A DNA stretch of 64,000 nucleotides, from NCBI GenBank assembly GCA_964035545.1, contig OZ037766.1, forward strand, positions 31,176,773 through 31,240,772. The letters are read 5' to 3'. This document shows, piece after piece, positions 1-64,000 of the stretch. The DNA comes from Bugula neritina. Taxonomy: Eukaryota; Animalia; Bryozoa. The notes below the pieces were generated by a model, which saw only the letters and a program-made list of their open reading frames with translations, was not told the DNA's origin and did no database searches. Made by a program: the position numbers and the translations under genes. Numbering within the stretch: position 1 is the stretch's first letter; every line of letters begins with the position of its first letter.

Positions 1-935
1 TCAGCTAGAATCTAGATGTTTTCATGTTTCGAAACCAATCAGCAACAATCGCTCTATGAATTTTGTATTATATAATTATAATATAATGTTGGCCTATAGG
101 CATATATTATATTACATTATTTTATATGTTACATCGTATATGCATAATATATTGCATTATATCATATATATGTTGTATTAGATTATATATAATATAATAT
201 ATATAAGCATATATATTGCATTATATCATATATGTTGTATTATATTATATATAGGCATACATCCCGCCATCGATCAGGACATGGCGGTGATAGGGGAACA
301 TATACTGTTTAGTAGAATGCAGGTTGAAATATCCTATATTTGCATATATTACATTATTTATTTTAAAAGTTTTTATGCAGGAGGTATACAAGTATATAAA
401 ATCTCAATGTTACACTAAAAATCTTTTTTTTTCATTTTTTATTATTTCGGTTAAAATATAGTATATAATTATTGGAAGTGCTATTTTACTTTTGTGAAAT
501 GCAAGTGTTTATGTGCTGTTGCTTTGTGCAACAGCTTACAGCTGCCATGCAAATAGGAAACATGGTGTACTGCAGTGTAAAAGATGTATTATATAGTTTG
601 TAGTATAACATACTAGAACAATCTTAGGTAAAATGAACTAAGCTTTAGAGTCTAGATGAACTCACAAACATTCTTTTCTGTAGTTCTTCCGAAAAAACAA
701 TGAATAAGTCACCATAAGTTATACCTTTATTAATTATACCTTTATTAGTTCTTCTTTGTTAAAATATAAAAACTTATTTCTTGAGACGCAGCTGTGTACT
801 ATAGTGTGAATTAGGTCACATGTTCTTGTCTTGATGAGGTCATGGAGGATATCAGGAAAACTCTCAGGCCATAATCGCTTCTGTGTTATTTTTAAGAGTT
901 TTCAAAAGTCACATTGAAAAGTAAAGTCCTTATAG

Positions 936-3900
936 GTAGCTTAAATGTGTTTGACCACCAGAGGTTCTTACATACAGGTATGCATGGCGACTCTAAACAG
1001 TATAATATAAATGTTCTTTCAATCTTGATTTGCTGTTATGCTTTAGAAAGTGAGGATGGCAAACCAGTTTACGGCCAGAGTTTAAGAACTTTTCCTGACA
1101 GCAATGCTTGGGCAGTCCAGGAAAATGTTCTCTTACCCAGAGATGAAGCAACAATCTGCTTTTGGTGGAAATCCGAAGAAAAGAAGAAAACACATTCAAT
1201 ACTGAGTCTTGGAAATCTAGGTAACCTGCTTACTGGGTCATATGTTTTTTGAATTTTCATTGACATTTTAAGAGTTTAAGTAATTTCTAAATCATTCCAT
1301 GTTTGGTGAAAGTCTCTAAAAGCAAATTTTAAATAAAAGGTATTATAGCTGTTACCATATATATTCTCAATTACTTTAAAAAACCATTATTACTTCTCTT
1401 AGTCCTATACGAAATTAGTATTTTTTACAAAATACTTTAATATTTAAAACTATATAAACAGAATACAATTCAAATTTGCTGCATAGGTTTGCTTGCAAAC
1501 ATTATATATTGTGATTGAGAATCAGGCCAATATTGTCAATCAGTTCACTATGGTAGGTTATTATGTAAGTTTAGAATAATTTCATTATATTATTATATAA
1601 CAAGCTGACAATAAGAAAAATGTTACTGTAAATAAAATTGCAGCATTCATCAGAAACCTTAAATATAAGTTGAAATACTAATTTATCTTTTCTCAATATA
1701 TGAACCATGCAGTTACTATGTATCTTATAAAACTTTATTTAAAGCTTCAAATATATTATTATGATGCTTTATGCAACAAGTGAGACACTATGTTTTGCAG
1801 GTGAATTTGTAAAAATATTGATTTCATCATCGGGGAAGAAAGTTGAGTTTTCGTGGTTTGATAACAAGAATGAAGAATCGTTAGAAATTGTCAAAGATAA
1901 ATGGTATTTTTTCTGTCTTGTGGTGAACGTGGATTGGCTAGTGACAGTAAGTGAATATGAAACATTACAATTTTGAAGTAATAAACACGCATAAAAACTT
2001 AGCTATTTGCTTATATATATAATATGCTGAATATATAGTTGGTCAATGCAATTATATAGAATAAAATATGGAGATACTATATTCTCACCTATCTCCGCTT
2101 TGTCCTGTCAGGGTAGCGAGTATGGAGACGCTATTTGGTATAACTAAATTCAGTAATGCTTGTCTTTATATTGACATATGTGCAATACTTCGGGGAGATA
2201 ATTTGAAGAAAAATGTTTCAATGACTTTAGAAACTATCACTGAATAAGTAAAGTTATTCTTTTGTAGTTTCATATTGGCACTTCTTGGCCAAACCTAAAC
2301 TGGGTCAAGTCCGTAGAAAATGGCAATAGCAATCCAACTCCACATATAAAGTCTGTTGAAACTGTTATGGCTTTGTTTTCCGTGATAAAGAATTCCGTGT
2401 CGTTTGGTAATTAATTTTCTATAGTTTTGCTGCTTATCATTTTTACAGAGCAACAAGCTCTTATAACACATGATGCACTACAAACACTCTTCTACTTCAA
2501 ACTATCACTATTTTTAAGAAAATTGAAAAAAAAATCATTTCATGGTTAAAAAATTAAATTCAAATGAAAGTATGTAAATAAACAATAGTAAATACAAAAA
2601 ACACTTCATTTCATTTGTATCTAACATATTTTCATCTATTGACAAATATTTTAATAACTCATGTATACTGATTATTTTCAGACACACACAAGTCAAAACA
2701 ACTTGGTGTAGGCACAATTGCCTGTCTCAACATCTGGAGTTCTGCCTATAAGAAGGAGAAGTTGAAATTGTTTGCTAATTGTCTAGAAAAAGGAGATGCG
2801 TTGGCTATGAATGTTGATAAGTTGGTTTTTTACGGTACGAAAAAGATACAGCGCTCCCTCGGACTACCTATTCCAACGACTCCAGCTGCCGAGACTGCTA
2901 GTTCTAACCTCGTCACGAAGAGTCTACCTGCAGCCATTGAACCTATTACAAGCACTGGTTAGTACTTCAACTCCAGTGTTTTAATGTTAAGCATATGCAT
3001 AGTGGCAGCCATTGAATATTATGTTTGTGAATGTATTTTGCACGACAGCCAACTTGGACAATTTATTCTAAGTATAAATAATTACCATTATCAAGTTTAT
3101 GCAGTCAGTCTTTCAACAAACAGCTGTAGTATAAGCATAATATTGGCTAAGCACTGACACATACTTTGACACATAAACTGACACTAACTCCACATGCAAG
3201 AGCTAAACTGATACTTTTGTTGTTATAGTCATTATCATCCATTTTATCCATGATACAAAGGAGATGATTCAATCTAATTGACTATTCACTAAAAGAATCT
3301 GCGGCTTCTATCAAGGCAAATAGTTTTATTGGCATATTATGGTTTAACACTTTAAATTTGCTGTCTTGTTCGTCTTATTAATATGTTAGTTTAATATAAA
3401 GTCATTCATTAAAAGTGCGGTTCTTAAAAAATTAATATGTTGTTTTGAGGCATAATATATGCCAATCTTCTCAAACATTTAAGAAGTTAATTGGACTCAA
3501 CCTGATTCATAAATAAAATTTTAGAATAAATCGTATAAATGTTAACTTGAATTTATTTATTTTATCATTGAGGAAATTATAACTCCTCAATACTCAGATA
3601 TTATATTCATTCAAAATCTTAACAGTTGGGTATCTAAAGACAATAGTTTTGAATTAGATTGTTTTAAAAATGCATAGAAAAAGCAATTGCAGCTCAAATT
3701 TTGGTCAAAAGTTGTTAAATTCAAGTATCATCATTATTTTTATTAGAAATTGACGGCAGCTCTAGTGTTGTGTTATATTATTAATGAAACTAACATCATC
3801 TCTATATATATAGCATATAATTTTGTGATAGATACGCAAAGTTTTTTTATATCTTTCTAGTTGATATGACGAACTGGACGAAGTTTGTGTCATACAAGGG

Positions 3901-4117
3901 TCAATATATGCTAGGTCTTTCGGTCTACCATCTACCTTTTCCTTCTGCACTTGAATGTCTGCACATCTGCGCATCTACCAGCTGCAAACATGTAAACTAC
4001 CACTATCTTAGTAATGCTTGTGAACTTGGTCGTGTTGAAGGAACACAGTCTTTGTCGTTTATCTCAGTTGAGGGAGCCACTTACTACCGTCCCGCCACGA
4101 ATAGCGAGTTGGTATAA
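936..4117 (+). CDS. Pentraxin/LamG-like domain + S/T/P linker + PAN/apple domain protein, copy 1 (5' end not identified, probably upstream of window)
   Basis: Phase-compatible exons 936-977 (tentative), 1047-1220, 1801-1946, 2268-2406, 2682-2957, 3861-4117 (TAA). Motifs ATICFWWKS, DKWYFFCLV and GTIACLNIWS..LFANC..GD fit a pentraxin/LamG fold. The last exon ECLHICASTSCKHVNYHYLSNACEL fits PAN/apple cysteine spacing. Confidence 0.75.
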
Positions 4118-4994
4118 ACTTTTCATTCAAGCTGCATGAAATTAATAGCAATTTTCAGCACTTTGTAATTTTTTTAAAATTTTGATAAAATTAAATGATT
4201 TGGAAAATAATGTGCATGTGTTGTAAAACTTAAAAAATTTCTGTTGTGAAGTATTACTCGTTGAAGTTTTTAAATTTCTATTATTTTACTATAAATATTG
4301 GTTATAAAATGAATGCGACTTTGCTAAATAAATTCAGACAAAACTTTGTTTCAGATCTGTGAATTTTCTTGCAGTTTGTGATTATATAATTTTAATGTCA
4401 ATTGTTTATGTTGAAACATGGCTGTAATAAATATACTATTTATTTGCAGCTCTAAAAAGACACTTTTTTGTTTAACCTTATAATGAGCTCATATATAGAA
4501 TGCTAGTGGGTTGTCAATTACTCAAAAACTATTGAAATTTCAATATCATACTTAGCCAAGTAGCAACATAATGACATGCTCCCATACTTTGCAAAAAAGT
4601 TGATATTATGTATATTTTACGCTGTTTGAAACAAAAGTATTTTTTTATGATAAAACAAGAAAAATTAGGTCTAGAACATACAACTTATACCTGACTCAAA
4701 TATTTTATCAAAATGCGTTGCGGATCTCACAAAGGAATACCTATAATTTCATATAAATTCAATCAAGAGATGAACCAGATATGTATAAAAAAGAAGCATA
4801 TGTATATAAGCTGATAAAATTTATTGTTTTTATATACATATATACCATAGTATAATATTAAGTTAACCTTGTATAATATTCACTTGTTGGTGTCATAAGC
4901 TTATATTGTAGGACCTTAAGTCGGTTAACATTATATTGCAAAGTAAAAGCTTGGTTGTATTGACATAAATATTTCATAAAAGACAAAATTCTGA

Positions 4995-5495
4995 TTTATC
5001 CGCCCAATAATAGCATCAGAGTTTCATCAAGTCTGTATCACAACAATATTATTCAGAAATTGGAAAGAAATGTTATTATAATTGTGTTGCTTTTATTTAC
5101 GTTCATAAATGCAAAGTGATATTGTATCTGTGCTAGCTGCGCTGTACTGAAAGAATGGGCGGAGAAAGGGGTGGGACATTGACTATTGTCTTTATAATAC
5201 ATTGTATAGGTAAATAGCAGCAATGATGAAAAACCTGTATTGAAGCTGAATAACAATAGATATTTGTGAATGATTGTTATAGTTCTATAGCTCTATATGA
5301 TAGCAAAGCTCAAATTCGTTGTATGAATCAGACAATCCAGTGCTTACTCCTTTGCATAGCAAGACAATTAATCATTTAAAAAAAGAAAGCGATGTGTCTC
5401 TAGTCTCTAGTCTCTAGTTTCTAGTCTCTAGTTTCTAGTTTCTAACCGCTCCGCATTGCTTAGCTGGATTACCACGCCTGATTGATTGAGTAAGT
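4995..5495 (+). promoter_or_regulatory. Putative promoter and non-coding first exon of sulfotransferase copy 1 (equivalent in copy 2 at ~20320-20835)
   Basis: GC-box/CCAAT TCCGCCCAAT at ~4998-5008, GGGCGG/GGGGTGGG at 5157-5175 and a GTAAGT donor at 5490 are retained in both copies. An acceptor at 6733-6734 precedes the ATG exon. Confidence 0.35.
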
Positions 5496-5950
5496 AGTAG
5501 TAGTGAAACAGACAGTCAATTGACTAGGAACAGCAAGTGGGGTGTTTTGAAAGTTGACATTTTATTAGACTAGTCGTAGCAAGTGATTTATATGAAAAAA
5601 TATCTACAAGCTCAAAACCTCTTAACTGTTGTACTACACATGAGGCATTGCTAACTGGTTTACCTGGTGGCAAGTGTGCTAGAAATTAAATTGATTCAGT
5701 GAGCTTTTAAAGTTAAACAGCTGAGAGAGAAGTTTCTCATTTATACAACTGAGTATTCATTCCAGTATAACTGAACTGTGAATGGCCAGTTATCATACAG
5801 CATTGTAACATTGACTATATTTTCTGTTTAACATTAAAGCTAACTTTACTAAAGGTAGAATTTGTTTTTATTCAATTGCGATTATTCAGCAAATCTTCAT
5901 AAGTAGCTATCAGAAGCTGTAGAGGTACAATCTATTAGTATTCTACTCCT

Positions 5951-6286
5951 TGTAAAATAATTGCCACCACTGCATGGGAATCGAACCCGAGTCCTCTGGC
6001 TTGCAAGCAAATATGCTACCATTACACCACGGAGGCTACTGGGGAAACACAACACTACATCCCACCCAGTTCTCTGAACTCCACTGGCCTATCTACTACT
6101 CCTTCAGTCATCAGGCTCCCCTGGCCTCTCAACTCCCTCGGAGTACTATAATACTACACTTTACTAAAGGCCGAAATAGCTTGTAAAATAATTTCTACCA
6201 CTGGGAATCGAACCCGAGTCCTCTGGCTTGCAAGCAAGTGCGCTACCATTACACCACGGAGGCGACTGAGGAAACACAACACTACA
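5951..6286 (-). mobile_element. TRIM-like non-autonomous LTR element with tRNA-derived LTRs
   Basis: Direct repeats 5951-6059 and 6182-6286, each TGTA...TACA, around a 122-bp internal segment. Flanked by CTCCT/CTCCT, with a single CTCCT empty site at 21241-21245 in the duplicate. Each repeat has A-box TGGTGTAATGG and B-box GGTTCGATTCC on the minus strand. Confidence 0.75.
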
Positions 6287-6463
6287 CTCCTTAAGTAACT
6301 CTTGCCAGTTAAAATCTTACTCTCCAGCTACTACACTGGAAACTGGTAGGCTGGAAACAGTTAGCATCCGTTTGAATGTTACAGCTTCTTACTGCTGGCT
6401 TATAGCTACAAACTTGTTAAAGCACTTTGTTTGTTTACGGTTTACTACCCCCCCTCTCTCTCT

Positions 6464-6494
<31 letters not shown>

Positions 6495-6767
6495 AAACGA
6501 GAAACAAGTCAAAAATCTGCCTGGTGTTCAAGTGGAGCAAACCTTTGTTAGATATTGTAGACTAATACATGCACCACTATAATATTATGTCTGAGTCTAC
6601 AAAAATGGCTAACAAATGGATTTTTTGAGGCTCTAGAAGTTGATTCAATTTGATGAACCCACTTATTGCATTCTCATCAGCAGTTGATTATAATTAAAAT
6701 GAAAATGCTACTTAAACTTTTCTTTGTTTAATAGAAAAGAATGAAAGTATGAAACTATAACATCAGG

Positions 6768-9700
6768 ATGAGCAAAAGAATAACAGTGAAACGAAATGTG
6801 ACTGTAGTTGTTTTGGTGTTGACAATAACAGTTGCATTTTTTGCATTCCAGCACAAAAGAGTCGACATCATAACCTCACCTGCTACAAAAGGTATGTCAC
6901 TATTAGTAGATATATTTAATTGTAATATTCACATTATTTTTTGCTTGTGAATCTTTATCTAAAATTACTTATTTTTGGTGCATTTTGAAAATTTGTTGCA
7001 AATTTATGGAGTATCAAACAGTATATTAGCTTATTTATTCAAAGTTTTAGCCTTTTTATTTAATTTAAAAATACTAGTCTAGAGTCTTTCAAACTGAAAA
7101 ATTAGGCATAGCAAGCACTTGTTGTAACTGACATCATGTCTAGACAGCTAAAGTCAGGTAATTAGCTTCACACTCTCCTGACAACACAGCTTGATAAAGC
7201 TTTTAAACTGGTGCAGAGGTAATTCCGACAATTTTCACTTCATAGAGAGCGTTTATTTTTATTCCATTGTCACAATAATATTAGTATATTGTTAGTCTGA
7301 ACTGAACTGTATTTGAGGCATTGCTTTACGATGAACCTATTATTGAAATATGTTAAAAAGGTCTAAAGTTTAAACACAATTTAATTCGTGTTAACTATAA
7401 CAAGTGCAGTTTTGTAATTCATAATACTTACTTTCAATATAACACCTAATCAAAATTCAATCTATAAGCCAAGTATATATTATACAATTTATTTTTAGCT
7501 TAGCATAAGTTTTTATAGCAACATTATTGAAATAGTGGTTTTATTCACCAAGGTGCAGCTATTTTCCTTTAAAATGTTCAACAAATCATTATAGTGGTAG
7601 GTACTATTTCACCATAATTTATTTGCAAGACGATTATTGGTTTACATTTTAATTGCTATCAAACAAAATTACTTGCTTTCACTTCCCTATGACGCTCCAT
7701 ACTTGAGTATGGATGCCAGGTATTTGACCCTTATACACAAAAACCTATAAATAAAATTGAGGGAGTTCAAAATTTGCCTATCTGATTTATAGGAAACTTA
7801 AAAGGCCGTTCTGACAGTGTGTCAGAGGCCCGAGAAAAAGTATGCCTCAGCACTCTGGAAGTTCGTCGTAGGGAGTTGAGAGTGAAGGAGAGTGAAGCTC
7901 TACAAGAAAATGGTTGGTAGCCCGACAGAGATTTTCACTAAATTCTTGGAAGAGAACACAAATCCTGTAAATACTAATGTAACCACGCGTTTTCAGTCAC
8001 AGGGATTGGTAACAACACTCTCTTCAAATCTTGGCCCATTTTATCATAGCTTTTCTCCCTATAGAACTATCAGGCGCATTAGACTTGAAGTCGGTGTGGA
8101 GCAGACTGCTCACTTTTGTTCCCATTGAGCGTCCCTACCAGTGCTTTCTTCTATATAGACCTCTACATCAATACATTTTATTTTGCTAATTCATGCAGAC
8201 TGCGCTCACTTTTGTTCCCATTGAGTGCCCCTACCATTGATTTCGTTTAATAGATCTCTACATCAATACATTTTTTTTGCTTTATGCAGACTGCTCACTT
8301 TTGTTCCCATTGAGTGTCCCTACCATTGATTTCTTTTAATATACTCTAGAATCTAGATCAATACATTTTATTTTGTTTTATACATTAAAAAAAAAATTGC
8401 TATTATAGTAACTCGTTGATCTCTGAGGCTTGCACGATAGACCTATGAGATGCGCTGCAGGATACAAATACAGATACAGATACAAATACAAATGCCATAA
8501 ACGATTGTCAAAAATACTACAATAACAATAATTCCCTTGTTAGACCATCCAGGAATGGAGCTTATAACTTTGATGTTAATGTAGTAGATATTTATTCTCT
8601 ACTTTGATAATATTGATTTAAATGTAACAAAAATTTAACATAATATAAGTGATGAAAGGTTACTCAGCAGTTTATGCTACATGTTAGCTGACTGAAAGTG
8701 TAGCATAGAATGAGGGCTGAAAGTAAAATATATTTCAATGAATGAATCATTTCAGAAAACTGATGGCGTAAACGCTATTTATATAACTTAGTCATAGTGA
8801 ATCATACACATGAGGAAATCATGTTGATTTGTGTGCAATTTGTCATAGTCATAAAGGAAAACAGCTGCATGTTATACTTGACTAATGTGTTGTTTTTGTA
8901 ATTATAAGCAAGTTGGTTAACTTTGTTTGTTTTGATGAGAGCAAGAAATTTCACTGGCATTTCAATTAATTACAATCAATTGTCATTTTCGTTTTCATTT
9001 TCATACAATACGATTTTCACTCTAAAGCAGTTTTGGAGAAAGCACTTGAAGTTAGTGAGGAAACAGAAGTGCTTCCACCTAAAACTAAAAGCAAAGTTGA
9101 TTTCAATTCTAAAGCAGTTGATAAGAATGCTTCAAAAAGAACAGATGAAGTAGTAAATGCAGCAACAGAGCTACAAAACTCAAGCAACAACAAGAAAGGT
9201 TTACTTACCACCACACCAACTGGTGAGAGAAAGTTGCTTGACCCGAGAGTCAACGGTTGGAACTCAGCAATAGAAACTCTTGATGTCACAGAGACATTCA
9301 AGCCAGACCCTGACTTCAAGAAGGTAACTATGTGACTCAAGAATTGCATGTATGATGTAATAACCTGTAGCCTGATAGCATGCCAAATGGGAACATAGGA
9401 TAAGCAAACTAATTTGAATATGTTTAAATCCTAAAATCATGCCCTATATTTTCACTATAACTGTTATAGTTGATAACTTATATCTTCAATGCCTACCTTT
9501 CACGAGTTTTTAAAGCATTAGCAACTTTTATCAATGTAATTATTGTGGAATTAAGATACTTTTGTAATTCATTTATTTTTAAATTTTTAGATTTTAAGAT
9601 TTTAGATTTTAAATTTTAAATTTTTAAATTCTAAAAAGTTACAGTGCATTGATGACGAAATATTAAGAATTATCCTCTCTTTAGCAAAGTTGTTACTCAA

Positions 9701-12700
9701 TCATGCATGAAAGTGTGGCAAAACATTACATAATCCTGTTTCCTATAATGTTTTACAGGTTAATCAGTTTACCATTGATGAATTGGTGCCCTTCTTTCCT
9801 GATGGAGGAATACACCAAAATTCTGACAACTCCACTTTTGAAAACTGGCTGGCAATGAAGTTCCCCCCAAACTCAGTGTGGGACCAGAACTATAAGACAC
9901 CCTGCTACATTGATTACAAATCTGGTAGATTGAGAGTATGTTTAGAATTTTGTGGAAATTAATTTATTGCACAAGGCTATGAGACTATTTCCTTATTTGA
10001 ACCAAATTATTGATTGTGGATACAGCAAAGCTATTGTTTACACTACTACAATGTTTAGAGCTATTTCGTTGGTAAATTTTATGATTTAATCACATCTCTG
10101 CTAGTTAAGGGAGTTTACCATTAAGAGTTTGCTAAGCACAACATTGTGTAACCACATTGATAATGCATGTAGTGCAATGAGCCAACAATCTGTCATGACT
10201 TGGCCCCCCACCCTTATTTGATGAGAACAGGGGCCTGAAGCTATTTTAGAGCTTCCCTTTGTTATGAATTTTGAGTTTGTGTTTACCTAAAAATTTTCCT
10301 ATATAAACATTCCTAATAGCAATAATTATGAATAAACATGAATAAGCATGAATAAACATGAATAAGCATGAATAAACATGAATAAGCATGAATAAACTGA
10401 GAAGATTGGAACACATCCTTTAAGCATCATTATGGCATAACAATGCAATTGATATCTGCAGCTAAATAATGCCTTAAATATTGATCAGCAATTAAACAGC
10501 AAACAATGGTCTGTTTCAGTGTATTCCTCACATCTACATGGTTGGGTGGGCAAAGTCTGGAACTACAGACATGTGGTGGTACTGGAATAACCACCCACAA
10601 CTAGTACCTGCATCGAAGGAGACTCAGTTTCTTACACAGTTTTCATTTTGGCCGGTATGAATTCTACGGCCAGACTAACTTTGTGCTTACTTTATATTGT
10701 GTCATGTAAACTAGTGCAAATCTTCTGGTTCTATAAAGTATTTTACTGATACAATTTGTCGTAATCAACTTCTAGATGCCGCTGTGCCAACCAGTTTCTA
10801 AACACGTATCACATATAAGCAGTATTATGTGGAATGATTCAGTGTCACCATTATAGAAGTGTCCAAAAATACTATTAAATTTACAGGGCCACAAAACAAT
10901 GAAGACCTTCAACGAACTACTCTACTACTACTTTGACGAACGAACGAAGAAGTCACAAGAGAAATTTCCCGAACGCACCATGTACGACATGACAGGAACT
11001 ATTATCTATGATAATTGGCATTGGAGAATTAAACAAGGTTACATGGGTAATCCTCACATACCAACCCACACTAACTTTCACTACCTCAGGAAAACACACC
11101 CTGGTGCTCAAATTGTTGGTAAGATTTGCAACCAGTAACCGTGTATAAAATAGTAGAATACGCTGTATTTCTTTATCTTCAGTTAACTCTTAGACAGGGT
11201 ATTCATATTAAGTTCGACTTTTTAATGTTCTGGCAGTATAGACTAGGCTATAAAATCCTGAAAAAATGATTCTTGAGCAGCTCCAAGCAAGTAATCAAGC
11301 AAGTTAGCATGTTTTACAGTGTGGAGAGTTGTTCAACCTGTGTATATAAATGTTTTGGTAAACAGCTGTAAACTCAGATAGCAGCCGATTGCTAGCCCCA
11401 AGTTCCAGTATTTACCACTTTTGATGTTTTGGAAAGTGCTAATTACTGATAAATCTCTAATCTAATCTAATTAATTTCTAATATAATAAAATTTTTATTA
11501 AAATTTTTTGGCTGTAATTATATAAACATGAGTTCATTAGTAAAAATTTAATTTCATGATTACAGTTATGATGAGAAACCCTGTGACTCGTGCTTTGTCT
11601 TTCTACAACCACGGAATAGACATGAGCAAAAATCATAATGCTAACCTTCAGTTTGTTTATAAAGACATGCCCCAGTCACCTCTGGATATTCACAAGTTTT
11701 TTATAGACAGGTGAATCTACTTCTATAAGTCTATTTTATTAATATTTATGTTTTCTTGAAAATCGAAGAAGACAGAAATGTAATATAATGGCTTATAATG
11801 TGCTTCTATTTTATACCTTTCAGTATAGAGAGTGTTGAAATATGTTAGCTGATCTGTGTTATTTCATTTATTTAAAATTTTAAACTCCAGCAATAAATCC
11901 AAGCAGTTCTTTGAATTAAACTCTGCATATGAACTGTCATGAATACTTTAATTATAAAATGTTTATTTTACAAAAGCAGAGGTTTTATAATCTTTATAAA
12001 TAAATAAAAAACATAGATTTTATACTACGTTATTATACATAAAAGCAATAGAATTTGGCACTTGAAGTTAATTTGAACGATAATGTTACTTTTATACAGC
12101 ATATACCATTTCAATGAATGTGTAAAGAAGACATCTTTGAGAGCTTGTTGCCACCTATCTGGCTGGGAGTCTCAAAACTGGGGAGATCCACAATACTTTA
12201 TGACTTTGAGAATTGGAATTTACTACATCTTCTTAGAGGAAGTGTATAAAAACTACCCTCCATCCCAGGTGTGTTGTTGTTTAATCTGCTTCCTTTGTTC
12301 TCAGAAATGAGCAAAACCAGTCATTAGTCTAACATTACAATGCTAGGTTGGCCAGGCTATCACTTGGGCCAGAGGCTAAGCATATAAGCTGACTTATGTG
12401 ATAATCAGCTTTGATTGATAATGAAACCAGCAAATGATTAAAATATTTATTATTAACATATGAAAGGAAAGTTAGGTTGGCGAAAACTCTGTCAAGAGTT
12501 ATACAATCAATGCGATAACTCAATAATTAATTTAATATTGCAATTTTATTTTAATATTGAAAGCTATAGCTAAATTAAAATGCTGTGTACTAGCTGCAGA
12601 TATATTTGCATATATAGTATCAATATATTATATTTTATGTAGCAGATTGATACCTGTATTGTGTCATCAATAATTTCGCTTACAGGTGCATTTAGTGAAG

Positions 12701-13437
12701 GCTGAAGATTTTTACGGTTCCCCTTTGCCAACTCTGAATCAACTTTTTACTTTTCTAAATATTAGTACACAGTCCACAGAGCGTCTGATACAGAAGAAAG
12801 GAAGTATGATGTTATTTTATATTTCATCATATTATATTATATTTTATCATATCATATTATATTATATTCTATTATATTATATTATATTATATTATACTGG
12901 TCACCTTTGCTCACCTTTCACCGCCGTGGTCCTGCGCGGGTGGCGGGATATTTTATTATACTATATTATATTATATCACATTATATTATTTAATATAATG
13001 TTTTATAATACTATATTATATTATATTGCATTGTATTATATCATATCTCACCGTATTATATTATATTGTACTATATCGTATTATACTATATACTCTAATG
13101 TTATATAATATAATATTATATTGCATTGTATTATCTCTCATTAAACTATATTATATTATATTATATTGTGTTATATTATGCTATATTAACGTATATTATA
13201 TTATTTCATGCCATATTATTTATGTAATAATATATTATAATATTATGTGTATATTATTTTCAAGGTGCTATAATCATGAGCATAAAGAAGTACTTCAAAC
13301 CTCTGATAGAGACATACAAACTGCTGCAAAAGTTCTATGCACCCTTCAATGAAAGGCTAGTTTCAATGCTTGACGACCAAAAGTGGGCGGAGTGGGAGAA
13401 GGAAATTAACCGATTGACAGGGGAGGATAAATCTTAG
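6768..13437 (+). CDS. Golgi type II carbohydrate sulfotransferase, CHST15/GalNAc4S-6ST-like, copy 1 (short stem, ~521 aa)
   Basis: Exons 6768-6891, 9031-9323 (inferred new acceptor), 9759-9935, 10520-10654, 10887-11118, 11566-11710, 12100-12268, 12686-12803, 13265-13437 (TAG). N-terminal TM VTVVVLVLTITVAFFAF; 5'-PSB loop RLRCIPHIYMVGWAKSGTTD; 3'-PB motif MRNPVTRALSFY; LRIGIYYIFL; C-terminal LLQKFYAPFNERL. Confidence 0.82.
7794..8567 (+). mobile_element. pearl/HINE-like (Helentron-associated) non-autonomous element
   Basis: 5' hairpin GGCC-TCTGACA-GTG-TGTCAGA-GGCC (7804-7830), three ~90-bp tandem core repeats (8101-8380), (GATACA/AATACA)n microsatellite 8461-8491, 3' hairpin CCAT..ATGG then TTATAA. 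Absent from duplicate copy 2. Confidence 0.55.
12808..13255. repeat. Degenerate (TATTA)n pentamer array in last intron; similar arrays at 60-260, 27098-27390, 29175-29375, 39230-39770
   Basis: Direct inspection; source of the Y/I/L-rich spurious ORFs. Confidence 0.9.
12898..12950 (+). repeat. ~50-bp GC-rich hairpin repeat inside a (TATTA)n array; second copy at 261-300 on the opposite strand
   Basis: TCACCGCCGTGGTCCTGCGCGGGTGGCGGGAT versus the reverse complement of 261-300, TCACCGCCATGTCCTGATCGATGGCGGGAT. Confidence 0.6.
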
Positions 13438-14068
13438 TAGTTATACATGTTTAGTAAACAGAACACACCGAGAGAAATATTAGTGTTAGCGTGAACATTA
13501 GCTGACAACTAAAACCTCTCGTTTTTTGGCTCTTAAATTGATTCACAGTGAATAGGAATTCGTGTCAGGTACTGTTCACAGTGAATAGTATGTTAGATCA
13601 ATGTTGATATAAAGTTTTGTGAAGTTGATCCTTTGTACTCATCACAATGAGCCAAGTTATGTTCAATGATGATCTTATATATGTCCAATGGTGATCTCAG
13701 TTATTTTCAATGCTGAACTAATTTATATTTAATGCTGAACTTATAAATGTTCCATCCTGCTTTAATATTTATTGTAAATAAGCTTCTGCAAAAATTATTA
13801 CTGATTATTTTGAACTAACTTGTTATCACTTATAAATTCTATTTATTTATTAGTGATCAACATGATAGTGTAGTAATGTGGAATTTTATTGTATAAGATA
13901 GTTGAATATAAAAAACACAAAGAAAAATGACTTCTAAAGATTAAAATAAAAAATAATATGAAAATAAAAATCTGCAGAATTCTTCTATATGACTGTAAAT
14001 TCAGTTAACTTTTTTCAATGTTGGCAGAACCTGCTAAGACCATAGTGTGTGCCATTACATTATTGCTC

Positions 14069-14403
14069 TGTAGTGCAGCGATAACCCAGTAATTGTGGTG
14101 TGTAATGGTTAGCACACCTGTGTGCAAGTCCGAGGTCGGTGATAGGAACCCAAGTACCGGGAGGGGGAGGTTTTATAACTCATTCTAGCGGTTAGTAAAG
14201 TGGGGTAGTACTCCAAGAGAAGTTGAGTGGTCAGGGAAGCCTGAAGGAGTAGTATAAAAAGGGCAGCTGAGTTCTTGAGAACTGGGTGGTGTGAAGTGTT
14301 GAGAGCACCCAGTGATACTTGTGATGTAGTGGTGAATTCGTCTGCTTGCAGGCTGAAGGTCTCTGCATGGTTCGAAGTTCTGTGGGGGGTCAAATTATTT
14401 TTG
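14069..14403 (+). mobile_element. Older, diverged copy of the same tRNA-LTR TRIM-like family
   Basis: Starts TGTAGTG like the first element. Two decayed tRNA-like repeats (14069-14177, 14290-14403). The internal segment shares TTAGTAAAGTG, TAGTACTCC, GAGTTGAG, AAGGAGTAGTA and GAGAACTGGGTGG. Flanked by TGCTC (14064-14068) and TGCTC (14404-14408). Confidence 0.62.
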
Positions 14404-16540
14404 TGCTCCTATTCAGCATCTTTAAGTGCATGTTCTTAAAAAATGTTATGGATCTGCAAAAAAAGATAATAGTTGTGTAGCATTTAAAATCACATTAGTA
14501 TGAGCATTAAAAATGTGGTGAAAATATACAATCACAAGCAACGTAAATAAATTAAGTTCAACCTTGTAGAAGCTGAACTATGACTAAAGCAACCTAAGGT
14601 CAAAGCTAACAGTATCAACAACTCTATAGCTATGAATCTCTCAGCATAGTTTCAGCGTCATCATACCAATTGTTTGGTGCTGAAAAACTGTACAGGCTTT
14701 AGCAAACTTATGATCATTATGTTGCGGAGTGTTTGGGTTAGTTTAAGCTTATCAAAATATACTAACAATTTTGGCCATTATTTTATTTGACTTTTTTTCT
14801 TAATTACAAATGCAAGAGCTGTTAGACATAATTAGTTTAGTTAATAGAAGCTTTTCTGCATTAAAAATATCTCAAAATGTCAGAGAACCACAATTTAAGC
14901 TAAAGTCAGCATTTTATATGGGCCCCTCACATTGAGATAACAGATAAGTTTTAGTATTTCTATTAACTGGAAAACAAATACAGTACTACCAAGAAAAATA
15001 TTGCTAATTAAACATCTTTTTCCATTTAATTGTGCTGGGCAAAGATAAATAAAAATATAAACTGGTGGTACAGAAGTTAATAAAATTTTCTTGTATTTAT
15101 CAACTTTGCCAACTCACCACTAATTTAGGCATTTTGGTACTTAGCTATAAAGTATAAAACAAGAAGTTAGCTTGGCAGCTGCTTAAGGCCTATAACTACT
15201 TGTAGGCTGCTAAACTGCATTATTAACAATGCTTCTACAGTCGGGAAATTCAAATTAGTGAATTTGGCACAAATTCAAATTGCTAGAAGGTAAAGTTGAA
15301 ATAAAAGGCTAAATTGTTTGGAAATAGGTGGTTACAGGAACACGCGTATCAAATTGATATAGGAATAGAGTAATTTGGGAAATATCAGTCATTGTGCAGG
15401 TCTCTTAAAAGTTATAGTTGCACAAATTAAATTATCTGTCTATAGCAATAGTCATACTGTCATAGTGATAGCAAATGACAATGTTAAGCAAATGATTAAA
15501 CTTACCCTTTGCTGCAATGACAACTTCAGTTCCTCACTCTGAAAGAAAGTGATCATCTTCTATCTCTGAGAGGTATAGCTGCAATCTTTACCCATGTGAT
15601 TAACTGATTCAATGTCTCAAAGCACAACCTCTTAGTCTGAGCTTCTGGTGTTCACTGTGCTGGCAGAATATTTCTTCTGTCAATAGACCTGAATGAAAAC
15701 TATGTGCTGTTATGTAATAACCTTTGCTCTGCTCTTTCGCTGCTTGGTAAGCCAGTTTCTTGCCTTCGTACAATGAAGGTGTTTATAATTATGCTGTTGC
15801 TTTGTGCAACAGCTTACAGCTGCCATGCAAATAGGAAACATGGTGTACTGCAGTGTAAAAGATGTATTATATAGTTTGTAGTATAACATACTAGAACAAT
15901 CTTAGGTAAAATGAACTAAGCTTTAGAGTCTAGATGAACTCACAAACATTCTTTTCTGTAGTTCTTCCGAAAAAACAATGAATAAGTCACCATAAGTTAT
16001 ACCTTTATTAATTACACCTTTATTAGTTCTTCTTTGTTAAAATATAAAAATTTTTTTTTGAGAAGCAGCTGTATACTATAGTGTGTGCATTAGGTCACAT
16101 GTTCTTGTTTTGATGAGGTCATGGAGGATATCAGAAAAACTTTCAGGCCATAATCGCTTTTGTGTTATTTTATATTTTGCAAACATTATATATTGTGATT
16201 AGGAATCATGTCAATATTGTCAATGATTGCTCACTATAACATGTTGTTATGTAAGTATAGAATAATTTCATTATATTATTATATAATAAGCTGACAACAA
16301 AGAAAGTTTTACTGTAAATAAAATTGCAGCATTCATCAGAAACCTTAAATATAAGTTGAAATACTAATTTATCTTCTCTCAATATATGAATCAGTTACTA
16401 TATATCTTATAAAATTTTATTTAAAGCTTTAAATATATAATACTGTTGAAATCGTTTATAGATATTGTCCTTTTCAGTTAGATATTCCAAATATATTATC
16501 ATGATTCTTTATGCAACAAGTGAGACACTATGGTTTGCAG

Positions 16541-18557
16541 GTGAATTTGTAAAAATATTGACTTCATCATTTGGGAAGAAAATTGAGTTCTCGTGGTTTG
16601 ATAACGAGAATGAAGAATGGTTTAAAATTGAGAAAGATAATTGGTATTTTTTCTGTCTTGTAGTGAACCTGGATTGGCTAGTGACAGTAAGTGAGTATGA
16701 AACATTACAATTTTGAAGTAATAAACACGCATAAAAACTTAATTATTTGTTTATATATACAATATGTTGAATATATATAGTTGGTCAATGCAATAGAATA
16801 AACTCTGGAGATGCTATATTTTTACCTATTCTCCGCTTTGTCTTGTTAGGGTAGCGAGTATGGAGATGCTATACAATTGATATGATTAAATTCATAATAT
16901 CATGTCCTAATATTGACATATAGGCAATATTTTAGAAAGATAATTTAAAGAAAAAATGACCTTGAAAACTATCACTGAATAAACAAAGTTATTCTTTTGT
17001 AGTTTCATATTGGCACTTCTTGGCCAAACCTAAACTGGGTCAAGTCCGTAGAAAATGGCAATAGTAATCCAACTCCACATATCAAGTCTGTTGAAACTGT
17101 TATGGCTTTGTTTTCCGTGATAAAGAATTCCGTGTCGTTTGGTAATAAATTTTCTATATTTTTGCTGCTTATCATTTTTACAGAGTAACAAGAGCTCTTA
17201 TAACACATGTTGCACCACCAACACACTCTTCCATTTCAAACTCACTATCTTTATAACCGTTGACAAAAAATTCATTTCTTGTTTAAAAAATTAAATTCAA
17301 ATGAAAGTATGTAAATAAACAATAATACATACACAAATATTTTATTTCATTTGTATCTAACACATTTTCATTTATTGACAAATATTTTAATAACTTATGT
17401 ATACTGATTATCTTCAGACCCATGCAATTCAAACCAGCTTGGTGTAGGCACACTTGCCTGCCTCAACATCTGGGGTTCTGCTTATAAGAAGGAGAAGTTG
17501 AAATTGTTTGCTAATTGTCTAGAAAGAGGAGATGCGTTGGCTATGAATGTTGATAAGTTTGTTTTTTACGGTACGAAAAAGGTACAACGATCTCTCAGAC
17601 TACCTATTCCAACGACTCCAGCTGCCGAGACTGCTAGTTCTAACCTTATCACGAAGAGTCTACCTGCAGCCATTGAACCTATTACAAGCACTGGTTAGTA
17701 CTTCAACTCTAGTGTTCAGCATATGAGTAATAGCAACCATTAAATATTATGTTTGTAAATGTATTTTGCACAACAGCTAACTTGGACAATTTATTCTAAG
17801 TATAATATAAATAATTAACATTATCAAGTTTATGCAGTCAGTCTTTCAACAAACAGCTGTAGTATAAGCATAATATTGGCTAAGCACTGACACATACTTT
17901 GACACATAAACTGACACTAATTCCACATGCAAGAGCTAAACTGATACTTTGGTTGTTATAGTCATTATCATCCATTTTATCCATGATACAAAGGAGATGA
18001 TTTAATCTAATTGACTATTCACTAAAAGAATCTGCGGCTTCTATCAAAGCAAATAGTTTTATTGGCATGTGGTTCAACACTTTAAATTTGCTGTTTTGTT
18101 TGTCTTATTAATATGTTAGTTTATTATAAAGTCCTTCATTAAAAGTGTGGTTCTTAAAAATTTAATATTGTTGTTTTGAGGCATAATATAATATCCCAAT
18201 ATTCTCAAACATTTAAGAAATTAATTGGACTCAACCTGATTCATAAATAAAATTTAAGAATAAATTGTATAAATCAAGTGTTAACTTAAATGGTATAAAT
18301 GTTAACTTGAATTTATTCATTTCAACATTGAGGGAATTATAACTCCTCAATACTCAGATATTATATACATTCAAAATCTTAGCAGTTGGGTATCTAAAGA
18401 TAATAATTTTGAATTAAATTATTTTAAAAGTGCATAGAAAAAGCAATTGCAGCTCAACTTTGGTCAAAAATTGCTAAATTCAAGTACCATCATTATGTTT
18501 ATTAAAAATTGACAGCAGCTCTAGTGTTGTGTTATATTAATAATAAAATTAACATCA

Positions 18558-18615
<58 letters not shown>

Positions 18616-18928
18616 TATTTATAGCATATAATAGTGTGATAGATAAACAAAGTTTTTTTATATCCTTCTAGTTGATATGACAAACTGGACGAAGTTTGTG
18701 TCATACAAAGGTCAATATATGCTAGGTCTTTCGGTCTACCATCTACCTTTTCCTTCTGCACTTGCCTGTCTGCACATCTGCGCATCTACCAGCTGTAAAC
18801 ATGTAAACTACCACTATCTTAGTAATGCTTGTGAACTTGGTCGTGTTGAAGGAACACAGTCTTTGTCGTTTATCTCAGTTGAGGGAGATACTTACTACTG
18901 TCCCGCCACTGATAGCGAATTGGTATAA
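16541..18928 (+). pseudogene. Pentraxin/LamG + PAN protein, copy 2, 5'-truncated (remaining exons open)
   Basis: Exons 16541-16686, 17003-17141, 17418-17693 and 18672-18928 match copy 1 with intact frames and splice sites. The segment equivalent to ~890-1490, which contains exon 1047-1220, is missing at ~16170-16177. Confidence 0.55.
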
Positions 18929-21433
18929 ACTTTTCATTCAAGCTACATGAAATTGATAGGAATTTTCAGCACTTTGTAATTTTTTTTAAGTTTTGATAAA
19001 ATTAAATGGTTTGGAAAATAATGTGCATGTGTTGTAAAACTTTAAAAGTTTCTGTTGTCAAGTATTACTCGTTGAAGTTTTTAAATTTCTGTGCCAGCTG
19101 ATAGTGGTTACTGTTTGGCACGGATGTCTATGTATTGTGATTCACTTAATGAAGGGTAAATGGATGGAGGACACAGATGCAGGCCACAACTCTATTTTTG
19201 TCTATTGCCAACAGTATATTTTCTAAGTTAGACTTCATTCATACTTAGACTCATACTCATACTGTAACCTATAACCATGAAAATCACAAACATATTGTTA
19301 ACTTAACATTAATTACATAGCTGACAAAACATTTAGTTAATGAAGTTCAAAACAAAAGATAATATAATACTTGATACTTACAATTGTTTTGACAATTAAG
19401 TATAGATTGCCTGCATCTTTAGCAGGAGGAAAATTGAGCTACACTGACTCATCGAATAAAAACTGTCAGTAAATAGCTATCGCGAAAGCTTTCACAAATA
19501 GCTTTCGTTACACAATGGTTTTTGGAAAGCTGCCAAAAAACTACTGCAACAATTTCTATTATTTTATATAAATACTGGTTGCAAAATGGATGCGACTTTG
19601 CTAAATAAATCCAGACAAAACTTTGTTTCAGATCTGTGAATTTTCTTGTAGTTTGTGATTATATAATTTTAATGTCAATTGTTTATGTTGAAACATGGCT
19701 GTAATAAATATACTATTCATTTACATTTCTAAAAAGACACTATTTTGTTTAACCTAATGAGCTCATATAGACCACTAGTGGGTTGTCAATTACTCAAAAA
19801 CTATTGAAATTTCAATACCATACTTAGTCAAATAGCAAAATAATGACATGCTTCTATATTTTGCAGAAAAGTTGATATAATGTATATTTTACACTGTTTG
19901 AAACAAAAGTATTTTTTATGATAAAGCAAGAAAAATTAGGTCTAGAACATACATTTCATGCGTGACTCAAATATTTCATCAAAATGTGTTGCGGATCTCA
20001 CAAATGAATACCTATAATTTTATATAAATTCAATCAAGAGATGAACCAGATATGTATAAAAAGGAAGCAGATATATAAGCTAAAAAGATACGAAAACTAA
20101 TTGGACATTTTTAGTTCTAAACTCAAACTGATAAAATTTATTGTTTTTATATACATATATATACCATAGTATAATATTAAGTTAACCTTGTATAATATTC
20201 ACTTGTCGGTGTAATAAACTTATATTGTAGGACCTTAAGTCGGTTAACATTATATTGCAAATTAAAAGCGATCAGTTGTATTGACATAAATATTTCATAA
20301 AAGACAAACATTCTGATTTATCCGCCCAATAATCAGAATCTCATCAAGTCTGTATCACAACAATATTATTCAGAAATTGAGAAGAAGTGTTATTATATTG
20401 TGTTGCTTTTATTTACGTTCATAAAAGTTTAGTTTATAAACTTTGTTCCACATTTTAATACTGTGCTGTAATAATGGGAATACACCGTGATGGTGTATCT
20501 GCGCTAACTGCGCTGTACTGAAAGAATGGGCGGAGAAAGGGGTGGGACATTGACTATTGTCTTTATAATACATTATAATATAGATAAGTAGCAGCAATGA
20601 TGAAAGACCTGTATTAAAGCTGAATAACAATAGATATTTGTAAATGACTGTTAGCTCTATAGCTCTATGTAGTAGCAAAGCTCAAACTCGCAGTATGAAT
20701 CAGACAATTCGGTGCTTACTCCTTTGCATAGCAAGGCTATTAATCATTTAAAAAAAGGAAGTGATGTGTTAAAATAGTCTCTACCCACTCCGCATTGCAT
20801 AGCTGGATTACCATGCCTGATTGACTGGGTAAGTAGTAGTAGTAGTGGAACAGACAGTCAACTGACTAGAAACAGCAAGTGCTCTGTTTTGAAGGGTGAT
20901 ATTCTAATAGACTAGCCGCAGCAAGTGATTTATATGAAAAAATCTCTACAATAAGCTCAAAATTTTTTAGCTGTTGTAGTGGATATGCGGCATTGTTAAC
21001 TGGTTTACCTGAAAGCAAGTATGCTAGAAATTGAATTGATTTAGTAAGCTTTTAAAGTTCAACAGCTGAAGAAGGAATTTCTCATCTATACAAGTAGGTA
21101 TGTATTCCTTCTAGTAACATTTACTATATTTACTAACTTTACTCAAGGTAGAATTTGTTTTTATTCAGTTGTGGTTATTCATCAAACCCTTATAAGTATA
21201 GCTATTAGAAGCCGTAGAGGTATAAGCTATTAGTATTCTACTCCTTGAGTAACTCTTGCCGGTTAAACACCTGAAATATTACTAACCAGTTATTACACTG
21301 GAAACTGGCAGGCTAGAAACAGTTAACGTTCGTTTGAATGTCGTAGCTTCTCACTGCCGGCTTATAGCTACAAACTTGTTGAAGCCCTTCTTTTATCAAC
21401 TTGTTTACCAACTACTCCCTCTTCGAACTGTCA

Positions 21434-21508
<75 letters not shown>

Positions 21509-21836
21509 ACGCAAGGGTCACGCTTTCTCTTCCAAGGGTTACCCTTCTTTTCTTAGTTCAATTTCTGAACAAAAGTTGCATGGGGAACAAGTCATAAATC
21601 TGCCCGGTGTTTAAGTTGAACAAGCCTTTGTTAGATATTGCAGAGCAACGCTATAATATATCTGAGTCTAAGACAAACGGCTGACAAATAGATTTTTGGA
21701 ACAAGAAGTTAGTTTAATTTGATGAACCCAATTATTGCCTTCTTATCAGCAGTTGATTATAATTAAAATGAAAATGCTACTTAAGCTTTTATTTGTTCAA
21801 CAGAAAAGAATGAAAGTGTGAAACTATAACATCAGC

Positions 21837-24800
21837 ATGAGTGAAGGAACAACAGTGAAACGAAATGTGACTGTAGTTGTTTTGGTGTTGACAATAACAG
21901 TTGCATTTTTTGCATTCCGACACAAAAGAGTAGGCATCACAACCTCACCTGCTACAAAAGGTATGTCACTATTAGTAGGTATATTCAATCATAATATTCA
22001 TATTATTTTTCTACTTGTGAATCTTTATCTAAAATTACATATTTTTGGTGCGTTTTGAAAATATGCTGCAAATTTATGGAGAGTCAAACAGTATATACTA
22101 GTTTATTTATTCAAAGTTTTAGCCTTTTTATTTAATTTGAAGATACTATAGTGCCTTTCAAAATGAAAAATTAAGCATAGCAAGCACTTGTTGTAAGTGG
22201 CATCGTGTCTAGACAGCTAAAGTCAGGTAATTAGCTTTACACTCTGCTGACAGCACGGCTTGAAGGCTTTTAAATGGGTGCAGAGGTAATCCTGACCTTT
22301 TTTACTTCATAGGGAGCGTTTATTTTTATTCCATTGTCACAACAATATTAGTTTATTATTAGTCTGAACTGAACAGTATTTAGGGCATTGCTTTACCCTG
22401 AACCTATTATTTAAATATGTTAAAAAGGTCAAAAGTTTAAACGCAATTTAATTTGTGTTAACTATAACAAGTACAGCTTTGTACTTCATAATACTTACTT
22501 TCAATATAAGACTTACTCAAAATTCAATCTAACCAAATATATTATACAATTTATTTTTAGCTTAGCATAAGTTTTTATGGCAACATTATTGAAATAGTGG
22601 TTTTATTCACCCATGTGCAGCTATTTTCCTTAAAAATGTTCAAAGAATTATGGTATAGTGGTTCTATATTTTGCTATACAATTTATTTGCAGGAAAATTA
22701 TTGGTTTACATTTTAATTGCTTTAGAAACTTGATAAGTTTGTAAAGCTGCACTTCTTCAGCAAATTCACAACTCAATATGCAACTCAATATACTGCACAT
22801 CTTGTTATAACAGACAAGTATTGTATCTTTCTTGTGTTACAGTTATAAGTCAGTCTGATTATTATTAAATGTTTGTAGATATAGATAAGCTAAATTCTAT
22901 GCAAACTGAACAAACTCAGAAGCATAAAAATTTGAAGCCAGTAGACCATAAAGTTATATTCAAATTAGCATTAGAAAAGACAGCTAATGAAATAATAGAA
23001 GAAGAAAAAGTTTACAAGTCAACTAACTTCCAATCTAAAGTTGTTTCAAAGAATAAGGAGGAAGCTTATCAAATCGAAAATGATGACGAAATTATAAACT
23101 CAAAGAAAGCTGGCAAGAAAATCGATTTTCAGTCTAAAGCAGTTTCAGAGAAAGCACTTGAAGATATTGAGGAAACAGAAGCGCTTTCACCTAAAACTAA
23201 AAGCAAAGTTGATTTTCAGTCTAAAGTAGTTGACAAGAACGCTATAAATAGAACAGATAAAGTAGTAAATGCAGCAGCAGAGCTACAAGACTCAAGCAAC
23301 AACAAGAAGGGTTTACTTACCACCACACCAACTAGTGAGAGAAAGTTACTTACCACCACACCAACTAGTGAGAGAAAGTTGCTTGACCCGAGAGTGGATG
23401 GTTGGAACTCAGCAATAGAAACTCTTGATGTCACAGAGACATTCAAGCCAGACCCTGACTTCAAGAAGGTAACTATGTGACTCAAGAATTGCATGTATGA
23501 TGTAATAACCTGTAGCCTGATAGCATGCCAAATGGGAACATAGGATAAGCAAACTAATTTGAATATGTTTAAATTATAAAATCATGCCCTATATTTTCAC
23601 TATAACTGTTATAGTTGATAACTTATCTTCAATGCCTACTTCTCACAAGTTCTTAAAGCATTGGCAATTTTTATCAATGTGGTTATTTTGGAATAAAAAT
23701 ACTTTTGTAATTCAATTTTTGTTCAATTTTGCTCTAAAAAGTTTCAGTACATTGATGGCAAAATATTAAGAGTTATCCTCTCTTTAGCAAATTTGTTAAT
23801 CATGCATGAGAGTGTAGCAAAACATTACATAATCCTGTTTCCTATAATGTGTTACAGGTTAATCAGTTTACCATTGATGAGTTGGTGCCCTTCTTTCCTG
23901 ATGGAGGAATACACCAAAATTCTGACAACTCCACTTTTGAAAACTGGCTGGCAATGAAGTTCCCCCCAAACTCAGTGTGGGACCAGAACTATAAGACACC
24001 CTGCTACATTGATTACAAATCTGGTAGATTGAGAGTATGTTTAGAATTTTGTGGAAATTAATCTATTTCACAAGGCTATAAGAATATTTCATTATTTGAA
24101 CCAAATTATTGATTGTGGATACAGCAAAGCTATTGTTTATGCTACTACAATGTTTAGAGCTTTTTTGTTAGTAAATTATATGATTTAATCATATCCTTGC
24201 TAGTTAAGGAAGCTTTTCATTAAGAGTTTGCTAAGCACAACGTAGAGTAACCACATTGATAATGCATGTAGTGCAATGAGCCAACAACCTGTTATGACTT
24301 GGCCCCCCACCCTTATTTGATGAGAACAGGGGCCTGAAGCTATTTTAGAGCTTCGCTTTGTTATGAATTTTGAGTTGGTTTTTACCTATATATTTCTCTA
24401 TAAACATTCCTAATAGCAATAATCGTGAATAAACACGAATAAGCATGAATAAACTGAGAAAATTGGAACACATCCTTTAAGCATCATTATGTAATAACAA
24501 TGCAAGATCTCTGCAGCTAAATAATGCCTTAAATATTGATCAGCAATTAAACAGCAAACAGTGGTCTGTTTCAGTGTATTCCTCACATCTACATGGTTGG
24601 GTGGGCAAAGTCTGGGACTACAGACATGTGGTGGTACTGGAAGAACCACCCACAACTAGTACCTGGATGGAAAGAGACTCAGTTTCTTACACAGTTTTCA
24701 TTTTGGCCGGTATGAATTCTATCCCCAGACTAACTTTGTACTTACTTTATATTGTGCCATGTAAACTAGTGCGAATGTTCTTATTCTATAAATGTCTTAC

Positions 24801-27581
24801 TGATATACAATTCATGTTATTCTTTATTGCACGTCATTATGATCAAGTTCTAGATGCTATTGTATCATTTTTTTTCTAAAAGCTTGCCACATATAAGGAT
24901 TATTATGTACTTTTCTTAATATTATGTTGAATGAGTTAGTGTGCCATCCTGAAAGTGCCCTTACTCTGTATTTGAACCTCTACGGTATATGCTAGGTTTT
25001 CTTGGGAAAGTTTGCACATCCTCCCTAAATTGCTGTTAAACTTGCAGGACCACAAAACAATGAAGACCTTCAACGAACTACTCTTCTACTTCTTTGATGA
25101 ACGAACGAAGAAGTCGCAAGAGAAATTTCCAGAACACACCATGTATGACATGACAGCAACTATTATCTATGATAATTGGCATTGGAGAATTAAACAAGGT
25201 TACATGGGTGATTCCCACATACCAACCCACACTAACTTTCACTACCTCAGGAAACTACACCCTGGTGCTCAGATTGTTGGTGAGATTTGCAATCAGTAAC
25301 CGTGTATAAAATAGTAGAATATGCTGTATTTCTTTATTTTCAGTTAACTCTTAGACAGAGTATTCATATTAAGTTCGACTTTTTAATGTTCTAGCAGTAG
25401 ACTAGGCTATACAATTCTGAAAATTAGCTCTTAGAGATTCTGAAGCAGCTCCAAGCAAGTAATCAAGCAAGTTAGCATGATTTACAGTGTGGAGATTTCT
25501 TCAATCTGTGTATATATAAATGTTTTGGTAAACAGCTGTAAACTCAGATAGCATCTGGTCACTAGCCCCAAGCTCCAGTCTTGAAGGTTATTTGCCTCTA
25601 TTGATGTTTTGGGAAGTGCTAATTATAATTAAAATTTTAATAAAAAATTTCATTATAAAAGATTAAAAATTAATCAGTATACTGATTAATTTTTAATCTC
25701 TTATAATGAAATGTCTTCTCAAAAATCTTTTGGCTGTAGTTATATAAGCATGAGTGCGTTAGTAAAAATTTAATTTCATGATTACAGTTATGATGAGAAA
25801 CCCTGTGACCCGAGCTTTGTCTTTCTACAACCACGGAATAGACATGAGCAAAAATCATAACGCTAACCTTCAGTTTGTTTATAAAGACATGCCCCAGTCA
25901 CCTCTGGATATCCACAAGTTTTTTGTAGACAGGTGAATCTACTTCTATAAGTCTATTTTATCTATATCTATGTTTTCTTGAAATTAGAAGAACATAGAAA
26001 TGTAATATAATGGCTTATAATGTGCTTCTATTTTATATCTTTCAGTAGAGAGTGTTGAAATATGTTAGCTGATCTGTGTTATTTCATCTATTTAAAATTT
26101 TAAACTCCAGCAAATCCAAGCCATTCTTTGAATTAAACTCTGCATATAAACTGTCATGAATACTTTAATTATAAAATGTTTATTTTACAAAAGCACAGGT
26201 TTTATATTCTTTACAAATAAATAAAAAAACATATATATTATACTATGTTATTATACATAAAAGCAATAGAATTTGGCACTTGAAGTTAATTTGAACGATA
26301 ATGTTACTTTTATACAGCATATACCATTTCAATGAATGTGTAAAGAAGACATCTTTGAGAGCTTGTTGCCACCTATCTGGCTGGGAGTCTCAAAACTGGG
26401 GAGATCCACAATACTTTATGACTTTGAGAATTGGAATTTACTACATCTTCTTAGAGGAAGTGTATAAAAACTACCCGCCATCCCAGGTGATGCTTTGTTG
26501 TTTAATCTGCTTCCTTTGTTCTTAGAAAAAAGCAAAACCAGTCATTAGTCTTACATTACAATGCTAGGTTGGCCAGGCTATCATTGGAGCAGAGGCTAAG
26601 CATATAAACTGACTCATATGATAATCAAGGAAAAAAAATCTTAATTTAATAGCATTGATTGATAATTAGACCAGCAAATGGTTGAAATATTTATTATTGG
26701 ATTATTCCATCAAAGTTAGGTTGGCAGAAACTTTCTCAAAAACTGCAAAAACAATGCAATAATTTAATAATGATTGCATAGTTTTCTATATGAGCAAATA
26801 CTAAAATATAGTGTAGCTAAATTCAACTTTTATATTTTAATATTGAAAGCTAGCTTAATTAAAATGCTGCGTAGACCTACTAGCTGTAGATATATTTGCA
26901 TATATAGTATCAAAATATCACAACTGTTTTAACAGAATATATTCTGTATTGTGTCATCAATAATTTCGCTTACAGGTGCATTTAGTGAAATCTGAAGACT
27001 TTTATGGTTCCCCTTTGCCAACTCTGAATCAACTTTTTACTTTTCTAAATATCAGTACACAGTCCACAGAGCGTCTGATACAGCAGAAAGGAAGTATGAT
27101 ATTATATTATATTTTATTTTATTATATTATACTATGTTATATTATGTCATATTATATAATATAATATTGTATAATACTATATTATATTATATTTCATTGT
27201 ATTATATTATATTGTAATATGCTATATAATATATTGTATATAATGTAATATTATATTGCATTGTATTATCTCTTATTAAATTATATTATATTATATCAAG
27301 TTATATTATATCATATTAACGTATATTATATTGTTTTATGCCATATTATTTATATAATATATTATATTATAATATACTATATTATGTTACGTGTATATCA
27401 TTTTCAAGATGCTATAATCATGAGCATAAAGAAGTATTTCAAACCACTGATAGAGACATACAAACTGCTACAAAAGTTCTATGCACCCTTCAATGAAAGG
27501 CTAGTTTCAATGCTCGACGACCAAAAGTGGGCGGAGTGGGAGAAGGAAATTAACCGATTGACAGGGAAGGATAAATCTTAG
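21837..27581 (+). CDS. Golgi type II carbohydrate sulfotransferase, CHST15-like, copy 2 (long stem, ~620 aa)
   Basis: Exons 21837-21960, 22879-23468, 23858-24034, 24575-24709, 25048-25279, 25788-25932, 26318-26486, 26976-27093, 27409-27581. All are GT-AG and phase-consistent, with the same PAPS-binding motifs as copy 1. Confidence 0.88.
25647..25712. repeat. 66-bp loop-less palindrome (33-bp arms, 1 mismatch) in sulfotransferase copy 2 intron
   Basis: ATTTCATTATAAAAGATTAAAAATTAATCAGTA|TACTGATTAATTTTTAATCTCTTATAATGAAAT. Confidence 0.9.
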
Positions 27582-28356
27582 TAGTTATACATGTTTATTA
27601 AACAGAACATTGGTGCTAGGCAACATATGCCTCAGTTGCTTTTTGATGAGTGTTTTTAGATTTGTAATTTATCTCACAATTAAGCAATTCTGTCTTCACA
27701 CTATTTTTATGAAAGTGGAAATTACAAAAGCTGAGTTATTTTGTTTTAACTCTAAAATATAAATATATTTTTAAAATATTATGCAATATTGTAGCTGCAT
27801 AACTTTGCTAATGCCAGTAAACTGAGTTATAGGAAATAACTAGCTCAATAAGTAATTCTTTTTATTTTGAATTATTGAATTTTCAATATTTTTTTTTTAA
27901 TTTATGCAGAATTTTATTTGTGTTCATGAAATCAAGGTGAAGAGTAATAAACTGGTTATTTTGTTGATGGTAGTCTGTAATGTTAAAGGAAATAAACAAA
28001 ATAAATAGTAATCAACGAATTGTTTTAAATTATAACAAAACTTTTAATACAAAACTCTCTAAGAGCATGAATAAAATATATCAGCCCAACAAGATGCACA
28101 CCCCGAACTGGGTAACACACTTGGCTATTGACTCTCAAGTATTCTACGAAAATCTTTGTATTATATAATATATAATTCATGGCCTGGAATAAAATTATTA
28201 AAACACATAAATTGTTTCTAGTTAGACTAGTTTTATCATAATTATTTAGCATGTGGTCTTATAACTCAGTATGCTGTTGAGATACTTTAATATACTTCTA
28301 AAGAGCTCATTAGTTTATAGAGAGTTCATCTCTAAAGACTTTAGTCGCCAATGAAA

Positions 28357-31300
28357 TTAGCAAAGATTTTCACAAAGGTCGTTCCATTTGTACCCTGTTT
28401 GATGTGGCACCATCCCCCTGTAAGATATGGACCAGAATCTTCCATTGTATGCGCCTTCATAAACCTTCTTTCCTTGAAAAAATGCGTATCTAAAACAAAT
28501 AGAAAGAAAAGCTCAATGAAGTTTTGCTCTATAATACATATAATATTTAGTTAGTAGTTTTATTTTTTAAAATTACTGTAAAACTGTGGTGAAAATGTTA
28601 TTTCAATAATAAATTAGATGTCTTTTGCTTATTTCATAATACTTTCCAAATTTGTGCTATTTTCAACAAACTGAAGATATCTTATTTTATCTTAATAGTT
28701 TTTCTGCAGTTTTCATAAAATAATAAACTGGTATAGTTACAATCTGTATACTTTTATATTCCAGAATATGAATTGAAATTCAATTTGCGTGGTTGCTGTT
28801 CCAATACCTATGGAGTGCCAAATGGTCAAAAATTTGCCTATTCTTGCATCTCATATGCTTATAATGTATCTAGCCATTATTCTCTCTCATATGTTCACAA
28901 TACCCATGCAGTTTATATGCTTTATTTTAACTATTCCTTTAACTACTAATCCTGATTCTTATATTTCTTCTTCAATCATAATTCAATTATTGCATTTCAT
29001 TGATTTAAAACTTTCAACTTTTTTAAAGTTTAAACTTATCACTGCTCATCGTTTTATATAATATAATACGCAATTTCAAACAAGTATCTTTAAATAGCAA
29101 ATTTTGAAAAAAAACCAGTTGATGCGATTAAAATAAAGTAAGACAGAATGCTCTTCTTGAAGTAAAATTATTATTCAATAATATAATATAATAATATAAT
29201 ATAATATAATAATAATATAATGATATGATATAATATAATAATATATAATGATATAATATAATATAATATAATAATATAATATAATAATATAATGATATAA
29301 TATAATATAATAATATATAATAATATAATGATATAATATTATATAATATAATAATATAATATAATAATATACAATAACACATAAAATTGACTCAACGGCT
29401 ACCAATGCAAGACTACAGCTGTCCAGCTGAGAAAGGTGAGAAAAAATAACTTACTCAATTCGGTTCTGGTGTACGTACTGGTATGCTTCATCTATTCTGT
29501 GGTTTCCTAAGCCTTGGAAAAGGAAGTTTATACTGCTGCACCTCAAGAAGTTCCATTTAGATCCAAACAGACAGACCTAGTAAACATAACAATTTTCTGT
29601 TGGTGAGGAATAAAAGTTAAGTTAGAAAAAGCTCTCACTTTATAGATGAGCCTCTATAACTAATAGTTTGTACTCTTTGCATAGTGCTAACCTCTTCTAT
29701 AAAATAAAGGCTTTTTTTACTATATCTGCTGTTTTTATGGATGATAGGATAGCATAGCGTGTTGAGACAAATATATATATACATTTATTTTAAAAAATGT
29801 AATTAGCTGTCTCAATTAGTGTGTGTTCAAAATTTCAAAAAAGTGATGCCAACTTTTAGCTCATATAGCAATCATTCCGGAAGTGTTGGTGAAATTAATC
29901 AATATTCAGTAATAATGGGAATCTTAGAAACAGTTTCAAGTACCTACCTGACTGCCAGAGAATAAATATAGTGTAGAGGTTATCTCCGCCCACAAAGCTG
30001 CATCCACTCTTCTCAGCTTGTTCCGTGTTAGTGAAGTAATTGATATCTTAGTGAGAAGTTTTATCCGCGGTGATCGACTGTGGTTATACGTGTACATGTA
30101 TGCATCATATCCTGTAACGTATAGCTATATGTGTATATGTATGTATTATCCCTGTAATGTAGCCACATGTGTATATGTATGCATGGTATACTGTAATGTA
30201 GTGAAATGTGTACAAAAATTTTTAGTATGCTGTAACAGAAAATATCATATAATAGCTATAAGATATTATAGTCTCTAGCATTCAGTTTGTCGTAAGAATT
30301 TTTTAATACTTGGAGCAAATTCCTTGTTTCTAAATTTTTGTACTCAACTTTTAATGGAAAAAATTAAACTTCAACTCAGCTAAAACAAAATATTTGTTTG
30401 CTAAGACTATATATATTATATTGAGCATGTTTCACACAACAAGTAATATAATGTGTTTTTGGTTTAAATCTAAAAGCACTTAAATGACAAAATCGAATAT
30501 AAATAACTTTCCAAACAAATGCAAATCTAAGAACCAAACCTTTAAAAACATAAAACCTGGGGGTTGAGCCGGGAGCACCCTCATATATCTGCACCATCGC
30601 ATCTATTGGGCCCGTTATACCAGAGAACAGCTGGGAATTCCTTATTGGATAATCTAGAATAAAACACATCTTATAATTATATGATAACTAAACTATATAA
30701 TAACTGAAAGGTTTGACTGATTATTACAGGATTAGCAGAGCATGGGGTGATTTATGATGCATTATATTGTCTACTTGCTCAGACATAATATATTTAAGGC
30801 ATTGTGTTAAGACCACCTAAGTATCTGTGTAAGACCACCTAAGTATCTGTTTAACCTCATTATTAGCTGAAGCTAGTAAACACAAAATAAGATTAATAAG
30901 AAACTAAAAACAATATTAAAAAATAAGACAATAAAGTATATTCATGCATGTAACAATCCATCAACCACAATTCATTCTTTTAGAGACAACAATATGGTTT
31001 AGCAGACACTTTAGCACAAATTAATATGTTTAACATAAGCTGCATATTATATTTTTAACCTATAAACTGTAAATGTTGCTATTTATAATTTTGACCCATA
31101 AGTAATTAGTTGCCTGTCATAATTTAACACAAAAGAAGCATAATATATTGCACACAGGAAACCCACAAAACTATATTAACATTATTCTAACACTAATCTA
31201 TTGGTTATATTATTATTATTCTAAAGCTAAGATATTGGTTATATTACTATATTTTTCTATTTATTCTAATATAGCTCTATTAGTTCCATTATTATCATTC

Positions 31301-34300
31301 TGATACTAATTTATTGAGTTATATTACTGTTATTCTAATACTAATTTAAATTGTCTATACTACTATTTTTCTAATGCTAATATATTGGTTATATTGATAT
31401 TGTTCTAATAATAATAATAGTAATAATCTATTATTTATATTATTATTGCTATAATGTTAATCTATTGCAAGCTTGTTATATTGTTTTAGAAATACCTTCA
31501 AGTACTCTGTTTAGGTTATATGAATATTCCCAGACTGCTGTTTTCCTGCTAATGAAAGTTGTGCTATACGTGTGTGGTCCAACATTGTAGAGGATGTTTG
31601 TGATTGCATCGGTTGGTCCGTAGCACCTCCCTACAACAGAGAAGTTGTGTATGAGACCTGTAGGCTATTTGCTGGTGACTAATTGCGGTTGTAGAGTATA
31701 CTGCAGACTGATGCGCTAATGTCGTTAACTTAGTCATACTTATTGAAGTCAAATGATAAAATATTGGGAAGTAGATTAAAATATTTTTACATAATTTCTG
31801 TGCGAAGGGGGTCAAATAACCAAGTATTTCATTTTGCTATGCTTTTCAACCATTATGAATAGTATTCACTCAGCAAAATTTACATTCTTTATCACACTAT
31901 CAATTAGACTCACCATAAAGATGTTGAATTGTGGTTCTTTCAAACGTATTCAAATAATTGGCACCATTTTTATAGTCAAAGTTTTTGTACATTGCCGAGC
32001 TGCTAGATTTGTCATGACTGTGCGGGACGCCGAGTAAATGCCCTACTTCATGTAGAATCACTGCTGGAAGGCTGTTCTCCAACTTCACGTAGGATCCTAT
32101 AGCAGAATCGAAACAAAAAATACAATCCTTGAAATGTATAAAAAATTATGAAGTATTTCAGTAATTTAAGTGAGAGCTTTTTATTATGCAATCTTATAAT
32201 TTTCTCTTCCTTACTGCTTATATACAATTGACTGTCTTTACATAAGTTTTTCAAAAGACATCAAGTGAAAATAATGCCAGTCTTGTACGACTATTACAGC
32301 GTGGTCTTCTGATTTCTGTAGTAGATTGCAGTTTACACAGAAATTATTAGAACTAAGAATTTCTTATAAAATATTAGTATTTATAAGCTAAAGTAACTCA
32401 TACCACATAAAGTATAATATAAACTTACTCGCATTTCCTGGTTTGTAAACGTAATTTGTGTTCAGTTGGATTTGTCTTCGCCCACTCACACTCACTGTTT
32501 GTGAGATTAGGTTTCTACTTCCTGTTGTTAAACCTGTAAATAAATGACTTCATTCATATGAGAAATTTTTATTCTTCACCATTATAGATACATGTACTGT
32601 CTTTACATTTGTTCCACGTTCCAATTCCAATCTAACACCATTCAACAGTTATTGTTGAAGTAACCGTTTCAAGTATTGGCTTATATAAATCTTAATTTAA
32701 ATCACTAAATTTAAAAAACATCTAGGCAATAATATTACTAAATATTACAATATTTGTATTTATTTCTTTTAATATAAATCTAATATAAAGATACAATACT
32801 TATAAAAGTCTACTCAATAATATGTTAAAGTATTGTAAAGTTGGCATTGTAATTATGTTGCTGCAATGTACAACGTTTACTTCTAAAACTCTTCCACCAT
32901 TATTAAAATCACCCCCCTCCCCCCTCCCATGCACAAGTTTGATAAAAGGAGCTTTGCACTATTACCAAGTTCATATTATGCAAAGTTTTGTAAGTCAAGA
33001 CGTGATGTCAACCCTGTCAGGTACACATCAGTTCATACATTTCATTTCCATGTAACTTGATGGCTTGGTGCATGTATAAATAATTATTTTATGTAATATA
33101 CCGGGCTCTGATTTTATATTATAGAGAGTGCAACACTACTTGGTCCACATTTAAGAATATATATTACTGCATGGCTAAAAAGAGTATATTGCTAAATTAT
33201 TACAAATAAGATTAATTTTGTAATGCGGAGATTCTCTGGGACAAACATCAGCACAAACTATTGAAGCCTACTAAAGTTTGCCATTTTATTATATTTATTA
33301 TTATGTTTTATATAATATAGTTACAGTGCAGTAGATTGAAAAGTAGCTGTTATATAAAGCATGAACTCGGCTTACATAAATTAATTTGTATAAATAAAAC
33401 AATTTCTAATTGAATGACGACTAGAATTTACCTGGGATAAAAGTGATGGAAAAGTTAGGTGGGGGCTCCCAGCTAGACACCCTTTCTCTGAAGCATATTG
33501 GAGCCTTGGCCGCCCAGTCAGACAATGTAGCAGCTATCACCCCATCCTCATTGTAGAAGCTGTTGGGCAGGTTGGAAAGAGTGTAGTAGTAAACACCTGG
33601 AGATGACCGAAGGCGATTGTATCGGAAGTGATCAACAGATCTTTTAGGACGGAAGAATCTCCATATTTTCTGGAATTTAGATGAAGAAAATCTTCCAACT
33701 GCAAAATATATATAGTTTCAGGTGACTGATCGTAAACTTTGCATGATAGCTTTACTATTAAAATTAGAAAAAAAAAACTATATCTAGCATAGCATTTGAA
33801 TATTGGTTGCCAACAACTACTTTTCCTCAATTCTCTTTAATCAGCATATTACAAACACAATTGGTTGTTTTTTCAAGAGAGTAAAAGCAATAGTTGAATC
33901 AAAGAAATTATGTTTTTTATCCCAACAACTCTTTAAATTTATGTTAGGTTTCATTGCATCTATCACCTTTTGAGCAAGTTTTTATCTCTTAGGATTTACC
34001 ACTAACAGAATGTTATTTAAATCTTTGCACGGCAAGTTTGTTTTACAATTAAGTAAAACAATTCAGTATAGCATGATTGCACAACTTCCTCAACAGGCCA
34101 TCTCTTACTAATTACCATATTATTTCACTCAATCAAACAGCTATTTTAGCTTAAGCTGGGTTTGGCTGAAGTTGACCTTTGTTTTTATACTGTTTATTCA
34201 CAATAGCATTTTTATAGTCTATAGTCTATAAATATTAGGTTTGTAACTTTTTGTAACATTTCCTTCTTTCTTACAGGTAAGAATTCAGAAGCAATATAAT

Positions 34301-37300
34301 TATATAGAAGAATTGATCATTTATAAACAAGGAGCAATCATATGACATGCTGTGCTAGAGATTGAAAAACATCTTTCAACTTAGAATCACTTTTGGTTTT
34401 TACTAAAAGATTACTTCAGGTGCAGTGCAGTTACAAGTACCATACTTGCAGTGCCTGCTCTAAGTGCTGACGTGACCCTGTCGTCCATCTGCTGCCGGTA
34501 CGCTGCCGTGAACATCTCCCTGTACTCTGTCCTGTTGGGTTGGTCTCTTGCATACTCCTGTAGACATCATAATGTTATAGGATGAAGTAAAACTAAACTA
34601 GTGTTTAATTCTTGTTTGCCATTACTGTCTAATTTAGCACGAAATGAATTAAGTTTGAACAAAACCTATTTATATATGTGATAATAAAACTTCAGTTTCA
34701 TTCTTCCTGGATTGTTGGTTGTGGGCATTCACATGCGGCAGCTGAGAAATTTTGATAGCCCAAAGTTTTTTATTTTTCTAGATAAATTTAACTTTGAGGC
34801 ACAGGTTCAAGTTTTTACAAGAAAATAATATCTTATGCTACATTTTGCATTCAAAACACATGCAAGTTTTTTTCCAACTTCTTCATTGCTGAACTTATAA
34901 CTATAGAAAGGACATATTATTATACCATTTAGTTAGCAGCTAGTAGTAAAAAGCATTTTGTTTAATGCAACCTTGTAAGAGTTGATAGCATTGGAATCCA
35001 ATTTTTGAATAATGAAGTAAAAACAGTTAGATACAATGAATAAGATTTTGACTTGCGATATTCCAATGCGTAGTATAAACTGACTAGATTTTGAATTGTT
35101 TATGAGGCTATTATAATTTATAATTAGGCTCAATAAAAATTCCTTCTTTACCTGCCACCATATAAAGTTAAAGACATGAAATTTAAGGCATTACCTGGTA
35201 TTTATATTTTGGTTTGTCATCTACGTAGTCTGCTAATGAGTGTTCCATTTCTTGCTTTGTTTTGTGTTTGATCCTTTTGTCAGTAGTTTTAATGTCTAAT
35301 GGACAAAACAAAGTAGTTGAAGAAAAAGGTGCTAATAATAACGTTATTATCAACTAAATTATTTTATCTGTACTACAGCTATTGTCTAATAAGTTTATGA
35401 CCCAAGTAAGTTTTAGTGTGATAATTACACAACTTTAAAATATAGTGGAAATTTTCATTAACACAAGGTCTGCAGTACTTTATAAGATGAATTAAAAGAC
35501 ATCCAAACTACTTGACTAACCTAACTATAACTTCTTCCTAATAGTATATATAAACATGGAACTTACCAGCAATGCCTAGTTCTTTATTGGTGATGTTGCT
35601 TAGGTCAGTAAGATTACCAGAAATAGTATCAGCAGTACGAGAACTGAGAAAAACCTCCTCCTTACAAAATGCACTCTCCTTTCCTTTCACAGTCGTCTTT
35701 AGAATCTTTAAAGCTCTTGAAAAGTGGAAGGAGTTGCAATTCACTTCTACAAAAGAGAGTTTATTGAATATTATTATCACTTTGAAGACAAATTTGATGG
35801 CAGAGTTGCTCAACGGGTTTATACTTAATTTTTAACTTTTAAGTGCGTGAAGTTATTATTAGTTATTAGAATTTCATGTAGCTGACTGAATGATCACAAA
35901 GTCAAGAGTAAAGTTTCACACACGTACACATGCGGGAGCATATTTATAATATAATTTAATAAAGAAATATATTATCAAAATATCTAGATTTTGGTAACAA
36001 AAGTTTAATGTTTGTAATAATTTAGGCAAGTTTAGAAAAACTTAACTTTTAAAATCTTGAGTTTAGTACTACATAAGACTTATGCCAAAAAAATTAATAT
36101 TTTGTCATGTTTATATATGATTTAAGACAGGCTAGCAAAATTATGAATTCTACTGTAATGAAAAAGACTACATTTTAAATATTTTATAAAGTTTCCAATA
36201 AAACCAAATTTGCCTTGCAGTTTCTCAACACTCTAACAAAAACAGCTAGAGGATAGCATAGTAAAGATAGCTTTCATTGTTTAACTCACCTAGTTCAAAT
36301 AATTCTGACAAGTTTTAAAAAAGGTCAAGCATAAAATAAAATATTTCAATATGAAAATATATGCAAAACTTTGGCTTCACAATAGTTTCATAATGGTACA
36401 GTGTTTGTTGTTTGGTGATTGCTACAAGATATGGCTTTCCTAATGTCTATTTTAGAAAGCCACTGAATAATTATGTAAAACAGTTTCCTCTAAACTTGTA
36501 TGGTTTATTTTTAAATATTCAGTCTGTGGGAGACAGAAAGCCAATAATAATGAATAATTATTAACAATTTCAAAATTAATATTCAAAAGTGTGCAGATGA
36601 AGTCAGGAATGCTGGAGAACACCTGCATATGTACATTTATCAATGAATATATATAATAAGATTTCCAAATTCCTGAAATGCTTAATACAACAACACAACT
36701 TTATCGAGGCCAATTTTTTTACATAGCTGCATGTTAAGTAAAAACTCTCACCCATAAATATATATAGGTTATCGGCACAGGTGGTGTTTAAAATATATGT
36801 ACCTATTAGAGGAAATTCACCCTGCTCATATATATACCTGAATATATACCTGTATATACCTGTATATACCAGTATATACCTGTATATACCTGTATATACC
36901 TTCGTATACCTGTATATACCTGTATATACCTTCGTATACCTGTATATACAGGTATATACCTTCGTATACCTGTATATACCTGTATATACCTGCAGTATAT
37001 ACCTGCAGTATATACCTGCAGTATATACCTGTATATACCTTCGTATACCTGTATATACAGATATATACCTGTATATACCTACCTGTATATACCTGTATAT
37101 ACCTGCATATACCTTATACCATATAGTGTATATTTACTACAATGTCTTCAAACAAACACATCTTTGGCTGCTAGCAGATGATTAATGTTCCAGAGCTGCC
37201 ACTGCCTATATTGACATGTATTTAACAAAGCAATGCTAAAACCTCTTCATTCTGTTTGTTACTTACTTCCATGGAGGTCATCTTTCTTGCTGAATTTACA

Positions 37301-38503
37301 CTCACAGCCCAGCTTGTCCACGTCCAACTCATCACAAATATATTTCTAAAAAGCATGAAAATATCTCAATTACTGATAAAAAGCAGCTAGCTACTAGCTA
37401 TCACAACAATTGTTATAAGCTTTGAGACTGAATTCCAGCAGTGTTTTGGCACCTAAATTATTTAAACACTTTGCCAAGATAGAACGAAGAGAGGTTGATA
37501 ATTTCCTTTCTCTATATCTCCGCTGACAGAATGCCACCAACATAGAGGCCTAAACTTTTTCCTGACTGTGCTTTCAGTGTCCGGTGCCAAAGCAAAAAGA
37601 TTTGCTGGCAATCAGATTACGTCTTAGCGAAAAACAGACTTGGCTCAGCTAGCTGCAGCTTCTACTTGATATTAGCTATGTTGGTAAAACATTCAGTCTT
37701 GTGTCATGTCAAAGCCTTTAAAGTTTAAACCATGTTGTCAGCAAGATTAGGGCATAGTAAACCCCCCCCTCCCCCACAATCTCATGCCATTAGGTTTTCC
37801 CAGCAAGTATTACAACTATATACATAAACATAAACTTCCTAGCTAATCTGATTAATTATTCTCTTTTAGTTACAAATATCATTATACATTTTAACTTATT
37901 GATTGTTAAGATATTCCAGAACAACGCTCTATCTATTTCAATATGCACACTGATGAAAAAGTATCTTTCTTGCATTTCACATTTTTACTTGTCAAAGTTT
38001 CACAAATATATATGTATTTTGTGAAACTTATTAAAATGTAGCTAGTAAATATTGTAAGATTGTCATTACTATAGCAATACATATTCAATGACTTTTTACT
38101 GTAAATTGTGTATTAAAAGCAAAGGTAATAAGTCTATTAAAATACACGTTAACAATTATGGAAGACTTTATGCCAGGACATGATTAGTATATGTGAACAC
38201 AGGCCCAGCCCGATTTCCTGGTGTAACGTTCAAACTCAGTCTTACAACTAAATTTAGTAAACTGTGTTTTCACCAATTGTCCAAAAACTAATTCCTATCT
38301 TCTAATATTATTCTTACCCAGCAAGCTATCCTGTGGGTATCGGTTGGATTCGTGTCATCTCTCTTCTCTCTCACATGATTGTATAACACTTCCAGGGTCT
38401 TATAATCTTTAAAATCAGATGAGGATGAAGTGAAATGATTGTTGTTCAGATGTAAAGATAAAAATACACCCGTAAATAGTACATAATTTACTGCAGAATA
38501 CAT
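28357..38503 (-). CDS. Secreted matrix metalloproteinase (M10A), MMP21-like architecture, ~626 aa
   Basis: 13 phase-consistent exons: 38318-38503, 37267-37345, 35567-35746, 35195-35295, 34446-34557, 33432-33698, 32429-32533, 31914-32096, 31496-31630, 30540-30653, 29948-30111, 29455-29576, 28357-28489. Hydrophobic N-terminus, furin sites REKR and RPKR, zinc motif HEVGHLLGVPHS, Met-turn SSAMY. The catalytic domain runs straight into hemopexin blades (LYGRCYGPTDAI, IDAMV..FYVFKG, VDAAL..LYLFSG, IDEAY..AFFQG) and ends KWNDLC. Confidence 0.88.
36830..37112. repeat. (TATATACCTG)n-type minisatellite in MMP intron
   Basis: Repeating TATACCTG units with TTCG/GCAG variants. Confidence 0.9.
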
Positions 38504-38664
38504 CTTTTCTCAATCTATTGATATAAATCTGCTGTAGATTAGCTTCGTCTGCACACAATTTTGTCCGTTGGAGAAACGTCGTCTGGAACTGCAATGACTG
38601 ATGCAAGAGAGGCTTTAGTATTGACTAGTAGCAGTGCAAAATTGTTTTAATCATAAATACCAGC

Positions 38665-38704
38665 GCTGATTGAATCTGATTGGTCGCCTTGTCACCACGG
38701 TAAC
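38665..38704 (-). promoter_or_regulatory. MMP promoter: CCAAT box and RFX X-box
   Basis: CTGATTGG (CCAAT on minus) at ~38676-38683 and GTCACCACGGTAAC at 38691-38704, matching GTNRCC-N2-RGYAAC, about 190 bp upstream of the ATG. Confidence 0.45.
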
Positions 38705-40088
38705 AAAAAGGAACTGATTAGTAATTGTAATTACAGAATATTAAATGCATAAAACCCTGCAAGGAAAGGCTTGGTTTACTGAATTACATAAATTTGAATT
38801 TCTTATCCTACGCATAATTATAGGTTTTCTAAGACGTTGAATTTGTTTATGAAAATGACGAGGTAAACTCGAAATTTGAGGAGTGTTTGACAGAGTAATT
38901 AATGCAGCATGCTAATTAATGTCTCGTGGGACATTGCATGCATGTGTAAGTCTAAATAGAAGGTCTTGAAATATCCAACATTAGTATGTTAGTGATAAGC
39001 ATGCCTGGTAGACATTTATGTAGCATATAGGGGTGTGTACGTATAAGTATTCATTAATAGCATGTAATGATAATATGTAATAAGTAATGAGTAATATATT
39101 GTAAATGATATAAGTAAGGTATTGTGTACAATATACAAAGTATATATGTTTAATATATATCATGATTTGTAATTAAAACCACTTATCCACTGCAAGCTAC
39201 ATGTATACATACCAGTCAGTTAATAACACAATCTTATTATATTATAGTACAATGTATTATATTATATTACATTCTATCATATAACATTCTCTTATAATGC
39301 ATTATATTATAGTACAATATAGTATATTATGGTATGTTGTAATGTATCGTATTGTGTGGTCTTGCAAATAATTACTCTTCTTTGTATTTTATTTTATTGT
39401 ATTATATTGTAATTTATTATATTGTAATATATTATACTATATTAATATACTGCAATATATTGTATCATATTGTATTATTTTATTGTATATAAATTTATGT
39501 TGTATTATCTTATAATAATATGCTATCTTATAGTATATCATATTGCACGGTATTATTTTATAGAATGTTATATTATAGTATATTGCATCATATTGTATTA
39601 TCCTATATAGTATGTTATATTATTAAGTGAGAAATTATATATTATATCATATTGTATTTATTGCAGTGCTTTGTGTCAGATTTAAATGCTTAACATTGTA
39701 TTTCATTTTATTAAAATAATTATATTATTTTATGTTACATAGCATTTTATTTTGCTATACTATATTACATCATTGTCTGCAACACTATCACACATGCATT
39801 ATATTAACAATTTTCTAAATTTTTCAAGATCTTCAACACATATTGTCAAAGAAAATGCTAAACTTATTTCCAGTAAAACACAATAATATATATAAGAACA
39901 AACTTCTTATTATTTGCTATCAGTAAATTTATGCAAATGTTCAAAAATTAGCAGTAAATAATTAAATGAAGCAAAAATATCTGTTTGCACAAATAAAGCT
40001 ATGTTGAATATATAATGTTATAGTAGTTTTACAGGATGTTGATTAACCGCATGTAATTATTTTAATAAAATTTACAATAGTTGTCTTT

Positions 40089-42501
40089 CTAACTTTTCTG
40101 TGATGTTTCATAAATATTTGTAGGAGATATGCTGTTCCAGAGTAACTCAGATAACAGACTGTTCTTAGCAACGTCAGCGTAAGGTAAGTCTAGGATTTGC
40201 TGTCGAGTTATTGCTGTCTGTCTGAAATATAAAATAGACAAAATTGTTGTTATAAAAAACACGGCAGCTATATTCTTTTCATGAGCATGCATAGAATTAA
40301 AATATCTTTAAAGTTATTTCAGTGTAAATTAAAAACTATATGTACTCAGCAGTTAAACTTGCGGGTAAATGAAAAATTTGAGTAGGCCTAAGACTCTGAG
40401 ATATATAAATATCTAATTTCAAATCATTTTCCTATAAACACAAGTTTAGATAGCAAACTAAACTCATTTATACATAATTAACTCTTTGTTTAAGAAATGC
40501 TTAGCATATTTTGTAAAACAGTTGGATTTTAAAAACCTGTTTTTAATTTAGTAAAACATGCAGATAAGAAATATTTACCTTTGAACTTCACTGATTATAA
40601 GAAGGAGTTGGGGCATTCTGAGTGGAAATTCCGAGTATTTCATCATAATGTATGACTGAAGCACTCTTAGCAAGTCATCCCGAAACTGTTGTATTGGATT
40701 TCGATCTTTCAAAGCATAAATTTCTTCAATAAAAAATAATACTCGTTATACCCTTAAAATGCATAGTGACATAAAATACTTTAGTTGAGCTATAGTGTTT
40801 TAATTTTTTAGCTTCATCGGTTTTCATCAAAAGTAGTCTTAATATGTGAAACTGATTGCTAAAAATTTTATAGTGATTTTATGTGAGTTGTCTGCCCAAT
40901 CTCAAGTTACCTTGGGTTGCATTTAGACTGGGCTGCAAGTACACAGGGGTTGTAAGGTCACCGTGTGTTCCAGTCTGCAGGTCATTTCGATAATTATTGC
41001 AGATGGACAAATATTAGAATTAGTGCTACAAACTTGAACTACGTAGTTAAATTCCAAGCTATAGACTATAAAGTTTGAGTGTATCAAGTATTAAGGATAT
41101 ACAGCTGAAATACAATTTAACTGCAGCTCAGTGTTGGTCACTTGATAGCACTTGTATTGGTAGAAAAGTCAGGTTGTTGAAAGTGGTTGTAGGTGGTTGG
41201 AGGATTGCCACTTATAGTTGGCAGTCTGGTAAACTGGTGTTACAACGCATTATAATCATTTTGATAACAACTGAAGGTATAGTTAACATAATAGCAATTA
41301 CTGTAACAATTAACTATACCACTAAACTAATATGTATAATATTATATTGTTTAATACGTTTTAGATTATTCATCATAAGGTAAATATCATGTAAAGGATA
41401 ATATACCTGGCAGCAACAGCGAAAGAATTTTCACGGCAACATATTCGTACTGATCAATCTTCATTTTCTTGAATGTGGAAGATATATAAATAAGTCTTCC
41501 TATATTCTAAATCAACATAAACTATAGGGATAAATAGAATAAATATTTTTATATTGATAAACATAATACTATAAATAAAACAATAAAATTACCTCAACAT
41601 GATTCATCTCCCTTGCTTTCTTCATGTCAATAGTCTTCCCATAACTCAGTCTCACAAATCCGTCTGCATCTCTCGACCTCCAAATCACACCAAAACAAAT
41701 TAACTCCGCCCATGAGTTTTGAAGTAGCAAGACTTGGTCCTCAGTCTACAAAAATTAATCACATGGGATAGTTAGATGCAGCACAGACTTCTGTACTTAG
41801 TGACCCCAGACTTTGTGCTGCATGAAGCCATTTCACATGTCTACTTTAATTATGTGAACTTTAACAAAGATGTTGTGACTTTAAATATCTTTCATTATCC
41901 TGTAGATCTGAATATGAGTAAAGCTGTGATCCAACTTACATTAAATTCAGCAAAGTGGGGCAGTCTCCTAGCCCACCATATCACCTGGTGTAGCCTATGC
42001 TCAGTGAGATGTAACAAGGAGTTAAACTTATCATCATCATCACTGGTCATTCTGTTGGCACAGCAAGGTTGGGGCGTTGTGCTGCACTCTTCATAGTATT
42101 TCTCCAAGGCTACAAGTTCCTGCAATAAGCTTCTAAGTCTAACTATATTGCTACTCAAAGAGAAAATGACATGCAGCAACCCTTGAAAGCTTTGCATGTT
42201 ATGCTTGTCTAGCTTATCAAATACACCTTCAGCATAACAAATAATAATTATACTATACTATACTTATACTATACTAAACATGTATTCTATAACGCAGCCC
42301 CCCTCCCCCCCCCCCTCTATAACATTTGTGGTCCGCCACAAGATTAGCTGACCTTGAAAATTAAACAAAGTGATTTCACTAATAGCTAAAAATACAGGTA
42401 AAACAAAAGCAGCATCTTTAAACGCAAAAATTGAGTTATTTTTAGCTATTTCACTCAATTACCTCCAGCAGCTGGTGTGAAGTCTCAAAGCTATTTGACA
42501 T
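40089..42501 (-). CDS. HR39/NR5B-derived nuclear receptor, ligand-binding domain only (NR-C, ~249 aa)
   Basis: Exons 42463-42501 (MSNSFETSHQLLE), 41940-42119, 41593-41745, 41407-41506, 40579-40723, 40089-40221. Internal exon sizes 180/153/100/145 equal those of the other two receptors. Signature WARRLPHF..EDQVLLLQNSWAE, AF-2 LLSELL. No zinc-finger exons between it and NR-B. Confidence 0.85.
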
Positions 42502-44049
42502 TTCAGGGAGTTGCCTTCTTCCTATACTATAAATGAAATGTGTCAACTGTAAGTATGTTGTTGGTGTCTTTCAATATAAGGAGTGTTGCTTAATTCCACA
42601 ATATTGATGTCTCTACTTTGTCCGCCTAGAATCAAGCCAGGTGAGTCTTGTTATGACCGTTAGTTTATTACTACTTGTTTATTTATATTATTCTACGCGT
42701 CACATTCCAATATGATCAAAATACTACATAGAAATGATTAATGTGTATATATAAAACGTGATTTTAATATGTACGATGGCATGAATTCATATACTGTTGT
42801 TCTTTATATGCAATAGCTCAGCTTAAACAAATGTAAAGTTATTTTATAAAAGCCTAAACAAGCATCTTTCAATATAATACATTTTAATAAATTGACAATC
42901 CATTAAGATTTTTTAAGCAGAAAATCTAAGTTTATAAATTTGATTATTTTAAATAAAGAAGTTTAAAGCTGAAAGTTGTAGTAATAGTACATTTTAAAGA
43001 CATGTACTTTTAGGAAAAGAAGTTGTCTTTTCATTAGGAAAAACAACTACTTCTAAATTTAAGGTTTTAATCCTAAGCTGAAAAGCTTGTGCCCACTGCC
43101 CACTTGACTTAATGCATTTAAAGTAGATTGTAAAAATGTGAACAAAATAAAACAATATAATTCAATTAGCTTGGCATCTCACAATTAGCTGACTCAAAAC
43201 TTTCCTGCATAGTCTATATGACAGCGCTATAACTAAAAATCTTCTGGAAAGGCTAATATAATTAATATTGTCACAACATGTATCAGTTATGAAAGTCAAA
43301 TAAAACTATATTATAAAATATCTAAAAAAATAATTTAACAAAATTATTAATAGCTAAATATGCAGCCCAGGAAATGATAATCTAGAGCATGCCATATTGT
43401 ATAAGATGTAGCAGTTCAAAGATTATTCAACATTTAAATTCTAAACTAACAGAAATAAATCCCTTAACTACTCTATAATAGCTCAGCTGTGACCATGTAA
43501 CTGACTGCACATATGCGTTTTAGGTACATGCGTTTACTGCCAAGTGCCAGCTTTAACTCATTTTTAATTAGATTTGTTAGCAAAACTCTGAAACAAAGAT
43601 AATATTTACACTTTTTACTAAGGAGTCAGTAATATTATTCTACTTTTGATTAAATGTTTAATTTGCTAATTATAAATTTAGCTTTCTAAAGCTTTTAAAA
43701 TAAAGATAGCTTTTTTGTAATATTGTTTAAAATGTATAAATGAAATACAAAATTAGACATACCTGTTGGAGTCTGTAGGGGAAAGTGTCAAAAAGAAATC
43801 AGATGAAAAATTTTATTTTGGCGAAAACATCACGATTATTTTCCATCAACAGCAAGATGGTATTTATAATAATCATTCACCTACCAGTTATTATATACAT
43901 TTCCCATCTCCATTGATTGTTTGCATGAATATCAAAACAGTGACGCCAGATCTGATATCTTGTAGATTCTGTGTCACACTCCACCAGCCAGACGATACGA
44001 ACCGGTTGGTGTCCGTAACATAAGGATAAAAATTGGTAGAAACCAAGGT

Positions 44050-44282
44050 TTGTTTATAAAACCATTTTGCCAAACTGAAAGTTGTGTGTGGGCACTGTGC
44101 CAAATGCACTGCCCACAGGGACTCAACTATCTGCCAATAAAAACACTTGTATAAGAATTTAGTGCTTAACTACTTGATGGTTAGCCAATAAAAATAGTTT
44201 ATGATTCACTGGCACCATATTTGGACAACGTATATATAAATTGGTGATGACAACATTGTATAGCTACAGCGTTGAGGTGAGT
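44050..44282. promoter_or_regulatory. Candidate bidirectional promoter between NR-C and NR-B
   Basis: TTTATAAA 44053-44060 (reads TATAAA on both strands), CCAAT 44134-44138 and 44185-44189, TATATAAA 44233-44240, then a plus-strand donor GAG|GTGAGT at 44277. Confidence 0.4.
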
Positions 44283-45689
44283 AAATTTAGAATTTAAGGG
44301 TTTTAGATGCTACTATTTTTGGTGTAGGTCCTAAGTTTGTTATTAATACAGACAAGTTTAGAGGAGCACTCCATGGGGATTCCCATGACAGGAATTCCAT
44401 CTGCTATCTTAAAAATATTTATTTTGAGAGTTTAATTGGCTACAGAAAGCCACTCTAAAGTTTGGGAATTGCTTTTACCTGCTGTAATTGTTTGGTTTTA
44501 ATCAAAATTATTCAAGTTGAAGAACAACAACTGTATAGGTAGCTTCAATAGTTAATTTCAGTTTGATAAGTGCAATTTGATTTGACACTGACAGTGAAAA
44601 TATCTTGATATCTATAATATCATGGAGCAACTGCAATAAAACTGAGTAGTTGTATGTTTTAAATGGATTGCACTGTAATTAATTGGCAGTTAAATGTTTC
44701 ACATCCTATGACACAAAAATAGCTTAATTTTTGCTTTAGAAAAATTGTTTCTAAAACCTGGACGCATGATGCCATGCAAATTGATAGATATTGCTTCATT
44801 TAAATCAATATTGCAAGTTGATAAATTAGCCAAAGGCTTGTTAGGTGTTTGTATTTAACCTTGTAAACAAATATAAGTATATTGTCCCTGGAAAGCAATG
44901 ACTTTGTATTTTGAAATACTTCTAACCTTGTCTATAGACTTGACTAAAGTGATATCGATCCTTTACCCACTGCCTTAAAACAATTTTTAATGTAAATAGA
45001 CTAGCTAAGTTCTAACTTACAATTTATCAGCTAGATTCTAATTTTAAAACAGAAGCAATGATTTAATTGTACTTATAGGTAGGCATTGTGTAATTAGCTA
45101 ACAGATAAACAATTAACAAACTGTCCCTGATTGTTTGAAGAATAATTATAGTCATCCTGAACCTTATTCTGCATCATATAAATATATTATTAGTCTGCAT
45201 GTTTTTGTGCAATCAAATAATCTAATACAATGTATAAACAATGACTGTCAGCATACGAAATATATTACACCAACTTTATTTTCCTTCGTGAAAATTGTTG
45301 CTTCTGTGCAACATCTTACAGTTGCGGAAATTCTAACGTTGCTGGTATTTACAAACTTAACTTCTTTTATATACATATAAAGTGAATACCAGTAAAAATA
45401 GTAATTATATCCCCAATTTTTTAAAAATAATTAGCCTGAATCTTTTTTGCAGTTTATAACATATTAAATAAAAAAGAGAAGGTAGTTTAATTATACATAG
45501 AGTTATGTCATATATTCTACTTGGCATCCCCGAAATGAAAATTCTTGCTTCCATATATTTAAGAATTGATGCAAATATTTAGCATTTTATAATATTTAGG
45601 CTGATCTTCGAATAAGCTCCTGCATGTTTAGTACATGCAAGATGTTTTATTTAACTCCAGTGACACATCAACTATTTCCTGTTGACCGT

Positions 45690-45958
45690 AATTGGCCCTT
45701 AGCCAATAGATTATTTTCCCATTCTAGCTAACTTTAATCGAGTTGTTTATTATTAGATCTCGCCCGGTGCCAAAGGAATGTTTATAGAAGCAGATGTTTG
45801 TGTTAGACACGTTGTACTAGCGAGTGATGTCATGTCACGTGACTGCTACAGGTACTATAAAACCTAGCGTCTCGCTCTTCATCACCATAACCACTACAGT
45901 AACAGAGAAGGCAGAGAGAGAGAAGCGAATTGATAGTATCATCACTAAAACTGTAAGT
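45690..45958 (+). promoter_or_regulatory. Core promoter and non-coding first exon of NR-B
   Basis: ATTGG 45691-45695 and CCAAT 45703-45707; CRE-like TGATGTCA 45825-45832; palindromic E-box GTCACGTGAC 45834-45843; TATAAAA 45856-45862; donor CT|GTAAGT at 45953; acceptor TTTTACAG ending 46118. Confidence 0.65.
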
Positions 45959-46152
45959 GTTTTACTTTACTTTATTATATAATTTATGTCATATGGAGAC
46001 TTATATTAAAGAGTGGATTAAGACAATTATCATCAGCTATTTATCTCAACTATAATGCAACAACTTAAACTATATTTTCTCATTGTATGATAATGCTTAT
46101 CAATATCAACTTTTACAGTTTCAACAAATTGGAAACAAACTCGGTTAAAGCT

Positions 46153-48647
46153 ATGTCTGCTGAAATTACCCCGCCTCAACTTTTGCAGGTTTGTCTTTTC
46201 AAATTCTCTCTAACTATAATATATAAGTATATGTGGCCGTAACTACTTTTATCTTCATCTTGCATATTTTTCAATTAATTGTCTAAGCCTAAAGTGTTGA
46301 ATCATTCTTTTTATGGTTAGAATTTTAATTAGTTGTTTCTTGGTTAATTTTTCACTAAAATTTACTTTCAGGCTGCAATTAACTTTAAATTGAAATACTA
46401 ATTTAAAATTAGGTTACTATATTTAATAACCTTTAAATAAGTTAGTTTGCAAACTTGCGATGTCAATCACGTATAATTATTCCAAAAGAGGTAGCATAAA
46501 ACAGCATTTCAAGTGTACATCATACCAGCTTATAATGTATAACTTCGACTATTGCAGGAACTTGTAGCCTTAGAGAAATACTATGAAGAGTGCAGTACAA
46601 CGCCCCAGCCTTGCTGTGCCAACAGAATGACTGAAAAGGATCAACACAAGTTCAATTCGTTGTTGCATCTTACTGAGCACAGGCTGCATCAAGTAGTGCG
46701 GTGGGCTCGGAGACTTCCCAACTTTGCTAATTTCGATGTAAGTTTACAAGTTTTTAACTAATACAAAATATTTTGACCAACTCTAAATTAATTTTGCTGC
46801 TTTTGTATTAGTAAAATATTTAGACATTTTGCATGCTATAAATTTATGCTCATATTTAGTTTCGCCAATTTCCTATAATAGATCAATGATCAAGTTTTGC
46901 TACTGAAGAACTCGTGGGCGGAGCTTATATGCTTTGGTGTAGTTTGGAGGTCAAGGGATGCAGACGGATTTGTGAGACTGAGTTACGGGAAGACTATTGA
47001 CATGAAGAAAGCAAAGGAGATGAATCACGAAGAAGTGAGTGACTCCATTTTCAACTCTTCTGTAATTAATTTATATTGTATCGCATTCTGTTAACCCAAT
47101 GTATAAATGTGATTTTTTATAAGTAAATATTTCTTGTAGAATATTGGAAGAGTCATTTACGTCTCTACAACATTCAGGAAGATGAAGGTCGATGTCTACG
47201 AGTATGTAGCTGTCAAAGTTCTCTCCACATTGCTGCCAGGTATAAGAGAATACTCTGATTGGCTGTTTTGATATCCCCGTGTGACCAAATAGTACAAATT
47301 ATGCTCTTATTAAACTTATAGTAGTGTGGATACAAGATAAAGGCTGAAAATAAGGAAAATATGCAAAATATTTAATGTTGAGAAGTTTTTTATTCATCTA
47401 AATTCTATATCCACAATATTGAATTCTATGACATGCAAAATAGTTTATTGAATCTTAAAATATAACACAAACTTATTATGACATTTGATTTTCACAGATA
47501 TAGCCGAATTGTTGGAGAGTGAAAAGATACAGAAAGTTAGAAATGACACACTCGAAGCCCTCCAGCTGTACATCAGTGAAAAGCACCCAGAATCTCCTCT
47601 AAGATTTGCTGAGTTACTATTCACCATCAGTGAAGTTCAGAGGTATATTCCAGATGTGTACTGTGTACAACTATCATCCATTTGTCTAAAACTGCTATCT
47701 GCACTGCACTGCTCACATGTTTTCAATTAAATTGCACTTGGAAACAGAAGTATTTAAACTAGGAATGCATTAGGTTAATTGCTTTACATCAGCTATTGCA
47801 ACTATAGCAAGCTTTTAGTCATAGGAATTTTTCCTGACAACTATTTCATATCAAAATACTTTGAAAGATTGTGGTTTTCGAGAGAGAGCACATTCTTCAA
47901 TATTGGTGCAACTGTTTTTTAAATATATTAACATATATCAACATATATTGCAAAACCAAAAGATATTTTAGAGTTATTTCTAGCAGTAAATAAGACATTG
48001 ACTAAACTCTAGAAATGATACAACACAGTTACTTAAAATAAGCAGGTGGTTTATAGGCTGTGTTGTATCATTTCTAAATATATAATGTTTATATTTGGTT
48101 GTTTTTCTTTCCAGGCTGACAGCTTTGACAAGACAGCAAATTCTTGAGCTGCCACCTGCAGAAGTTGCTAGGAACAGCATCCTAGCCGAGTTGCTGCAGC
48201 ATAACTGCCCCAAATCAGGTAACTATTAGTGACTGCATCCTCAGTACATCATAACAAAGTACTGTGATTTCACCTGGTTACTGGTTTCCCAGGGTATGGT
48301 CTGATTACTTTGTGTAGGAAGGTTTGAACTTTGGCTAATATGATCACCTGGACATTACCACCAAACCAAACATCCTTCCAGCCATAAACAACTTGATGTA
48401 AACAACCATAATTTATTACAAGCAACTATATACCAACAGCTGTCATCAGATATTAAAGTAAGACATAACATGTAATAAATTGTTTTCCATTACAGTACCT
48501 TTGACAGAAGAACAAGCCTTGCGAGTTATACAAACAAACTACAGAGAGTTCCACACATCTAAATCCTCACATACCAAACTCTGTAGATCCCAGTCTATTC
48601 CAGCAGACTTTTCCTCACCAACCAACCCAAACCCAATAGTGGCATAA
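46153..48647 (+). CDS. HR39/NR5B-derived nuclear receptor, ligand-binding domain only (NR-B, ~289 aa)
   Basis: Coding exons 46153-46188 (MSAEITPPQLLQ), 46558-46737, 46882-47034, 47140-47239, 47498-47642, 48115-48218, 48496-48647 (TAA). Signature WARRLPNF..NDQVLLLKNSWAE, AF-2 ILAELL. The upstream non-coding exon (~45887-45952) has no ATG and carries an in-frame TAA. Confidence 0.88.
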
Positions 48648-49987
48648 ACTGCAACCACAACCCAATAGTGGCATGAACAAAGAGGCGAAACAATATTCAA
48701 CATGTCTATATATCTGATTTGCCGTAAAGATAGGCTTTTGTGTGTGCATATATTATATATTTTGTCTTTTATTTCCAATATGTAACACAGTACACTAAAT
48801 TAGATTGTTATTATTTTTGAACTTAATGTAGAAATTTATAGAGCCATATTTTATGTACATACTTAAGGAGCAATTACACTTTGATACTTTTATCATAGTC
48901 ACAAATCGTTAATCATATAACTTGCCTATTATAAATTTATATAAATATTATACTTATTGCTGTGATAATATTAATCTATATATTATATTATATTTTAATA
49001 AACATAGCTTGTTACTGCTTATATACCTTGTAACTTTTACAAATTCAAAATACAGGCACAAAACTATATTTTAAAAATTAGCTTCTCTCTATATTAGGCT
49101 TCTTTCTAGTATTAGAAAGTACAAAAAACTGAAAGACACTAGAAAAGAATTGGCACTAGACAAAAATGTGCATAAAATATATCTCTGTTCCCAATCCACC
49201 AAATTTTATAAATAAATATATTAACATCTTTAGTAATTAATTTTCAACAAGTTATAATTTGAATAATAGCTTCATCGTATTGATTGTTGATGCAGCTTAG
49301 CATAGGCTTGTAGGGGTTACAGCTGATATGTTGAAGTTCTGAGCAGTGCTGCAGTAAGAGCTGCATGTTATCTTCTTCAGCCACCATACTGACCTACTTT
49401 CTATACATCTGTGTTGGCAAACTTCCAAATGTAGAATAGTTAATTTATTCACTGTTATTATAACTGGATAGTTGAAATAAATTGTGGTTAAGCAAAAATA
49501 GTTTTACCACGTACTATAACTGTCAGATTTGCGTGTCAAAATCCTGAAATATTATTTTAATTTCACAAATAGAACATGATCAAACTTATTCTTTAAAGTA
49601 TAAGGATTCGTATTATGCTACTTGTGTATAGCTTTATATGCTTCAATAGCTGCTATATGCATGTAATATCCTGCTATATATGCAATAGCTTATATTAAAA
49701 GAGTCAAAGTTATTTATAAAAAGTTATTAGTTTGTCCAAAGCTAACTTGGGTTACTTAGTGCAAATCAGTCATTGTAGAATACAATAATATAATTGTATG
49801 ATTTACTGTTTCACTACAATTAGTATCTAAAATTGAAAAATAATTATAACTGTAAAAATTATTCTATAACCAAACTAAGTTTTAAAATTCATATATTATA
49901 TGTATATAATTTTGTTTCTCAAAGGTGTAAGGTAATTATTACTGAAATTGTTTTGGGGCATTATAGTAACTATGGGTAAACTCTTAC

Positions 49988-50528
49988 GGTGACTAGTCAA
50001 TTTTCCGAAGACCCATTAGTCCAAAGGTTCATTAAGCTCCAAATGTGATTGTTTATTAAAATATAAAACTGTTATAGTTTTTGTTTTGTAAGCCTATATG
50101 TATTGTATTGTAATTGGTCAAAAAAGGAACGTAATGTTCTTACTTGAACAATTATTTGCTAATGCTTTATTTCTATTTCAGAGCTTTTCGGTTTTTGCAT
50201 TACCGTCCAGAATAAGTTATATAACTCGGCATTAAATATTCAGCATAAATTCCAAATTGCATTAAACTCAGTATATATGCGTGCAAAGATGGCAAATGAT
50301 GGCAAAGAAAGCTTTATTTATAAATTCCCATTCGCAGTAGAGTCTAATTATAAAAAATCTGTGCAATATGAGTATCAATAATTTTAAAAGCTATTTTAAA
50401 TTTATTGTAATAATATATTATGGTGCAACTTGCATAACAACTTGTTTCAGTTAGTGTGTACTAGGCAAATATTTTCGGACTAATGAACCTTTCGGAGCAA
50501 TGGGCCTTCGGAATAATGATCCGTCCCC
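49988..50528. mobile_element. MITE / non-autonomous DNA transposon with modular subterminal inverted repeats
   Basis: TTCCGAAGACCCATTAGTCCAAAGGTTCATTA at ~50003-50034 is the near reverse complement of TAATGAACCTTTCGGAGCAATGGGCCTTCGGAA at ~50480-50512; AT-rich interior; no clear TSD. Confidence 0.7.
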
Positions 50529-53500
50529 AAAGCTATTAGTACACGCATCCTAGTTATTACTAACCAACTTAGATTGTTTTCCAATCGACTTGATAGACAT
50601 TATCAACTTATCAAAACATCTTTATAACCATGTGGCAAAATTTTATGTGCAAAAAATTGACAGCTTTTCATATAGTTTGCCTTTCAAGTTTAGTACAGTT
50701 CATTATAGCCACTAACTTTTTATTTGTTTTTATTAGAGACATTATACTAGGACTATACTAAGATCTATGCAAGCACATTAATTACTGCTAGTTGAAATAT
50801 GTTTACCTTTAGTCAATCCAGCACCTGCATGTCTACTGTACACCAATCAAATTAGACTGTAATATTGGCACAGCTAGAAGTTTTGTAGAAACGTGACAAA
50901 TATCTTAATAATATTACAAAATGTTTTACATATTGATGAAAAATGTGTCAGCAAAAACATTACTTGCGAATTCTTGAAATTTCAGTGTCTTGAATATATA
51001 TGCCAGATGTATAAAAAAAATAACATGGCAATTGTTTAGTAATAATAGAAATAGTATTAACTGAAGAGTTTTATAAATAGCAATAGTTGAACAGGCAATG
51101 CAGACCAAATCTAATAGACTATAATTATGCTCTCCATTCTAAGTCTTCTATACTACAAATGTTACAAAGTAAAGACTCTAACCAGTCTGTATATAGCTAC
51201 AGTATAACATATGAGCAGTGCTAGGTGCAGTGATATAACAAACAGGCTCATTGCTCTCCCCTTATTTGATTAGCAGTTGTTGAATATTGTTCAGCATAGA
51301 TATATAGATTTCACACAACCCTTTAAGTCGGTCATATGACTATCATATTTACTAGTCGACACTCACTAACTGAGAAACCCTCTTCTTAACCCTAAATATA
51401 TCCTAAATTCTACAACGTCAGTCAGTCTTGAAACCCTTTTCGGCAGTACTTCATACTTTAAGAAAACTAGGTAGCTGATAGTTTTAAATCTAGAGAACCA
51501 CCAGGGTTCCATATTCTAAAGCGGTAATACCTCCAGCGTGACATCTTGAATTCTTTTGAATATTGCTAAATTTGTTTCCAATTATGGTTATCATAATTAG
51601 TTGACCTGATATACCAGATACAATAGTAATATATAATGCATAATGCCATATAATACATAGCTAGCTTACAATGCTAATAATTATATATGCATGTGCAGAA
51701 GGAGCACTGGAGAGTCTAGAATGAATAAACAAGGGACATAGGCTAAAGGAATATAAAAGGGCTGGGTCTAACTACATGAGACAGTCTGTGTAAAGTTTAG
51801 AGGTGCTCAGTCTAGCGTTTGTCAACATTCAATTTAGCCTAATTTCCTAACTATGCCTTAGACTACAGTACCAGGGAGAGTGCACATATATTTCACATGC
51901 CTGTTTTGACTCCAAAGGTCTGTAGTTTTACATCAAAGTGTTTCCCTTCACATTTATAGAAGTACTTCATTTATAATAATTGATTTATCAACCTGTTTAT
52001 ACAGAATAATCAGGACTGTACGCAATTTGATGGCTCAAAATAGAAGGATGAGGTATTGTTATTAGTTGAAAAGGGCATTGACTCTGCCAAATTGTTATTT
52101 TAATAGCCTGTACTTACAGACGCAGTCAAATGTCAACATATGGCGACAGGGGTTCGGTATGATTTATGATTTGAAAGCTGTAACCTTTGTCAGGGTCATT
52201 TACGTCAGACAGTCCAGGGTGGAACATTGTTGCTAAATTATCAACGTGACAGCCTCTTAGGATGCAAGCTAATAATTATAGTCTACTGTAACACAGCCAG
52301 AACATACTAGAATAGTTAGTACTTTAGCCTACCATTTATACTATTTCCATAGACATGATTGTTTTGTCAATATTCTATCATTCTCTAAAAATACAATTCC
52401 TATGGGGAAATGTTATATCAGTAAACATTCTGACCTTCATCTAGTTGAAGAAACAAAGTCTGTTGATGGTGGGTCTAGACAATTTTGAAAAAAAATACTC
52501 ATCGAAGATGGACTTCAAACATTTAAATTTTCTTATATATCAGCGCTTGTGTTTTCAGTAACCAACTTTAGCATGGTACATGTAACATGGCAGTAACTTT
52601 GGACAATAATGATTTTAAAACATTGAGATCACAAATTGTAACTTATTTTAGCTTTTCTTCTCTCAACAAATAATTGAATTCTGACAACTGTATAGTAGTA
52701 TGCTTGAAACCAGTTTGCTCTCAAATTAAAACATTCATTACATTATTTTTATAATAGTCATCAGTCAAGGCTTGAGTTTTGGCTGACATTTAAGTAGCTG
52801 ATGGTTGCTATGTGACCGAGTTTGCAAAACCACATTTTTGGTTTTCAAAAGCAAATTTGTGCTCTCTGTGGTGTAATTTGCCACTGTAATTAAAAATTAT
52901 CTCACCAGACTTTATCAGGTCAACCCTGAGTTTTATTTCAGTTCTGTTCCCCAAGGGATGTCACACAAAGGTTACTGTCAATTGATATACTTACATGTGC
53001 ACTTACAGTTGGTTCTTGTAGTATGTGATGTACTTACACATGTAAATCAGCTTCTTGAGTTACAGCCATGATGAGACACACAACTAATTCAACTGTCTTG
53101 TTGGTCTAACACAATGGTTATAAAACTTGAGTTTATGATTTTTGGCAAAATACAACTTTTCATGCTGACAAAGACAGCTGCTAGGTATATAAGAAAGCAG
53201 AAATGTATTAGAAAAATAGTCTTTTCAACACCAACTTTAGTTTTTGAGAGATTTGAATATATTGTGAGGAAATTTTAGTAAATAATTTAGATTTTGAATA
53301 GATGAAAGGCTAATCTAATATGTTTTGGCTGTTATCAAATATCAATTTGATTTTAGTCTAATTGCCAGCCATGTTAGATCTACACATAGACAAAGTATGA
53401 TACAACTTTACTATAGTAAAGACAATTTTATACATTAAAATGGGCTCATCTTGTTTACTGTTCTAATCTTGTTTACAATTAATATCATTGCTTACATGTA

Positions 53501-55869
53501 AGTTTGGTGCTAAGGCAATGTTTTGTAAATTTACCAAAACGTTTAAATAATTTTAATTTTTTTACTGTTTATATCGATGAATTTTGATAGTTACAATTAT
53601 AGTTACAATAGTACTAGGGTTAGGTGGTCGCTTCCCAACATCTCTGTTGGGTATTGGGGACACATGGGAAGCTATTAGAAGTCAAATAGTGGTATACAGG
53701 CTTGGCAACATGCAAGAAGGACCTTGATAAAGGCTTCTATTATGATTATAGAATGCACTTCAGTTCCTATGAAAGTCTGGCTTTATAAAAGGTCACCAGT
53801 TGAATAAAAAGGGCATTGACACTTTTATGGAAGCTTTTAATAGTTTTGTTTTACTTATGAAAAAGGCAACAGCAATGTCAGCAGCTGTTAATTTTTATTT
53901 AAAGAAGTAACTACGTAAGCTAAATGCTATGCTAAGAATAAACTTTCCCTGAGATACAACACAACTGATGACATTGAAAGACCTCTGCTCAACATCTAAC
54001 TTTTCTAAAATGTCAACATAAACATTTTTTTACAAGCCCATGTAAGGATTGTGTATACAGCAGATTTTATTAGCACATGAGTAATATATGCAGCACTTTA
54101 TCACATAAGTAATATACAACAGTGTTTAGCACATGAGTAATGTACAGTATAGCGTTTAGCACGTGGGTAGTATATACAGTATAGACTATACACTGTATAT
54201 AGTGTTTAGCACATGAGTAATATACAATGTGCCTGTAAGCTATACCAGTTTCTCAGTAATAGTAGTAATATATTCAAGATAGATAGACACAGCAATGTTC
54301 CAAGATAAACAATTATGTGTGCTGTTGTGGTTATATACTGTATATAACTTTACTGCATGTGTTGCCCATAAAAGCTTTCTCTGCATTATATTGTACTATT
54401 GCTAGGATGGAGATGTTACTTGCAGAGGTACAAAACTATGTATTAACAACTGGCAATTGCAGCATTATATCTTATCATGTGACGGTCACATTTCAGTCAT
54501 CATGCATTGTTTTAGCTAATAAAGAAAAAGTTAATGAGAAAACTCTTTCAGATAGATCAAATAGAAATCAGCGTTATTTCCACCAAGTTCCTACATCATA
54601 ACAAATGTCTGACCTTTATATTATATGCAGTCAATCAAATCACAAGGTTATAGCACTGAAACTACTTTTTGTGGTAAAACCAATGATTCAAAAAGTGAAA
54701 ACTCTCTTTTCATTTATAGCTTATAGGTTTATAGTTCGACTTATTCAAATATCCTCTCTCCAGCAAGGAAAGAAAACTCCATAATATTTATCTCATAAAT
54801 TTACACAATATAAAAGTATCATTATAAAGCAGTTCAAATTCATATCTCTAGCATACTAGCTATTTTTAGGATTGGTATGCATTGATTTATTCCATTTAAA
54901 TAATTCAAAATGAAATTATGGGAAACTTTAATGCGCATTAGTCAATAAACTACGAATTTTTTAAAAAAATAGTGTCTATAGCTTTCAGATTTTGAGGCAG
55001 AATAACTTATGATATGAAATAAAAAAGATGCTCAATGCTTGTACTGAGGTGAGAAATTGAATGAGGTGATTTAAACTGCATTATTTGTTTGGCTTACAAC
55101 TGCATAAAACTATAATTGAAAATGAAAGATTTTTCGTGAATAACATCAGCTCTTTATAGTATCGTGTTTATATGATGCCTTAAACTTGGCTACTGCAGCA
55201 GGTATATGGAGATGTCAGTAGTTTATGATAGGAAATACAATATTCCTTATAGACAACAAATTAATTAGCTTAGTTACAACTCGTCATCATAGTAGAAGGT
55301 CCAATTCTGAAAGTATGTTGGTGATGACATGCTTTCTGTAATATAAGCTTTGAAGAGGACATGATTATAAGAAATATCTTAAGCGAGTTTTTGACACACA
55401 AACTCAAAAGTTGAAGCATTAAAGAATTCGCTGATGAATAAAAAGTTTATAGCTACTGCAATAATTGGCTATAATCTTCAAATATATACAAAGTTTATCA
55501 AAAAATATAAAATTATATATTATGCCCTATGCAATAAAATAGGCAAACCTTTTTGAAAAAAAAGTTCCCTTAATTAATGAGCTTTTGACAACTTTTTCAA
55601 AAATTTTTATTTAGATATTATTTTGTAGGGTTTGAGGAGATGACTCTTAGAATGGCTGCACTAAGAACAGTTTAACTCATTCAATTAATTTAATGTTAAT
55701 AAACAGCAGGCTGAATGGATTGACTAATTTTAGCTTCCTAGCTGTTCTAAATTAATATTCTAGTAAAATTGACAAGGTTTTACACTAATAAATTTGCATA
55801 AACAGTTATACGCACAGGCATAAAATTTCTCATAAAGTTTGTTTTAGTCTGCATAATTATAGGAGATTT

Positions 55870-56056
55870 AACTCTCACACAAGTTTATAATCACCATCCC
55901 TGTGAAAAACCCCTGGTGGAAAGTTTTGTTGGAACCGGCTAAGGAGCAATTACGACTGGATACTCTTCTTAACATCACCAATGGCCTGTGTGGGGGTTCG
56001 ACCCCATGACTTCCTGCTCACAAAGCTAACACTCTAACCCCTAGACCACGGCTGCT
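55870..56056 (-). mobile_element. tRNA-derived SINE
   Basis: Minus strand AGCAGCCG-TGGTCTAGGGG (A-box)...GGGTCGAACCC (B-box) followed by a non-tRNA body; acceptor and anticodon stems degenerate. Confidence 0.65.
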
Positions 56057-57209
56057 CATAATTAAAAAAATTAACTAGTGGCTACTACATAGTAAAACTG
56101 ATTTAGTATTTTATAAAGTACTAGCTTCACTGGTAGACTGTTTTAGACACTGCTCTAAAGTATGCAGTGTCCTACGTAAGACGGTCATGCAACGGTTTGG
56201 TACAACTCTGTACTATGATCTTGCTCAAACTAAAGGAAAAAACAACTATTACTCACTTGCATGGATATTTAGGGAATGTTAGGTCATGTTTTGAGCAAAT
56301 TATTGCATAGTTGCATAACTGGTATAGCAGCAAAAACAACTCAAGATGTAATTTGTAATATTTATAGTGCGGAAAAAATGGCTTAGTTTGAACGCAATTC
56401 AAACCATATTTTATGAAAATTTTGCACTAGCTCACACAATTTTGTTTATGTTTAGAAGGAAATGCATACTATTATGATTTGTCATCAAATTGCACTATTT
56501 ACATTGCGATTTATACTTAACTATGCTCACCTGTTTACTATAAGATACTGCAAATAGTGTAGTTACAAGCTGTACACTATTGGAACCTGTTTATATTCAA
56601 GCTAAGTTGGTAGCCTACAAGAGGCTGTATAAGTTGTATAACAACTTAAACTAATTTTGACATGCAAATAGATTTTCATATGTGTAATAATAATAGCATA
56701 CCCTGGTAATTACTAACAATTAAGTGTTTTTCTGAATAATAGAAGTTGTGTACACTCTGGTGTTAAAGAGATGACAACTTCTGACAGTGTCTGTAGCACA
56801 ACCGCAAAACCATATTATTCTGTAACGAGTCTCAACTTTAAAGCACACCAATGCTCATAGTTAAGCCTCGCCATATCAATAATTAACAACACCTGCACAG
56901 CAAACCTTTAAACTTAAATGTGATTTTTCTGAATTTAATGTTATTTTGTTCAGGCATGAAAATAGAAGCACCTCTGCATGGAATGAATTGTGATAAAGTT
57001 ACAATCAGATATGCAGTATACCTGGTTTGCTAAATTCTTTCAATTTCTTAGAATTAAAACATAGTTGGCCTAGGCACCAGGAAATGATGTTCTAAATCAT
57101 GTAAAAACCATTAACTACATAATGCAATGCTCGTTTTATAGTTGGATGCCATTTTGAACAACTGCTTACCAACAGCATATAACTGAATCAGAGTTGAAAC
57201 TATGTGTGA

Positions 57210-57327
57210 ATATATACAGTATATTATATACTGTATATAATATACTGTATATTATATACAGTATATATATACAGTATATTATATACAGTATATATATATA
57301 CAGTATATAATATACTGTGTATATATA

Positions 57328-57389
<62 letters not shown>

Positions 57390-57440
57390 GTGTGTGTATG
57401 TATATGTGTATATGTGTATATGTGTATATATATATATGTA
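57210..57440. repeat. (TA)n microsatellite with TATACAG/CTGTATA variants; other simple repeats (TA)n 18559-18610, (CT)n 6454-6494 and 21443-21505, (TCTCTAG)n 5397-5443, (AATAARCATG)n 10328-10397
   Basis: Direct inspection. Confidence 0.9.
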
Positions 57441-58113
57441 ATATAAATTAATTTCATTATAAATTAAAATTTGAGGCATCTTTGTACATTTGTAATGGCA
57501 GACATACAAACTATCATATGTTATACTTAAATCTGTATTGAATAAAGGTTCTATGCATGTATACAAAATATATATTATATATATTGTATGACCAGAAATT
57601 AAAAAACAATGAAAATATTATTGAGGTATAAATCTTGTCCTGAAAAATCAGCTAATCTCTCGTCTGTGATAGAAATGATAATTCTGCAGAGTGGGCGGTC
57701 AAAAACGCCGCCATATTAAGATAAAGTTTTCTAAAATTTGTACCTTGGTTTTACAAATATTACACTTTATAAAAGATAAGATAATATAGAACATAAACAT
57801 GACAATCTCGTGGCAAAAAGTTGGCAAAAATAATACACAAAACCAATAACAATATAGTACAATAAGCAATGGAGGTATGGCATGACTATAAATAGATTTG
57901 TAATTAGATTCAAAATGTACAAATAAAATAACAAACAAAGCCAACGTCCACCGAGATGAGAGACAGGATATTACGCAATAAAATCTTGTAAGACTGAATG
58001 TACAAGGGTGAATTAAGTATAGAACCTGACGTGTGACATGCAATTGGCGGTAGCTATGTACAGATTTATACAAGTTCTCGATTAGTTAGGAGTTCGTGAG
58101 ACTATGACGGGAG

Positions 58114-61100
58114 TTACGCGCCCCCAGGGTCATAGTTCTGAGACAAACGGCCCATGGAGAAGTCCTGAGGCATATTATCTGTGCTGCTCTGACTAATGAG
58201 AAGTCTTTGGCTGAGAAAGTCTGGACTGAGCATCTGGAGAGGGTCCTGTGGCTGGAGGTGGGGCATAGCGAGACCCTTCATGTTGTAACCTTTGAGCAGC
58301 GGCGGTGAGGTCATGGCTGCCAGCTCCTGCTGCTGCCCTTGCCACTGCATTGCTGCCTGCCGATGCAGCTCAAGGTTGTCGACATAGTGCGGAGGGAGGT
58401 GAGACGGAGAGACTAGAGGGGGACTATGATGTTGCTGCCTCAACAGCAGCTCCTCTGAAGTCTTCACAGGATAGTTGAAGGCCGAACAGGATGTGGTAGT
58501 GCGGAACTGCTTGCCTCCACTCGGGTAACTACTAGAAGGTCGTCTGTCTGCTGCAGATCGGCGGCTGGTGTCAGCCGACAGTCTCCCCGAATCTGAGTGC
58601 TTTGGAAGAAAAGAGAACTCGCTAGAAGGACGTCTACTAGGATAGGCCGACAGCGTGTCTGTAGCTGCTGCCGTGTGCCCGTCTAGACTGCGTGAATGAG
58701 AGTGAGCTGTCCTGGCTGGAGCAGAGTTCATAGACGAATAACGGGGATGTGACGAGATGTCATGAGATGAGCTCTCATCCACCGAGAGATGCCTGCTAGG
58801 GGGAGGGGCGTATCGCTGAGCACGACTGTCTTGTCTGGACAAGCCAATCGATGTCCTTGAATGTTCCGATATATCCACGTGGTCAGCATCCGACTTGTCA
58901 GGGCAGTCAGAGTGCTGCCTCTGCAGCTCAGCAGACGACAGTTTCGTTTCCTCGAGATCTTTACAGTCATTGATTTCTCCGTTCGTAGAACGCTGATGAG
59001 AGAGTCCGGAGGGAGTGGGCGAGGAGCTAGTCTGAGGTCCATTGCATGTAGCCTGTGATCTGTTAGAGTCGGGTGTGCAGGCGGTTGTAGGCGCCACTAC
59101 AGCTATTCCGTCGCTAGGGTTACGGGGATGCTGGGATAGATTGAGACGACTAGGATTGGAGGAGAAGTTGGACTGAGGTATGTTCCTCTCGTACTTGAAG
59201 TTACTGCGTATGACTGCCAGGGCCTGGTCACTGGTGAGGGTCCCACCTGCAGCAACCAACACAGAATCTTTTATACAAGAACAGATGCAATCTACAGCCT
59301 CGACTAGTTCTGCATATAGCAAGTAAAACTGCAAATAGTAGATGGTGCAATGCTTACCTGCGGGCATTGCGTTGTGTTGTAGCAGTTCCATTAGAAGACT
59401 GTTCTTGGCTATTTCTGGTGACTTGAGGTGTATGATCTGCTGTCTAGTTATAGTGGTTAATCTACAGAAAAAACAGCAAACTACTTCAACACAAAATATT
59501 ACACAAGTCAAACCCATTTGATAGAAACCGCCGTCAACATATTATATTCACATGGAAACAGCAACTGGCTTTACTGGGCGGTACTTGTATTATCACAAGT
59601 TTAATGGCCGACACAAGGATAGAATTTGAAACTACAAGCCGGATCTGGTGAACTTGTCACGAGTTGGCTAGGGCTGAAGGAGCTGTCAAAACAATCGCCT
59701 TAACACTTGTCAGAGCTGGCGGGTTTGTGACAGCTGCCTTCATTCAATCCCTACTTACAGGTAGTGGCCAGCCCAGATGGTGCTAGGCCAGTCCAGGTGG
59801 TGCTAGGCCAGCCCAGGTGGTGCTAGGCCAGCCCCGGTGGTGCTAGGCCAACTAGCAAAGTGGCATCTCACATATTATAGAAAATAAAGAAAAATAAAAC
59901 AACGTCCTACCCCATTAAGTTAGTTATCAACGTGAGGTACCAACAAACAAATGAAAAGGAAATGACATCACAAATGACATCACAACTACCCTCACCTCTG
60001 CACTTCATTCAGTCTGATGAGAAGTTCACCAAACTTGAGAGGGAACTCTGGGTAGTGAGAGGAAGTATGCGTGAGTAGAGCTTCTAGTAGGTTGTTCTGG
60101 TACTGCTGTATCTTATCCCTGTCCTGAAGACCCCGGATATCTACCAGCATGTGTGATGTATGACAGTACAATGGGCTAGGATATATTATACTATGACATA
60201 AAATCATACACCATAATATATATTAAAAGATATTATATTATAACATAAAAAAACATGCTAGGAGATGCAGGATTTCCCGAGGAAACACTGGAAAGGATTC
60301 AGTCAACAATCTCAGTTATCAAAACTTACCAGGCAGCATCAGGGACAGAACTTTCAAGGCAACATACTCGTACTGATCAACCTTGAGTCGTCTGAAGCAG
60401 GAACAGACGTACAGCATTCGGCTTATTACCTGGAATGTACAGAAAGATATGTACAGAGAGAGAGGGGGGGAGAGGGAGAGAGAAAGAGAGAGAGAGAGAG
60501 AGGGGGGAGAGAGAAAGGGAAAGAGAGAGGGGGGGAGAAAGAGAGAGAGAGGGGGGGAGAAAGAGAGAGAGAGGGGGAAGGGGGGGAGAGGGAGGGGGAG
60601 AGAAAAAGAGAGAGCAGGGGGGGGGGGGGGAGAGAGAAAGGGAAAGAGAAAGGGAAAGAGAGGGAGGGGGGAGAGATGTACAGAAATATGTACAAGGGGA
60701 GAGAGATTATATAGACTTGCAGTTACCTCCTCATGATTCATTTCCTTTGCTTTCTCCATGTCCAAGCATTTACCAAAACTGAGCCTGATGATTCCGTTGG
60801 CATCAATTGACCTCCAGATGACCCCCAGGCAGACAATCTCCGCCCACGCGTTTTGCAGCAGCAATATCTGATCCTTCCTCTACAACACAAGAAATACAAT
60901 CATACAACTATTGAAGGCATCATAAATCAGTTTAAGAAGACAACTCTAGCACTACACTGAAGACTATTACAGTTTTATTATTCAAATACAAGTATGACTG
61001 AAGCTGGTAGAGTTTTATTATGTTTTACTACAGAATAGCTGCACTGCTAACTTCTCTAAAATGTAACAAATTATTCAATTCAGTAGAGATGTGGGAGGGG

Positions 61101-63979
61101 GGTATGTGGGGGGAGAAACTTTCACTTGGGTCAGCACTATAGGGGTGCATTATGAAACATTTCAACAAATGAGTGAAAGTTGACAGTCAGGTGAGTTGTT
61201 GGGATAGCTTCACCCACAGATACTCACGTTGTTGATAGTTTGGCTTTTACAACTTCACTTCCAGTATCCTTGGCTGAAGGACACGTGGGCGCTGAGTTAT
61301 TAATGGTTACTAGGAAATATCTGATAGGCTTCAGTAGTAATGAACTTAAGGACTGAGTGTACAGGAGTGTAGAGGGGGACTGAGTGTACAGGAGTGTAGA
61401 GGGGGACTGAGTGTACAGGAGTGTAAAGAAGGGACTGAGTGTACACTACAAGGACTAGATACACCAATCAACTGAGTTGTACCAACTACAGCAATCTCTA
61501 CTAACAGAGCGAGGAGGGAGAAATATATACTACTAGAACGAGTGATGGATACAGGAAGCAACTCCTTAGCTCAGCAGCAAACACTTACATGTACGGCAGC
61601 AACGCCCACACCTTACTAATTGCCAGAGTAAGTGTCAAATAATTACACAACCATTCAATGCAAGTGTAGAATATCCTTCAAACTCCACCTGGTTTACCTG
61701 AACACTGACTACACGCAGGGAATAATGTATTACCTCTCCCTTTCCCAGCTAGATTTGTTGCCCATGGCTACCAGAATTAAAACAAAAATTCTATTTTTTT
61801 TTCTACAACTAAACCTACATAATATAATTAAAAACTATGCCAAGATACAAACAATTTCAACTTACATGACTAACAAATTCCAATGAAAAACAAAGGTCGA
61901 CGATTCCGCAGTGGAAACAGACCTTGAGAATAGAGTTGCCGAGTCTTTGATGTGAGAACTGGTGACATGTAGAAACACGAGCTACTACAAGATAGGCTGA
62001 GTGCTGGCGGAGGTGAGAGGAATAAATTCCAGCCTACACGAGGACTAAAGTGGGCGACTATAAATAACAAGCGACTTTGCACACAACTCACGTCAACGTT
62101 GAGGAAGTTGGGGAGATGCCTAGCCCACTTTACTATCTGATATAGCCTGTGTTCCGTGAGATGCAGTAGCGAGTCAAATTTATCTTTGTCTCCGGAGGTC
62201 ATTCTGTCCACACAGCACGGCTGGGGCTCCGTAGTTGTCTCCTCGTAGTATCCTTCGAGGGCATATATTTCCTGCAGCATAGACTGAGAGTATAGGGTAT
62301 AGACTGAGAGTATAGAGTATAGACTGAGAGTATAGAGTATAGACTGAGAGTACAGAGTATAGACTGAGAGCATAGAGTATGTATAGACTGAGAGTATAGA
62401 GTATAGACTGAGAGTACAGAGTATAGACTGAGAGTATAGAGTATAGACTGAGAGTATAGAGTATAGACTGAGAGTATAGAGTATAGACCGAGAGTACAGA
62501 GTATAGACTGAGAGTATAGGGTATGTATAGACTGAGAGTATAGAGTATAGACTGAGAGTATAGATTATAGACTGAGAGTATAGATTATAGACTGAGAGTG
62601 TACAGAATAAGTCTTTTACTGACAAAATTTATGAATTGATAATTTTTCAGAGCAAATAAAAATAATACGAACAGACAGACAGACTAGCCAATGGGGAGTC
62701 TGGAACAGAAAGCATGATGTAACTACAGCCTATAGCTCAGTGGTAAACTAAGACCTAGTCTGAAAATCATGAACAGGTGGGGGGAGGGGGTGCTGGCCCG
62801 CTTTACAATAACTAGTATAGAATGGTGGCTAGCAATTTAGCCTTAGAACTTCATAGCTCTAGAATTAGAGTTGCAAACCCCTGACTACTTATTGATGGAA
62901 CAGTATCTGTGGATGTTTTGTAGGCAGCATATCTGCACAGCAGCTCGCCATATGAAAGGCAGCAAATGAGTGGTAGGCGGTTATTAGCAGAGGCAGCACC
63001 TTGAGATGTACTTGACATGACCTCAAGTGATGTCCTGGGGCTAGGCTGCTGCAGTGAGCCACTTGACCAGCTAATTAAGTGGCCCAGGACAGCTAGATGC
63101 CTGGCTGACAACAGAATCTTAATCTAGCAGCAGTTTGAGGAGTTCTGAGTGTGACCAGGCCAGCTCTCTGTTGGCAGAGTATGGAAGAACTGCCTCTACA
63201 CTTGACACGGTGTAGGAGCTCCCAGACGGGGGGGGGGGAGGGGGGGGGGCTCACAGACTGGGGGGGGGGGGTTTAAAGAAACTGCTCTGGCTGGTTTCAA
63301 GGAACCAACAGACAAAACTACTCTAGACACATGCCTGGGTTCAAGACACTTTAGAGAAATTCTATTAAAAACTCTAAATAAATGAATTCAGTGAAGGCTT
63401 TATATTATGGGTGAGTTTTATTAGTATATCTAATGACAGAGAAGGTCAAACATCTCTGCACTTATGAGAAAATAATATTGACATTTGGTAGTTGTCCACC
63501 CGGCACTAGAGAGATGCACCCGAACACCGTTAGCTCCGGAGACACCCACTACTGTCTTGAAAATAAACAAAATACTGTTCAGGCTGTCATTATGACAGGA
63601 GGACACAAATCCTATCTTGCTTCGCTAATATCTATGTTTCAACACGTGTTGTCTAACCTGAACTGATATTACAAGCCGTGCTATTTGCTGTACAAATCAT
63701 AGAAAGGAAAAGACAAACAGACAAACAGAGAGACAAACAGGCAGACAAGCTATTTGACACTCACCTTAAGCAAGTCGGGTATCTGTGGTTTAGGACGAGG
63801 TAGAGGTGGTTCAGGTGAGAGTGCTGAGTAAGTCTTTGGTTTCTTCACTCCACCACCTGGAGGGTAAGGGTATGGAGGGTATTCGGAGCTCTCGCTGCTT
63901 CTCTTAAATCGACGGTGAATAAACGCTGACGCTCCCTCGTAGTTGCTGCGTCCTCCCCTAGATCGATCTTCCCTGATTC
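58114..63979 (-). CDS. Hr39: Nuclear receptor HR39/FTZ-F1 beta (NR5B)-like, 3' part: T/A-box, hinge, LBD and long C-terminal extension (NR-A); zinc fingers expected beyond window end
   Basis: Exons 63765-63979 (IREDRSRGGRSNY, HR39-type T/A-box rather than NR5A RADRMRGGRNKF), 62092-62271, 60727-60879, 60330-60429, 59996-60140, 59358-59461, 58114-59246. LBD motifs EHRLYQIVKW, RRLKVDQYEYVALKV, HYPEFPLKFGELL and AF-2 LLMELL closely resemble insect HR39. Strict orthology versus paralogy is not established. Confidence 0.85.
59766..59850. repeat. 20-bp tandem repeat (GCCCAGGTGGTGCTAGGCCA) x4
   Basis: Direct inspection. Confidence 0.85.
60455..60676. repeat. Purine-only (GA/G)n tract in NR-A intron
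   Basis: About 220 bp of almost exclusively G/A on plus, flanked by the repeat ATGTACAGAAA(G/T)ATGTACA. Confidence 0.9.
61349..61444. repeat. 28-bp tandem repeat (GGACTGAGTGTACAGGAGTGTAGAGGG) x3.5
   Basis: Direct inspection. Confidence 0.85.
62280..62598. repeat. 20-bp minisatellite (AGACTGAGAGTATAGAGTAT)n abutting an NR-A splice acceptor
   Basis: About 15 tandem units; explains the YSILSVYTL part of ORF 61870..62625. Confidence 0.95.
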
Positions 63980-64000
63980 CTGCAAAAGATAGACCACCAT

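What the first reader, a model, noticed from the sequence alone, without database searches (positions are those of the whole stretch)
40089..48647. Head-to-head pair of intact, DNA-binding-domain-less HR39/NR5B receptors next to a T/A-box-bearing paralogue: candidate convergent NR0B-like module
Seen: NR-B (+, ~289 aa) and NR-C (-, ~249 aa) keep the LBD exon structure of neighbouring NR-A (180/153/100/145 nt), open frames, canonical splice sites and AF-2 (ILAELL, LLSELL). In place of the 215-nt T/A-box+hinge exon that ends QIPDLLK, each has a mini coding exon with a new Met (MSAEITPPQLLQ, MSNSFETSHQLLE) ending at the same phase-0 donor. The 3.6 kb between them holds no zinc-finger exon. NR-B has a TATA promoter and an ATG-free first exon with an in-frame stop. 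Introns are unalignable by eye while frames stay open, which argues for selection rather than decay. Established: vertebrate NR0B receptors DAX-1 and SHP lack a DBD and repress NR5A receptors. Inference: these are independently evolved LBD-only regulators of the parent (decoys, cofactor sponges or ligand carriers). They also lack the basic HRRFKR/KKPK hinge clusters, so they may be cytoplasmic or imported piggy-back.
Basis: partly seen in the sequence, partly recalled or inferred. Interest (0 to 1): 0.9.

Follow-up and report, generated by a model that had tools for sequence, protein, structure and literature searches.

The report
Two DNA-binding-less HR39 receptor copies
In the moss animal Bugula neritina, two old copies of the hormone-receptor-type gene HR39 have lost the part that binds DNA, yet selection keeps the rest intact, so they probably act as regulators in the manner of the vertebrate receptors SHP and DAX-1, although neither their expression nor their activity has been shown.

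Summary
The genome is from the Bugula neritina complex. NR-B (+, 289 aa) and NR-C (-, 249 aa) are intact genes with only a ligand-binding domain (LBD), head to head next to a full HR39 (NR-A), whose zinc fingers lie just outside the window. An independent assembly (about 84% identical) has the same layout, a zinc-finger-free 3.6-kb spacer, and both genes intact, with dN/dS 0.035 and 0.037. That excludes decay and misassembly. B and C are sisters (100/100) and group with NR-A (95/99); descent from the second full HR39 on contig 7 is rejected. The coactivator groove (H3, H4-5, H12) is conserved, while H7/H9/H10-11 are remodelled. NR-B is already in NCBI as 'Hr39' (KAF6023429.1); no paper found remarks on it. 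These are not NR0B members, and they have no SHP/DAX-type N-terminal LXXLL boxes. Best reading: trans-acting dampers of HR39 signalling (inferred, about 0.45). No RNA run was available. NR-C could instead be an alternative LBD spliced to NR-A (about 0.1).

The parts
45700..45862 (+). NR-B proximal promoter candidate: CCAAT box, TGATGTCA, CACGTG, TATAAAA (45856-45862)
   Evidence: motifs conserved in the second assembly; activity not shown
45885..45952 (+). NR-B non-coding first exon (start approximate), GT donor at 45953; in-frame TAA at 45900 in this assembly only
   Evidence: the NCBI model KAF6023429.1 runs across the same junction
46119..46188 (+). NR-B mini exon: 34 nt of UTR plus 12 codons from the Met at 46153, supplying the first half of helix 1
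46558..46737 (+). NR-B LBD exon 1 (180 nt)
46882..47034 (+). NR-B LBD exon 2 (153 nt)
47140..47239 (+). NR-B LBD exon 3 (100 nt)
47498..47642 (+). NR-B LBD exon 4 (145 nt; H9-H10)
48115..48218 (+). NR-B exon with H11-H12 / AF-2 (ILAELL), 104 nt as in NR-A
48496..48647 (+). NR-B last exon: shortened F domain whose start matches NR-A's (LTxxQALxVI motif)
44100..44278 (+). candidate distal NR-B promoter and non-coding exon (two CCAAT boxes, TATA at 44231, GT donor at 44277)
   Evidence: conserved in the second assembly; candidate only
43761..43868 (-). candidate NR-C promoter (TATAAATA 43868-43861) and non-coding first exon, GT donor at 43762
   Evidence: conserved in the second assembly; candidate only
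42463..42526 (-). NR-C mini exon: acceptor at about 42526, Met at 42501, 13 codons, phase-0 donor
41940..42119 (-). NR-C LBD exon 1 (180 nt); its phase-0 acceptor is also compatible with NR-A's hinge donor
41593..41745 (-). NR-C LBD exon 2 (153 nt)
41407..41506 (-). NR-C LBD exon 3 (100 nt)
40579..40723 (-). NR-C LBD exon 4 (145 nt)
40089..40221 (-). NR-C last exon with AF-2 (LLSELL) and stop
42527..46118 (.). 3.6-kb divergent spacer without DBD or hinge exons; Met-to-Met interval 3641 nt here, 3693 nt in the independent assembly
58114..63979 (-). NR-A, the parental full HR39/NR5B: T/A-box and hinge exon 63979-63765; LBD exons 62271-62092, 60879-60727, 60429-60330, 60140-59996, 59461-59358; long F-domain exon 59246-58114. 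Its DBD exons lie outside the window

Best explanation
A partial tandem duplication copied the LBD exons of HR39 gene NR-A without its DBD exons. The copy acquired, or kept as a remnant of the hinge exon, a short Met-bearing exon that completes helix 1. It then duplicated in inverted orientation to give NR-B and NR-C around a shared upstream region. Shown: both are intact, old and under strong purifying selection; NR-B folds in prediction as a complete LBD; the AF-2 coactivator groove is conserved while H7/H9/H10-11 are remodelled. Inferred: they are expressed as free LBD proteins that act in trans, most likely damping HR39 (NR-A/NR-D) target genes. They would do this by competing for the same LXXLL coregulators or ligand through the conserved groove, while the altered face docks them on a partner. 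This parallels SHP/DAX-1 in effect but uses different contacts. My probability that they are functional LBD-only genes is about 0.85; that they damp HR39 signalling in trans, about 0.45.
For: dN/dS 0.035 (41 synonymous, 6 non-synonymous) and 0.037 (36, 6) between two B. neritina lineages, P<1e-18. 8 of the 9 listed coding differences in an independent-read contig set are synonymous. Same layout in GCA_010799875.2. B+C 100/100 and A+B+C 95/99; D+B+C rejected, p-AU 0.002. AlphaFold2 model of NR-B: pLDDT 86, full helical sandwich with H12, VIA Z about 28 to agonist-form LBDs; best Atlas match FTZ-F1 beta, TM 0.86. Charge-clamp positions kept: basic residue after the WA motif in H3 and Glu in H12. 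Of sites invariant in the other bryozoan HR39 LBDs, changes in H7/H9/H10-11 versus H3/H4-5/H12 are 13/32 vs 3/32 in B (p=0.008) and 16/32 vs 2/32 in C (p=0.0002), and leave-one-out controls are flat. H7, H9 and H10-11 form the canonical LBD dimer face (PMC8092661). The mini exons of B and C share MS...QLL(Q/E), which points to one start exon older than their split.
Against: No RNA run holds the locus, so transcription, start sites and co-expression with NR-A are untested. No binding or reporter data exist. NR5A receptors act as monomers (PMC10388211), so poisoning by heterodimer formation is not a given. The helix grouping was chosen after looking at the data, and B and C share a stem branch, so the two p-values are not independent. 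The H7/H9/H10 change could be relaxation after loss of DBD contacts rather than a new surface. No conserved HR39 response element was found.
Confidence: 0.45

Rival explanations
1. Tethered co-regulator or partner of other transcription factors: the remodelled H7/H9/H10-11 face binds another receptor or factor and brings it an active AF-2 surface. The effect could be activation, and it need not involve HR39 targets.
For: The changes concentrate on the canonical dimer face while AF-2 is conserved. The residue aligned with the H10 arginine of RXR's LLLRL motif is Thr in B and Ile in C. Exon 4 is still under purifying selection.
Against: No partner identified. Relaxed constraint after DBD loss explains the same pattern.
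Confidence: 0.2
2. Ligand carrier, buffer or sensor: the proteins bind the HR39 ligand or a lipid and hold, move or sense it without acting on chromatin.
For: Complete LBD fold; NR5A LBDs bind phospholipids (PMC10388211); no basic hinge clusters.
Against: The coactivator groove is the most conserved part, which a pure carrier would not need. No HR39 ligand is known to me, and pocket occupancy was not tested.
Confidence: 0.15
3. NR-C is mainly an alternative LBD cassette of NR-A: the NR-A hinge donor (63765, phase 0) splices 21.6 kb downstream to the NR-C acceptor (42119, phase 0), giving a full receptor with a swapped LBD. Only NR-B would then be truly DBD-less.
For: Same strand, downstream position and identical exon phases. 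No AATAAA within 2.4 kb of NR-A's stop, only an ATTAAA at about 1.2 kb. NR-C's mini exon has 2 non-synonymous of 4 changes.
Against: NR-C has its own conserved acceptor, Met, donor and candidate TATA/first exon. Its sister NR-B is on the opposite strand, cannot be cis-spliced to any DBD, and shares the start-exon motif. The splice would have to skip all of NR-A's LBD and terminal exons.
Confidence: 0.1
4. True SHP/DAX-1 mechanism: the proteins insert their own LXXLL motif into the AF-2 groove of HR39 or NR5A and recruit corepressors.
For: Same domain architecture. H12 reads LxELL, which is formally an LXXLL.
Against: The N-terminus is only 12-13 residues with no NR boxes. The H12 motif is shared with NR-A and NR-D, and the only other LXXLL match lies at the end of H8. 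LXXLL-related motifs mediate NR0B repression (PMC13012086).
Confidence: 0.08
5. Pseudogenes or an assembly artefact hiding DBD exons.
For: No RNA evidence. NR-C is not called in the NCBI annotation of the other assembly.
Against: dN/dS about 0.035 with intact frames and splice sites in two assemblies at dS about 0.26; colinear spacer of nearly equal length; even DNA contig coverage with no joints.
Confidence: 0.02

Closest known systems
NR5B / HR39 (FTZ-F1 beta) of lophotrochozoans and arthropods; Watersipora subatra XP_067948394.1
   Same: The LBD nests in a 100/100 bryozoan HR39 clade; 46-58% identity to full bryozoan HR39 LBDs; same LBD intron positions as NR-A and NR-D.
   Different: No A/B region, zinc fingers, T/A box or hinge; H7/H9/H10-11 remodelled; F domain shortened (B) or lost (C).
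NR0B (vertebrate DAX-1 and SHP; oyster CgNR0B; Platynereis nr0b1/2)
   Same: LBD without a zinc-finger DBD; plausible trans-regulator of NR5-type receptors.
   Different: Separate ancestry: NR0B is an old bilaterian lineage that exists beside hr39 in Platynereis and oyster (PMC13012086, PMC4070562). B and C are young HR39 derivatives with no N-terminal LXXLL boxes.
Lineage-specific LBD-only receptor genes, e.g. three in Lymnaea stagnalis derived from NR1D, NR1H and NR2F (PMC11589774)
   Same: LBD-only genes arising from ordinary receptor subfamilies; formally NR0, a non-monophyletic grouping.
   Different: In the passages read, those are annotation-level calls with no selection test, and none is from NR5B. 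Here there is a head-to-head pair with measured purifying selection.
DBD-deficient isoforms such as Drosophila E75B and E78B (from my own knowledge; a paper search found no held text)
   Same: The LBD is made without a working DBD and modulates another receptor in trans.
   Different: Those are alternative-promoter isoforms of one gene; here they are separate duplicated genes.
KAF6023429.1 'Hr39' [Bugula neritina], GCA_010799875.2
   Same: It is NR-B: six amino-acid differences over 289 residues, same exons, PF00104 only.
   Different: The model adds 54 N-terminal residues that read through the TATA box and are frameshifted in this assembly, so they are probably an annotation artefact.

Membership tests
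NR5B/HR39 (by descent) | LBD groups with HR39 sequences | tested here: met
   bryozoan HR39 clade 100/100, A+B+C 95/99 (the tree held only HR39-type rows); all named profile-search hits are HR39/FTZ-F1 beta or unnamed HR39-like proteins; Atlas best match FTZ-F1 beta
NR5B/HR39 (canonical receptor) | C4 zinc-finger DBD followed by the T/A (FTZ-F1-type) box | tested here: not met
   absent from B, C and 36-58 kb in both assemblies; present in NR-A and NR-D
NR5B/HR39 (canonical receptor) | Helical-sandwich LBD with intact H12/AF-2 | tested here: met
   NR-B model; NR-C by alignment only
NR0 (formal grouping) | Lacks one of the two conserved domains, whatever its ancestry (PMC4070562) | tested here: met
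   genomic anatomy; transcript structure not available
NR0B (DAX-1/SHP) | LBD orthologous to DAX-1/SHP/CgNR0B | tested here: not met
   B and C nest beside NR-A inside bryozoan HR39; no NR0B sequence was available by reference, so this is exclusion by nesting, not a tree with NR0B in it
NR0B (DAX-1/SHP) | LXXLL-type NR boxes in an N-terminal region | tested here: not met
   N-terminus of 12-13 aa; LXXLL matches only at the end of H8 and in the shared H12
NR0B (DAX-1/SHP) | Binds and represses NR5 and other receptors | not testable with these tools
   needs binding and reporter assays
Expressed protein-coding gene | Spliced transcripts starting at the mini exons | tested here: inconclusive
   no RNA run found; the only holder behaves as genomic DNA; indirect support from dN/dS

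The most novel reading that the evidence does not exclude
Bugula has independently evolved an NR0B-like brake on its own NR5 pathway: a divergently transcribed pair of HR39-derived LBD-only proteins that kept the coactivator groove, rebuilt the dimer face into a new interaction surface, and repress HR39-dependent transcription. This would be a young, datable replay of how SHP/DAX-1-type repressors can arise, with parent and derivatives side by side.
Probability: 0.3. Interest if true: 0.78.

Novelty: new variant of a known kind. Interest (0 to 1): 0.56.

Why it matters
DBD-less receptors are known (NR0B, scattered LBD-only genes), but NR0B is too old for its parent to be studied beside it, and invertebrate LBD-only calls are often fragments or pseudogenes; a Pacific oyster case turned out to be a sequencing error (PMC4070562). 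Here the parent, two derivatives and a sister-lineage orthologue pair are all available, selection is measured, and the pattern of change (AF-2 kept, dimer face altered) gives specific predictions. It makes testable what a receptor LBD is kept for once it cannot bind DNA. It also shows that bryozoans expanded HR39, usually a single gene, to four copies. Bugula neritina is a much-used model for larval settlement and metamorphosis, where an HR39 modulator could matter (inference).

Tried and rejected
RNA evidence: the look-up of sequencing runs gave one run; laid on 41401-47400 it behaved as genomic DNA, with even depth, allele-like variants and no splice joints. Feedback through an HR39 element: TCAAGGTCA at 42349-42357 is at chance level (2 found, 1.4 expected) and mutated in the second assembly, so it was rejected. 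Descent from the contig-7 HR39 was rejected by AU test. The 54-aa N-terminal extension of the NCBI model was rejected as coding. Weak Pfam 'spider toxin' hits on exon 1 (E 0.05) come from a Cys-Cys motif and are chance. LBD-only orthologues in other bryozoans: none found among proteins of 189-600 aa, where only Watersipora's full HR39 appeared; the word-based search is insensitive and few bryozoans are annotated. A third HR39 exon in another bryozoan (L019/L020) could not be assigned. PDB searches return RXR/ERR/ER/LRH-1 at about 22% identity and do not separate subfamilies. Paper searches found no description of these genes. As the operators asked, the spliced models were searched exon by exon by reference and the joined search was left out; joined models were used only inside local scripts, full-length steps used the database protein P0046, and NR-C was therefore not folded. 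Two neighbour-annotation calls failed on frame errors and were not repeated.
Full report
Observation. The exon models were rebuilt from the sequence. NR-B (+) has a 12-codon mini exon at 46153-46188, four LBD exons of 180, 153, 100 and 145 nt, a 104-nt H11-H12 exon and a last exon at 48496-48647, for 289 aa. NR-C (-) has a 13-codon mini exon at 42501-42463, the same four exons and a last exon ending at 40089, for 249 aa. All introns are GT-AG, with the same phases as NR-A (63979-58114, -). B and C are 171/242 identical in protein; each is 54-59% identical to NR-A. The exons give weak PF00104 matches one by one; the database version of NR-B matches PF00104 at E 2.7e-21 and has no zinc-finger match.

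No hidden DBD. A Cys-pattern scan of the window, a genome-wide PF00105 scan and a sensitive tblastn with three HR39 DBDs and the NR-A hinge exon, with contig 7 as positive control, found nothing in 36-58 kb. NR-A's own DBD lies 2.8 kb beyond the window end. NR-B has no + strand zinc-finger exon anywhere near it on the contig. The genome holds four HR39-type LBDs: A, B, C and a second full receptor, NR-D, on contig 7. NR-D is the orthologue of Watersipora XP_067948394.1 (DBD 90% identical).

Organism and independent assembly. A profile search returned KAF6023429.1, 'Hr39' of Bugula neritina, which is NR-B. Its contig in GCA_010799875.2 (L018) is colinear with window 36-57.7 kb at about 78-86% identity, so it is a sister lineage within the B. 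neritina complex (inference from the divergence). Both genes are intact there, with the same exon sizes and canonical splice sites, and the interval between the two starts is 3693 nt against 3641 nt. Contigs of one public run cover 41401-47400 evenly without joints; this run may be the source sample. A gap or misjoin is therefore excluded.

Selection. Between the two lineages NR-B has 41 synonymous and 6 non-synonymous changes (dS 0.25, dN/dS 0.035) and NR-C has 36 and 6 (dS 0.28, dN/dS 0.037); neutral expectation is rejected at P below 1e-18. Every LBD exon, and NR-B's last exon, shows the bias. Eight of nine listed coding differences in the run's contigs are synonymous. B versus C synonymous sites are near saturation (pS 0.66), so the pair is several times older than the lineage split.

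Origin. In maximum-likelihood trees the bryozoan HR39 LBDs form a 100/100 clade and B+C is 100/100. With the one-exon row and distant rows left out, A+B+C has 95/99 under LG+G4, and grouping B+C with NR-D is rejected (p-AU 0.002 and 0.004); under the mixture model with all rows this node was unresolved. Independent characters agree: A, B and C share a shortened H11-H12 loop, and B keeps A's 104-nt exon and F-domain start. The mini exons share MS...QLL(Q/E), which suggests one DBD loss before an inverted duplication. Their nucleotide identity to the end of A's hinge exon is only 12/36, so whether they are remnants or recruits is open. Candidate promoters are conserved between lineages: CCAAT, TGATGTCA, CACGTG and TATA for B, a second B candidate at 44.1-44.3 kb, and a TATA plus donor for C at 43.8 kb. 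None is shown to be active.

Structure and mechanism. The NR-B model is a complete LBD (pLDDT 86) that superposes on agonist-form RXR and ER LBDs at Z about 28 through H12; the mini exon supplies the start of helix 1. The charge-clamp positions are kept in B and C. Among sites invariant in the four other bryozoan HR39 LBDs with a full-length alignment (one of them, L011, of unknown DBD status), B changed 13/32 in H7/H9/H10-11 against 3/32 in H3/H4-5/H12, and C 16/32 against 2/32; the same test on each of the four references shows no bias. H7, H9 and H10-11 are the canonical dimer face (PMC8092661). The grouping was post hoc and B and C share a stem, so this is one suggestive result, not two. 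A kept coactivator groove on a protein that cannot reach DNA fits cofactor competition or tethered action; which of these, and on which partner, is inference. NR5A receptors work as monomers (PMC10388211). The SHP/DAX route through LXXLL boxes (PMC13012086) lacks its motif here. At 33 and 29 kDa the proteins need no import signal (general knowledge), so the cytoplasmic suggestion is unsupported.

Main open rival. NR-C lies on NR-A's strand, downstream, with matching phases, so NR-A's DBD and hinge could be spliced to NR-C's LBD. NR-C's own conserved start exon, and the fact that its sister NR-B cannot do this, argue against it, but only RNA can decide, and none was available.

Comparison and novelty. 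By descent these are NR5B; by architecture they fall in the formal, non-monophyletic NR0 group; they are not NR0B, an older lineage that coexists with hr39 in Platynereis and oyster. LBD-only genes from other subfamilies are reported in Lymnaea. No paper found describes DBD-less HR39 genes or these loci; the library lacks most subscription papers. No LBD-only orthologue turned up in other bryozoans, although a second bryozoan has three HR39 LBD exon-1 copies, one of which shares two residues with B/C and shows no hinge exon in 970 nt upstream. Verdict: a real, selected, apparently undescribed variant of a known kind, with the mechanism untested. Interest 0.56.

Limits set by the operators. Spliced models were searched exon by exon by reference; the joined database search and a fold of joined NR-C were left out. 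Joined models were used only in local scripts.

Noticed in passing
window 498-13465 vs 15772-27609: A diverged tandem segmental duplication of about 12-13 kb (80-87% nucleotide identity in the long blocks), including paired ORFs at 9033-9335 and 22869-23480.
   Followed up: no
G000:C7:5861000-5867900 (L007): A second full HR39 (NR-D) with DBD and T/A box, orthologous to Watersipora XP_067948394.1; HR39 is duplicated in these bryozoans, and the duplication appears older than the Bugula/Watersipora split.
   Followed up: yes
L011, L015, L019, L020: Metagenome contigs of another, unidentified bryozoan carry three distinct HR39 LBD exon-1 copies; L019/L020 shares T15 and N22 of exon 1 with B/C but could not be placed.
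   Followed up: partly
window 58114-59246 (-): NR-A has a very long (about 375 aa) low-complexity F domain; only its first 20 or so residues are conserved, in NR-B and in L011.
   Followed up: partly
window about 36000-38700 (-) and further left: A matrix metalloprotease (PF00413) gene neighbours NR-C in the NCBI annotation of the other assembly; useful as a synteny marker.
   Followed up: no
window 41714: A contig of run X1 carries G>A here, changing NR-C Ser84 to Leu in H4-5; the only non-synonymous one of nine listed coding differences.
   Followed up: partly
window 45829-46152: The NCBI model KAF6023429.1 reads 54 extra N-terminal residues through the TATA box; frameshifted in this assembly, so likely an annotation error.
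   Followed up: yes
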